From positions 205,836-269,835 of the forward strand of contig NMRA01000336.1 of the NCBI GenBank assembly GCA_002633005.1: a stretch of 64,000 bases of DNA. Direction: 5' to 3'. This DNA comes from Phoronis australis. Taxonomy: Eukaryota; Animalia; Phoronida. Below the pieces are notes generated by a model. It did not search any database. It had not been told where the DNA came from and saw only the letters and a program-made list of their open reading frames with translations. The position numbers and the translations under genes are program-made. Of this stretch, positions 1 through 64,000 are shown piece by piece. How positions within the stretch are numbered: position 1 is the first letter of the stretch; each line of letters begins with the position of its first letter.

Positions 1-895
1 GAAATTTGACAACATTTGAAAACATGAATACCTCTTATGTCCAGAAAACATTACATAGAGGTATGGAGATAAGCTTTTCTAAATGAACTCTTAATATGTC
101 TAATTAGTCTAATGATGTCATTTATCTACAGCTAGATGACACCACAAGATTAACAGAAGAGGGGAATCTTCAGGCTGACAAAGTTCATGAGACAACAAGT
201 ATGACTGCTTGCAAGATTGTTGGCAGTGGATTAGTATTCTTCAAAGCACAAACAGGACATAGAAAGCTGGAGTTAGTGTCAAGCAAGGTTTAAGTGCAGA
301 ATATAACACAAAACAGTTACTTGTGCGATTAAATCGTGCATGCATCCTTTGGAGGGTCCCTCAGCCAGGCATCGTCATCATAAGTGGGCGCAGCTTGGTT
401 AGAGGTTACTACCTGACTAATGATGGATCAGGTGGCTATAAACAATGGATGGACTAGAGCGACGTCAGATATCCACGTCTTAAACTTCTATTTATCAAGA
501 AAAAATATCCGTCAGTCTGTACACATATATTGGCCACAGGCCAACCTGTGATAGCTACGGCTGTGAACTGAAGCCAGTCTTCCCATATGGTATCTCATAC
601 TGCACTATCCATTATGATCCATCTACAGCTTGATCACACATGAACAACACCTTGCTATCTCTGAGTTTGTTGGTGCCTCATTAAAAGGTGAGTAAAAGCA
701 ATGACAAGTGAATATCTCTACATACAGTTAGGTACACTGTCTTTAAAGTCAGGTTAACGACCTTGACAAACTCTTGGCCTTGTTCTCATTCTGTTTAGTT
801 AGAACTATCATCATCAATATTGGCTTTATCACCATAGAGTATTCTTAAATTGCATGTCAGTCCTTTCCAACAATTATCTACTTTGGACATGTCTT

Positions 896-2164
896 TTAGA
901 AACTACTGTAAGCATTGCCCACGTTCTTCTCTTGTTTACCAAAGAGAAATTCTTTATGTTTCTGTTCCTGGTGTAAGCTTTGGTAGCCATGTAAATGTTT
1001 AATGTCTTTCTTAAACTCCTGTCCATAGCCGTTCTTGTCCAGATGGTATTGCACTAGTGCTGCGGTGTCAACTTTCTCAAGATGTCTCCTATCAACCAGC
1101 TGTTCATAGTCTTTCAAAATCTCTGGATTCCAACTACTTTTTTTAGTTTGTGAATTGTTTAAGTTTGCCACATATCCATCAACAGGTTTCGGGTGATAAA
1201 ATCTAGAGACATCTACATTTTTCCCCTTTAAAACATTGATACCATTCCGTGATTCCCTATGTTCCTTCAACTTTGATTTCCGTACAGCCTTTAAGTCCTT
1301 GGCTATATTTCTATACTGTTCCTTGTACTTCCGCAACCTTACTTTCTGCTGGTGCTGCTCTCGATAACCTTCAGGAACATATAAACTTGGTAAGCTACGG
1401 TGATTGATTTTATCTGTTCTCTTCTTTTTGCTTTTCATTTCCTGTTGACCATTGTTAGAGTGTAAATCCTCAGTTTCCACACAGTTTCCAATATCAACAC
1501 TTTCACAAGATAACTCCTCGTTAGTTTTCACAAACGTCTTCTCAGTTACAAGCTTTGGTTTTGTTGGCAAACTGGCATATCGATTTTTCTTGTTTGCAAC
1601 TATACCTTGCCCCAAGACACCAGTATTTTTCACAGTGAGATGACCTGTTCCTTTCTTCATATTTGAATCACTTATTTCAGATTTTAATGAGGAATTCGAA
1701 ACTTCTTGATTCTTTACCTCCTTGTTCATTTTAGTTTCTCCAATGCTTACATCGCCATTGTTGCTCTTAACAACATCTTTATGAACAGGGCGGCCATTTT
1801 TCCTACTGCCATTTTGCGGTTCTTCAATTATCACATCTAGATTTCTGTGGCATGCAACAACAATATCCAGTGGCTTAGCTGTATCATTTTTTGGTTTTAC
1901 ACCTATACCATCCTGGTTTTCGATGACTTGGGTTACATTGTTATTATGAGAACTTGATTTTGAAACTGCGTTAGAGTCAGATTTTGCAGCACCAACAGAT
2001 TCAGCTAGCATTTTCACCTCGGCTACTTTCTTGTTAGAATGTGTAGCAAGGCTTTTTGTCTGTGCTTCTATAGCAGAGCTTCCAGTATTCCACGAAGGTA
2101 GACAATTTTCTTTTGAGGGAACTATTTTAGATCTAGCATTCCACTTTACAGGAAAATTGGGTAC
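896..2164 (-). CDS. MAPT-like: Tau-like terminal coding exon (422 aa; starts with degenerate repeat VPNFPVKWNARSKI, then a long K/N/S-rich basic tail)
   Basis: atttcaag|GTACCC phase-0 acceptor, in frame with ORF 896..2017. Stop TAA at 898-896. Confidence 0.82.
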   Translation of the reverse strand, partial: VPNFPVKWNARSKIVPSKENCLPSWNTGSSAIEAQTKSLATHSNKKVAEVKMLAESVGAAKSDSNAVSKSSSHNNNVTQVIENQDGIGVKPKNDTAKPLDIVVACHRNLDVIIEEPQNGSRKNGRPVHKDVVKSNNGDVSIGETKMNKEVKNQEVSNSSLKSEISDSNMKKGTGHLTVKNTGVLGQGIVANKKNRYASLPTKPKLVTEKTFVKTNEELSCESVDIGNCVETEDLHSNNGQQEMKSKKKRTDKINHRSLPSLYVPEGYREQHQQKVRLRKYKEQYRNIAKDLKAVRKSKLKEHRESRNGINVLKGKNVDVSRFYHPKPVDGYVANLNNSQTKKSSWNPEILKDYEQLVDRRHLEKVDTAALVQYHLDKNGYGQEFKKDIKHLHGYQSLHQEQKHKEFLFGKQEKNVGNAYSSF

Positions 2165-5100
2165 CTTGAAATAGCATAGGGACTACATGAACAAAGTAGC
2201 ACAGCTATAAAGACCCAGGTGACCAGCATTCGTGTTCAACCGTTTCAAAGTTATCACAAGAAAAAAGTTAACTTTGACTCAAACACAACTGAAAGATATT
2301 TTGCAGGCCTGCAGTGATTCAATGATTTGATGGCAACACTCTGTGACAAATGATTAAGACACCACAAAACTGATTGCTTTGTATAACAATGACACAAACA
2401 CAAAGAACTGACTAAGACTTCAGAAAGTATAATATGTGCCTCAAATGAAATCCCGTTCAGAGATAAAAGAAGAGTCACAGTATTTGTTACATGTCTTGTG
2501 AAATGTGACATTTACTCCTGACAAAACAATCAGGCATGTCAGAGATCAGATTAATTTACATCTGAATTTGGTCTCATTTACAATAAATCATTGTTTACAG
2601 AACATTTATCAACCTTTCCTTTGAAGTGATTTGAAGTTCAGCATGACAGCTTGTGCAACATGATCAAAATGTACCAAGGATTAATTGCAAGCAACCAAAC
2701 TGGTCATACAAAAACATATATATTAATGAAATCGTGCCACTCAAAATGAGGCAATAGTCACTTGCGGGAGTCCTGTATTTTGAGAACCAGTTTAGCGCCT
2801 GTTATTCAGTGGAGAAAACTGATTCTCAAAATGCAGGATTCCTGTAAATGGCTATTACTCAAAATCATAAAATGCACATAGGCATGCAGCTTATAGTCAA
2901 TCAGGTTTGGGTAAGAATTAACCACGCAGAAATGATGGGTGTTGTGTTTTATCAGTCATGCAACAGGGAAGGGAATATGATTGTTGATTTTATCAAATTA
3001 ATAGGGCAAGCTATCCCAACATCCAAACACTTCTCATTTCAACAATTTTATGTTTGTAAATCCAGACAGTGTCTCATAAAGTAATGTTACCTTCTTCTCA
3101 CCACCCCCAGGAACATGGTTTTTGTTGTCACATGACCCCACTTTCGATTCGGCTTTCCAGTCCAGTTTTATATTCTCAATCTGAAGGAAACACAAAATTC
3201 TGACAAACCAATTACCATAATGCAATATTGATCATTACAAATTAGTACGGCTCCACAAAAATGAAAAGAAAATTTAATGACCCTTGATATTATTTGAATT
3301 TCTGAGCAACAACATTAAATTTGTAATTTTGTTTGTCATAAATTTGTTGAAACAAAAATACTTATTTCCAAATCATGTCCTTGGAGCAGGTCAGTTGCAA
3401 TGATCACACCACTGACAGTCAACACCTACAAGCACTTTGCACACCAATTAAATCATGTCGATTGACAAAAACACAAACTTCACAATTTAAAGTAGACCAC
3501 CTGTCACTGTCTTTGCACACTCCACATATGCCTCCTTGTGTTGAAGCATTACCTTTTTATCACCACCTCCTGGAATGTGACCTTGGTTTTTCAGAGAGCC
3601 AACTCTGGGTTCTGCTTTCCATTCTAATTTCCTATTTTCTATCTGTTTTTAAAGTACACAAAAGAAAAACAAAACGTTAATATTAATAACGTCGTTCTTC
3701 ACATGAACTTTTCCATCACCGTACAAAAATACAGCATGGGTTTGCCAGACTGCGGTAAGACAATTAGATAATGAAATGTACATCTTAACTACGATTTCAG
3801 AGTTAAAATTTTCTTTTTACCAAACTTCAATTTCACTTGTCTCACGTGTCATTATTTTGGTAGTTGTTAAGTGTTTGTGTAAACTAAATTAAATATCAAA
3901 CATTTATAAAATGTCAACACTGTTTTGCACTTTCTCCATATTGCCAGACACATCCATCTTTTGTATATTTAGTTAAAATTTTAATGTTGGTGCCACATAA
4001 TGTCACCAATATGTAAGTTAACAAAAGCAACGTAGAGCGTTGACATGCACCCAGAGTGTGCATCACAAACGGTAACATTATAAGGGATCAATACTCCTTT
4101 GTTCAAATATTTCCATGATAGTCAAATCTATCCAAAGTCATCATCAGTTGTGCTCTCCTGAAGGTGCATAGGTTAAATTTCACGAAAACTCATCAAAGCA
4201 CTAAATAAAGGTAGACAATTAACATTTGCTACTAGAGAGTGCCTTTCTAGTCAATAATCAACACCATCCATGCTTTCTTCAAAATGAACAAATATGCCAA
4301 ATTTCATGAAGATCCTTCAAAGAACTTCATAGATATTGGCACAGAAACAAACAATGAAATTGCCACCACAAGATGTCACAGCAGCCAGATGTGTCCAAAA
4401 ACACTTATGCTCTGCTCAACAGGAACAGATAAGCCAAATTAATGAATAGTACAAAGAACTCTGTCACTCCTGTCAGTAGTAGACATTGGCCCACATGTAA
4501 GAAAACATAACTAATTATGACTAGTAAGCACCACAGTAGATCAGTCTGAATCTTTATGTCCACCATACTCTTCTCAGTAGGGACCCATCTACCACCTTCC
4601 ATTGTGACTCTTCCAGCAATTTGACAAATGTCAAAAACAGACATGAAAATAACAAAATTAGCGGCAAGAGGTATAATAGGTCGAATCTGATGAAACAGGG
4701 TAGGTTTCATCACTTCCTTCCCGGACACTTGTTTGCCAAATTTGGTGAAGATCTATCAGTTGAAGGAAGTTGGTAGACATTGAGGCATACGCCAAGAAAA
4801 CCTAAATCAAGATGAGGGATGTCGTTCTTGCCCCAAAACCATAGTCAGGAACACATGCTATTGAAAGTCCAAAAGGTCATGTTGATGTTTTAATAGAAAC
4901 CTATTTACTGAAATACTAAAAATATCAGCTGAGCAACTTGGCAGATACTGATGCAAATGCAAAAAAAATAACTTCCTACAGAGGGAACAATGACATTCAG
5001 ATCTGCTGGAAACTCCTCGCCATCAGTTGTCAGCTTCATAAAAACATAGCTGCCAAATTTCAGATCCTGCGAGGGTTTAGGTCTTGCAGCAGTACACACC

Positions 5101-8100
5101 TGATGCCCAGACCCCAGACAGAGGTTACGGCAATATGCACCCACATACTTGTAAGTATATGAGTAAGTAAAAGAAAGATCTGACTGAAAAGAATAAAATC
5201 TACACAAAATTCAACACGTTATGAGAATCTTAAATAAAAACACTTGTGCAAACTTCTTAAATCTACACTATGAGTGGGATAAAAGAATATTTTAAGTATT
5301 AAAACAACTGTTCTTATCTTAGTCATTGTTACCTTTTTGTCGCCACCTCCAGGTGTATGACTTTGATTCTGGAGAGAGCCAATCCTGGCCTCAGCTTTCC
5401 ATTCTAATTTCTTATTTTCTATCTGTTATTAAGATACATAAAGAGAAAGGTGTTATGTGTATAAAATATCACGGAGGACAATACCTTTATCTATTGACAG
5501 TTAATTATAAAGCAAACTGGGTGAATACTTTCAAGCATTGTTACTGCGACGAAAACGTATCAAGTTACAAGAATTATGACAGAACAGATAAATCTCTCTT
5601 CATGTAGAACTTTTCGTAAGAACATTTAATGATCATTCCTCTTGGTGCTCTGGGATAATACACAAAACAGGCATGCGGGAAGCAACTGATAAAATGAGGG
5701 TTTTTTACCAAAAAAAAACAATGAACACATAAGGTAGAATAGGAACAGTCAACCCCAATGTCCATTAGACATACCACTGTATTGCCCCCTCCAGGCATGT
5801 GATGAATGTTGGCTTTAGAGCCACATTTAGCCTGGGCTTTTTCCTTGAAATCCAACTTGTGAGTCTCGATCTGCAGAAAATAAAACTGACTTTTGCAAAC
5901 TTTATAAATTCAGGCTTTGGTATCCGGAATTTCTGAAAATCAACTCCAAAGATGAATTATTCATAAATTGGCATACCTTTAGGGTTTCTAGCACACCAAA
6001 AGACAATGTGCCATTACGTTTTCAAAACTAGGACCTCTGCCCGGTTTCATGAAACAGTCCCAAATGGTAACTCAACTAACTTCCCTAAATCTATTGTGTA
6101 TTTGTGGACTTTCATGGTGACTGTCCTTTCTCATACAGACTTTTTTCAGTTTTAATTCTGTAGTCAATAAGTTCAAACAAGATTAGACGGGCGGATCTGG
6201 CGCATTTTCACTCATTTTCAATCGTTCTGCGGTTGCACTTTGAACGGGAAGAGAAAATGGCATGAATTTTTGCATGTGGATTCCTTAAAGTATACTCTTT
6301 CAAATGTTCTGCAACAACGTTTTTCTCAGACTTGTCGTTTTCAAGTTATTCGACTTTGAATTTCAAAAAAAAACGCAAAATTTCAATTTTTTCAAAAAAT
6401 TTACGGAAATTTTGTGAAACTACCAATTTAGATAGAGCTTTGAACAGGCTTTCAGAAGATATTTTTCATTTTTTGCTAGGATGTCTACTTATTGAATTTT
6501 TATTCGAGATTTTCTGACAGCACTGTTCCTTTGATGAGCCCTCTTGCTGCATGGATGATGGTTTAGCTTCTATTGAACAAGACTGTAGCCTATTTCTTAC
6601 AGATTTATGACATTAAAGTTCGTCATATGAATGTTATGATGTTCATCATCACCACTATCATAATATTCATCATCTTCGTAATCATCTCCGCCAACGTCTT
6701 TTCAGTTAATTTCGCCAAGTGTCGCTCAAGACTGTAGCCCATTTCTTACTGAATTCTGACCTCTATGTTCGTCATATGAATTATCATTACTTGCATTGTT
6801 CACCATAACCACCATCGTCGTCATATTCATCATCTTCGTCATCATCTCTATTGCCATCTTTTCTGTTAATTTTGCCAAGTTTCGCTACTTGGAGCGCTTT
6901 CATTTTTTTGTTCGTTCGCACTCTACAGGTAGTAGTTTTCGTCCAATCCACACGAAATTTATACAAAACTTGTACTTTCAGAAGCAAAGAAACCCCAATG
7001 TTTTTCATCATAATCAAATCCAAGATGGTGGATGTGGCGGCCATTTTCTTTCAATTCCAGATTCAAATGCTTATAGAGGCCGTAATTTTTGATGTACACA
7101 GTTGAAAATCAGCACAAAAATTGTACAACTTGTGTGCTACAGATGTGGAGGAAATTGTTCATTTCCAGTCAAAGATGGTGGAAATATCTGTAATTGTGCA
7201 TCCACACCTCGATTTTGGGCAAAAAAGGCTTTCTCGTGTAGAGGGCGCATTACATCACCAATTGCTTCAAAAATTTTCAGGTATTAGTTTTCTATGCCAC
7301 GTTATTATCCAGTGCTGTGTAACCGGAAGTTGCGGATCTGACGCAATTTGACCCATTTTCAGTCGTGCTGGAGTACCATTTTAAACCGGAAAAAAATGAT
7401 GTGAATTTTTGCATGTGAACTCTCTGATGTATACCCTTTCATATGACTAATAACAATTTTTTCTCAGACTTATCGTTTTTGAGTTATTTGACTTTCAATT
7501 ATAAAAACAACAAAATTTGATATTTTTTGCGAAACTATGTAGTTAAATAGAATTTTAAACGGGCTTTCAGAAGATTTTTTCCATTTTTCGCTAGGAGGCC
7601 TACTTTTCAAAATATTTGAGATTGTCTGATAACGCTGTTCATTTGTTGACCGATTTTGCTGCGGTCTAGTTTCTAGTGATCAAGACTGTAGCCTATTTCT
7701 TACTGTTTCTGACATCTTCGCCAGTCCTATGAATGTTATAACGTTGTTCATAATCGCCACTTTCATCATCATCATCATCATCATCATCTCCATCGTCTTT
7801 TCAGTGAATTTCGCCAAATGTCACTCCTCCGAGCACTTTCATTGCTGATTTATTTTGGAACAACCAGGGTGTTTATTGCCAAGGAACAACCAGGGTATTT
7901 ATTCCCATTAAGTACAGCGTGAAGTAGCTCAACAGTTCAAAAATAAATTAAGCTTCAACAACGGATTGCAGTTCTTTGTAAAAGCGCAAACTTAGATTTC
8001 TTTCACTCAATCTAGAAGAAAAAAGTTTACCATTTTGTTTCCACCTCCTGGAGTGTGGTTTATGTTTGCCTTTGATCCACACTTTGGTTGGGCCTTTTCG

Positions 8101-11100
8101 TTAAAGTCCAGCTTACGGGTCTCAATCTGTTTGAAATATAAAACACAGCCAGTTACGTGAAGCCATCAATGAACAAAATGTGCCAGCAGCTGAATGTAGA
8201 GCATTCCAGACACAGGTGGATGGAACAAAGTGGAAGAATCCCTCGATTTGCTTTAATGGCAAGTATGGACAAAGATATTACAAGCTGGAAACGTCTCTTA
8301 TAGGCCTCGCTATGCTATATGTTTCCTTAATGCCAGATAATCCCTGTTGATGCTAACCCTGATATCCATAACACATTGTGCAGCATTTAGAAAGTGAAGT
8401 GAGAGGCTTATGAAAAGAACCATTAGTTCACCTGTACGTCTGCAGACAGCTAATGCAACAGGATGTGTATAACTTGTGAATGGTGGAATTCCTCTTGGGC
8501 AAAGCAGTCATTTACAAACTTTGGTAGGAAATCACAAACCTGCCGTGACTATTAAACCACATCTGTGAGAGAGTATGTGAGCCTAGTACCCCTCTCCCAA
8601 GGGGGTTTGGTGGCCTGCCTTATTTTCAGAAATTGTCATATTAATCCAAATATTGACCATTTTATCATCATCGGCTCTTTTGCAAAACGCTCTTGAGTAT
8701 AATCAAGAGGACATGTGTTAGCATCCTTATTAGGATTCCTTGTACACCTTTTCGTTTTTGAGAAAGCACTAGCAGTTTGTCAGTTGGCAAAAATGCTAGG
8801 ATTTTAGGCATGCTGGCAGAGATGCCATTCACCAACAGGGCACTTCTGCAAGCAGAAGATCAAGCACATTCATTTCCTGCCACAAACTCATCAATGTGAC
8901 GATAAACAAACTTAAAGCACACATGTTTCTTTGAAGTTAACAGTAAAGTTACAAAATTGAAAAACAAACATGATAGGAGATAACATTGTCACTTTTTTCA
9001 GTCTGACATCATTCTTTGTAACTAATAAACAGATACTAAACTATTGCCTGCAGTAGTAAACATGTTCATGCATGGTTTCTGTGAGAACAAATCGGTAGGT
9101 CTTATTAAACGTGCGAGTGGACATTTTTCTTTTAAAAATCACGCAAGACTGGAAGAGTCCTTACTTCAACCACAATACTTACAACTTTATCCCCACCTCC
9201 CGGTGTGTGGTGTAAGTTGGCTTTAGATCCACACTTAGGCTGTGCCCTCTCTTTGAAGTCCAGCTTGTGAGATTCAATCTGCAAAAAACAAAATACGAAT
9301 TGCTTTACGATAACATCGACAACATTGTGGCCATAACTAGATAATCTAGCATCAAGAGAGCTCGGAGAATCATCTTTTAACTAAATCTTTGTCTGACATA
9401 ATTGTAAAACCAAGATTTTCATGTTGAAACAATGGAAGCCAAAAACTCTTTAAAGATTGAGAAAAATCTTCAGTGCATAAAACTCTCAGATGTGACAAAA
9501 AATCAGTTAAATAAAATACATTAAGTTGAATATAATGATGTTGAACATAACTGTCACTGACATGAGCCAACAAGAAACCAGGGACCCAGACTAAAAGTTA
9601 GGAGCCCAGATTTTTGTAATGATAGCTACGACAATCAGGCACATGAATTCCCAAAATGAACAGGGAGTCAGATCCTAAATCTAAGTACTAATATCATCCA
9701 TGGACGGATCATTGACTTTGAGACATAATCTGGTCTTTCCAATGCTGTCAAATACTTCATTTTCAATAATGGTAGTACCATAGTACTGCCTTGCATATTC
9801 GGCGTACAGCGTCAATCATGATTCGTCTCCGCAATCACAGTCAGTCGTTAAGAAACAATCACACAGTCATCAAAAAAATTCATTACCTGCAACAGAACTC
9901 TAAGGAAATTAATGAAATGTTGGAATATGTGCTTCATTTTGATGAAAATACTAAACATAATCATTATTTCTAAAGAATGGAAGCAGCACTTCATCACAAA
10001 ACAACAATGTTCCGAGTGCATAGGTTTACTTGATGGTTACAAACGCTCAATGTGTACCCACTCATGAACTAGAAGTCGGTCACTCTTCCAGTCAAATGTT
10101 TTAGTTTCTTGTCATAGAATTTCACCGAAAATGAGCAAAATCATAAAAGATCGTTTCCTCTTTACAATGTTACCAAAGTCATAACCTGCATGGTCTCCTA
10201 CTCAGAAACCGTCAATCGGGTTTGCACAGCCTGGCTGTGAACTCATTGACAACTAAACTAAATGTTAAGGTGAGGAAAGCTCTCAAAATTCAAACGGTTA
10301 AAATTTGTCTTTTTTGTCAAGGCCTCTCTTTTGGACACTGTAATTACATTGAAGTATGGTTGCTCATCATTTCAGGTACGACCATCGATCCATTTACGTA
10401 GGCCTACTAAATAAAGTTAGATTTAAGATCCGCGACTCCAGCGACTTCAGTGAAATCATGAAATTTCAATTTCTATTATGATGTGGCTTGCAGCTGTTAT
10501 TTTTTAACTGGAAAATTGGTGCATTTCATGCCGTGGGTGTTCCGTGTCGGTTAGCGGATGACCTGTTCACCATCCAAGAGTTTCAAAACGGTCGAGCAGG
10601 CTTGTTTTCTCCAATGGTGTGAATTAATGACAACAAAACGCCATGGAATGTACTGAACAATTTGTCACCTTCATCTCTCTATCTCCGCTCAGTGAGCAGA
10701 CATTTTAAGTTTTGATTGACCCACATGTCTTTTAATTGGCCTATATATAGCTATAAGCATGTGTATTTGCTGTGACTGATTATGAGACTTTGTGTTACAT
10801 GGCAACTGTTGCCACGTTTACTCAAATTTGACTTTGAAATTTTTGCGACACGGTCGGATATAAATGGAAATATATCGAATTTGCCCAAATATGGTTGTAG
10901 TATTCCCATGATACGCCATTTGTCAAAAAGATATTAAATGTATTTACTAGGAAAATACTCCATCACGTAATCAGGTTACTTCGCTTGTAAATGTCAACGT
11001 GATTTCGTGAATATGTAGAAAACAAGCTATTGTTTTCTACATATTAACTAGGTCACCAGTTGGGTGACATAACTGGTGAAATTTTGGCACTCGGCTAGTA

Positions 11101-14100
11101 ACTTACTCGTCTTGGGTGACAGCTAACGTATATCCCTGAAGCGCCACCAGGGAGTGCACAAGTTCACCCCTCGCAATTAATGACTTACCTTAACATCACC
11201 ACCTCCTGGCACATGGCTGACATTTGCGCGTGAACCCACTTTGGACTCAACCTTCCATTCCAATTTGCGAGTCTCAATCTATAAGAAAAATGCAGCCCAA
11301 AGCCCAAAGTTATCACTATTGCACACTTTCAATTGTAGAGGCACACTTCCAACAAGATTTTAAGAATAAGGCAAATGACAGCAAGTAGTGACAGGATAAA
11401 CAGTAACAAGATATAATATTCTCCCTCTTTTTCTTCAGTTAAAGGGAGTTTGACAGCGATTCATCTATCAACTTCCAAAACATTTTCACATGTATTCTAA
11501 TATATTCCCAATCCAGATTTTAAGGACCACAGATGTGCTCAGTCGCAACAACCAAACCTGCTTACACAAACTTCACCTAAACAATTGAATCTGAATTTTG
11601 ATCAGGAAAACATCAAGGTAAGAAAAACAGCTCCACATCTTCACACAAATTAGATTATGTTTGTGAACCATGTCCCTTTATGACAGTTACGCACCGTTAC
11701 CGGCTGGTCAAAGCTTAATTACACTCACACCAAGGAATCAACACTGAGGTGAAAGTCTAGTCTGTTTTGCTACATTTGAAGGTTTTTAGTGAACGTATTT
11801 CATACAAACCACACCTGTTTCATGACATTTGCTGAAAGTCATTTAAAAATAGGATTTTTATGCGCCCACATAAGTGGTAGCATATTGCCGTCATCTCTGT
11901 CTGAGCGTCCGATGCCCAGGAGCTGTGTCTCCTAAACCCCTCACAGGATCTTGATGAGATTTGGAAGACGGTGTTTCTAATCTATTAAGCTGACGACGGA
12001 TGACAACAAATTTCAGTTTGGGCCACCTAGAGGCCCTTTTTACTGTTTTCGAGTCTGATTTTGCTGTCCGCCCCTCTATTAACCAAACCGCTTTGAAGAT
12101 GATTGTGAAGATTGGCATGTATGTTATTACTATAAAAAAGATAGCTGACAGTGATTTTCCGACTACTTTGGCACCTCCTAGTGGCAGTTTTGTTTTTCTG
12201 TGCTCATGGCTGTATCTGATAAACTGTTTGCAGGATCTTTACTAAAGTTAGCAAGTGTATTTGTATGATGTTGGCAACAGACGACAATGACGTTCGCACG
12301 GATCTTTCCACCAGTGTGCTCCCTAGTGGCAATTTTAGTTTTTCACATTTACCTCTGTATATTCAAAGGTCCTCCACAAAGTTTCATAAAATTTGGAATA
12401 TAGGCATCTACCATTTTCACATACATTTGAGGCCACCTAAAGGCCATTTTTACTGTTTTCAAGTCTCTTTTTTGGCGTCCACCCCTCTATCAACCAAACC
12501 ATTCTAAGGATGATTTTGAAAATTTCGGGTGTATATGTTCTCAGTGTGAAGAGGACAGTTGATGATGAAGACTTCGACTACTGTGGCACCTCCTACTGGT
12601 GGTTTTGTTTTGTTTTGTTTTGCGCTCATAGCCTACTGCAGGATCTTTATTAAATTTAGTAAGTGTATTTATAGAAAGCTAACAATAGACAATGACTTGC
12701 AGGCAGCCCCTGTGCTCCCTAGAGGCAATTTCATTTTTTTCTGTTTTCCTTTGTTTCTCTGAAGTTCTGTGTTTGATTTTTATGAAATTTAGTAAATAGC
12801 ATTCTATTGAAGAAGCGACAGCATGTTCTGTTTTCAGATGGATAGGACATTTCGCACTATAAGTGGCTATTCTTATGTTACAAATATACAACTCTTGAAG
12901 TACACCGTTGGCGGTGCATTCGTGGGCGCATTTCAATGCTCCACTTTGCTCTTGTTAAATATCAGTTAGTGTCAGATGCACAGTTCACAATATTATGCTG
13001 GATTACATGAGCTCATTACAGTGTTCTGTTCCTTTTCCAGACGTGAGGGGTGCTGAACGTGCGATAAAATCTGAATCTTTTGTTAACTGCCCATCTCAGT
13101 CTTTTGTCCCGTATGATAACAAGCAGGCCAATTATCTCCCAGGCTTCAATGGAAACGTATGGAGGTTGCACGCTATTACCGAAGGCGTATGAACACAGTC
13201 AAACCCAGTGCGTCCATTTGGATAGAATAGATTAACTTCTGTTGTAGTTGGGCGATTTTGGGGATTCAAAAACGGAACATGATCAGCATTTGATGAGGAA
13301 TTCAGAAACACTATTGGTTTAAGCTCAAATATGTTATAACTTAACTTTCAGTTTTATCAGCCCAGCCCAGTAAGTCTAGATACGATATGATCGGAGATTA
13401 GAGCAATTATCGAACAAAAGAGCGCAGGCCCTCCAACCATAAATGCCAGAATGGAGTTAATCAGTCGAGTAAAATATTGGCTACAGAGGTAAACTTCCCA
13501 ACTTATTGTTGGGCTATAGAATCAAACAAGTTGGGAGCAACGGGATGTCGCCATCATGTTATCAGATGGAAGCAGTCAAGAGAGCTGGACTGTGTAAACA
13601 TTGGTTATTACACTGTCAAACTGAGAATGACACAGCTGTAACCCGACTGGCCAACCAGTCAATCGGAATACTCAATCCACTGCGCGGGTGCGTAACGCCT
13701 TTGACTTGCCGACCTCAATTAAATTGCCCAAATTTGAAGACAATATCTCAGACATTCCTTAGTATTGACTAAACAAGACTTGCAATGTGACCATGGCCTT
13801 TGACACAGTACGACGTCAACTGAACTCAAAGGGTAATCCCCAGGTGGGCATCAACCTCCATACCAAGTTTGAGGAGGGTATTCCAAGCATTCATTAGTTA
13901 TTGATCCAACAAGATTGTCTTGACATGTTATGTGACCTTGACCTTTGACCTTGTAACCTCTTAATTAATAGCCGTCTACATGTTAGTATGAACCTCCATA
14001 CCAAATTTGAGAACCATATTCCCAGGTATTCTTGAATTATTGATGCAACATTTTCATGGGCAATGTTTAACTTACCTAAGTTTACATTTCATCCTGAGTA

Positions 14101-17100
14101 ACCTCAGAATCTTCTACAGGTCGTAATAAAAATTAATCAGCATAATACAGTTTATGATCACCCAATTTTAGAACGACAGACCGGCCAACATGTACAAATC
14201 AATCTATGCATCACCTACTGGCAGGCAAAACTATTCAGGATGGATACACCACACATTCTTCTAAAAATAATGACATTCTTGCCTTGCTTTCTAATGCAAT
14301 GGCAAAACATTTATGTCCAAGAGTAGACACTAATTAGAAAATTAGGTTTTCCACTCCAAGGTGATCCTAAGTGACACCTCCCCTGAAATGCGAGTATTGC
14401 AAACATTCTTCAGTTTGGAACGTAATGGCAAACGGGTATTTGAAAACTGAAAAATGCATGCCATTTTTAATTATTTCTCCCATATAAGGAAAACTTTTAA
14501 CCTCTGATCTGTCTGTCAGCAGCATAACATGTTCATCTCATTTACACTAAAGTCTCAATCAGACTGTTTCCATGCAGGGACATTTTACCCGTCAGCTTTA
14601 AAGAAAAAGCTTCCTAATTAACATTCATATTAATTGAATTTTATGCACTTCTTTGTAATCAGAATTTATATTGTTTAAATGGTTTTTGCTTAGTCTTTGC
14701 AATTATTCCCATTAAATAAAGATTTCATAGCGTGCAATGTTACAGTGCGATACTAAAAAGATGATAAAGCCTGTCTTGCCTTTTTGTCTCCACCTCCAGG
14801 TACATGGTTAACTTTGGCTTTAGATCCCAGTTTAGGCTGCACGCTTGTGTAGTCCAACTTGCGAGATTCTATTTTTACCTAAATACAAAATACAATTCAC
14901 TGACAATGAACATGTCAGTAATCAAACACCATGGTGATAGCAGTTAAGGTGTTCACTGGACCCTAGAAAAATATCCAAATTTGGCTGGTTGGATTCAGTG
15001 ACACGTGAAATTTTCATACTATCCTTTAAGCATTGTTCTACAAAACAGCAATTGTTTTCAACATTCTCTATTTTAAAATGAGGGGCTTTCAAAAACAGGA
15101 CTTTTATAACATTCACGAAAAATCTTAAAACTTGTACAACACGAAAACGAAATATTTTTAAGCCTTCATCTTGAACATTGACATCAAACAAAATTTGGTC
15201 ATTTTTTAAAAATTGCTGATTTGTTTTGGAAAGAGTCTCCCCTTTTTTGCTAAATCTTACTTAAAATATATGGTAGAATGACTCAATTACTGGCAAGTCA
15301 AAGTCAAAACTGAAATTCTACAGGCTTTCTAAAGTTTTAGAATGTAAATACTTTTATTAAATTAAAATCTTCTGACATGCAGATACTTAGCTAAATACAC
15401 AAAGTTGTAGATAAGATCCTATATAGAGTTAGATTGAGTTGGGGTGAGCAAATCAAAACAGACTCAGAAATATATGTGAATAAATTATGAACTTGGATAA
15501 ACAATGTTTAAATGATTGGAGAGTCAACATAGGCAACCCTATTAGATGACCTATAAAACGACACCCTTGGAGCAACTGATGCAGTCACATAAGGGTAATG
15601 TATGGTGAAATGTTAACCCAGCAAGTGGTGCACTATAAACAGGAGAAATGGAAGAGGTATGCGTAATTTTCAATAATGTTGACAGTGGCACAAAAAGTTA
15701 ATTGTTTGGTTGGTGACTTCTGACCACAGTTTTTGCTACCTCAGTTCTCATTTGGTGACCCGGGTTTTTCACCGAGCCGCATTTGGCAAATTGGTAAGAG
15801 GCAAAAACTGGTATCAGTGTTTTGGTTTTATTTGACATTTTCATTCAAACATTTACCATTCCACCACTATCATTTACTATACAACTTATGCAATGCGTCA
15901 ACTTTAAACATAACATTTTCATAGCGCCAACTAGTGATAAATTCAATGACTTGCACATCAATCTTCGATAGCTTCAGTGTCCTCCTGGTTGCCGAACAGT
16001 TCAACTAACTTTGCAGTTTACATCAGTGCTACTCTGGTACTGCAATTAAGTTGGTTTTATAAATCCTTTAGACTCACTAACATGGCAGGCAGTATAACAC
16101 CTCAACATCTTATACCATTGAAGAAAAACCACTTACATTTCCTCCCCTGGGTGTATGATTGACATTTTGAAATGAGTTAATCTTTGATGACACATTTTTT
16201 ATATGTGGAGATCTGCCAACAGATGTCGACATGGCTGTGGCTGGTCGGGGACCTGCAAGAAGAAACGAAATATCAACAATGAAGTAGCAACATTGCAGTA
16301 CTGAGAAAACAAGTGAACAAGTTACTCAGTGCAGTCTGGCAAAAGGCAGCTACCAAAGTTTATATATTTGTAGCTTACACATCACTAGTTGTGTTGATAC
16401 CAGTGTATCAATGTGTTGAATATTGAATTGATTGAATACATGCGACTGATCCTGTAGTGATTCAAAGGCTGCAAAAGATCTAGACATTGCTATTGAGTCT
16501 CATTGTCATCGTGTTGAAAGATTTCTTACTTGTAACAGGAGATTCTGCTTTCCTCGGTGATGGTGTCTTTTTAACAGATGACTCGATCCTCGGTGAGGCC
16601 GACTTGACTCGTGATGGTGTCTTGCTTGCAACACTTCCTGGTGGACGTATACCGCTGACCTTAGGAGTTGACTTCTGATTGGAAAGAGAAACCAACATCA
16701 AACGGATCACACTTAGCACTTGATAAATTACAACAAAATATCAGAATATATCCTTTGATATTTCATCTTAGTTTGAAAATATCTTAATGAAGTAAATAGT
16801 GAAAGATTTCTGCAGAATTCTATACAAACTCATAGTTGCTAAGTATTGCTGTTTTCTTTAGTAACACAAACGAACATGCTAGGCACGTTTTGAGAATGCA
16901 ATTAATGGGATAGTCACTTATAGAAAACTTTCATTTTAAGAACCAGTTCTTTCCAATGTACAACAAGCATCAAACTGGTTCTCAAAATGCGGGGTCCAAT
17001 TAAGTGACTATTGTCAAATTACCTTTTTCAAATCTTTTTCTTCCTCAACGCCACTGTCTAATGATACATCTGAAATGTTAATTAAACTTTCGTGAGAAAG

Positions 17101-20100
17101 TGTGATCCATCAATTTATAACTGTTACTGCATACTTGTTCCACGATACCTGACAATGGTAGTTAATCACAATGGGCAACACACAGAAAGGAAACTTCTAA
17201 AAATGATTCAACATGTTATACCAAAAAAATTAATTTTATGTAAGTAAATGTGTGTGAAGCAGCACCGAGATGGTGATTTTTAAACAGCTGATCAAGTGCA
17301 GCTGAGCAATAACCTCAAGATTGGCAGTTTTGAATCAGTTTTATTCAAATTAGGTATCAACTTAAGTTGCTTCAACTCCAGTAATTTTGCCAAGCCATTA
17401 GTAAACTTAATCTTGGCACAACAAAACCAACAACAAATTGAACCAGCATCACCATGACGATTTTTCAAAATCGACCTTAGTTCCACAATAGTGATGACAT
17501 GGTACTGAAAGCTGGAGGAAACACAGAAAAGGCCTGTAAGGACCATCTGTGTGTCCCTCTTTGAGATTCAATGCTACAAAATTTTCTCCAAGATTGCAGA
17601 GTTATAATTAGAACAGAGACAAATATTATAAGCCACCTGGGGACAAAGGTTTACAAGTGATCATTTTATGGTTTCTCAAAACTGGAATAATATCATAATG
17701 CATGAAACAGGATACCTGTCAAGAATACCAGACAAGATTATAGCATTTTAATGCAATCCTCAACCATCCACAAAATGTTGTGGCACAAAACTGCAAATAA
17801 TCAGCTTGGTGCTTTTTGCACGTCTTTTCAGGGTTGCTATCCCACAATGCACTGCTTGTGACCAGTCATTTTGAGAAACACTAAAATGGTTAATAAGAAA
17901 ATATAGAAGCAATTGTTGGGGAATTAATTCAGAGGTACTAATAAACACAAGGCGTGCATTCCGTAGATACAAGGCATTTGCAAGACAAGTTAGTGTAATC
18001 AAGGGCTTCACCTGTAATGCATGACAATATCTCGCGAAGGCTATATAATATGTGACTTAGCTTTCCTTGCAAAAAAGTTGCTCTATGAAATGCCACCCAT
18101 GTCACATGTTGATGGGAAAGGAGTCTATTACGGCTAGGGAAATAAATTTTAGAACTGTGGCACTTGCATGGTTATACATTGAATAACTGAACCTGTAAAA
18201 CACTCTGCAACACTCAAACAAAAGACATGCTAATTAGTCTCTAATGAAGGCAGTGAACAACACAACACACTCTACAAATGGTGCAAAATCAGTAGTATAT
18301 AAACAAACGAAGACCTAGAAAACAAAATAAACCATGAAATTCAATAAAGTCCACAGAGTTGAAATGTCAGTCAGAAGCCTTGGTCATTGATCTATGCCAC
18401 CAGAGTATATTACAGGTAAAATTTTAAGCTTTCGGGAGTCTTAATTGAATGTACTGGTCATGTATACACGATATTGATCCTAATGACAACATTTCTTGTA
18501 AATGAGTGTATACCAAGTCATGTTATATATAGCATTCTCAACTCTTGTGCATTTGACACGTGACTGACAGTTCAATTGTAGTTAAAGGACTGCAAAGCAA
18601 TGTCTTTTATGTGTAATTTGTATGCTGCTGAAACAACCATGTATCGTATCAAAGCTCATCAATGCACATAAGACTGAAATGCCGGTGAGTTTTTATTGAT
18701 CACCTTAAACAAGGCTTTGCCACAAGCACGCAAAATAATAAAAAAAGAACATCAGCTACAGTAACGATATTCCACCTTTCTTTCTTGGTGACGACTGCTT
18801 AGCAGAAGTCGTTTTGGATGAGGCTGTTACGATCTTCGTCGACTTGATATTGACTGACGGTTGGGCAGACCTAGTCCTTGGGGACTGCTGTGTCTTAGCA
18901 CGAGGGGGTGCTTCCTTTTTCAACTGGACACCCACTTTGCTTGACTGTGATTGGCTAACAGATTTTGAGTTTGCTTTCAAAGATTTACTCTTGAGAGTTT
19001 TGTCAGTGGATATGTCTGACTTTCTCTCGGGACTTTTTGAACTTTCATTTTCTGTAAAAATGGTTGGAACATGACTGACGCTAGGTTCAGTTTGTCCTCC
19101 GATGCTCTCATCAACAATCCATGGAAATTGTGACATTTTTGTGTCACCTGTTGGTACCTCCTGAGCAACAGACTCAGGAGGTAGCTCAAGATCTTCAATA
19201 AATATGGGAGGTTCAAGGGGAGGGGGCTCTATATCTTCTTGATGAGATTTGTCGTCTTTTGCCTCTGCAGTTTCAGCTCGCATCAATGCAGTCATGACAA
19301 GGTCATGTGACTCATCTTCAATACTGTTACTAGATAATGACTCTTGCTGAGCTCTCGTTTGACCAGCCATTTCATTGGCTGGAGGTTCAGGCTCATCATG
19401 AACAAAAGACTGGGCCACAACATCACTGTAGGCAAATGGCTCAGGTCTAGAGGATGGATGTAGTTCAGAGAGCGTACTTTTGAGGTTGTGTTCCTCACTG
19501 GACAAAACAGCTGATTTTATACATACAGAAGAGTCAAGTGTGTTCTCATTAGCTGGAAAACCAATGTCAATGGCAGCAAGAGTTTCAAGGCAACTGCTTG
19601 GCTGCTCAGGTTCTGAACATGGAAGTTTAGCAGCAGGTTCACAACTTCTTGATGTGGGATACTCATCAAGGATGTTTAATCCTTGCTGTAGAGTAGGTGA
19701 AGAGTCAGCTAACTGCACATGTGGATCAGTGATAAAGGGATTAGTATTCACAGGACCAACCCTGTGTAGGGATGAATCCAAGGATTCAATTTCACTCACT
19801 TGTGTAGCAACTAAGGGATCACCACTGTGGACAAAAGGATTAATTCTCACAGTGTCAACAGTCTTGAAGTTAGACAAAAAGTCAAGTTGTGGCTCAGATG
19901 TTTCTTCTCCATGAGCTTCATATTGTTGAGACGGTGGAAATACACCGTGGCCATTTGCTAAGAGTTCCAGGGAGTCTTGCTTAGCCTGGGAGACCCCAAA
20001 TGGATTCTGGTTTGGCTTAGGCGTGGTGAAATCTAGCAAAAGATCGTCATTGGACTGAGCAATATCACTGTCAGATGATAGTGCTTTTTGTGAGGGAAGT

Positions 20101-20685
20101 GCTAAGTTTGGAGAGAAAGGATCAAAGTCAAAATCTTGTGAATGCAGGTTCTCCGATGGAGCATTCATGGAGGCAAAGCTGAAGGGGTCATATGGATCAT
20201 TTTGGATAACCAGAGCATGGGTACCAGTGTTCTTGGTAGCAACCTCCTCTACAGCCGCCATTTCATCTAAAAAGAACATTATGCAGTAACATTAAACAAT
20301 TAGTGAGTGATCTAAATTCAAACCCATATTATCCTAAACTCAACTTGGCTTGGGATTAGGTGCATGTGCAGGTCGCAATACAAGATAATTTGAGAAAGAA
20401 ATTCGCTGTAGAACATTGAGCTCTTACTGCCTCCAAATAAAGCCGTGAAGATGCAGAACATTTGCATAAATGTTTTTGTATTTTCAAACCCTATTCAAAA
20501 GTTATTGATGTGGTCCAGTTTTGTTTCTAGTTCTGACAGGCAACAATGGAAAAAGCACATCTTTGAATGGCTTATGAGTGGCATGATAACAACACCCTTT
20601 CCCAAACCAAAGCACTTCACAAAGCCAAATCACTAGATTTCCACTGCATATCTGCATGTTATACCCTCTTACCTGATATGTTCAT
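896..20685 (-). CDS. MAPT-like: Tau/MAP2/MAP4-family microtubule-associated protein, 14 coding exons, ~1275 aa, 9 microtubule-binding repeats. Join: 20685-20673, 20266-18776, 17069-17023, 16674-16530, 16252-16137, 14878-14780, 11278-11189, 9278-9183, 8126-8031, 5870-5775, 5422-5333, 3642-3553, 3180-3091, 2164-896
   Basis: Nine K/RxGS..N..H.PGGG-type repeats read on the minus strand, each flanked by an AG acceptor and a GT (once GC) donor. Exon lengths sum to 3828 nt with no frame break. The layout is acidic N-terminus, S/T/P/K-rich region, repeats, tail, as in tau/MAP2/MAP4. Confidence 0.93.
2753..2856. mobile_element. ~104-bp palindromic MITE (copy 1)
   Basis: AATAGTCACTT..ATTTTGAGAACCAGTTT / AAACTGATTCTCAAAAT..AATGGCTATT inverted arms. 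A related copy lies at 16910-17012. Confidence 0.7.
3091..3180 (-). CDS. MAPT-like: Tau-like repeat R9 exon (IENIKLDWKAESKVGSCDNKNHVPGGGEKK)
   Basis: ccttcag| ... |gtaaca; 90 nt; visible in ORF 3034..3225. Confidence 0.95.
3553..3642 (-). CDS. MAPT-like: Tau-like repeat R8 exon (IENRKLEWKAEPRVGSLKNQGHIPGGGDKK)
   Basis: aaaaacag| ... |gtaatg; 90 nt. Confidence 0.95.
4020..5150. repeat. Decayed HINE/Helentron-like repeat fragments
   Basis: Starts AACAAAAGCAACGTAGAGCGTTG (short hairpin). Recurring TGCCAAATTT(C/G)ATGAAGATC-like modules near 4295, 4735 and 5051. Confidence 0.3.
5333..5422 (-). CDS. MAPT-like: Tau-like repeat R7 exon (IENKKLEWKAEARIGSLQNQSHTPGGGDKK)
   Basis: aataacag| ... |gtaaca; 90 nt. 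Confidence 0.95.
5775..5870 (-). CDS. MAPT-like: Tau-like repeat R6 exon (IETHKLDFKEKAQAKCGSKANIHHMPGGGNTV)
   Basis: ttttctgcag| ... |gtatgt; 96 nt; partly visible in ORF 5574..5855. Confidence 0.95.
6190..7845. repeat. Intronic non-autonomous TE with internal tandem duplication (~1.14 kb period) and (ATC)n tracts
   Basis: GCGGATCTG.CGCA.TTT block at ~6191 and ~7332 with a colinear ~500-bp continuation. CAAGACTGTAGCC.ATTTCTTAC occurs three times (~6579, ~6727, 7681). Confidence 0.75.
8031..8126 (-). CDS. MAPT-like: Tau-like repeat R5 exon (IETRKLDFNEKAQPKCGSKANINHTPGGGNKM)
   Basis: tttcaaacag| ... |gtaaac; 96 nt. Confidence 0.95.
9183..9278 (-). CDS. MAPT-like: Tau-like repeat R4 exon (IESHKLDFKERAQPKCGSKANLHHTPGGGDKV)
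   Basis: tttttgcag| ... |gtaagt; 96 nt. Confidence 0.95.
11189..11278 (-). CDS. MAPT-like: Tau-like repeat R3 exon (IETRKLEWKVESKVGSRANVSHVPGGGDVK)
   Basis: cttatag| ... |gtaagt; 90 nt. Confidence 0.95.
11855..12956 (+). mobile_element. HINE/Helentron-like non-autonomous element with ~410-bp internal tandem unit
   Basis: TTTTTATGCGCCCAC 5' end with its inverted copy GTGGGCGCAT at 12922-12931, ending CTTGTT. Internal duplication GGCCACCTA.AGGCC.TTTTTACTGTTTTC at ~12022 and ~12431. Confidence 0.6.
13771..14232 (-). mobile_element. HINE/Helentron-like element with ~135-bp GTGACCTTGACCTTTGACC tandem units
   Basis: Starts AAACAAG. Two units, each with a GACCTT module and AACCTCCATACCAA.TTTGAG. 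Confidence 0.55.
14780..14878 (-). CDS. MAPT-like: Tau-like repeat R2 exon (VKIESRKLDYTSVQPKLGSKAKVNHVPGGGDKK), GC donor
   Basis: gtatttag| ... AAG|gcaaga; 99 nt, phase 0-0. Confidence 0.92.
16137..16252 (-). CDS. MAPT-like: Tau-like exon with repeat R1 (SPRPATAMSTSVGRSPHIKNVSSKINSFQNVNHTPRGGN)
   Basis: tcttgcag| ... |gtaagt. Resembles tau R1 [24 protein letters not shown]. Confidence 0.92.
16530..16674 (-). CDS. MAPT-like: Tau-like proline-rich region exon (KSTPKVSGIRPPGS...KAESPVT)
   Basis: ttccaatcag| acceptor and |gtaaga donor. Several SP/TP sites; 145 nt, phase 0->1. Confidence 0.88.
16910..17012. mobile_element. ~103-bp palindromic MITE (copy 2 of the 2753-2856 family)
   Basis: ATAGTCACTTA..ATTTTAAGAACCAGTT / AACTGGTTCTCAAAATG..TAAGTGACTAT inverted arms. 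Confidence 0.7.
17023..17069 (-). CDS. MAPT-like: Tau-like 47-nt micro-exon (DVSLDSGVEEEKDLKK)
   Basis: catttcag|ATGTATC...AAAAAG|gtaatt. It converts phase 1 to phase 0, which is exactly what is needed to join the flanking exons. Confidence 0.82.
18776..20266 (-). CDS. MAPT-like: Tau-like large acidic/disordered projection-domain exon (1491 nt, phase 1-1)
   Basis: Corresponds to ORF 18756..20279 (507 aa). Acceptor ctttttag|AT, donor AAG|gtggaa. D/E/S/P-rich, turning K/S/T-rich at its end. Confidence 0.88.
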
Positions 20686-20714
20686 GGCGACTTTGAGTGT
20701 AGCAGCAATTCAAA
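20673..20714 (-). CDS. MAPT-like: Tau-like exon with start codon (ATG at 20685; MNIS, phase-1 donor)
   Basis: tttcag|TTTGAATT...gtcgccATGAACATATCAG|gtaaga. There is an in-frame upstream TGA and a good Kozak context. Phase 1 matches the acceptors at 20266 and 17069. Confidence 0.75.
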
Positions 20715-22674
20715 CTGAAATATTGATTGGCGCTTAACTCTTATTTGCTTTTATTACCACCACCAAGAATGGCGCTTCATCTTTTTAAGAACAATGAACG
20801 CAAAACGAGTACCGGTAATCTGCTTTGTCTCTTTTACGGTGATTACATTCAGATATCAAATTTTAATTCAAATTCAGAAAGTGTGAAACAAAAGTCAAAC
20901 ATTTTGCACATCATCAAATGTGAGACAAAAGAGTCTTCACATTTTTATTTTAAAGTCTATAACAATTTACACACTGATATCTACAACGCCCGTATGCAGC
21001 AACCAATGAATTCAATCTTTTTTCAAGACATCTATTTGTAATATTGACTTTTTAGGAAGAGCTGCTATTTAACCTTTAGGCAGTTATTACACAGAACCAC
21101 AATTTCCCACATCTATGCAATCATCTGATACTGGTGGCATGCTGTATGAATTATGCACAATTAGCCAGACAGTGACATATCATACAAAGAACTGACTCTC
21201 TGTGCACAGCACACGAGCCGCATCGTAAAAAATCCATAACTAGGGCACTTAAGTGAAAAGGATCCTTTTAACTCAGTGGCAATACTTCAGGGCATTAAAA
21301 ATGTGTAGAGGATAGTAAAAGGACAAAATTGTTCAGCAAAATTAATGGCTGGATGCATGGTGTACAATGCAATTTCAACAAGACATCGAGATAGAAAAAA
21401 TTACATTCAGTGTTTTCTATTTTGGCAGTTTCATCTTCACATTTTGTTGAATTTAAAGGATATTATCATTTTTAAAACTAAAATGCAACTTTGTTATTGC
21501 TGTCGGAAGACTTTTTGAAGTCATTAGCTCTGGCTAGAGCTATCAAAATAAAACCAATCTGTGTTTTGTGATTTTATTACAAATTGCCAATTCTCGCTGT
21601 TGTCTGAAATCAAGGCTGGAGACTTCACCAGATAAAGACGCATAAAATACTCTGCCATATACTGAGTGTAATGAACCTCAGCCAGCAAAGCATTTGGCTG
21701 TAACACAGGAGTTTTACTGGTTTGATCCCATCCTCATATTGACCTCAAAAAGCAAATTCTCTTGCCATTAACATCATTTTAAAAACAGGTGAATACAATG
21801 CCCAATTACTATCAATATATCACATTCATTAATTTTACTGTTCTCAAAACTAAGATTTGATCAAGTCCTTAATTAAACATAATTGGTCAGACAATGAAAA
21901 AAACATTTCAACCTGTACACTGTCAGTACATAGACTTTGCCAGGACTGAAAAGCCAGACAACCACGAAAGAAAACAGGTTGTTATCATAAATAACTAGCT
22001 GCAAAGGAACTTAAAGGCAACTGGCAAATCATGTTCAGTTAATGAACAGTAATTAACTTGGGCAGTGTCAAGGGTTGTCCCAATACCTTGTGATTATAAA
22101 TCTACCCTGGGCCAAGACCTTGATAAATGAAGTCTAGCTTGATCAATTAACCAAATTCTGGCCAGTGTTGTTTTAATGTTTAATCTTATCTTGTATGAGC
22201 CACAATTTAGTACAGTTATAATCATAAAGCACAAAGTTGCTCTCATCAACAGCACAATCCTGAGACAAGAGTTTTCCCCATAGTAAGATTTCACACTTGA
22301 TACTGAACATGTCACTAAGCTACTTATGTACACAGGAATGCAGGGGGTATGTTATTACCTGGCCCCATAGGGTAAATATCCCAGTTATATCAGGAATCTA
22401 CATAATGCCTGATGTCATCATTAAGTGTAACTGGTTCGCATTTTAAGACACGTACTTACACTTAAACACCACAACTAAAACTAACATGTTACTTCCGAAA
22501 CAGTTTCTAAAAATATCCATACCATGACAAAAATCCTGTTAGAGGGTTGTTCAAAACACTAGAAGATCAACAACACCAATGACATATGCCAAAGTGTACA
22601 CACTTTCCCACAACAGTTTGTTGCACATGATTCAATGTTTTAAGTTAACACTTGGGATATCAAGAAACAAAGAC

Positions 22675-22775
22675 AGATGTTCATTAGAGATCACTAGGTT
22701 CAGCATTTCTAGAAACATATTTAGATGTTCATTAGAAATCACTACATTCATGATTTTTAGAAACAGATTTAGATA
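22675..22775. repeat. Two-copy ~48-bp tandem repeat
   Basis: AGATGTTCATTAGA.ATCACTA..TTCA..ATTT.TAGAAACA.ATTT, twice. Confidence 0.7.
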
Positions 22776-25700
22776 GAATCATTAAAAAATATGTGACAAT
22801 ACAATGTGCAAAGGAATAAACGTCACAATAATATGCAAAGAAACTCACAGATCATTCCACAGTGTTGCCAGATGAATGTCTAGTCCCTGAACCTTAATTA
22901 CACACTGTTTCATGAAAAAGGCACATGACCTTTTCACATACTCACAATGGCAATTTATGGAGGATAAGCTTACAATCCATTTCAAGAGAATGGAGCAGTG
23001 TGAATATCAGGTATTATTCTCCACAGCACCAGTTAGGAGACGAACAATAAATTATGACAAGAAGGGGGAAATAAATCAACAACAGTCACCTTGTAAACCA
23101 AGCTTGGTTTCAGAATCAGCCATGCGATGCGATGCAAGTATGATCCAAATAGCCTCCTGATAAGGTCTCAGAACGCTCAGCCACCGAGCAAGCAAAAAAT
23201 TGTCCTTTTTGTAGTAGCACCTGGTGAAATTGGCCAGGATTTGGTTTCAATGAGACTTCTGTTGCCACTGACCAAGACACCTTCCTTTCACACAATGACC
23301 CTATGAAAGAGAATATTAGATATTGACATTGATTTGTGAGGCTCTTAACGGGCATCAAGCATCATTGCAGCACATTAAATAAGACACTATACTACCAGCA
23401 TGAAAATCAATGGTAAGTTTTGCAGTGGCATATGGCTGAAATGGCTGCATGGTAAAATAACACAATGAGAATGTTTGCAAAACTTAACACATTCAGTCAA
23501 CACACTTATCAGCCAAACTCCAATGATTATGTTGAATGAATTAACATTATTTAACATTTGTGGTAAACATTGTTTCACAAGTAAGAAAACTTGTCCTTTG
23601 TAGTGTACAGTCCTGTCCACACACAGCCTACTCAAAAACAACTTGCGCTAGTGCCGCAACTTCACCCCACTTTTGAGTGGAGCAGCCACACTCACACACT
23701 TATATACCATAACTGAGGTAATGCATAAGTTGTCGCTCTGTGCGTGATAATAAACAGCTGATGTGAATACAAGGCGCAAAAGAAGGACTTAAAGTGCCGC
23801 AAGTTATCTTAGAGCAAGTTACCCCACCTCGAAAAGGTGGAGTAAGTTGTCCCAAGTAGGGCATGTCACACTAGTTAAAAAAAACATCCACACAGCCACT
23901 AAACCTGACAAACATTCCAGAAGTAACTTGTTCTTGGGTAAGTCTGTGAAGCCCGCTGACCATTTACTGTCCACCATAGGCTTATCGTTATGTGCAAATT
24001 ATGGCCCATGCAACTTTTCACTTTTAAATTTTCAAAATAGTTAATTAGTTAAATTGAATTCATGGCAAGGTCCACCTTTTTGTAATGGACAGTATCACTC
24101 ACACAACATTTAATTACCTCCTCCTAGGGTTTACTAAAGCACAGTACAGGAAAAAGTAATCAGACAAAATACCATTTCCCAGTCATTATGGCTTATTATG
24201 TTTACAGCAAAAAGGACAGGTTATGACCACTAAAGTGGCAAAATTCTAATTAAAGAACACCTTTCCTATTAAGATCCCTTCATTCTCAGTCATGAGGGAA
24301 GGGTATTCTGATGATTAATTCAGCTTTCGCCCAGCCATCATGACAGGAATTCAGCACCATTTTGTCTGAATATTTTTGTTATGGACTGTATGTCACATAC
24401 TGGCAGTTCCTGATTGCCGATAATTTTTTAGGTCTTAATACACGCATTTAGCAAAATATAACAAATGTATTTAAGGAAATGTCAAGAACTTGAAAACTGA
24501 AAAGCACTGCTGCATACCTTATTTGGAAATAATTAAGAAAATGGATTTAATTGTCAGCCATAGTGAGTACTGCAAAACAGAAAATTTCGTGGTGCTTTAT
24601 TTGGACATCAGTTGGTTTTCAATTAATTTTAATCGATGACCATAGCACTCAATTCCCTCAAGTTCATATTTGTTTAGGAATCAAAGTTTGTAAAACATCC
24701 TAATTAGAAATTATACAGTTGCCCTAGGACGAAATCAGACAGACCAGGTATACACACGATTGTTAGCCTCCTCGTTGCAGTTACCATCTTATATATAAGA
24801 CCAGAAAAAAATGCATTTCCCAGTGGATTCAAAGCTTCAGTGTTGCCGAAGCTTCGGTCAATGGGAAAACAGCGCAAGTTAACTCTGAAGTAAAGAGATC
24901 GACTTAACAGGGAAGCGTTGAGCAACATTTCGCTACAATGGAAACACTTAACTTCAATGCTGTCGGAGTTATCGGCAAGGGTCAATGACTGCGTTTGGCA
25001 ACAGCAGGCAGTGACTGCTTACTATTTGTTAATATTTTGGTCTAGTAATTATTATTCTGGCAGTATAAGCATTCTGTTTCAATTTACCCAATGTATTTGC
25101 TGGAGTCTTTTTTACATTAAACAAAACCACTGAATGTGTAGTGTACGTATACCACGGAATGACGCCATTGTTTGGATCAGCTGTCAGTATGGTCAAGAGT
25201 CAATTTTTTTAATATCAATTTCTTGTACATCATCATAGTCCCAATGTGGCAACCATCGGCTGCCTTGTGAAGTTGACGTTCTAGTTTCCACTTGAGAAGA
25301 GGGAGAGGTCCTTGCCATTTTAGATGGCAAGCAGTCAAAAGCACCAAGGCATATGACTGCCACAAATATTAGCGCCGCCTTGTGATAATTTCCCTGAACA
25401 GTAACTCCAAAGCTGATGGGAACACTAACCCTTAACTTTGCGGTTAACAATATTTAACATCGAAGCTTTGCTGGTAACAAAAGGGTGAACTGTGTGGGAA
25501 AGGGCTCCAGACAAAGTTGGATCTGGTCTTCACCCCCCTCACATTTTGAGATCTGTGCTATCTTACTACAATTAATGCTGACCTGCATCAATATCAGCCC
25601 ATGACTCTTGTGTTTTCTGTCATAAAACCTGCTCAAAGACACATTCAACAAGGTTAAGCAACACTGAAATTCAAGGATTTGCCAAGTGATGAATAAAAAC

Positions 25701-27395
25701 ATAAAAATGCCAATCATTTTGCTCGTCCCAGGTTGATTATTCTTCTTGAAAAAGTGATTAACTAAAAACATACTGCACCACCAACTCGATTTTCAAACAA
25801 CACATACCCGCCCCAGCTACGGTGTTCTGGAATAAAATACTTAATATGTAAATGAAGTCATTTCAGCAAATCCTTGCCGTATTGTACTGGGTATCAATAC
25901 AGAAATAAAGTATTTTAAGGAAAGTGGGGAAAGTATAGAGTGAATACACAACATTGTAGAATTCTTTCTCAAAATGAAAACAGACACGGTCACATTGTCT
26001 AACTTCGAAGCCTTAGTTTTCTTACTTCACAATTAAAAGACATTTGTTTTGGGATGATCCTATTGGCCTATGGATCATTTGAGGCTGTGGACCAAACAAT
26101 CTAGAAAGATACATGCTGGATTAGAACTACAATGAACAAAGCACCTTTGTCAGTTCATCAGTTAATAGTATATGGCATAAATTAACTGCTTTGCTGTTGC
26201 TGAATATTGCAATATTGAAAACACCTATTAACTGCAGGATAATTCAATGTACTCTTTATTGCTCATAAAACAATTCCAAGTCATTCATATTACGACTTTG
26301 AATATGGTATTGATTTAATACTGTTCAGAGAACTGAGCTGATAACAAAGAAAACTCGTCAAACAAAGGAACAAAGATGCTTCTGGTCTATACAGATTAAT
26401 CCAAGTTCAATGGTAATCACGGTTTTTTTCTGAATTTTTTTGGCCAAGTCTGACATTGGCTTAGTTTCTTTTAGCCTTTGCTTGTTTATTTGTAGCTGGA
26501 CACAAGTCAAACTTGTCATTCCATTTATATGTCAACATGTTCATAACTCATTAATTACTATTTCCCAACAAGCATTTGGTGGGTAATTGTTGTGGGTTGA
26601 AAAGCAGATGGAACAGCTGGCACTTGACATTGCACCTTTTAGCGAACAATCCTGAGACTTTACACACTCAGGTCTCATCATAGCTGATGTCTACGTAAAT
26701 CACTGCCATCGGCAATATTGCCCCCCCCCCCCCCCNGTTCATTACTGAAGTAAGAAGTGATTTTTGAGTTTGCAAAGCAGTGACAGTTCATTATTCCTCA
26801 AGACCATGCTCGGAGGGGGGGGGGGCATAAACTAACAGTGACAAGCCACAGAGCCTGGTCTAGAACAACACTTCATTTGGCTAAGCCCAAAGATCACCAC
26901 CAATTTGACAAAGAAAATTTTTGAGACCACTTTCATACAAGCAAGGTGTCTAAATCAAAAGTTGTTTTTGTGATGGAAGCTGGGTTTACAGCCATTTTAT
27001 ATAAATGTTGAAAACTTTTCCAGGGAGCTTTTTAATTTACCCTTTAGAGCATTGTATTGATTTGAGCAAGGCTCCCCACTGAATGTTTTCATACACACTG
27101 TGTGATTGACAACAATAATTTATTAAGGACAAATAGAAAGGGGTATAGCTTATTAGGATAAAAGAAATTACCAAAACATTTTAGATTTAGTACCAACATC
27201 TTGTACTTAGACTGAACTGGGATTCAAAGAGAACTGAATAAGTAAACACCCCCAACCCCCCCTCGACTTAAATCATAGATTTGCAATTGCATGTTCCATT
27301 ACAGCAAACCAGATCCTGGTTTAGGTTACGTATAAAACTAATTTTGATCCCTACCTAACAGTTCTACTTCAGTTCCTTTTCAGTCAGCATTTTTA

Positions 27396-30300
27396 TGTGT
27401 CATTCGCCAATACTTCTGTACTTTATTCGTACATATAATTTGGTTTCTTCGCTTCCGGTTGCTGTTCGACGAAATACAGACGTTCATGAAAGCCTATTCA
27501 TCTTGACTGGAGAGTGTGGGCAGACCTTGCCAGTCACCAGTCATTCTTCCCTCAACACATTGTCCAGACGACCCAGCGCCCTCGGACTTGGATATTTACT
27601 CGGACAGTTCCCACCAGGTCATCCTGATTGAGCTCACAATCCCGTGGGACAGTAGGGTGGAAGAGGCACACGAGCGAAAGAACTTGAAGTATGCAGACCT
27701 TAGGAATGACTGTCATGTTAACGGCTGGAGATGTTGGAGTTTTTTTGAAGAGAGTAAATTTTTATGGGGATATACTTCGCCCCTGTATGCCTGCGGCATT
27801 CAGGCCTAGACCGGGTTGAGTTCCAATTTCAGTCCGTTCACAGCTTTGCACAACATAACAAGTTCATATTTCGTTCGTCCATTCACAGTTATTCCATGAT
27901 CTATCTACCATCTCTTAAGTTGTGTTAACATTTTAAGCGTAAAATTCACCATAAGAACTCCAGTAAGATTTAGCGTGTGTAGCAGACTCGGGGCAAAACA
28001 AGAGCAATATGGCCGGTTTTGCCGACCTTCCGGTGACATCACATTGACTAACTTAGAAACACGCAAGTGGGCTACCGAACCATGCCCAATTATAGCACCA
28101 AAGCCATCGTATTTGACTAAATGTGAAACTATTAAAAGTTTTGATAATTGGAAGAACAATATAACTTATTTCTTGTCACTCGACCCCAATTTTGTGGATT
28201 ATACTTGGCAAAAAGCCAGAGTCCCTTTGAAGAGTTTAGTTGACGATACAGACGCTATACCTGAATCCCGGCGATGCACAGCCGGTCAGAAACTAACCCA
28301 CTTAAAATTCGTGTTAGGCCAACTGACCAATTATTGTCCGGTGATTGCCCGTATTGCTACTTTCAAACAATCTGCCTCACTTGTTGGTATATGGCAAACT
28401 ATCAGAAGTCATTATGGCTTTCAGACATCTGGATGACATTTCATTGGTTTGTCTGATATTCGCCTCCCACCCGAGGAACGCCCAGTAAATCATGTAATTT
28501 ATCGAAGACAATTTGCTCAGCCCGGACAACACCATCCAGCGTCATGGCGAGCTTATCACAGACGTGGAAGAGATGTCTTCGACCTTAGAGAATTTAGCAG
28601 TTCTCACTTGGTTACGCTTGATTCACCCAGGTTTACCTCATCTCGTCCAACAACATGGTCCTGAACTCCACAGTAAGTCACTTGCATCAATCAAACCGGA
28701 AATTTCGCAGGCACTCCAGCGAATTTGCTTGACGAGTTATAAACACTCGAAGATGCAAAGGTGTTGCGGGCTCTCCCTCGCAAGGCAACCTCAGTCCCTC
28801 GCCGAAGCCCAACAAAGCCAAGTCCACTGTGTAAACAGCCTCATCGCTCCCAGTTTGATCACTACTTGTCTCAGTGTCCCTACCTACCCGCTATTTTATG
28901 AAGGCCCGCTTCTCTGAGGTTGATGACCCCAGTCTCTCAGAGTGTCCTGGCGAGATTTGTGAAACCGAGGAGTCCCTAGCGAACCAAGTGCACATTATCC
29001 AGTCACCTTTCATTGACAATGTGTACCACTATCAACTGGTATGGCTTACTCTCGAATGTGGTGCTACAGGAAATATGATAGACGAATCTTGTGTGCGATC
29101 ACTCGGTACACCTATCGTCCCCAACACACATTATGCTTTCCACGCTGATGGTGTCCCCCCACTCGATGTTGTCGGCGAAACCAAGATCACTTTCATGCTT
29201 AATTGATAGTCACAAATTGGTTTTCGAGGGCCTGGTCATTAAGACACTTGATGTAGACGTCCTTGCTGCTACTACATTTATGGTGAGAAACAATACCTCA
29301 GTGCACCCAGCTAAGAAAGAGGGGATGTCGATGTTTATCGCTGTGATCACTCTACGTCTTTGAAAAAGACAGCCACTTGTCCGAGACCACATGTTCTGCA
29401 TTCCCCTCCTTCAGCCACTGTGGTATGGCCAGGAGACAGCCTCAACCTTGAAGTCCCTGCTGAATTACTTGGACATAACCAGGAGATACCGATTAACCCC
29501 ATACAGATTCCCCAAGTGCCCAATGTTGCCACCCTAGTGACTTGTGGCCCAATTACCGCAAATCATTACTGCTAACCAGGCAATGTACACCTACTAAATG
29601 ACACAAATGAACCCCGGTTCTTACGCAAGGATGAACACTTTTGTCAGGTTCACCATGTATTCACACCTGTACCAACAATGGTAGCACCCTCCCAAACATC
29701 CTCACCAACTACGCAACATAGGCATTTTCGCTTTGCTTCAGTCAATCCCGATGGAGTTTTACCGGATATGTCACCCAGAAGGTTTTCGAACGCCTACACG
29801 ATTCATTTGCTACAATCTTCACCCCAAATTTTACTGCTTTCAATGGGTCCGCGCTCGTCGATTTGAAGCCTCTGTTAACATGGGTTCCACTCAGCCACCC
29901 CAACGCAAGGGTCATCTACCCATGAACTTACGGACAAAGCTCCACAACCTCCAACAGAAGTTTCACGACCTTGAGGTACTCCATGTCTTTCTTCCTCTCG
30001 AAGATGTGAAGGTCCAAGTTGAGTATCTCGACCCATCCTTCCTGGTCAAAAAGCCCAGCATTGGATTTCGACTCATGACAGCTTTTGCGGATGTTGGAAG
30101 TTATGCCAAACCTCAACCATTACTCATGCCAGATGTAGATTCAGTCCAACGCAAAATTGACCGGTGGTGATTAAATCGCCAAGACGGACCTCACGAGTGC
30201 CTTTTATCAAATTCCCCTCTCGCGAATCTGTGGCATGGTAACCCCATTCCACATGGCATCCGTTTCTATGCCAGCTGTGCTATGGGGATGCCGGGTTCAG

Positions 30301-30680
30301 AAACAGCATTAGAAGAGCTTACCTGCTGTGTTCTTGGTGATCTTCTCGAACAAGGCATCGTAACCAAGTTGGCCGACAACTGTGGTGGGCAGACCCCAAC
30401 TGAACTACTTATTACCAATTGGGAACTGGTACTTTCTGCCCTTGCTACGTCTGGTCTACATTTGCCACCTACCAAAACGGTCATTCCCCTCAAGCGCGCA
30501 ACTATCCTGGGTTGGATATAGGAAGGTGGCACCCTTCAGGCTAGCAGTCATCACATCACTTCGCTTGCTTCGTGCAACAAGCCTACAACCGTGTGTTAGA
30601 TGCATTCTGGTGGCTGTTCGATGAAATACAGACGTTCATGTAAGCCTAGTCGTCTTTTATTATTACTGGCGATTCACACA
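27396..30680 (+). mobile_element. Degenerate, internally deleted Ty3/Gypsy LTR retrotransposon (gag, protease, RT remnants; partial LTRs)
   Basis: Termini TGTGTCATTCGCCA ... TGGCGATTCACACA. Shared LTR segment GCTGTTCGA.GAAATACAGACGTTCATG at 27461 and 30613. gag-like ETIKSFDNWKNNITYFLSLDPNF, protease-like LECGATGNMI, RT-like [37 protein letters not shown]. Many stops and frameshifts. Confidence 0.88.
27560..27745 (+). mobile_element. Fragment of an RLE-type (HERO/R2-superfamily) non-LTR retrotransposon endonuclease domain
   Basis: DLDIYSDSSHQVILIELTIPWDSRVEEAHERKNLKYADLRNDCHVNGWRC matches the PD..IELTVPWE....AHERK..KY..L pattern of restriction-like endonucleases. Confidence 0.8.
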
Positions 30681-33600
30681 GCACTGTTGGCCCATTGAAG
30701 CAAACTGACACAGCACCATCTATGAACATGAACAGAATTTGACATGGTGCAACATGACATTGTGGAGTCAATTTTATCATCAATTTTTGAGATGGCACAT
30801 AAGTTGAGCCCAATCATCTTGTACCATGTCAACATCAAATCTGTCGCAAACTTGTACGTGGTAGATCAGATCAACGTATTGTCAGGTCATCATAGCCTTG
30901 AACTCTAGGCTTCAGACTCAACTCTCAGATGAGTTTCTGTTGAACATTACCATGAAAATGATCAGGAAAAATTATGGGTGCCAGTGGAACTAACAGTGTT
31001 GTTTCCTGCCGATTAGAAATTATGACACAAATTTCTACTTCTTCAGCATTGACTTTAATGCAAGAGAACAAGTTCCTCTACCGTTTATGATGGCTCAACT
31101 TTTAAGCTCCCAATGAGTAGAAAAAGACGAGGAATGCAAATGGAATTTGCACAACAAGAGCTTACAAGGTACAAAAAACAGGTGTTTACATACTTACTAT
31201 TCATAGTAACCAGAAAATGGATACCATGCTAGTGCATCAGGTGTACAAGGTATTACCAGCTGCGATTCGTACAATAATCATGCCATGAATTCAAACATTC
31301 TGATAATTCGAACTAGTTAAATTTGGTTCGACTCATGTGTGCATTTTTCTCCAGAGTTTCTCTACCTAGATAAAAATCCATACAATGAAGACTATTTACA
31401 CAAGCAATGGTTCATGTAGTTAACGAAAAAACTACAGTAGGAATGCACTCTCCAACAATAAAGCAGTCTAATTCACTGCACAGCTGGGTACCTAATGATG
31501 CCCAAATAACAGGGAAGTACCACCAGATAACTTGAGAAAAGAGATAGAATTGCATTCCCATGTGAAAATAAGTTGACACAATCCTATGTATTTTAAAAAC
31601 AAATTTTTACTAGGAAATTTTTTCGCATCGTGACACAAATTTTCTGGGATTCTGAGCTACAACGAATTTCGCTGGATTAGTACTGAGGGCATTAATCATG
31701 AACTACATGGTTTGTTGATTCAATTAAAATTCCCATTGATCATTATCTGTTTTATAAACCACTGGTGCTGATGCATGGGTTGTATAGCACTGACTGTGTA
31801 ATGTCAGTGTCTGCCAACAGGGGGGACATAGCTTTAAAGCTACCGGGGTATTCGTGAATTCTTTGGGGATACAAACAATTATGGAATGCTGCGTATTTTT
31901 TCCTAATACATTTCTGGGATTTCAAAATACATGAGAATGGCACTATATGGTTTATTGGCATTCATCCAACAGGGCCCAAAAACTTGAAAATGGCTAAAAA
32001 CTGACTAAGCATACACCGACTCCAGTACCAGTCCTTGAGTTCTTACACACGCTAGAAGCTTTGAACATTGCTTTTCATAAATATTAAAAGCACTGTCAAG
32101 AATTCCTATTTTTATTGTTGTAACTTAATGCACAAAACTTTATGCGAAATATTGTGAAATGAACTAGAAAAGTCACCATAAAACAATGAAATCTGTCCCT
32201 ACGCTTGCTCAAGTACTCCTTACAGAATCAAAATGTCGTCTATTATTTTGTACTTCCAGTGTATTCTTTTTTAAAAACCAGCCTCAGCTTCATTAAGTTA
32301 CATAAGTTCATCATTGGCTGGCCCAACTTGACAGAACAGCCTTTGCAAGTTTTGTAGATATTTTCCCCCAGAACAGGCAAAAGCGAAATAACCCACTAGT
32401 TAATTACTTGGTGACATGAAATTTCACCAAGTAATATGATGTCAGTGTAAAAATGGCCAATTCAGGGCCGATTTGGAAAACTGAATGAAGAACAGTTTGA
32501 TGAAAAAGTTTGATTATTCGGAGTATTTGTTCATGCTGGAAGAAATTAGACATTGACGACCACCTCAGGTAGAAACGTGTCTTTGGTGGTTTAATATGAG
32601 GCATAATCTGCCAAAAAGCACAGGCGTATGAAGGGCCTTTAGATGGCACTGTGAACTCTTAGTCGTGCTGCTCACAACCTATGTCCATGATCATTCCACT
32701 TAAGATGAAATCTTTAACTTTCCTGTTACTTCAATATTTTCTTACTTTTCATTTTCTTAACCTTTCCTAAATCAATAATTAATGGAGATAAAATCATTTT
32801 TCAACTCTAGTTCACAGGCTTCAGAAAAAAAAATAGACCAGCAGTTGGTGATCAGCCTGGTAATGAAGATCAAGTCAAACATGTATGTGGATAATGCAAG
32901 TTTTATAACTGCCTTTACTGTAGCTGCAGAGGAGTTGAATAGAATGGTAACTCAGAATACCAACAATGGCATTTATATGATTTCATGGCTCATCAGACTC
33001 TGTAAACATACAGTAAATAGCCAAGCACTCAATTGAGTGCTATGGCACAGTACATTGAAAGCAAACAAGTTTGGAAGATGAATGGTGCTAAGATTTGCAC
33101 TACCATAGGTACATGTATGGGCTTAGTAGTCAGTACTTACCATGCTAGATGGGCATATCAGTCATACAACACAAGAAATGTCAGTGGAATTCAAGCATGG
33201 CCATTTAATCTGATGGTTACAATCTCAAATGCAGATTTTTATTAGGAAATAAAATCCAACAGGTGCTGTGGTCAAGTTGTACGCAAGTTTATCAGTTAAA
33301 CCATTAAATACACCAGGTGTTATCATTCACTTGTTGAATGCCTGTAGATCTTTGGTGATCACAAAATTTCAGCTTTAGACTACTCAGGTAGTGTCTTAGC
33401 CATTGTTTCACCAAAGTTTTACCTAGCCTGACAAGTAGCTATATACCAGTATTACCCTCTCCACTGGTTAGCTCAACATAACACTTGCCTGACAAATTGT
33501 TCACAATAAGCTGTTTGCAGTATCCCATGACACTGTTTGTTCACACTATGCTACTACTGAAGGACTGCTCACCTTAAGTGCACAGCCAAACATTGCATCA

Positions 33601-33730
33601 TCATCATGATCCGAATGAAACAAACCAGTTAAGTAGGCTGGTGGTTGCCTACACAGCCCTGAAACTACCTATTTTGTATCAAATAAGATCAAATACTTCG
33701 ACTCGATAACAGCAAGTACAGTTTTTTTAC

Positions 33731-33780
33731 CTGACAATTGTGACAGCAGACGGAGGTGTTGAAATTAACCAATGACGTCA
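33731..33780 (-). promoter_or_regulatory. Candidate alternative promoter / non-coding first exon of the tau-like gene (CRE TGACGTCA overlapping CCAAT, donor cag|gtaaaa)
   Basis: aaccaatgacgtca at 33767-33780, about 40 bp upstream of a minus-strand donor at 33730. Region 33.7-34.7 kb is CpG-richer than its flanks. Confidence 0.35.
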
Positions 33781-34840
33781 CAGGTTCCAACGTAGTCTAT
33801 TCAGCAGTTTACAACAAGCTTTCTGGTGTCAGCTTATCACTTGATTTCATAGTTTACACTAATAAATCATCAAAATTCGATGTAAAACCCTTACCAATAA
33901 ATCAAGTTCTTGAACAAACATTTTGTTTTATTTCGCTGTTACGGATTTACAGGTATTTGAACGTACCGTAGCCTGCCTACCTAGTTCAGTAGAGGTGCCG
34001 TAAGTGTACACAGGTAACAGAACATATGGATAATTTCGAAAACCGATTGAATGTCTTGTCATGGTGTCAGTGCGCTGTCTGCACGATAACGAAAACGACT
34101 GACGCTTGTGTTTGCTGCCACGAAATCCGCAAGTGACAAGCCTTCTTGGAGAAGCGCAGATGTGTCTCATGGACCATCCTGATGTTGCACCACATCTAAA
34201 CAGAGATGTGCTTACGACGCTTTTAGGGCTGGGATTAGAACTGGCGAAAATATCCTACTCCTACACCCAGAGGACCAAACAGAAGCCTGACGAACGAGTA
34301 AGTCATCAAATAGGTCATATAAAACGCAATGTTCTCAAGCATTGAATTAATTGTAATTGTTTATGTTTTCATGGCCAACCACAAGTTTCCATAATCAAAA
34401 ACTGATCTGCGTTTCCTTGTCTCCTGCCTGCCGAACACAAACACACTAGGCACAGCATCTGACTTCAGCCTCAGTCTCTTTTTCTGCCCTAGCATGAGCT
34501 GTTTGGTAACTCAGCATTCGTCAGTAAAATTAACGGCGTACTTTTCATTCTTCACTGCCGCGAACCACTTTCGAAGCATTACGAGCTCTCGAGGAAATCG
34601 AAAAAACGATATACCCACCTCCTCGCAGCTTCATAGTTCACACACTGGCAAGCCGGAACGATACACCACCACATAGCGCGGCACTCGCTCTGCAGAACCA
34701 TTGACGTTGTTGCGTGGTTTCTCACCTTCCTCACAGGTTAATGCGACACCTCTCAGCGAGGTAAGATCGACCGTATACCAGGTGATGTGGATATAGACCA
34801 AAGTCTAACACTTTATTTCATTTTTGCCCACAACGCCCGT

Positions 34841-34960
34841 GCATATTTGCATATGATATGGTAGCTATGCCCTTTCATGCCCTAGCATATTTGCATGTAT
34901 GGCAGCTATGCCCCTCCACACCCATACATATTTGCATATATGGTAGCTATGCACCTCCAA
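34841..34960. repeat. Three ~42-bp tandem units, each containing the octamer ATTTGCAT
   Basis: CATATTTGCAT..ATGG.AGCTATGC.C x3; octamers at 34845, 34889 and 34930. Confidence 0.75.
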
Positions 34961-36375
34961 TTAAGGCATACCCATAGTTGTATAGTTATGACAATTCAGA
35001 AACGAAGGAACAAACTATGCTAATCACAAGACCTCATCCATTACCCTGATGTCAAATGCAACAATGAAGTGTCGTGATCATATCCCTGGTGAGAATATTG
35101 GCATTTTCTGCCACCTTTGCCTCATTCCCTACAACACCATCATGTTCAACCCATCAACCAGACAAATAGTGTCTGAACCTTGATGGTTTCTGAGACCAAC
35201 AGATTAACTGAGTTCCAAAATTCCTGACCTCACATCATTTCCACAGTTGTTGACCTATCAAACCAATTCTGCAGGTGTTCAACCTGGTCATCATGTTGTT
35301 GCTGGTCTACCAGTGGTAATCATGGCAACAGATGAGAATCCAAGGCAAATAGGACTATCTAGCTTATTGGCTACCATAATTCTATTAGTGTATGTTAACA
35401 AACCACAGGTACCAAGTCATTACAGGCTAACATGTGGTCACAATATAGCTGCCTTTGAAGTGGTGTGGTGTGAACACATTGGTACAAACACTTCAAAACC
35501 TACTACAAATTACTCTAAACACCACCAAAACAAAGCTTAGCCATGTTCAACTTCTGTACCATGCCACGTTTTCTACCAGAAAATATTCTGAAAAATTATT
35601 TGCATTCACAACAAGAATGTCAGAAGACCTTACAAAGTAAAAAATATAATTTTAGCAATTATTTTTTTCCAAAATAGGTGTGATTTTACTTACCATATTT
35701 AATGACAGATGAACAATACAAACTTATGTTAAAAACAAGCATAAAAATTATACAGCATGAAGTTTACTGGCATAACATTTCAATGTAATGCTAAGGATTG
35801 CCAAGTGGAACAAGACCCTAGCAGCCCAATAAAACAAGAGATGAGACAAACAAATAACAAATAGCGATGACTTCTATCGTATTATCTTACTATTTTACCA
35901 TAATTGGAATTTAGATTAATAATTCCATTTATCTAAGTATAAACTGATAATTATACAACCACTACAGTACATTACACAACTTTCTATCTCGGTAATCATT
36001 CGTGCAAACCAGTGTTCAAGTACTAGATTTTTTCAGGTTTTACTTTTGCAGAGAAATGTGACAAACAGAAATTCTCTTAATAAGCCATGTGAATGTGATG
36101 GATGGTTAACAGACACATCTGAAATTAGAAATTAGTAATTGTGAAAAGTTACCATGTTTATATTTTCACTTCATGTCCAAAACAGTTGAAAACTTAGTTA
36201 TGAAATTATTTGCTGCTCTACATTTTACTGTTTTGATCCAAGTCAAGAAAAGAAGTAAAAACTACGAGAGGAGACTCACTAAATAATTTCATAAGGTTGG
36301 TAGAGAACACATAGATTAATTCTTATTGACACAACCAAGCAAAAACGCTGTACCTTGGTAGTTTCGGCTACTCAC

Positions 36376-36415
36376 CGCAGCCATCTTTGGAAGCTATTGG
36401 ACACTAGGTGGCGAG
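36376..36415 (-). promoter_or_regulatory. Candidate first exon/promoter of the tau-like gene (AAGATGGCTGCG|gtgagt; YY1-like motif; adjacent CTCF-like ACACTAGGTGGCG)
   Basis: Consensus donor GCG|gtgagt at 36375, preceded by CAAAGATGGC. CTCF-like motif at 36401-36413. Confidence 0.45.
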
Positions 36416-38202
36416 GTGATGACACTGTTCCAAATTTTAGACAACTTATTCCCATCGTCTCTCTTCATAACTGAGCCACTTTTTCACCCAAATAGACTCT
36501 CTAGTCCATCTAGATCTCAAGTTATTTTCCCACTCGACAGGATGAGGGTCTTTCCAGTTAATTACGAGGTTAAAAGCAATAGCATGGTCGTCACTATCAA
36601 CAAATGTGCAGTGACCATTTATTAACTTTCAAGTTATATACTTGTCATTTTAACATGTGAATTGATAAATGATTAACGGGTTCACAAAATGATGTCAGTT
36701 ATTCATTTGGTGTAATCAACTTTCATTTCAACTTTCATTTCTGTCAAAAAATTAAGTAGACAGACAGACAGTTTCAGGAGAACAAGTACAGGAAAGACAG
36801 TTTTTTGATTCTCAAACCTAACATGATTATATTTTACATAAGGAGCAGGAAATTCAACATCATTTGATAACTGTTTTAAAGCTTGGGCGACAAGATTTCC
36901 AAGAATATGTAGTTTGCTTGAAAGTTACTGGTTAAATATGGTAAGACAAACAGCTTGAATAACAATGGCCAAGCTAAAATATCGGCCAAGTTAGCTGGAA
37001 TAATATTTGCCAAGCTTGAATGATATTCCTCAGCTTGCACATGAAGACACAATTTCCAGCATGAAAAAAATTAGTAAGTAAGGATTATTCTACTTTGCTG
37101 AATTTAGAGTCCTAGATAACAATAATTTTTATACAACTAATTTGATATATCCGATGCTGTGCATGTAGAGCAGCCAAATTCATTTGATAATCAAGCACAA
37201 TCTCTTTGTAAATCAATGTCCAAAGTTTTAAAAGTGTCAGCAACCAGTGTTTACTCCATGCTGCTTTTGTACGCGTGACATAAGCAACACTAGCAAACAA
37301 AGAAGAAAGACTATTGACTTCACATTGCATCACCAAATTAAAAACCAGGTTCTTGGATATAGTTCTTATCGAGTTGTAAATGATCAGAAACCATATATTG
37401 TTCAATGTCTCATTCTGGACTAACAAGTAAGACCAGTTAAGGCTGGATACACACTGCTATTGCACATTGCTATACATGTTGTTAGTATTAATGAACAATG
37501 GACTTAACATATCTAGATAAACATAAACCACTGTGACAAAGGATACAAAAGAAACATGATCTCCTTCCTAATCAATGTTTCACCTTTCAAGTCTTTGTTT
37601 ATATACTTGTACACCACATAATAGCAAGGGACAAATAAAACAAAGTTAAAAACAGACATTTCTCAAAGGTTTGCTTGGAAGTTTGCATGGAAATCTCAGC
37701 TGGAATTTGATGATTTCTAATCTGCCTCAAGACTAATTTATCCCAGTCTTACAGTGAGCTTAATGTCACTTTAAAAGCTTTACACATCAGAACAGCAAAT
37801 CGCAAATTCATAACAAAGGCAAAATGGATCAAAAACTGCCAGTTGAAGCTGGCAGATAAAGAAGATTGCAAGGCAAGAAAATGCTAATAACATTTCTTAC
37901 ATTAATGTTTTAAGATCTGTTCAGATTACTACAACCTGCCAAACAACCAAGTGGGGCTCTAGCAACTTCTTGGTGACACTAGGGATGATGTCAATCATGT
38001 TTTAAGGTCTTTTGATAAAGAAGTGCAAATCTGTACTAAAATATGGATTACCCTGTGGATTACCTACATAAGTAAAAGTGGCCATGAACCTGCATTACAC
38101 AGAAAACTTTCGATTTCGACTAAAAAGTGTAACTGTTATAATATTGGTCTAACATGTTCCTTACTCAGAAATAACAGTTCGTTATTGATCAAGATAATAT
38201 TT

Positions 38203-41138
38203 GGGAGTCGCTTCCTATAAATGGCGCCTGCACAAAACGTGCGCTTTGTTGCTCTGTAAATTTTCAAAGTTATCTTCACCTTATTGCTTGAAATGGGACG
38301 TCCAAAAAGAGCCACATCATCTCCTGCGCCTGAAGACGGCAAGAAAGTGTCAGAGAATGAACCCGAGTGGTTTTCATCAATAAAAAGCGAGTTAAAAAGG
38401 TCTAATACAGAGATTATGAACGAGCTCGGTCACATAAAAGAATCGTTAAACTTAGCCTTTAACACTGTGGAAGAAGCCTTAGCAAATTCCAAACAGTGTG
38501 TAGAGAAAATTGCTGTGTTGGAGAAAGAAAACAGGTATTTGAAATCCAAAATCATATCTCTCGAAATGCATTCTAGAAGGAACAATCTCGTGTTTGTGAA
38601 GATCCCGCAATCTCAGGATATGTTGTGTGAGAACAGTTTATCTATGGTACTAAAGCAATATATGGGCCTCAACAACATCTCCTTTGAAAGAGTGCACCTG
38701 ATTGGTGATAAAGGTACCATCATTGCTAAGTTTTCGTTCTATAAACAACGGCAACAAGTGCGGATGGAAAAGAGAAAGTTTCAAGGTTCGAAAAATTTTT
38801 GTGAATAAGGACTTCCCACATGAGACTATTGTCAATCGAAAGTGCCTGATACCTTTTCTCAAGTCAGTGAGACCGTGCCCACAGGTAAACAAAGTATGGC
38901 TGAATAGACATCGGTTGATGATTGATGGCAAAACCTATACAGTTGAAAATATGAATGAGATTCCCACCTTCAGTGAATAGTGGCGATCAAGAACTCGAGA
39001 AATATGGCGGGCAGGGCACCAAACCAACTGCTGCTCATAGATTAGTTTTCGCCGCTAAGGTCTTGTAATTAAAAGTTCCAGTATTTGGTCCCGTTTTTTC
39101 TGTGCCCAATCTTTCCAGTTATTAGTTATGAGTCCCTGTTGTCCTCCTGTAATTTCTATTATCTTGAAAGGTGAAGATATATAATAACATGTCCTTTATC
39201 GGATGCCTAATTTCTTTCATTTTCGTTTTGTTTATCTTTCCTTTTTCCAGATCTTCGTGTTTTTTGAATATTTTGTTTCTAGCCTTTGTAGCGCAAGCAC
39301 CATGATATCGTTTGCTGTTCGATTGGTGTTGTTTCATTGCATGGGTTTTATACCTGTTGAACACTTAGTGTCAATATGTTTCACAGAATGTTTCATCAGA
39401 AGAATTTATCATTTATATTGGTTTAGGGTTCTTGCGGTTTCGGTTGTTTTTGGGATGTTTAGAACACACAATGTGATTCATTTTGTACAAAATGAGCAAC
39501 CTTGTATGGTTGAGTTTAGAAGTGCCTCAATTATCTTTTTATTGCGAACAATTTAGAAATTGCATCTTTTAACTGTAGAGGTCTAGGAACTCTGTCAAAA
39601 AGACGAGATGTTTTCCATTACATAAGGCAGCGTGCTTACAGTATTTTCTGCCTACAAGATACTCAACGCAACACCTCTCGGCAAGGTGAGGTCAACCGTA
39701 TAAGAGGCGATGTGGATATAGACCAATTAAGACGGTAAAAACGGATAATTAAATCGGGTGGCATTCTCCTTTAATTCATCTGGATGGTGGCAACACTGGG
39801 ATCAGGATAGGTGTTTCTGAGTTTAAATTGATCCAGTGCGCTGACGACACTTGTTTAACTTTGGATGGTTCTGAGTTATCCCTTAGATGATCTTTGAATT
39901 TAATTGACCAATTTGCGAAATTTTCTGGTTAATGAAGCCAAACATCGAGAAAACAAGATGTGTTTGGACTGGTTCGAAAAACTTTGTGTCAATGAGAACC
40001 TGTTATGGACCAACAAACTTTTCATGTTTTTGGGAATCAACTTCTCCACTGATTATAATGCAATGCCTTGTATTAACTATAGTTGCAGGCTTTTGGAAAT
40101 TAAGAAAATGGTGAGCTCTTGGCCAAGACGAATTCTTACTGTTTTAGGTAAAATAACTGTGGTTAAGACACTTTTATTGCCCAAGATTATCCATTATCCC
40201 TAGCCCCTCCATTGAGATTATTCAAGAATTAGAGCAAGTTTTCTTTGGCTTCATTTGGAATGGGAAAAATGAAAGAGTTAGCCGAAATGAAATTGTACAA
40301 AATGGGGGTTAAAAAATGGTTTGTTTTTTTATTAAGTCTTTGAAAATATCGTGGGTCCGTAAACTATTGATCTCAAATACCATATGTGGCCTTGCAGAGG
40401 CAGTTTTGGGTTGTAATGTTGATAACTTTTTTAAAATGGGAGACGCTTTCCTTAAAAAAATAGCTGAAGCAACCGACAATCTGTTCTGGAAGGGGTAAAT
40501 ATTTATGACACATTAGTACAGTCACTTCAGACAGCTTGTAAGTATAAAAACAAGTGGTCATCTGAGATAGATATAAACGGTGTTATAAATAATGTAAATT
40601 TTAGTGACTCTGATACATGGTGGAGAAAAGTAAATAAACTCCCCTTCAATAGTACAAAAGATACAAAATTGCGTTGGTTTCAATACCGCTTAATTCACAG
40701 AATATTACCAACTAATAATTATTTACATAAAATTAAAATAAAAACAAGTGATCTATGCTCTTTCTGTGGTGAACACAGTGAAACTTTTCTCCATCTCTTT
40801 TGGGAATGTCGTCTCCGGTTTCTGGCTCCTGTTTGTTGAGTGGTTAAAACAAACATTTCATGTAAATTTTCATGTGGACGCGATAGCAGTGTTTTTTGTT
40901 TTTTTGGGAAACATTCAGTCAGAAAATTGTAAGATTAATCTGATGATCATGCTAGCAAAAAATTACAAATTTAGCCAAAAGTTTGTTACAAAAATCTCAA
41001 TTTCCAATTATTCATCAACTTTATTAAATTACATCCTGAAGGAAATACAATACTTGTTGACTAATGTTTTAATGTTATTCTTTGTAAACGATGTATACTT
41101 TATTGTTTTATGTGACATGTAATTATCATGAAAAAAAA
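38203..41138 (+). mobile_element. L1/Tx1-clade LINE, 5'-intact but internally deleted and degenerate, with poly(A) tail and TSD
   Basis: ORF1 from 38293 (coiled coil, LEMHSRRNNLVF, FERVH). ORF2 APE start IASFNCRGLG..FCLQDT (~39553-39663), RT QCADDTCL, KITVVKTLLLPK, zf-RVT LCSFCGEHSETFLHLFWEC. A8 tail. TSD AAGATAATATTTGGG at 38191 and 41137. Confidence 0.92.
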
Positions 41139-42474
41139 GATAATATTTGGGGAGTAAAACAGCAAGTGATGACAAGTCATCTTGTATTTAAAGCCTGCCT
41201 TGATTTTGGGGTTGAATATTGACCCTAGTCCCCATGAAAAATGTTACGATAACCCAAAAATTTCCCTCAAGGTAAGAATCACTTCTGCAAAAATGTTAGT
41301 TATGGCTTGGTACCCCCAAGGCTTTGCTCCAATGAGAGTTAGCCACCAGGAGGGGGTTGAGGTAAACTTTAGCCTCAGCCAAAAAAATTACACTCTCTGA
41401 AACCAATGTAGATGCACCTTTCCTCTCAAAAAATTGAGATACCTGGGGTAATACAATTAATATATACATTCCGGCTGCATGAAACAAACCTGGATCAAGC
41501 TCAAAACAGCACTCGAGGCTATTCAAACATGTTAACAACATGCTTGAATACTCATGATCAGGGAGAGTCCGACAGGTGCTGAACACATGTATAGGGACTG
41601 ATACGTCAGTGTTGGAAAAGAGAAGGTCTCTGCATCAGGGATTATTATATGCTATCTCCAGCAACACTCCAACAAGTGACTCACCAATGTACTCCGCGTA
41701 AGTTATGATAATATATTAGGTTCACATGGGTGCTTAAATGTTAGCAAAAACACTGCCATTTTTATTATAGACAAGGTGACTCCGACAACCAAATGGGCAT
41801 GAAGGGGAAATTTTCGGCAGCAGTTAGTTTCCTTACCACCCAAGTTGCATTTAAATGAAATTGATGTCAAAACAATGCACTCTGCGCCAGAAAATGATTC
41901 GTGTGACGATAGAACAAACACCCACTGCATTGAAGGTCTTGCTACAAAGAGTTAGCGAAAACGCCAATACTCAAACCTCCAACAAAGCGTCAGTAAAAGT
42001 GACCCAAGCGTTTTAGCCAGCATATGAACCGGGTATTACCGGCTAGACACCTCCGCATATGTAAATTGTTTTTTACACGTACAGACAGTTACGACTGATT
42101 ACTATCAGATTGCGTTTCTAATGCCATGCCATACTATATGGGTGCACCGCTAGTAAATACCAACCTGTACTGGGTCTGCTGCAATAAAATGAAAACAAAC
42201 AGGCATCTGATAGCGTAGAAATTGGGTTCTTCAGAAAAATGTTGTTCTGTTAACACAATTAAATCGTAAACGTTAAGATCAATGCAACTTTTACAATAAA
42301 ACTTACCAGTTGTTAACCGCACTAATGCACGCTGAAAAGCCCGCTGTTTAAATGTAAATATTGGTGTCCCAGGTCAATAATGCCGTTACTTAACTAGCAT
42401 ATGATCAATAGTCGGTAACGGTGAAGACGAGAGTAACCAACCGAAAATACGCATGGTACAAAGGAGGAAAGGGA

Positions 42475-42746
42475 CCGGGAGTCACTCATATTGACAAGGT
42501 GCCCCCAAAAGTGTACCGAAAATTTCTGAGGAACCCCCTATTGCGGGTGCCAGGTCTGCCAATTCCCACCCTGACTGAGGGTAGATTTTTGCTACCTAAC
42601 CCCCACGAAAGTAATGGAAATTCATAGGGACCAATATTAGATCCCACGCGGGTCCCGCTAAACTTGTTGAAAAAGTACCGCCTACCCGCAATTTTTCAGT
42701 GGTACACGCCTGCGGTCACCTTGTCAATATGAGTTACCCCCACCGG
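42475..42746. mobile_element. MITE with ~27-bp TIRs
   Basis: CCGGGAGTCACTCATATTGACAAGGTG ... CACCTTGTCAATATGAGTTACCCCCACCGG. Confidence 0.8.
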
Positions 42747-45700
42747 AAAAGGGGTCCATTCCCAATCCTCCGACTCCCATTGTAAAGATAGAACACCACT
42801 AATACTTTTAGCTGTTGAGTTTTTATTCAATTAAAACACATTTTTAATTTGTATTTGGCCATCTAATTAGTTTAAAGCTTCATTTCTCTCAATTTAGCTG
42901 GCTAAAAAACGAAAATCGAATTGGGCGTTTTACTGTAATCAGTTCGGTTTCACCGATATTCCTTATCACCGGCGATAGGATTCCATTTCCAACCAAAGAG
43001 GGCGAGATTTAGTTTCACTTTTTAAACACTGACTGGCGAATTATGACATCTCTTGTGTATCACCAGTATAAGGATTTACCAATTATCACAAGTGTCTTCT
43101 TGTATCGTAATACACATCCTTGACGAATTGAAGACGGACAATAAAAGGCATTGAATAAGCCTCTTAACAAAAAAACAAAGATGCAAAGCAAGACCTTACA
43201 CCTCTTAGCACAAAAGCTCATTCTGTCAATTCTTTCAATGCTATTGAATTTAAAAAGGATAACTTTCAACACAGCCTAACGTTCTGTAGTGGATGAAGAG
43301 TGTTTTGTTGCGTGTTTGCCGTTTTCACGAAAGATGAGGACGCAAACCCTATTAACAACCACTCAAAAAGTCAGTGTACCTTTTTCGCACCTAATATCCA
43401 GCAGGAAATTCTTGGCAATTTGGTGCATTTCTTATGAACTCGTACCTTGCGATAACTGAACACAGTTTTGCGAGTCCCCGGTTCAGTTTCAAAAACATGA
43501 CTTAAAATTTGAAGTGTTTAGATGAATGTTTATGGTGCCTTTTAGTGGATCCCATTGTTACAAAGATTACTTGAGCCTCAATATAAATGCTTGGAAAATT
43601 TCTCTACCTGAGTGATCCACTGATTGAAAACACTTTTGTTAATGGGACATTTTCTGTGTAGGCTAACTCATATACTTACTAATAGACTGAAGCAGGTTCA
43701 TCAAAGACACGGCCCATCAAAAATTGTAATAAGCAATTTGTATCGTGCTAAGGGAAACTTGGAGACACCTTTGGGAGAGTTTATTTCGTGAGATGCAGTT
43801 TAAGTCATAATAGGGAATTAAGTGCACCTGGTGTTAACATGCAAAACGAAAGTCATCTTTCTAGAACAGTGCACCACTACTTAACCGCCCAAGATTTGTG
43901 GCTTTCGTTTTCTGACGGTGTCCTCTCACCATAATACAAAAATTCCTGCGAAATTATAAGATTTTTTTTACTAAATCCATGCGTGCATGAATTGTGTCTA
44001 TTTTCTTGAATTTCATGGAAATTAGGAGCAAAAACAGATTGCACATTTTATTGTGTGAGTAGGTGCTGGAAGTGAGGACCAGGCTTACTGCCCTCCAGCT
44101 TTCAGATCATAAAGTTTTGCCGAAACTTACACTTTTTAAGTTCACAGTTAAATGGTGAAGTTGGTTTTAGTGTTGGGGGCTTGTTTTTGTTTGCATCAGT
44201 CGCTGCCGAAATGGTTCTCTTAGTTAGTGGATCTTGAGCTGTAGGAGTTTAAAAAGGTTTTAATGAGTACTTCGACCTGACAATTCTATTTTGACTTTTT
44301 CCACCTCATCTAAATGTAAACTTTCTAAATATAAAAAGTCCCCACGATTACAGTTGCCACATTTTCGTGCAATTTGGCAGCCCATTTGTTGAACTAAAAA
44401 TGAGAAAATGTTGAAAATTATAGATTGTGTACAATGCCTCATTACTGATGAGAACTGCACTGCCACCTTTTGACACTGTCACTCATATTAAACGAGCAAA
44501 ATAGGTCTGGCGCACTGCTACAGTGGTAGGATATGTAACCGTAGGACCGTTTTGATGTTAATACTACAAAAGTGATCGATTTAGGTTTGCATGGTGCTTG
44601 AAACAGACAAGTATGAGCAGGGGGGTAATATTTTGCTTACAAGCAGAATGATAAAATAGGTAAATAGGAAGAAAAAATTAGTGTAGGACAGTATCTTACC
44701 TAAATTCTGGGTTAGTTTTCGTCAGGCAACGTTTACCAGAGATACTCACTCTGAATCACAAACAGAGCTAAAGAAAGGTAGCAATTAGCAATTGAACAGG
44801 CAAATTCTGCCCCCCCCCCCGCCATTTAAAATCAACAATAGCGCTTTTGGTGAAATATTTTATTACTATCACGCGCAAAATTATGTTATTCCGTGTTTAT
44901 TGTGACAATAAGAGAGATCAAAATTGAACATCGACCAACATTTACTAGATAACTGGACTTTTAATTTGTACCCTTAAATTAATCACGTTTACTCAATAAC
45001 AGAGTTCCAGTATTTCAATAGTATACAAAGATGTAATGAAAATCGTTTGTGAAGTTGTCTTTGGAAGTTCATGTAGCATAGGCACTTTTCATTTATTTAT
45101 CGTGTTGTACATGGCAAAATGTGTTTTCGGTGATAATAATTAGTGGTAACGCAATGTGTTTTTAAACTTCATCTGGGAATAAAATGTACATCACCACAAC
45201 TCTGTTTGTGGCTTGATAGAGACTGGTGTTGTTCCACCAGAAATAGAGTTGATAATACCTGTCGTACCAGCCGCTATTGTTCTGTAAATTACGTTGGAAA
45301 GAAATTTCGATCGGTCAGCTTCATGAGCTTAGGCAGTTCTCAGTCTGAGATTGGTAATAGATCTTCAGGAAATTTGCTTTCGTCTAAGTTTACTTAAGAA
45401 GCGCGCGTCTGCAGAGAAGTAGCGATTTTCGGGGGGGGGGGGCGTTGTCGGGTTCGTAGGATTTTTTGGCACATTTTTTTTCCTAGCCTGGTATTTATTC
45501 ACAGGAACTGAGTACGCCAGAGCCAAATTACTGTGGTCATGAGTAGCGATTTTGATGTGAAATGACACACAATTTTTCTCGCAGATTCAACGGTCGTGAA
45601 AATGTCAAACGTACGGGACGCGGCCTCTGGCTTCGAGATGGCCATTCAGTTGTAAGCTATCCAACATTTTTACTTCGTAAACTGGTCGAGCATTTTGCCA

Positions 45701-46244
45701 ACATCAGTTTTGAGTTTTTAAAAGAATGAGCGCAATGGTGTTCTTGTGTTGTTTTAACCCTGGCAATTTCCTGTTTGTTTTTTTTTTCATCTACCAATTT
45801 TCTTGGTGTATCTTCACGAAATTTTATAGATTGAATTCAGAACTGTCTCTTTACAGAGTGGGATGCTTTTTCATATCTTTTGCGTTGCTTACTAGTCTAG
45901 TTGCCAAAAAAGTTGACCCTGTAGTGTTGTTTACTCAAAAGTTTTCTTTTGGAAATTTATTGGTTAGGAGAATAAAATTAAATTGGTTGCACTTTGTGCA
46001 ACTTGGAGCATTTTTTATAATTCAAGATGGCGGCCCTCCATTTGGCGAAGTGGACAAAAAGGTCTGCTTCAAAACAGCCAAAAAGTCCGAGAAAATGAGA
46101 CAAAAGTCCACTAAAAAGACGCGAATGCACAATTCACAGCCCTGAACATGATATCCCGCTTTTTAGTCCCATGTTTGCAAAAGGTCCACATTGCCAAAAA
46201 TTCGAGCTACCATATTTTAGGCTGGGTGCGCGCACGTATTAGTG

Positions 46245-48100
46245 TGTCAGACGATTGACGGTGGGTTTGTTTAAAAGGTAGTTATGGTTTGAGATTGTGC
46301 GTAGATGGAGAGTGAATAATCAAATCCAGTAATTAATTTATTATATGTGTAACGGGAATCGGTGGAGCGACCAGCACCGATCTACTTAGTTTCTAAAATG
46401 TCGACTGTTCGTAGCCGATAAAAATATTTGCAGCGTTGTATACTTTTTCACTCGTTCGAATCTCATACGAGAGAACCATGGTGACAACTTATAGAGAGTG
46501 AAACAAGAGCGAAGAAGATCAATATACTGAGTTTTATTATGCAATAAATATGGAACACAAATCTACAAACTTACAACTCATCGCTAACTTCCGTCGGCAT
46601 CGCAGCTTTAACTTATAACCCAAAGAATTTATAAACAAGAAGAATTTGCTAAAAATGTCAAAGTCCAAATTTAAAAGGCCCAAACAGTTAGTTTGCTTGG
46701 TTGGGATTCCTTGCGGATAGAGTCGAGACCCGGCAGAATCCGAAGTTTTAGCGGGAGGGGCCCATTTTTATAGGCTTATTCGCACCGCGAATGGCCAAAT
46801 TACGCTAAAACAGGGGTTTCAAGATAAATGTGTAAACTAATCAGAATAGAACTAAAAATTTCGTCATCGGAAGTTCTATATAAAGAATTGACCATCTTAC
46901 ACCCCTTTAAAATTTAACACACTCTAGCTTCTGGAACTAAACTGGCGACTCGTCCTCACTCACGACTCCATCAATAGATGGCGCTCCCGTCACATATGAA
47001 AACCCCTAATTAGACAAGTGAAACCTATTGATAATTAAGTAATCAACTACAATCGTAGAGTAACTATGCTAGCGCCCTCTTTAAAGATTACTTTAATCAA
47101 TCAACCAAAATAATCAAATGTCTTATCTGCCATCCAAGCTAGGACTCTCCACTTGTTGGATGTCTGTCTTGGTGAGTGGTCACCGTCTCTGGTGATGCAA
47201 CACTTGCAGGCAATTTCTTCTACCCGCGATTCTTCTTGCTGGTCACAGTCTCTGGCTGGTGACGCAACACTTCAGGTAGTATAATCTTACTACCCAGGAT
47301 GCAAGTGACAGCAAGCTCTTAGTTAACTTCCTGTTCGTTTAAGTAACCCTTGCCCTTGCCAAGATCCTTTCTAGAATCTTCCACGAGATGGCTCTGACGT
47401 AAAATTTCCTCTGGACACTGTAGCAAGTCTTTATGCTTCAACTACTATAGCGCATCTAAATATCTTGTTGACTTAAGCTCATATTATAATATTCTACTTA
47501 TTTAATGATTGGTTAATAAAAACCACATGATCATATCCAATCATATCATTGGCTGTTACAGTTTGAGTACTTTGACCCCAGAACTCAAAGTTGTAAACAC
47601 CATTTAAAAATAGATTTTGACGTTAAAGTACATGTGAACAAGTCTGACCTCATGATTTAAAAGTACATATGCACAAATTTTGAGCAACTCAAAATGGATC
47701 TATTCTTCACTAATTACTTAATCAATATTTATTCTGACAAATAAGCCCCTCTTCAAGAAAATACTTCTTAAGATTTTCTCAACATGGAAAACCTAAATAT
47801 TGATTAACATTTAGATCTATTACCCAATTTCCATGAATCTTCAGTACTCTAACCTACTCAGATAATTGCCACCAACATTTTCTGAGCCTTTAATAGCTTC
47901 AACCTTAAATCGATAGTTTTGCAAAAACAAGGCCCACCTCATGATGCGTCCATTGACTAACTTACTTTTTTGAATGTAAGCCAGGGGTTGATGGTCAGAA
48001 TGGATGATAAATTCTTTACCATACAAGTACTTTTCAAATTTTCTGATGGCAAATACAATAGCACCAGCATTAAACTGCTGAGCGTATGAGCATATCCATG
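46245..48100 (-). mobile_element. 3' remnant of a Gmr1-like Gypsy element: pol RNase H C-terminus, polypurine tract, 3' LTR (hosting the solo LTR)
   Basis: AIVFAIRKFEKYLYGKEFIIHSDHQPL..RIMRWALFLQNYRFKVEAIKGSENVGGNYLSR then stop (47841). PPT TTCTTGAAGAGGGG precedes TGTCAG at 47739. Possible LTR end CTGACA at 46245 (less certain). Confidence 0.75.
46348..46994. mobile_element. Solo LTR (647 bp) with 4-bp TSD TATG
   Basis: tatg|TGTAACGGGA ... TCCCGTCACA|tatg: TG..CA termini, terminal inverted repeat and a perfect TSD. Confidence 0.85.
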
Positions 48101-48239
48101 CCATATGCTTTCTCTGTTGTGTCAATACAACCCTCATGAAACTTGTTAGCAAAATTTATGGCCCACTATAGTACATGTATGTAATAGTGAACATTTCGAA
48201 AATATATCTTGAAGCAGTTAACGAAGAAAATGAAAATGA

Positions 48240-48600
48240 GATAAAAACTAAATGTAAGAAGGCTGCTAAGCAGTTTTGACCTTTGACCTTTGGTTTGACC
48301 TTGAAAATGACCCCGTATTAATGAAATAACACCAGAAATGGATTCCCCATCACAGAAAATGGTATAAACATTGTAAAACAAGACCCTGTTTGTCATCAAG
48401 TTGAAAAAACCAAAGTGGGTCGAAATGCAAAATGGCGGAATCTGCCGTCTTGAATTGCAAAAAAATGCTCTCAAAGTTGCACTAAGTGCAGCCAAGCTAA
48501 TTTTGTTCTCGTGATCATATTTAATCTATTTCAACAACAAATTTACAGTAATCAACATTGCAGGGTTCACTATATGGGAGCTATTGGGTTGGCAACTAGA
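48240..48600. repeat. Non-autonomous repeat fragment (TTTGACCTT modules, CAAAATGGCGG)
   Basis: Same motif vocabulary as the other HINE-like or DNA-transposon relics in the window. Confidence 0.35.
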
Positions 48601-48869
48601 TTATATATGCTGTTAAAATCAGTGTTCTTGAAGATTTTACATCTTGCTCGAGCTTCTGATGCATTCTGAATTGTCATCGTTTTCGTGTTAAATGCTACAA
48701 GTTAAACAAGACTTTGTTTTTTGTATCAACCACAGGCGTCCTCAGCTTCTGATCGTCCACAATACACTATTATTACTACAAGGTATGACACTCCCAATTA
48801 GAAATTCCACGGGTGCTTCACTTCAGCCGTCCATAGCAAACACAAAACTCAATAAATTTACACAAAACA

Positions 48870-49086
48870 GAAGTTCAGCAAACCATGAGGAATTGTTCTT
48901 TCTCCCAACGCCATTCACGGTGTCCTGCTTCACCCAGTTTGCAAGAAATTTCTGGTCAAAGCACAAAAATCTTCCCAAAAAGCCACACGGGTGTGGCACT
49001 GTCCCTCCATTTGGGAGAACGTTTTGAAACATGGGGTAAGCCAAACAGGCGGATAACACGCAAACGAACATAAGTACAGTCTTCAC
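48870..49086 (-). pseudogene. Temptin-like (temptin / DBH-like monooxygenase N-terminal domain) first coding exon, apparently decayed
   Basis: (V)KTVLMFVCVLSACLA|YPMFQNVLPNGGTVPHPC: signal peptide plus YP..Q..(I/L)PNG..VP.PC, as in Aplysia temptin (recalled as YPQYQAVIPNGSSVPNPC). The expected ATG is GTG. The GVGH/NxFG motifs are scattered over frames. Upstream acceptor tctccag| at 49132. Confidence 0.6.
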
Positions 49087-50555
49087 GTTGTTAGTGTAAG
49101 ACAGAGTGACGTGGTGTTTGATGTGCTGCACCTGGAGACATGATTGCACCACGGATTGCATCAAAAATTGTAATCGACCAATATACGATATGGTGGCTAC
49201 ACTCCAGACTGAAGCTTTAGCGTTGGACCTTGCATTTTCTTTGTGAACATACACCCAGTGGTATTACTGAGTTTCGGATCTAGCTAATAAGCAAAACAGC
49301 TGCTATGTACCAGATTACACATAGTTTGTGGATTTGCTAAAAACTGACAATATGTTAATTGCTTGAGACCCGGCTCAGTAACTTGTCCTGGCCCTGTTTA
49401 TGCCACATCTCGTCTCAAGTGGGCAACGCTCGCCGCACCCGACCCGTACCCCATAGTAAGAGAGCTCTACCAGTACTGTACGCAGCGGCGGGTTGGGCAC
49501 GTGCTTCCAAATAATTTCCAGGAGTCAGGGCTGTGTTCCGTCGACGCAAAAGATACCGAAAACGTAATATCATACACGTCTTCGCGAGTTAGAAGTGAAG
49601 CAATTGGTCAGACCAGCTTTTCTTGCGAATCCCTAATGTCATGAAAATTACGGGCACCAGGAGTGCCCAGATCGGGTGACCGGCACAGGCGTACTCAGAT
49701 CCGGACTAAAATGATGAGAGAAAGGCACAGCGAAGCATATAAAAGAGATATAACTTGAAGTGGACACAATCACGCTGGCATGTCCCGAGCGGGCGGAGAG
49801 CACATTATCAGTTTGTTAAGGGGTGCCAAGATTTTACAAAACTTTTCTTGAAAACGAGCTCTTTAACTGAGAAAATTTGACATGCACACATCTTTCGTGA
49901 ACGTGTAGTTAGATTTTTAAATTCAAGAAATTAATAAAATGCGAATTGCTTCGCCTTTTTCAGGGACCCCTCTCTGATACATATAAATTGGAATCACGCT
50001 CTTTTCCCCTTTTTGGAGGTTATATAACTTACCACATGATTTTAATGAGACGCCTTAAAGAGAGGACCTCTTGGTGACATGAACAACCGCCGCTCATTTG
50101 ATGTTACGGTAATTATAGCCTATACCCTTCCATACTGGCCTCTTTCTTGATTTTAGTAGTTACCTCCTTTTATCTTTAGTGGACACCGACGATGGAATCA
50201 ACTAGCTGTCACCCCCAATTCTAATTTCAAATATTAAAACCTTTTCTCACGGCCATCCCTTCAATGAGACCATATTTGCCATCATATAAATCCGGCACTG
50301 TCAAATATTCCGACCCACACAACAGTTTCATCCAAAGCACCACAGCATCAAATCATATGACACCGAAGCAACCAAAAATGTGTCTCTGTAAACAGCATTG
50401 ACCGAAATCGAAAGCCAAGGTGGAAATTTGCCGGAAAACTTGAAGACAGCTGTTTTGCGGCGAGTAGTCCGGTCATTCTAGGGCTCCAAAGGGCCCAACC
50501 TTTAAAAAAAATTGCAACAGAAGATTTTTTTTGCATAAATGGCATCTTCAAACAT

Positions 50556-53500
50556 CCCTTGGTGACAGAAAAACGTCTACCGAAATCGGCGTGGCAGATT
50601 GAGTCGGTTTTTCAAGGTGGCGGAAAAAATGGCCGCCAAAACCGGTGTTTAGTGCTTTTTGGCATGTTACTCTGATGCAACAGATAGAAATAACACAATA
50701 AAGGTTGTCATTGGTTATATACTTTTCATAACAAGCATACCAATCAAAAGATGCCAATTTTCTGTAAAACAAAACCAATGAGGCCGACAAAATGGCGACC
50801 GAAACGGCAATTCGGTACTTGTTGCAAAATTCATATTTTGCCCTGGAAATGGCAAAATTTCAATGCATTTGTAAGTTAGACAATCGAAAATATCTCGACC
50901 TTACAGTTGGTCACTGATTGGAGAAAAAAAATCAAGATGGCTGACGAAATGGTAGCCAACTCACAAATAACTTCAATTTACCGCATGCGCATTGTTTGTA
51001 ATCTGAGAAGCATTTACACAAAAACATTTTACAATCTACAGTTAGGCTTAATGAGCTGATTCTTTATCATGTTTGTTTAGGTACTAAATGTGGAATTTTA
51101 ATCACATTTTAGATTATTTAACATAAAATTTGGTGTTTTTCAGTAAAGGTTTGGAATAAGTTAAATTTTCATTAAGATTTTCATATTCATTTGAGGCATT
51201 AAAAAATAATATTTGTTAGAAGAATATCTAATTCTGGTGGAATTGTTGGCTTATTCAGTACACACACCCTGAATCACATTGGGCAGAAGTGGCTTTGCTC
51301 TCTGCTGTTGGAGATATTATCAATTGTTCCCATGCAAAGATTTCGTCTGCTACTGACACGAGTGGAGAATGTGGCAGCTGATTTCACCTGAATTTAATGC
51401 GAAATATATAAATTACTCACAATAGGTTTAATATGCATGCTTTTTATGACCATAGGAAACTGATTTTAGAGGGAATTAGTCCTAGCAAAGCAAACCACAG
51501 TGATCTGCAGTCACTTGTTCTTAGCCAGTCTTGGCAGATTTCATATTGAGTTTTCTGGGATTTGTTGACAGGAAGCAGGTTTCAGGTTCTTGAGACAGTG
51601 TATGGACCAAACAGTGTGATCCACATGTTATATTGAAAAAGTGTGGATAGAGCAGTGCAGGGACATATGTTGGTAGACTCAGTACTGAATGCTATCATCA
51701 CAGCCAGAGCATTCAACATCCACTTCCAAATATTGACAGATCAAGTAATGCCAATCCAGAACCAATGACTTCAGGATTTCAAGAAAGAAGTTCCGGCTCT
51801 TCAGAAATACCAGGAGTCTCGAATGTCACCAACACAGAACACACAGATTCCGTGCCAAGAGGTAGAGCAATTCAATGCTTGTACACAAATGTTGGCTCGT
51901 CAGAATATATGGAGACAGATTCTTCAGACATCTCAACTGATCACATAACTAGAGATGTATGCACTGGGACATGCAATGCACAGGCAGTGTTCCGATTCTG
52001 AACCTTGGATTACAGTGGAATATAGTCACGAGAGTTCACTTCTGGCTTCCGACATACTGCCAATGGTATATTTCAACAAGACTGAATCAAAGTATAGGTT
52101 TTCAGAATTCGCAGTGACGGAATGGTTTGTCAGAAGAATCAATGGCCACTGATATACTTGATGACGATTTGAAAGCTGGTCTGAAGCTGTATGATGATCT
52201 TATTGCTAGCATGACGTCTATGTGCGGCAATGTATGCTCGTTGGAATGTCTTGTAGGAATCCATAAAAAATGAAGCACATAAATCAGACTTGTGGTTACA
52301 CTGTATGAAGATGAATGACATTCTTCAACTTTTTCTAAAAGCAGAAATAACGTCATATTGGGAAATTCACTTAAAAGTAGTTTCTAATATGCTGCCTTAC
52401 TTTGCAGCTGCTGGTTACATCTCATATGCAAAGTCTGCATACAAATACTTGCAGCAGATGCACCAACTCAGACACCCATCCAGACGTCTACAGCACCTTT
52501 ACTAACGGCCACCATGCCATAAGCCCAAGTGACAGATTCTGGGCAGGTTTGTCATCTGACCTTGTAATTGAACAAACGCTCATGAATCCATCAGTAGTTT
52601 TAACTAGAGGTTGCGGAATGGGAGATACGTAGCATGCACTGTGTCTGCTTTCCATGCCGGCATGCATGCTCAAGTATAAATAGCGCCATGCAGAGTCAAA
52701 CTTGAGTTGCGAAAGAAGTGAGCAGCATAAAGAATGTACCCTGGCAAGACAGTCGCGGAACAGAGTCATCTTCAGCCTTGTTGAATTCCTTCACAACAGA
52801 AACCCATTTGAAAGGGATTACAGAACATCGCCACTGTTGTGACTGCATGCACACGCGTCAATGCCGAAAATACCAGAGAAGCAAGGAAGGTAACTCTCTT
52901 GTTTTTAGAGGGGTCGAGAGTGAAAGACTTCATAGTCAGAAAGAAAGACAAGGTTGTGGCAATGACAAGTCCACATAGTTCATGTTGCCAATAGTGTTTT
53001 TACACAAGTGGATCTACAACTGCTATTTCAGCGATTACTGACAGCTGCAAAAGACAATAGTGAATGTTCATCAAGCCTTTTGAAGTTTGAGCTGTGTGTT
53101 GGTTCCCCCTCTCTTTTTGATACATCTGGTCTTCCCAGAGTCGCTGAGCTGATGCGCTCTGGTCCAGTGGAGCACGACCTACCTGAGGATTATCAATTTA
53201 CAGAAAACACGGTTCACTTCAATGGTGACAGTGATCAAGTCAAAGAAGGAAGTTCACATTTTTGGCAAATAGCAAAAACAAACAAAGATTCATTCACTTT
53301 TTCTCGAAATTCTGGTTGCACAGTGGTACAAGCTCAAGATGACGCAGATGTTTGAATTGTAGAAACAACTGTAGAGAATGCAGCACAAGGTTCTACTACC
53401 CTGACTGCTGACGATACAGACTTGTTGGTTCTTTTGTGTTACCATGCTACTTTAAAACAATTTCCAATATTCATGATCTAATAAGAGGCACCAAAACGAG

Positions 53501-54968
53501 AGAAGAGTATGAGACATCAAGAAACTACAGTTGTCTCTTGGTGCCAAAACTTTCGCGCATTTACCATTTGTGCATGCAGTAGGTGGTTGCGATACAACAT
53601 CACGGCTGTTCGGTATTGGCAAGGCTCTCTCATTCAAGAAACTGCGTGATCGAGAAGTCTGCGAAATGGCTAGAGTATTCACTAGACCTGATGCAGCTGA
53701 AGCAAGACATATTTGAAGCTGGTAAAAGATTTTTATTTGTGGCGGTACTGGTTCTGGAAATTTAAATGACTTGCAATGCAGGCGATTTGAGGAAAGGTGT
53801 CATCAAGCTTAGGCCAAATCCAAATACAGTCATTACTACCAACTGCTTCAGCAGGTAAATTCCACGCTGCGAGGACAAGAACAAGAGTGGTCAAGTTTCC
53901 GTGGCAGTGACCTAGACCTGCTTGATTGAGGATGGATGCTGGCAGGTGGAAAATTAATTCTCATGAAGACGGACCAGCCCGCAGCACCAGAGAACCTTTT
54001 GATATTAAGATGCTCGTCCAAGAGAACTCACAAGAAGTTAGGATTGCAGGTGGAGAATGCAGTGATGTAAGCTGCAGTAATTTATTCTCAGCTGAAAGAG
54101 ATTAGTTGTGTAAATACTTGTTGATTGTGTGTAGATTTTGATCACAGACTGAGAATTAATGTTTTGGACACACCTATAACATCACTAAAGAGAAGCCTGG
54201 TGGGAGCTGTTCAAGTGCTTATAAACTGTTTAACATGCTAAACATACCTTGCTAAACCTTTCTCCTGTCTCAACTGTTGCTGTATTCACTAGCATTTACA
54301 ACTAACTGGAGGCGACACAGATGGTCAATAGGTGTGGATAGTAGATTACTGAATTAATCGCGGAGAATTATTTTCGACACAGCACACTTTTTACGGAGAA
54401 TGACCCTTCAGTTTAGGCCGTGGTTTTCACCCAAATAAGTTATTATTGAAAATGATAGTCGTGTAAATCAGAGCCAGACAAAAATGATTTTAATGGACGT
54501 GTTGATCTATAAAAATCAGAATATGAAATCAGGGAAGATGGCATGTCTCTGGAATTTGAAGTTCTTACACCAAGCAAGTATTTGGAGGCCATTTTAGAAA
54601 ATGGTGGAAGTAATCATTAGAGCCAAACACAATGAGTCTCAATGGATTATTCGACCCAGAAAACCTATGATGCAGTGTTTGAATCAAGACGATACACTAA
54701 TCTTTTCGCGCAAAGTTGTGCGACTCGACGCCTGCGGCGGCCATCTTGGAAAATGGCGGATGGTGTCATCGCAGCCATGCAAAACTATTTTTAATGGATT
54801 TGTTGACCCACAGAAGATACGTAAACCTTTTTGAATTTTTACTCTATCACATTCCACTCTCTAGTTATAATGGTCATATGCAAATCTGGCGGCCATTTTG
54901 TCCGCCATCTTGAAAAACCTACCTCCGCCACCCCGATTAAGGTAGACGTTTTTTCCTCAAACTAAGGG
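50556..54968 (+). mobile_element. Degenerate Academ-like DNA transposon (transposase + XPG-like nuclease remnants) with long imperfect TIRs
   Basis: TIR arms AAAAACGTCTACC..AATCGG.GTGGC..GGTTTTTCAAG.TGGCGGA.AAAATGGCCGCC at 50568-50637 and inverted at 54888-54954. Fragments WEIHLKVVSNMLPYFAAAG..YAKSA, FWAGLSSDLVIEQTLM, QAQDDADV, DDTDLLVLL, HAVGGCDTTSRLFGIGK. Confidence 0.82.
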
Positions 54969-57462
54969 GTGTGAGAGGATACGATTTATGCAATAACACC
55001 TTGTGTTGCAAATATTTCCGGGTTATCCGTAAAATGACTGGACTGATAGAAATCGAAGAAACGATGTAAACTTTGAATGAGTTCGAAATTCGAGTCAAGC
55101 GAATTAGGGGAAGTCTCGGTATTTTATCGCGCACCCGTTCGCCGCCACGTGTGCTGCGGTCGCGTACTTCACAGACACCTACTGCAAACCGGGACTGTGC
55201 GAGTTCCTCGCTTATTTTTCTCGTTAAAAGTACTTTTATATTAAAGATGTGTACATGCAAGATCTCAACTTTTATTCCAGTCTAGAATCCCATTCGTGTC
55301 TTCATGCGTGACACTTTCCTATTGTTGTGTGTGACATACCACATAGTCAGTGTTCTCCCTCTACAACTGAAAACCCAAACCTGTCAGAGAGGCCTAGCTG
55401 GACTCGACCTGACAGCCATTCTTTGCTATGGGCAAAAAAACTGTATGTTGAAGGTTATCGAAACATGATGGAAGCACGGGCAATCTGATCCACGTTCTAA
55501 ACTTGTCCGATGAGACCAATCTCAATAGCAGATTGTGCCGGTGTGGTCTGTACAGGACATTTTACTTCTTGTCCTGTCGTTAGATTCGGCGGTCCACTTA
55601 AAAATGTTTTGACAGCACGGCATATTAGGTGTCTAACCGGGTCATTTACGACTCCTCGTTTGTGCAGCCAACGTTATAGATGTTTGATATAACTCAGTCA
55701 CACACAAGACGCACAAGATTAAGATAATATCAGTAGTCTCGAGTGGTCAATCTTGCAGGAGACAAAGGGGATGAATCGCCCCCATACCATCCAAAAAGAT
55801 AACCCTTCCCAAATAAAAAGGAAAATAAAAAGAACTGAAACTGTTATTCACGTCTAAAAAGGCGGAATAACGTTGAAACAGTTTACAGGGCCGTAGGAAG
55901 CAGGTGGGCCGGTGAGGGGGTTATGTGCCGTCCAATAATTTGCAGGCGTCAGGCGGTTAAACCGTGGCATGCGACATAGGCGTGGGGCAGGGGGAAGTCG
56001 AGAAAAGAAAGACATCGAAACACGGAGAAGAGAGAAAATTCAAGAGAACCATCAATAGAGGTCGTCCACAGAGAGCCCAGTGTTGAAAATCATACAACCT
56101 TCCATGTTGAGGAAGGTCACTTCTTTCAGGGTTACGATGGAATTAACTGTAACTCTTTTCCATGCTTTATGAGGTCCCCTTTCAAAAATGGCCCCTTCTT
56201 TCTGGGGTGATTTGGATCCCTTTGTCCCTCTATACACCTAAATTTTCCACTGACTGCCAAGTACTCACGAGGCAATGCGCTGAGATAACAAATTCATCAA
56301 AAACACAAAACGTTCGTGCACAGCCAAAGGTATCAGCATTCGGTCCAATAGGATTGACCGCTATCGAAAGAGCGGAAGTTTGAAGAACAGGTTGACTACT
56401 ATTTTGTGAATTACACAAAAGGACTATTTCCGATGGTTTTATAAAGTAATGTTAATTTTTCGCATAGTATAAGAAGAATAGTATTTCTTTTGAAGATCGT
56501 TACTATTTAGCAGTTCTTTGTAAGAAATTCGCACATGTTGAAAAGGCTGTCGGGGCCGGGTACAACTTTTGATGAACGTGTACATGCATGTCTAATGGAG
56601 GTTCTCAAAGTACTCGCAATCATCAAGAAAGATTTTTAATGGTTTTTTTGGAGTTCCAAGTTTAACTCGTGAACCGTAATAAGAATTGCTTGTTCGCCAT
56701 TCCCGTGTAACCATATAGTAGGTCCGGAGCAGAATCTCAGTGATTCACAGGAACTGAATTTCAAGGAACTCCCGGCGTCAGTGGAAGTGTGTACATTTTT
56801 GAGACACCCTCTGTGAATCATTTCCCCAATCACCAGAAACTGGAATATCCGTGTTTCAACAAGGGGCATTGAAAAAACAACAAAGGCACTATGCCAGGTA
56901 CCTCTGGATGTCACCAGTCAAAAACACCTTCAAAGAATGATCCTAAAAAAACTTTTCCCAAACCGGATCATACACTGTAAATAAGCTGAAGGCTTGACCG
57001 CAGAGTCAGGCAGACGGATAGGTACGAGCTAAGCTGTTTGTCTCAAGCATCTTTGTCTCAAGTGAATCACAGCTGAACTGACCAGTGGCTAGCCTAGTTT
57101 ATAGAATTCCTATTTTTACACTGACATATCTCGGGTATAGTTACTTGAGGCAGCTCCCAAGCAGCTAGACCTATCCGTCAGTACGCTGGCCATACGGCCC
57201 ATTTTTACTCTCTTTGAAAGTTTGTTGCTTCACGTTTACTCAAATCCTGAGAGTATTTGAGTAACCATGATGGTTGAACCCGCGAGATTCGTGTCCCTCC
57301 CCCTCCTATGGTGGACGTGGTTGGTCGGTACAAATTTGGCGGTGGGGCCGGGAGATGGATAGGAAGGGGGGTGGGCAACACAAAAGACCATGTGCATATG
57401 TGACACATTTCAAAGAATTAATGGGCAAAAATTGCATAATAAACCATTCTAACAAACACAAA

Positions 57463-58561
57463 CAGCCGATTTCATGAGGGTGGTTTAACAAAACCAGGTT
57501 TAAGACTAAACCTGGTCTTCCTAAACCTGGTCTAATTTTAGACCTGACTTGCATTTCACCAACATGGTTTGAGAGTCTGAAGGCCTGGTTTTGCTAGGCC
57601 AGGGAGCTGGTTCAGTAAAACCAGGTTTAAAGTATCAAAGGCGAGCTGGGTAAATACAACAAAGAAACTATTGAAGTGCTTCAATGAATCCTTGATCACG
57701 TGGGTATACAATGACGTACACTAGTAGAATCAGTGCAGACATTTACGAAAAAGGTCTAAAAGCTTTTCTCATGAGGAAAAATGTAATTTCTGTGCCCAAC
57801 ACACACGCATTAAAGAACATGCTCCCTAAATGCCCAAATTTATTTCCGTGTCATTTTAGTGTTTATTTTTCGCGGCCAAAGGGGGTCAAGACCCCTTCCC
57901 GGTAACATTATATCGGAGAACAGTACGTGGAGGTGGAACTCAGTCAGAAGAATCAGAAGGTGCTGTCTTAAGTCAAATCCGTAGCGCTTACGACGATGAC
58001 GCCCTGCTCGACCAGTCGTATTCTGATGAATCTGCAGGACACACTCCAGCACGTTCTGGTCTACGCATAGGCGGATCCAGGGGGTCAAGGGGTCCGGAGC
58101 CCCTTTTCCCTTGATTTTAGTGATACCAAATCTATTGGTCCCCCCTTTCAAAAAGTCCTTGACCGCCCCCCCTCTTTAAAAATCCTGAATCCGCCCGTGC
58201 TACGTTTGATCTTGTGTCGTAGTAAAACTGAATATTGAAAATAGACACAAATGCACTCCGCGGCATTATTCAGTTGTACCTATACCTTGCAAGTCTGACA
58301 TATTTAACAGTTAAATCTGGGTCTGACCAAGTCTAAAGTTAAACATGGTTTAAGATCTAAATACAGGTCTAAAGAATATAGACTTCGTTGGTGAAATGAA
58401 AACTGACTTAGACCAGGTCTAAACTAGGAGTTAACCCAGGTTTTACTAGACCACAGGTCTAAAAGTTAAACCACCTTTATGAAATGCAGATTATCTTTAA
58501 ACCTGGTCTAAGTCCAGTTTAAATCAGGTTTAACTTTAAACCACCTTTTTGAAATCGGCTG
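57463..58561. mobile_element. Non-autonomous DNA transposon (PIF/Harbinger-like) with TIRs and subterminal AACCAGGTTT/AAACCTGGT repeats
   Basis: CAGCCGATTTCATGAGGGTGGTTTAA ... TTAAACCACCTTTTTGAAATCGGCTG. The superfamily assignment is inference. Confidence 0.75.
58066..58199. mobile_element. 134-bp MITE with 5-bp TSD CTACG, nested in the previous element
   Basis: ctacg|CATAGGCGGATCCAG ... CTGAATCCGCCCGTG|ctacg. Confidence 0.85.
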
Positions 58562-58966
58562 TAAGATTCCATTTGTGCCAGATAGTCCCAGCCAAGAGTA
58601 CAAACCTATGGACAGACTCGGCAGTGATCGGGTCAGGAATTCCTGATGTGTTCCTGATGTGACGTTTTTCCGAAGATAGCCGAAGTTCAAAAATTTCTGT
58701 TCTCAAAACTTTGTGGGGAAGTGGGAGCGTGTTTTAAACGAATAATAGACGAATATGGGGTATGAAATAAAAAGAAATGTGGTTCATTAGCAAACTTTAT
58801 TAACAGTCAACACATGCGTATACATATTAACCCCAACTAAATAGCTGTGAATCAATCTCTTTAACGCTCACATTATTTACGTTCTTCGTTTAACCCCCGT
58901 CGTTTTTATGATCGTCACGCTTTATGCTCGTCGTTTTTACTAGCGAGGTGGTCGAGCGTAATTCAG

Positions 58967-59307
58967 TCGCCAGATGAGTGAACGTTATGCACGTAAATTA
59001 CGTGCGTAAATTTATTGTTGTTAAATTAAATTTAAACGACGTAAATTAATTATATGTAAACAATTAATTTACGCCGTAAGGTATAAATTTACTCTTTAAA
59101 AGTTAATTTACAACCTTAAAAGTTAATTTGCGCTACAAGTAATTAATTTATGGCGTAAAGAATTAATTTACGCCGTTTTAACTTGACTGTTAAGTGTTCA
59201 TTTACGCCGCAAATAATTTACGCTGTAAACAATTGACTTACGCCGTTAACAAGAAGTAATTTGAACTCGTAATTTACGCGCGTAACGTTCGCTCATTTAG
59301 CCAGCGA
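58967..59307. mobile_element. Foldback/MITE-like element with internal AATTAATTTACGCCGT repeats
   Basis: ATGAGTGAACGTTATGCACGTAAATTACG ... CGTAATTTACGCGCGTAACGTTCGCTCAT inverted arms. Confidence 0.75.
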
Positions 59308-59493
59308 AGGTGTACAACCATTTCGGACTACGATCTAAGAGCAAGAACTAACACAGGAACAGATGAATGCAAACCCAGTCGCTCGATAACCATTTAGCTA
59401 GCCAAGTCCGTAGGAAGGCAAAAATTATTGGGGGAGCACAAACTACCCCTCCCCCTACCCCATCACCGCCGTCAACACCCCCCCCCCCCCCCC

Positions 59494-59554
59494 NNNNNNN
59501 NNNNNNNNNNNNNNNNNNNNNNNNNNNNNNNNNNNNNNNNNNNNNNNNNNNNNN
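59494..59554. other. Assembly gap (N run) after a poly-C tract
   Basis: Run of n characters. Confidence 0.99.
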
Positions 59555-60010
59555 GGCCATTCCGGGGATGCAGCCATTGAGTAACCGTAAAGTAAGAATG
59601 GGCCTGGACCATTGCATGGACGGGTAGCGAGGAGCTGTCTCAAGTAACTGTAGCTGAGATCTAACAGTGTGAAAATACGAAATACCCGACGAACTAAAGC
59701 TACTTGTTGGTCAGCGCAGTTATGATACACATGATACGGGCAGCTTAGCTCGCACACATTCGTCAGTGCGCTGGCCCTATGGTCAAGATTAGTTTCATTG
59801 TGATCCGGTTTCATGAAAACTTTATTTCATTATGGCCATTCTTTGAAGGTGTTTTTTGAAAAGGTGAGATCCCGAGGTCCCTGATATAGTGCCTCTGGGG
59901 CTGTTTCAAAATCCCTCGTTGGAACACGACGGACATTCATTAACATCCTTCAGACTTATTTCATATAGACAAAAATCGTTTAATGTACTTTGCTATTAAT
60001 TTAATATCAG

Positions 60011-60445
60011 CCTGCAACTAAGTTCACTGAAGCATCGTTATCTCTTAAAAGATTCGCTTCTAATTGTCAAACAATCATCTACAATCAGTTGATGTAAATC
60101 AGAAATCAACAATAGATTCCATGAGCAATAATTTAATGACTCAATTTCTTATTGATCTCCTGTTTGTGAGTTTAAGCGAGAAATCTTGTACTTAAGTCGA
60201 AAACTAATGCATTTATTGCCATTTGAATTGTGAGTATATTTTTAGGAATTGTCCGAATTTCATCAATGTCTGAGAGTTATTTTGGGTTGGTAAAATTGGT
60301 CTAAGTTTAGTGGTTCCTAGGTGTACTTTACCATTTGGGGATCGGATTATAGTTTTTCCAATTTCAGGTTGCAACTAAATTCACTGAATTATCATCAATT
60401 CTTACAAGGTTAGCTTCTAATTATCAAAAAGCATCTATGAATCTA
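60011..60445. repeat. Diverged direct duplication (~357-bp period)
   Basis: TGCAACTAA.TTCACTGAA...GCTTCTAATT.TCAAA.A..CATCTA at ~60014 and ~60370. Confidence 0.6.
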
Positions 60446-61199
60446 TCGATTTTCGAAGATATATAAACAAGTAAATCAGAAACCAAGGAATTTGTTTATA
60501 AAAACAGAATGTTATGAGCAATTTCCGCAGGCATGCTTGTACATTTTTAACGGGTAAACGGGTGAAGATGGGAGATGGGGCATTCGTATGAAGGTGTATT
60601 TTTGCTCATTTCAGACTACCTGTAACGATTCACGAGAATAGCTTGAATTCCACTGTCAAAAAACGCTGAAATCTTTGTTTATGATTGCGAGAGTTCATTG
60701 AGTACCCCCGTTTGACATGTACAGGGCCTTCACAAATAGTAGCCTCGACAGCAGTGTTTTCCACATGTGAGAATTCTTTACAAACAACTCATAGTGACCA
60801 CCTTCAAAAGAAATACAACTCTTGTGGTACTATAGGAAACATTAGCTTATAACTAACCATCGTAAATAGTCCTTTTGCGTAATTCACATATAGTGGTCTT
60901 CACGTTTTTCGAAATCCCACCCTTTCGATGGGGGTCAATCCTATTTTATTTTTTCACATTTTTTGGTTGTTTGGGTCGAATTTCTTGACACTGCTTTGCT
61001 GTGCACGAATGTTTTGTGTTTTTTGATAATTTGGAATCTCAAATTCCTTCGTGAATACATGGCAGTGTCGGATTTACATGTATAGATCGACGGAGGGACG
61101 AAGGAACATTTTCCCCGAACTGCTCCACGGAGAGAGGATCCGGTCTGAAATGGGACACTTTAAGATGAAAGGCTAAACATTATTAAGCTTCTGGACAAT

Positions 61200-61740
61200 A
61201 GGTTCGTCATTGGTCTCTAGAGGTATTGTAGTATATAAAATGGTCACTTACTTAGAGACGTGGTTGGTTTTTGTCAGACGTTTCGACCCGGTCCGCCAGG
61301 TCTTTGTCGATGAATGAGGGATGTCCCCCGCCTTTCGCTCGTTAAGAATGCTGGAGTACAAGAGGGGTAAGTGGAGCCCTCTGTCCCGGTTTAAGAGGGG
61401 GCGCCGACTGTTGATGTTTATGGCCTCTTTGCAGCTTACGAGTATGCCAATTTTGTTCGTTGGCTAGGATCCTGGATGACGCAAGAGATATGGTATGCCC
61501 AGTCGCCAAAATATGTTTCCCCACGGCTGTTGGTCTGTCTAGTTTCAGATGTTCTTTGAATCTGGTAAGGAACGTTCTCTTAATTGGTTTCTCCAATGTA
61601 GGTGTCGTTGGCGGGATCCTGGTCACATTTATGATCCCACATTGCTTAGCTAATGGGGTTGGGTCTTTGGGTATGACTAGTAGGGAACGGAAGGTGTTGA
61701 TAGGCTTCATGTAAGAGGAAATTGCGTGGGTTCTCTAGGT
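61200..61740 (-). mobile_element. Penelope-like element 3' fragment (GIY-YIG endonuclease region + pLTR)
   Basis: MKPINTFRSLLVIPKDPTP..QCGII..KRTFLTRFKEH..TAVGKHILATGH..RILANEQNWHTRKL, followed by a hammerhead-like GGTCGAAACGTC motif. Confidence 0.85.
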
Positions 61741-62039
61741 GTGTTGTGGGCGTTCAGATATTCGGGATGGCAACATAGTGACCATCAGCCGCCCTAGTCG
61801 TAAATCTACTGAAAAACTCGATTATCGGTTGGCACTAATTAACCCTGACGCCTGCAATTATTTTGGGAGGCACGTAACCCCCACTGGCGGATTTAGGGGG
61901 GGGGGGGTGCCCGGCAAGGGGGCCATGCCCCCNTTATATACGGCCCTGCCAGCTGACGAGGTATGAAATGTGACGTAGGTCTTTCGTCAGTAGCAGAGCA
62001 TCGTAGCACTGTCGTGAAAGAGTGTATGAGATGTAAGTC

Positions 62040-62370
62040 AAGGTACCGTACCTAAACTACACGGTCAACGGACTCATAAACACGACTCACGGACCTGCAA
62101 ACACCGTCCATGTGACTCACAAACACGGGAACGGACTCAAAAACACGATCCACGCACCCAAATACCCGGGACACGGACTCACATTCACGAGGAAACACGG
62201 TTAACGGACCGCCAAACACAAAATGAAGATGTCAGCTGACCCAGGAAGCCGATGAGTCCGTGACCCGTGTTTGGCGGTCCGTTAACCGTGTTTCCTCGTG
62301 AATATGTGAGTCCGTGTCCCGTGTATTTGGGTGCGTGGATCGTGTTTTGTGAGTCCGTTCCCGTGTTTGT
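62040..62370. repeat. Foldback-like element: ~100-bp near-perfect inverted repeat built from ACACGG/ACGGACTC modules
   Basis: Arms 62119-62219 and 62267-62370 are reverse complements with few mismatches. Confidence 0.85.
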
Positions 62371-62743
62371 AAGTGTCACTTCAAATCTCCCGCCGCAGGA
62401 GTCGAGACATTTATTCGACCACAGTGATCTTTTATTGTGAGGTGACCCCGCTACTTGTGAGGTGAATTGAATACTCTTGCCACCCGCCAGGTAAGGCTGG
62501 GTAGGACTCAGAGTTCAACTATACGACATCGTTAAAAGCAAGATTTTGCGAGATTATGCGAGCTATTGTCGTGATTTTTGCCAGATTTTTAGTCCAGCCA
62601 CGAGACAGCTGCTGAACTTGTGTGAGTGTGGCCATAGTGAACCCATTTGCTTCGCTGAGTGCAAGAAACCACACGGAGCCGCGTACTAAGCTGTACAGTT
62701 CACTTGTCTCCAGACTCTCTAGATAGCTTCACGCTGTACGGGA

Positions 62744-62751
62744 TGACGTCA
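62744..62751 (+). promoter_or_regulatory. Full CRE (TGACGTCA) ~160 bp upstream of the ATG at 62905
   Basis: Perfect palindrome in a CpG-richer stretch. Function is not demonstrated. Confidence 0.3.
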
Positions 62752-62904
62752 CAGTGTCCCGGAAAACAGTTGGGTAACAAATCATCTAACCTTGCAGCTG
62801 TCTGTGCTTACAGGCGCTGTCGAGACAACGAAGTCTGTTGTTTTGCAAGTTACAGTACGTTGATTTGTGAAGAAGCGTGCTAAGGATCGAGGCTGAGTAC
62901 TGAG

Positions 62905-63049
62905 ATGTCTCTCAACGCACAAAATGACTTCAATTTCAACGGATATGTTCCCTACATCAAAGACGAGGGCGCTGGATTCAGTGATGAAGACCTCGTTTTA
63001 TGCTTTCGCTTACTGGAGGAGACAAGACCCGTCATATTACAAGCTTTAG
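62905..63049 (+). CDS. First coding exon of a plus-strand gene, possibly a SAM-dependent carboxyl methyltransferase (Methyltransf_7/SABATH-like); continues beyond the window
   Basis: MSLNAQNDFNFNGYVPYIKDEGAGFSDEDLVLCFRLLEETRPVILQAL then a strong donor TAG|gtaagt (phase 1). The YVPY...GAGF.....C.......P.IL.AL pattern recalls the N-terminus of invertebrate SABATH-like proteins (from memory, unverified). Confidence 0.5.
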
Positions 63050-64000
63050 GTAAGTCAATTTCAGCCGCACGCAATTGCTCCCAGCTCTTCTAGTTGGAAA
63101 ATGTAAAATAAGTTTCCAACTATAGTCTTCTGATTTACTCACTCGATATGTTTCTGTCTGACGAAAACTCGCGTAAGTTGGAATAGCCATTAGGCAACAC
63201 GTAGACCCTCGGCCTCGGTTGGCTAGACAATGACCATTGTCTCTATCCGGGCCATGATTTGTAGGGCTTCTAGAAAATGATTTTTGTGAGTACTTTAGGT
63301 GGGCAATTTTATTTTGGTGTTTTTTAATTCATTTACTTGAGTGTTTTCAAAATCTAAAATGTTTCCACTTGTAATGTTGCACATTTTTGAGAAATCTGAG
63401 TTTGAAGTTACATAATAATCACCAAAAAAGAGCTTAGTGAACTTATATTTGTGAAAACAACAGTTTTGCTATCTTTTTTGTAAAACAAGTAATATGGTCC
63501 CATCAATGGAACAATAATGCACTCACATTACATGTTTCACTATTGTAGACTAATTGTAAACAGTGAAATTAAAAAAATGTAAAGTGGCACTTAGTGGCAG
63601 AAATATGAACTAAGTTGGAATGTTACTAGAATCAGGAAGAGATAACCAGGAAGGGACAACTACCTAAACCGCCGTTTTTGGCCTCCTTCCCCAGACTAAT
63701 TTGAGGACTTAAGTTTCGTTTAAAAGGAAACAGATGATTTTATCAGAGAAATTAAAGCTTTTCCTATAGAAGGATATCAAAAAAACTCACTTTTCAACGT
63801 ACCTTAAACAGTGGTGTAATTGTACTTTGAAAATATCGACTTTAGCGCACGCAATCGCAATTTCCCACACGCAGTCACGGGTATTTAAGCTTTTCCGTCG
63901 ATGTATAGATGGCGCAGTAGTCAAGTACTCCCTCATTTGCATATCAAATTTGCATGTGGGAGTTCTGAGACTCTCGTCAGTTTAGTTGTTGTCGAGCGCT

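Follow-up and report, generated by a model that had tools for sequence, protein, structure and literature searches.

On the minus strand of the window, i.e., the whole stretch of 64,000 nucleotides of Phoronis australis DNA analysed here, lies a gene of the tau/MAP2/MAP4 family with nine single-repeat exons, designated R1 to R9 (Table 1), all of which score above the gathering cut-off of 27 bits of the Pfam family PF00418. A spliced prediction of 14 exons, running from position 23123 to 896, has a reading frame which is open over 1282 codons.

Table 1. Positions and properties of the exons of the tau-family gene
Feature	Position	Strand	Length (nt)	Phase	PF00418 (bits)	Remarks
First coding exon (predicted, ATG)	23090..23123	-	34	0-1		From sequence only; model stays open
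Large acidic projection-domain exon (predicted)	18776..20266	-	1491	1-1		Frame-preserving; weak donor
Linker exon (predicted)	17023..17069	-	47	1-0		AG/GT sites and frame
Basic Pro/Ser/Thr-rich linker exon	16530..16674	-	145	0-1		Acceptor predicted
R1	16252-16137	-	116	1-0	28.4	KINS replaces KxGS; acceptor RNA-confirmed
R2	14878-14780	-	99	0-0	46.9	GC donor; R2-R3 junction
R3	11278-11189	-	90	0-0	49.1	Trp-type; acceptor RNA-confirmed
R4	9278-9183	-	96	0-0	57.0	KCGS; R4-R5 junction
R5	8126-8031	-	96	0-0	58.6	KCGS; both ends RNA-confirmed
R6	5870-5775	-	96	0-0	59.6	KCGS; R5-R6 junction
R7	5422-5333	-	90	0-0	46.6	Trp-type; R7-R9 junction
R8	3642-3553	-	90	0-0	41.0	Trp-type; R8-R9 junction; absent from some RNA
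R9	3180-3091	-	90	0-0	49.5	Trp-type; acceptor RNA-confirmed from R7 and R8
Candidate last exon	896..2164	-				422-codon basic ORF, faint repeat-like start

Nine tau-family repeats, with R2 to R9 as one exon each, had been claimed in an earlier note on this DNA, and both claims were borne out: the Pfam scan was passed by 9 of 9 repeat exons (28.4–59.6 bits), and the sizes of R2 to R9 (99/90/96/96/96/90/90/90 nt) and their phases (all 0-0) were confirmed, with AG acceptors throughout and GT donors, save for GC at R2. When the whole window was scanned with the HMM in all six frames, the same nine repeats were returned at 48–62 bits; since the next-best score in the window was only -0.7, this signal is not due to chance. 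Conserved without exception in the nine repeats are Ser, His, Pro and Gly-Gly, and K/R-x-G-S is present in eight, R1 having KINS and PRGG instead. Four repeats in the window are of the Trp type. Identity between exons is highest within a type, with 81% for R7/R8 and 71–75% for R4/R5/R6. A PDB sequence search gave tau as the top matches, 6CVN being the first.

The predicted protein would keep the usual order of the family, i.e., an acidic projection domain, a basic Pro/Ser/Thr-rich linker and the repeats; the first three exons are predictions without junction support. Net charges are -52 for amino acids 1–400, +21 for the linker, with 40% P/S/T, and +25 for the repeats. Disorder is to be expected for this protein. 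The large acidic exon, a 511-amino-acid ORF without stops, keeps the model open; no Pfam match and no RNA junction among the joints listed were found for it, at an RNA depth of 0–0.49. No junction for the 47-nt linker exon was among the RNA joints listed either. The donor of the basic linker exon (exon 4) was confirmed by four reads joining to R1. Scanning of 15 other ORFs of the window yielded two retroelement matches only.

Splicing of the repeat exons in RNA

RNA was taken from three raw-read runs of one study (X1, X2 and X3), 18–19% of each run being read, and from one contig run with the same species label. Alignment at 97% likeness spanned positions 850–16750 only. Junctions were listed when supported by at least 3 reads from 2 starts, i.e., an unlisted junction had fewer than 3 reads. 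At 90% likeness intronic repeats dominated, and no junction of the gene was among the 15 of 201 joints listed.

The exons, their phases and their Pfam membership are directly established, as are six junctions at 97% likeness, one of them R8-less: exon 4-R1 (see above), R2-R3 (7 reads, using the GC donor, with ends CT..GC), R4-R5 (11 reads), R5-R6 (12 reads), R8-R9 (3 reads, run X2), and R7-R9, in which R8 was left out (5 reads, two runs). Coverage of strand-specific RNA agreed with the gene; depth was about 1–6x per exon and uneven among the runs. Junction reads had been proposed in the earlier note as a check against pseudo-exons, and that explanation was rejected, since all nine repeat exons are supported by a junction at one end at least. 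Junctions R1-R2, R3-R4, R6-R7, R7-R8 and R9-tail, the latter leading to the 422-codon ORF, were absent from the list at 97% likeness and at least 3 reads from 2 starts. A nine-repeat mRNA can thus be assembled across junctions by inference, with 4 of the 8 adjacent repeat joins unlisted and no read spanning all nine.

In the depth bin of R8, values were zero in X1 and X3, both at 90% and at 97% likeness, and about 4x in X2. Mis-mapping between R7 and R8 as the origin of the R8-less reads was rejected; it is unlikely at 97% likeness, because the shorter side of these reads comprises 45–57 nt, in a stretch with about 25% of the letters differing between R7 and R8.

The candidate last exon

The 422-codon ORF is much longer than the longest found by chance among 500 shuffles (127 codons). 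It is possibly one of several last exons, and an alternative last exon may lie outside the window edge. A degenerate start of a tenth repeat, as described in the earlier note, persists as a suggestive likeness only: a faint resemblance can be seen in the first 20 or so codons, which score 1.5 bits against the repeat HMM, and the ORF had no Pfam match. No homologue was found at similar or longer lengths, and no BLAST match among the fetched homologues; in a region of low complexity these are weak negatives. The best atlas match (0.76) is to be taken as a lead only. RNA on the gene strand reached a depth of 0.08–0.57 in X1 and X3 and zero in X2. The predicted tail after R9 comprises 425 amino acids, vs. 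a median of 68 and a maximum of 173 in the 120 top homologues. The pseudo-repeat exon which usually follows the last repeat was searched for by tblastn with 10 homologue tails, and none was significant among the window matches listed. If joined to R9, the long candidate tail would amount to a minor new variant.

Repeat number and its variation

In all likelihood, the locus contains a transcribed and spliced gene of the tau/MAP2/MAP4 family, whose nine repeats probably arose by tandem duplication of a one-repeat, in-frame exon, whose product is predicted to bind microtubules, and whose repeat number is probably varied by skipping. From its sequence, the protein would be expected to bind lengthwise along microtubules; by analogy with cryo-EM of tau, each repeat may connect tubulin dimers across some 8 nm, and nine repeats could then span about 70 nm of a protofilament. 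Some exons, such as R8, are probably skipped, and repeat number would vary accordingly. Fewer repeats should change stability, bundling and motor access, if 3R/4R tau and 3R–5R MAP4 are a guide. Most likely the skipping is of limited extent and affects blocks of exons, with a preference for the young Trp-type duplicates R7 and R8, and is not a free 256-way choice. The available parts of two papers on mechanism (10.1101/267153; PMC6279373) were counted in support. In that part of the latter, 4R and 5R MAP4 showed the same microtubule-binding ratio (P = 0.436); since they bind alike, the number of repeats need not simply dial affinity.

The R8-less reads could also stem from a haplotype without exon R8, individuals differing in repeat number and the other exons being constitutive. 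Such an explanation, which we consider unlikely, would fit the presence of R8 in X2 and its zero depth in X1 and X3, the youngest-looking appearance of R8 among the duplicates (see its identity to R7), and the occurrence of both joins in X2, as in a heterozygote or in pooled animals. However, single-repeat deletions distinguish isoforms annotated on a single reference contig in all relatives checked (7 of 7), skipping of the exon-10 type is the family norm as far as the available text of PMC6279373 goes, and the junction counts of X2 and X3 were not significantly different (Fisher p = 0.20). Coverage of R8 in a single run would agree equally with splicing and with a deletion allele; of the two, splicing is the likely cause of the R8 skip.

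R7 and R8 might be mutually exclusive tandem duplicates, so that mRNAs would have at most eight repeats and the flavour of a repeat would be switched, not the count. It is true that R7-R9 and R8-R9 were listed and R7-R8 was not, and that R6-R7 was unlisted vs. the 12 reads of R5-R6, as if reads from R6 were split over two acceptors; but the intron between R7 and R8 has 1690 nt, which leaves no steric exclusion, the frames of both exons are compatible, and the adjacent junctions R1-R2 and R3-R4 were likewise unlisted, i.e., below 3 reads. This possibility, too, appears improbable.

No more probable is a wide, regulated and combinatorial dial of about 1R–9R, with most phase-0 exons skipped independently by tissue or stage. 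The earlier note had suggested a dial of this range, with 2^8 combinations. Skipping in frame stood, as seen from the R7-R9 junction, and all eight exons R2 to R9 are frame-neutral; isoform sets of Lingula (4–13 repeats) and Haliotis (4–9) and the uneven depth per exon among runs are in line with a dial. Yet the list contained a single skip out of the 28 possible, at the low depth given above, the best-supported joins (R4-R5, R5-R6) are adjacent ones, the larger isoform deletions of relatives mostly take out contiguous blocks, and R1 is not removable by itself because of its phase 1-0. Quite improbable is the combined proposal that independent skipping of repeat exons, down from nine, sets the number of tubulin dimers spanned and that an alternative, lineage-specific last exon of 422 residues adds a new basic tail; if true, it would provide a natural isoform series on the control of microtubule stability and motor traffic by repeat number and tail.

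Relatives and known systems

Repeats were counted in the best 120 of 7224 homologues of one search (75–2000 amino acids, ranked by score, mostly fish). Nine to 13 repeats were present in 7 of these 120, and nine as a record count was rejected, since homologues have up to 13. Trp-type repeats occurred in 12 of 12 lophotrochozoan top matches and in 0 of the 108 others; the gene described here, with its four, resembles these proteins and is likely that of a lophotrochozoan. All of the invertebrate species checked (7 of 7) had database isoforms that differ by whole repeats (30–31 amino acids). The repeat number had been regarded as unusual by comparison with human, fly and worm; this does not hold, since 7–10 repeats have been published for some molluscs, with counts of 10, 8, 7 and 7 among 16 molluscan proteins of Table S3 (Gottschalk and Hefti 2022, PMC8985376), and some relatives reach 12–13. 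The proviso of the earlier note that documented high counts would lower the novelty applies for the most part, given these molluscs and the whole-repeat isoforms. Nine is at the high end, because the mollusc average is 5 according to the available part of the same source.

The gene is thus an ordinary member of its family, with a repeat count matched or exceeded in other marine invertebrates, and its novelty is low: high counts, duplication of phase-0 exons and isoforms differing in repeat number are all either known or already annotated in relatives. By itself it is of little weight; the value is comparative, since the many-repeat invertebrate tau genes form a natural 3R–13R series for studying affinity vs. 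bundling vs. motor exclusion, usually tested over 3R–5R. The top-ranked literature titles on evolution and splicing of the family included no work on the function of invertebrate tau isoforms with many repeats.

Human tau (MAPT), MAP2 and MAP4 have the same repeat motif and a repeat number set by splicing, with fewer repeats than the gene described here. In human tau, the exons of R3 and R4 are, as far as known, not both of phase 0-0. Splicing yields 3–4 repeats for both tau and MAP2 and 3–5 for MAP4, as stated in the available part of PMC6279373. In teleost MAPT, with 5–7 repeats, the extras were ascribed to internal duplication of one phase-0-flanked exon (Sündermann et al. 2016, PMC4815063, available part); there it is a single exon, that of the second repeat, which is present in several copies, whereas in the Phoronis gene eight repeat exons in succession, belonging to two or three types, are all 0-0. 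Non-vertebrate members fall outside the three vertebrate genes in that same part of the paper. Crassostrea gigas K1QDY2, with 10 repeats (PMC8985376), shares the high number, the available part of the source giving counts only. Among lophotrochozoans, tau-like MAPs of Haliotis rufescens (LOC124115086, XP_048238296-305), Lingula anatina (XP_013401991-402034), Mercenaria (XP_053408664-684) and Tubulanus (LOC141906646) are likewise PF00418 arrays, of 6–13 repeats, and share the Trp-type and KLDFKE-type units. Their isoform gaps of 30–31 amino acids can be set in register with the exons described here, exon structures in these species being deduced from isoform deletions; they differ in order and number of repeats and in their short tails, compared with the long tail predicted for Phoronis.

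Repeat exons and gene model

A six-frame motif scan placed nine tau-type repeat ends on the window's minus strand, from 16.2 kb down to 3.1 kb, and splice-site inspection assigned each repeat to an exon of its own. R1 comprises 116 nt with phase 1-0; R2 to R9 measure 99, 90, 96, 96, 96, 90, 90 and 90 nt, with phase 0-0 throughout, exactly as the earlier note had read them. The search with Pfam PF00418 which that note had proposed placed all nine exons above the cut-off, and the gene belongs to the tau family. A profile made from the nine repeats recovered the same nine at 48–62 bits and nothing further above 0 bits in the whole window; the "degenerate tenth start" of the note is the beginning of the tail ORF, a faint likeness only (1.5 bits). 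Nucleotide identities among the repeat exons were highest for R7/R8 (81%) and R4/R5/R6 (71–75%), which, judged from the sequences, likely marks duplications.

Four upstream exons, the repeat exons and the downstream ORF formed an open model of 1282 codons (see table). The net charge of the predicted protein is -52 in residues 1–400, +21 in the linker before R1 (40% Pro/Ser/Thr), +25 in the repeats and +24 in the tail; the order of regions is usual for the tau family, except for the long tail. RNA support among upstream splice sites was found for the exon-4 donor only. Apart from zf-RVT and RT_RNaseH, no Pfam matches were obtained in the remaining scanned ORFs of the window.

Features and RNA junctions of the window
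Feature	Position	Strand	Remarks
Upstream exon	23123-23090	-	part of open model
Large acidic exon	20266-18776	-	1491 nt, phase 1-1; part of open model; nearly without RNA depth
Upstream exon	17069-17023	-	part of open model
Upstream exon 4 (linker)	16674-16530	-	part of open model; donor with RNA junction
Tail ORF	896-2164	-	422 codons, basic; directly downstream of R9
Junction exon 4-R1			4 reads
Junction R2-R3	14779-14780 (donor)	-	7 reads, confirming GC donor of R2
Junction R4-R5			11 reads
Junction R5-R6			12 reads
Junction R8-R9			3 reads, run X2
Junction R7-R9			5 reads, 2 in X2 and 3 in X3
Intronic interspersed repeats	~2790-2850, 6040-7810, 11900-13550, 16950		attract RNA reads by the thousand from copies elsewhere
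Broken retroelement-like ORF	27900-30520	+	
Broken retroelement-like ORF	38260-41120	+	zf-RVT match at 40468-40836
Broken retroelement-like ORF	47841-48155	-	RT_RNaseH match at 47844-48155
ORFs of 90–129 codons	51651-53355	+	possible exons of another gene; no Pfam match

RNA junctions, R8 and the tail ORF

RNA evidence came from three raw-read runs of one study (X1, X2, X3) with the same species label, of which 18–19% each was covered at 97% likeness. Coverage of exon-bearing bins was mostly oriented as expected of minus-strand RNA, and six junctions of the gene were found. All nine repeat exons were joined at one end at least, which rules out pseudo-exons. Four of the eight adjacent joins (R1-R2, R3-R4, R6-R7, R7-R8), as well as R9-tail, stayed below the threshold; since this demanded 3 reads from 2 starts, absence is not implied at this depth.

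The earlier note had suggested that any of R2 to R9 could be skipped, giving a splicing "dial" from one to nine repeats. The R7-R9 join speaks for skipping as such; it was the sole skip among 28 possible ones to reach the threshold, and a skip of R2 was not among the junctions at this sampling of each run. In X1 and X3 the R8 bin had no depth, whether at 90% or at 97% likeness, which is compatible with skipping, with mutual exclusion of R7 and R8, or with a haplotype devoid of R8; these data cannot separate the three, and splicing would be a putative cause of the R8-less join. The junction difference between X2 and X3 gave p = 0.20 (Fisher). Mis-mapping is an unlikely source of the join, because R7 and R8 differ in 11 of the last 45 and 14 of the last 57 letters.

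The tail ORF is far longer than expected by chance, the longest ORF in 500 shuffles having 127 codons. Gene-strand RNA depth over it was present in X1 and X3 but absent from X2, although X2 covers R7 to R9; a different last exon may therefore exist, perhaps past the edge of the window, and the tail ORF may be an alternative one. Homology searches yielded no homologue of it; transcribed and a candidate last exon, it is the unexplained item of this gene. Since another last exon is possible and R8 is left out of some RNA, nine may be neither the repeat count of every mRNA nor the full count of the gene.

Repeat numbers and isoforms in relatives

Among the best 120 of 7224 profile-search matches, counted by one HMM rule in a score-ranked list which favours long arrays, 84 proteins had 6 repeats, 26 had 7, three had 8 and seven had 9–13, so that the novelty of nine repeats implied by the earlier note was not borne out. 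Nine were present in two proteins (Haliotis, Mercenaria); longer arrays occurred in Nucella (10), Clavelina (11), Lingula (12), Strongylocentrotus (12) and Lytechinus (13). This shows that nine repeats are often attained; typicality is not implied by such a ranked selection. Trp-type repeats, a flavour represented here by R3, R7, R8 and R9, were present in 12/12 lophotrochozoan proteins and 0/108 others of these 120. The best matches of R3 to R9 were nemertean and abalone proteins (eight species compared). Together these observations make a lophotrochozoan source of the gene likely. One protein (P0008), labelled Racocetra fulgida, a glomeromycete fungus, contains eight tau-type repeats; by that label, long arrays are therefore not confined to animals.

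Clusters of 10 invertebrate matches were looked up, and the 7 with at least 4 named isoforms were analysed; left aside were three clusters with 1–2 members, a single protein from a different abalone species and five members that were short and had no name. In 7/7 species isoforms were separated by internal deletions of 30–31 residues or multiples, which, read from proteins alone, can be fitted to the register of the exons described here. The majority are predictions of the NCBI "isoform X" kind, a type of model that near-identical repeats can lead astray. HMM repeat numbers ranged from 4–13 in Lingula, 4–9 in Haliotis rufescens, 7–10 in Mercenaria and 10–12 in Clavelina; a motif rule differed by at most 1.

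Proposed mechanism and known systems

Published work or the annotation of relatives already documents the number of repeats, the phase-0 mechanism and a wide series of repeat-number isoforms. The accessible parts of Gottschalk and Hefti 2022 (PMC8985376) give 7–10 repeats for some mollusc MAPs, with an average of 5, a ten-repeat oyster protein, and at least 7 repeats in 4/16 mollusc rows of the supplement. Sündermann et al. 2016 (PMC4815063, whose figures and supplements may show invertebrate architectures) attribute the 5–7 repeats of fish MAPT to duplications of an exon that has a phase-0 intron on either side. According to the text seen of Shigematsu et al. 2018 (PMC6279373), repeat number is varied by splicing in all tau-family MAPs, bundling differs across 3R–5R MAP4, and the microtubule-binding ratio is equal for 4R and 5R. 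Among the top-ranked titles on family evolution and splicing, in coverage with few subscription papers, functional work on invertebrate isoforms with many repeats did not turn up. In a cryo-EM model of tau (10.1101/267153), as far as consulted, tandem repeats follow the protofilament and take up ~80 Å apiece; the KxGS serine and the His touch tubulin.

Symmetric exons of one repeat would keep the frame upon duplication or skipping, so that arrays could expand and contract in many lineages. In the predicted arrangement the protein runs along a protofilament and stabilises it, each repeat on one tubulin dimer and the acidic region pointing outward. Without one repeat the footprint would be ~8 nm shorter, and the effect on stability, bundling or motor access may exceed that on bulk binding.

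In vertebrate tau, the exon of the second repeat is regulated; the weak donor on R2 is a parallel. The acidic exon, frame-neutral to skip because of its phase, is reminiscent of the large optional exon found in "Big tau", and Haliotis isoform X11 likewise lacks ~900 N-terminal residues.

Follow-up and report, generated by a model that had tools for sequence, protein, structure and literature searches.

A gene on the minus strand of the window, the 64,000-nucleotide stretch of Phoronis australis DNA analysed here, is by its sequence a non-chordate invertebrate member of the tau/MAP2/MAP4 family. One long exon encodes an acidic projection arm carrying a tight cluster of NPF, DPF and clathrin-type motifs. 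On balance, the predicted long isoform would probably sit on microtubules and tether clathrin and EH-domain machinery to them. This prediction, that the long form ties vesicle-coat machinery to microtubules, follows from the motif cluster itself and from the recurrence of its motifs in mollusc, lampshell and worm relatives.

Gene Structure and Domain Organization

The exon model comprises the following features, which are all on the minus strand.

20673..20685 (-): predicted first coding exon, from sequence; ATG, 4 codons plus one base, then a phase-1 donor, GTAAGA
18776..20266 (-): long projection-domain exon; 1491 nt, phase 1 to phase 1, 496 residues
18692..18775 (-): read-through tail of the long exon; stop codon at 18756-18758, AATAAA about 60 nt beyond
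17023..17069 (-): predicted exon 3a; 47 nt, encodes a DSGVEE motif
16530..16674 (-): exon 3; basic and proline-rich, junction to exon 4 seen in 4 RNA reads
16137..16252 (-): exon 4; tubulin-binding repeat 1
3091..14878 (-): eight phase-0 exons with one tubulin-binding repeat each, the first four at 14878-14780 (GC donor), 11278-11189, 9278-9183 and 8126-8031, the last four at 5870-5775, 5422-5333, 3642-3553 and 3180-3091
896..2164 (-): predicted last exon; 422 residues, opening with a degenerate repeat-like stretch

Joined on paper, these 14 exons give an intact spliced frame of 1275 residues, with AG acceptors, GT donors and a single GC donor. The nine repeat exons examined all pass the curated PF00418 cut-off of 27 bits (28.4-59.6 bits), in line with the tau-like context already recognized in the preliminary description, and from these repeats the predicted protein would be expected to bind and stabilize microtubules. 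The order of domains in the model runs from an acidic N-terminal projection through a basic, proline-rich region to the tandem tubulin-binding repeats. Per 100 residues, D/E number 14-23 against 3-5 K/R through residue 400, after which K/R rise to 19-21; within the long exon, the first 400 residues are acidic and the remainder is basic and rich in S, T and P. The first coding exon is compatible in phase with both the long exon and exon 3a, and the long exon, being in phase 1 at both ends, can be skipped in frame. It is also possible that its tail forms an alternative 3' end, giving a product devoid of repeats.

In a tree built on about three repeats, the gene falls outside the supported chordate group, the phylum not being settled by that tree. 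A lophotrochozoan affinity is inferred from the best matches and from the common DSGVEE exon, as this motif is also found in Lingula and five bivalves of the tree set, the Pecten version being DSGFEE. Neither the long exon nor the last exon has a match in Pfam at E up to 0.1, and neither family nor homologue was found for the last exon.

The Motif Cluster of the Long Exon

Six motifs are found in the outer part of the arm, all in one minus-strand frame.

20181..20192 (-): DPF motif 1, YDPF (DPF itself at 20181-20189); also has the YxxPhi form
20115..20132 (-): DPF motif 2, FDFDPF within DFDFDPF (DPF itself at 20115-20123); not a true FxDxF
20028..20048 (-): DDLLLDF, a DLL / LLDF clathrin-type motif; not a canonical clathrin box
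19998..20006 (-): NPF 1, QNPFG
19833..19841 (-): NPF 2, INPFV
19734..19742 (-): NPF 3, TNPFI; closest to the TNPF type

The three NPF and two DPF lie exactly where they had been placed in the preliminary description, and DDLLLDF is present one codon away from its approximate position (~20031-20051). The acidic region of about 150 residues described there is likewise borne out: the first DPF and the last NPF span 152 residues, and acidic residues outnumber basic ones, 29 D/E to 7 K/R, among the first 200 of the modelled protein. In shuffles of the 496-residue exon, 0.07 NPF and 0.11 DP[FW] are expected, against the 3 and 2 observed, respectively; a total of at least five NPF/DPF was reached once in 200,000 shuffles of the whole exon and never in as many shuffles confined to its first 200 residues. 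The five NPF anagrams do not occur in the exon, and pattern counts find no FxDxF, DPW or WxxF. Phenylalanine is concentrated early, with 12 of its 18 residues within the first 180 of the exon. As to the clathrin-type assignment, the DDLLLDF sequence stands, but its LLDF departs from the canonical clathrin box L[IVLMF]x[IVLMF][DE], of which the long exon has none, and, taken strictly, also from the LIx[FW] consensus observed with a clathrin bait, the difference from the latter being one conservative change.

Part of a published human phage-display table (PMC8769072), whose baits include Eps15-EH and clathrin, gives these motifs a biochemical context. TNPF leads the six variants counted, with at least 51 text occurrences against 6-23 for the others, and the TNPF of stonin-2 is an Eps15-EH match. 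Among the matches listed for the clathrin bait, where the LIx[FW] consensus was observed, LIDF peptides are found and LIDF is one of the commonest variants counted; none of 9 known motifs was recovered with this bait. LLDF is not a clathrin match in the five of eight places listed, and human MAP4 is found among the matches listed only with an unrelated bait.

Recurrence of the Motifs in Lophotrochozoan Relatives

Relatives were picked by their tubulin-binding repeats alone, and motifs were counted in the N-termini of 18 lophotrochozoan genera. NPF occurs 14 times against 1.1 expected, in 7 of the 18 proteins, and is missing from the other 11. L[LIV]D[FL] occurs 8 times (0.55 expected, 8/18) and D[LM][LM][GL] 7 times (0.6 expected, 7/18), both of these patterns having been fixed after mollusc sequences had been seen, and LIx[FW] occurs 7 times (0.39 expected, 7/18). 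With one protein kept per lineage, 10 NPF are found against 0.70 expected (5/14) and 6 L[LIV]D[FL] against 0.40 (6/14). Control words in the same 18 relatives are close to or below expectation: the five NPF anagrams total 4 against about 5, other xPF 11 against 14, NP followed by another hydrophobic residue 5 against 8, and L[LIV]E[FL] 0 against 0.75.

No enrichment is seen in the 18 relatives for DP[FW] (4 vs 2.5 expected) or for the canonical clathrin box (2 vs 3.7 expected), and two DPF anagrams are also raised, DFP with 8 occurrences, all in one protein, and FDP with 7. Since DPF is not enriched, the AP-2 part of the proposal draws on the window gene and a handful of isolated instances elsewhere. 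The canonical clathrin box is carried by Lingula, Tubulanus, Dimorphilus, two sea urchins and Arapaima MAP4. NPF, DPF and L[LIV]D[FL] are all missing from the two cephalopod proteins.

Where arms can be aligned, motifs tend to be retained. Between Nucella and Littorina, all three NPF, LIDF and IDLLI coincide, against a background of 119 of 814 tripeptides kept, and in scallops the motifs are kept at aligned places in three of four proteins, Ylistrum having lost both LIDF and NPF there. NPF is most often preceded by threonine (10 of 21 cases, local frequency 6%), and the outer half of the N-terminal arm takes in 37 of the 39 motifs. With residues 1-260 of the long exon as query, no match was found among 973 longer candidate proteins at E up to 10, and an ESM Atlas search with the Littorina motif region gave no usable match. 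As the long exon has no alignable homologue, conservation is seen as motif classes rather than as its own motifs in place. Read against a diverged background, conservation thus holds across lophotrochozoans for NPF and the clathrin-type class and fails for DPF.

Comparison with Tau/MAP2/MAP4 Proteins and Known Endocytic Systems

Three relatives, Lingula XP_013402001.1, Nucella KAL8559909.1 and Littorina KAK7092404.1, resemble the window gene in having an acidic arm, a basic proline-rich stretch, repeats (45-53% identical over about 280-340 residues) and both NPF and clathrin-type motifs. The window gene differs from them in an arm that is not alignable to theirs, in the gathering of DPF and NPF into a single tight cluster, and in a 422-residue tail without known kin. 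Outside the lophotrochozoans, two sets of vertebrate tau/MAP2 proteins, of 53 and 20 members, have no NPF, and 36 arthropod-like proteins show no excess (5 vs 2.5 expected), none of the form [TS]NPF. Like the window gene, fish MAP4 carries [TS]NPF in two of five proteins (3 motifs vs 0.06 expected), and Arapaima MAP4 has a canonical clathrin box, LLDVD, and one DPF; unlike it, two of the five have none of these motifs and there is no comparable cluster. Mammalian MAP4 presumably bears the same clathrin box as Arapaima MAP4 in its N-terminus. MAP4 is reported to be connected to endosomal PI3K signalling (PMC11380499).

A mix of DLL/DLF, DPF and NPF in a long disordered region is characteristic of Dab2, Eps15, epsin, AP180/CALM and stonin-2 (10.1101/2024.09.30.615448), and the window cluster is of this kind: the long exon holds NPF, DPF and clathrin-type motifs in a low-complexity acidic region, as endocytic accessory proteins do. 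These proteins are, however, anchored by a folded membrane- or cargo-binding domain, where the anchor of the window protein would be its tubulin-binding repeats. No folded ENTH, ANTH, PTB or mu-homology domain was found in the long or last exon (Pfam, E up to 0.1) and the protein is therefore not classed with the endocytic accessory proteins.

Clathrin binding by microtubule proteins has precedents. According to the parts of the reports considered, LIDL motifs in a disordered region of GTSE1 (PMC7041688) and a LIxF motif in a disordered region of HURP (DLGAP5; PMC10333884) bind the clathrin terminal domain; both proteins are unrelated to tau and act at the mitotic spindle, and a role of NPF or DPF is not mentioned in those parts. 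Ligands of this type have several tandem or phospho-switched clathrin motifs, whereas the window has one clathrin-type motif and five NPF/DPF. Because of these precedents, the clathrin-microtubule link is less unprecedented than the preliminary description held. Within the tau/MAP2/MAP4 family, no description of clathrin-type motifs together with NPF was found in the literature, and the words "clathrin" and "endocyt" do not occur in the main text of an evolutionary survey of the tau family (PMC4815063).

Splicing and Expression of the Long Exon

The donor of the long exon scores 1.6, against 7.0-12.2 for the 11 other GT donors of the gene, and is followed after 20 nt by an in-frame stop. Four RNA runs under the same species label were used, of which three were read to 18-19%; most reads lie on intronic repeats and the gene is barely covered. 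In the three runs so read, coverage of the long exon is near zero, with about one read pair in the direction of the gene (X1) and one opposite (X3), and at this coverage no joint out of the long exon was found among the reads. The sole joint seen in RNA is that of exon 3 to exon 4. In database gene models of Lingula, Littorina, Mercenaria, Pecten and Gigantopelta, motifs and repeats are in one chain.

Proposed Function and Alternative Explanations

In the proposed mechanism, the long exon would be spliced to the repeat exons, the nine repeats would hold the protein on microtubules, and the acidic arm would project off the lattice, its far end bearing the motifs. Several of these, each weak, could then jointly bind EH domains of the Eps15/intersectin/EHD type and the clathrin terminal domain, perhaps also the AP-2 ear. 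Coated pits, coated vesicles or recycling endosomes may thereby be kept near microtubules, or the protein may be drawn to endocytic zones; skipping of the in-frame long exon would yield a 778-residue isoform without the endocytic link. The physical connection of endocytosis to microtubules put forward in the preliminary description is backed in part, by the recurrence of NPF and clathrin-type motifs but not by DPF.

It can be argued that the motifs are selected but serve other partners, either promiscuous readers of phenylalanine motifs or, as aromatic stickers, condensates of projection domains. EH domains do accept a wide range of F-containing motifs, with phenylalanines serving as stickers as well (10.1101/2024.09.30.615448), the early concentration of phenylalanine suits such a role, and neither DPF nor the canonical clathrin box is enriched; this is nevertheless unlikely, given that the excess is specific to the orders N-P-F and L-[LIV]-D-[FL], the anagrams, xPF and L[LIV]E[FL] being at or below expectation. 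Recruitment to the clathrin complex of the mitotic spindle, with little role in membrane traffic, is suggested by the resemblance of L[LIV]D[FL] to the GTSE1 and HURP motifs reported in the parts of those papers considered, and by its being about as widespread as NPF in the relatives, several of which have it without NPF. Such a role is improbable, as it leaves unexplained the NPF, which outnumber the clathrin motif three to one in the window and show a preference for threonine, and as the window has a single clathrin-type motif against five in GTSE1.

There is only a slim chance that the long exon is mainly terminal in this species, encoding a motif protein of about 508 residues without tubulin-binding repeats and hence no tether. 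The weak donor, the stop 20 nt past it, the AATAAA 59 nt beyond that and the lack of a joint in the RNA reads point that way, but introns rich in AT often contain AATAAA, and at so low a coverage a long-exon joint would not be expected. Moreover, the final part of the exon encodes the basic, proline-rich stretch found ahead of the repeats in relatives, the exon's phase suits exon 3a, and the gene models of relatives join motifs with repeats. The chance is similarly slim that the projection exon serves largely as a spacer under little constraint, like the poorly conserved exon 4a of Big tau (PMC9755724), with motifs that are chance occurrences or leftovers of no present function. This would accord with the want of an alignable homologue, with the absence of motifs from many relatives and their joint loss in Ylistrum, and with the fact that shuffle expectations may understate the natural frequency of such words. 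Against it, a more than tenfold excess persists with one protein per lineage, the NPF anagram controls are clean, two comparison groups lack any excess, a flank preference is found, and motifs are retained at aligned places in snails and three of four scallops.

Implications for the Tau/MAP2/MAP4 Family

Projection domains of the tau family are usually seen as fast-evolving spacers with few known ligands. With clathrin- and EH-type motifs recurring in it, the invertebrate arm acquires a specific predicted function. If the tether reading is true, it would provide a direct way of holding coated or recycling vesicles on microtubules, which is listed as largely unknown for EHD proteins in a 2026 review (PMC13282721). 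More speculatively, and with considerable doubt, the ancestral bilaterian tau/MAP2/MAP4 protein may have been a microtubule-anchored endocytic scaffold, whose arm was kept by lophotrochozoans, kept in part by sea urchins and vertebrate MAP4, and lost in neuronal tau, MAP2 and arthropod tau. The N-terminus of vertebrate MAP4 is accordingly flagged as a further place of interest: were the ancestral scaffold real, mammalian MAP4 would have an overlooked direct link to clathrin.

A motif cluster in the long projection exon

The stretch 19734-20189 belongs to a minus-strand open frame of 511 codons and encodes 152 residues of acidic sequence, in which no Pfam match was found. All three NPF and both DPF motifs named in the preliminary description were recovered where it had located them, together with DDLLLDF, which it put at ~20031-20051 and whose exact place is 20028-20048. 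The exon carrying them and the last exon of the gene model are as follows.

20266-18776, minus strand, motif exon, 1491 nt, phase 1 at both ends
896-2164, minus strand, predicted last exon, 422 residues

Measured against shuffles of the motif exon, NPF occurs three times versus 0.07 expected and DP[FW] twice versus 0.11, and at least five NPF/DPF were reached in 1 of 200,000 shuffles. A pattern scan of the exon gave no FxDxF, DPW, WxxF or canonical clathrin box. The motifs occupy residues 30-182 of the modelled protein, the end most distant from the repeats. The exon also encodes LLANGHGV (19935-19961, minus strand), similar to LLANGGHGV, part of a peptide of human MAP4 given in a supplement to the HURP study (PMC10333884); this likeness is probably due to chance.

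Gene model and family

Nine exons downstream on the minus strand encode one tubulin-binding repeat apiece, all above the Pfam cut-off, and the gene belongs to the tau/MAP2/MAP4 family. A 14-exon model running from an ATG at 20685 to a stop at 896 has an open frame 1275 residues long; its acceptors are AG and its donors GT except for one GC, apparently that used by the second repeat exon (GCAAGA, 14779-14780, minus strand). Since the motif exon starts and ends in phase 1, its skipping would keep the frame and shorten the protein to 778 residues. Repeat 1 (16137-16252, minus strand) reads KINS where relatives have KIGS, at the position of the KXGS phosphorylation motif. The predicted last exon has no match in Pfam or among the fetched homologues; most relatives end within ~60 residues of their last repeat. 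The window showed no sign of the pseudo-repeat exon that customarily comes last, which may lie past the window's start.

In a tree of 36 rows and about three repeats, which does not resolve phylum, the gene falls outside the supported chordate group. Its best repeat matches (Nucella, Haliotis, Lingula, Mercenaria) and a DSGVEE exon common to Lingula and bivalves point to a likely lophotrochozoan origin. DSGVEE, encoded by a small exon (17023-17069, minus strand) and found also in Lingula and several bivalves, is by this comparison a conserved short motif; all three insect proteins compared have the variant DSGVDE, and no such motif was seen in the listed proteins of gastropods, echinoderms, tunicates or vertebrates.

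Elsewhere in the window, retroelement remnants with zf-RVT and RT_RNaseH matches (Pfam) can be found at 40468-40839 (plus strand) and 47841-48155 (minus strand). The frames 27900-30521 and 38260-38808 also look retroelement-like by eye and have no Pfam match.

Recurrence of the motifs in relatives

Because no alignable homologue of the long exon was found, the recurrence of motif classes was examined instead, in the sequence N-terminal of the first repeat of relatives chosen by their repeats only (best 120 of 7311, best 120 of 5808 and best 150 of 1604). The lophotrochozoan set, drawn from the first two, holds one protein per named genus (n=18), a short fragment from Dreissena, two additional Haliotis proteins and the unnamed rows being left out. 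NPF and DPF had been fixed beforehand by the preliminary description; L[LIV]D[FL] and D[LM][LM][GL] were fixed after the sequences had been seen.

These N-termini hold 14 NPF versus 1.1 expected (7 of 18 proteins), 8 L[LIV]D[FL] versus 0.55 (8 of 18) and 7 D[LM][LM][GL] versus 0.6 (7 of 18). Taken as recurrence of motif classes, the conservation on which the preliminary description made its proposal depend was borne out for NPF and for the clathrin-type motif but not for DP[FW], which is not enriched (4 versus 2.5); nor is the canonical clathrin box (2 versus 3.7). Among the controls, NPF anagrams, other xPF, NP followed by a hydrophobic residue other than F, and L[LIV]E[FL] stay at or below expectation, and two DPF anagrams lie above it. 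With one protein per lineage, there are 10 NPF versus 0.70 expected (5 of 14) and 6 L[LIV]D[FL] versus 0.40 (6 of 14); four proteins beyond the first set, one of them seen previously and one another scallop, have 4 L[LIV]D[FL] versus 0.29 and 1 NPF versus 0.46. The motif feature is real and recurrent across a large animal group.

Regarding placement, 37 of 39 motifs lie in the outer half of the N-terminal arm. Nucella and Littorina have all three of their NPF at aligned places, and LIDF followed by NPF is aligned in three of four scallops, the pair being lost together in Ylistrum. Of 21 NPF cases, not all of them independent, 10 have T in front, versus a local T content of 6%, and 14 have A, L, V, I or M behind, residues that are small or hydrophobic.

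Among the comparison groups, which vary in composition and whose counts were not set against a proteome-wide background (the main statistical gap), neither NPF nor DPF occurs in vertebrate tau/MAP2 (53 proteins, then a further 20), and arthropod-like proteins (n=36, assigned by sequence signature) hold 5 NPF versus 2.5 expected and no L[LIV]D[FL]. LLDL and a canonical clathrin box are present in sea urchins (n=2), none of the motifs in starfish (n=1), and ILDL/IVDL-type words in Clavelina only of two tunicates. In fish MAP4 (n=5), [TS]NPF occurs in two proteins and LLDVD with DPF in one. Fish MAP4 N-termini (proteins P0349, P0354, P0358) are of two kinds: the first carries a canonical clathrin box plus a DPF, and in the second, 2 of 4 proteins have [TS]NPF directly ahead of the E/K-rich stretch.

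Predicted partners

In the phage table of a human display screen (PMC8769072), TNPF is the commonest of six variants counted among the matches listed, Eps15-EH is the bait for 14 of 15 distinct rows among them, and its listed matches include QNPF and INPF types like those of the window. With clathrin as bait, the same screen picked out LIx[FW], e.g., LIDF in ACK1; LIDF is the mollusc form, and the LLDF of the window closely resembles it. EHD proteins are described in a review as favouring NPF with an acidic run (PMC13282721). This run is present at the second NPF of Nucella; its absence from the window's NPFs makes Eps15/intersectin-type proteins their more likely predicted partners.

Splicing, proposed function and alternatives

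Three raw RNA runs carrying the same species label, 18-19% of each being read, scarcely cover the gene. Four reads span the exon 3-4 joint and agree with the model; the long exon drew about one read pair running with the gene and one running against it, and no joint from it was seen in this thinly covered sample. Its donor scores 1.6, versus 7.0-12.2 for the gene's 11 other GT donors, from which the matrix was built; other GT sites near the exon end score up to 5.2, and a stop codon and AATAAA lie downstream of the donor. The joining of long exon to repeats is therefore inferred, mainly from database models of relatives in which motifs and repeats share one chain. The long exon might instead yield a product without repeats, which we consider decidedly unlikely.

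The reading towards which we lean, at somewhat better than even, is that the long isoform holds coated or recycling membranes near microtubules. The tubulin-binding repeats would sit on the microtubule and the acidic arm extend away from it; several weak motifs at the arm tip would bind EH-domain scaffolds and clathrin, keeping such membranes close, and exon skipping would act as the switch. Clathrin might alternatively recruit the protein to the spindle, as with GTSE1 (PMC7041688) and HURP (PMC10333884), which seems rather unlikely; that the motifs serve another ligand or act as condensate stickers is unlikely, and that the projection exon is a neutral spacer is as improbable as a product without repeats.

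In the membrane-tether reading, the arm is predicted to work like the tail of endocytic accessory proteins, whose folded anchor is absent, and the protein is not classed among them. No publication describing a tau-family projection domain with motifs of the NPF, DPF or clathrin type was found, most subscription journals lying outside the search. The predicted microtubule tether is open to a specific and cheap test.
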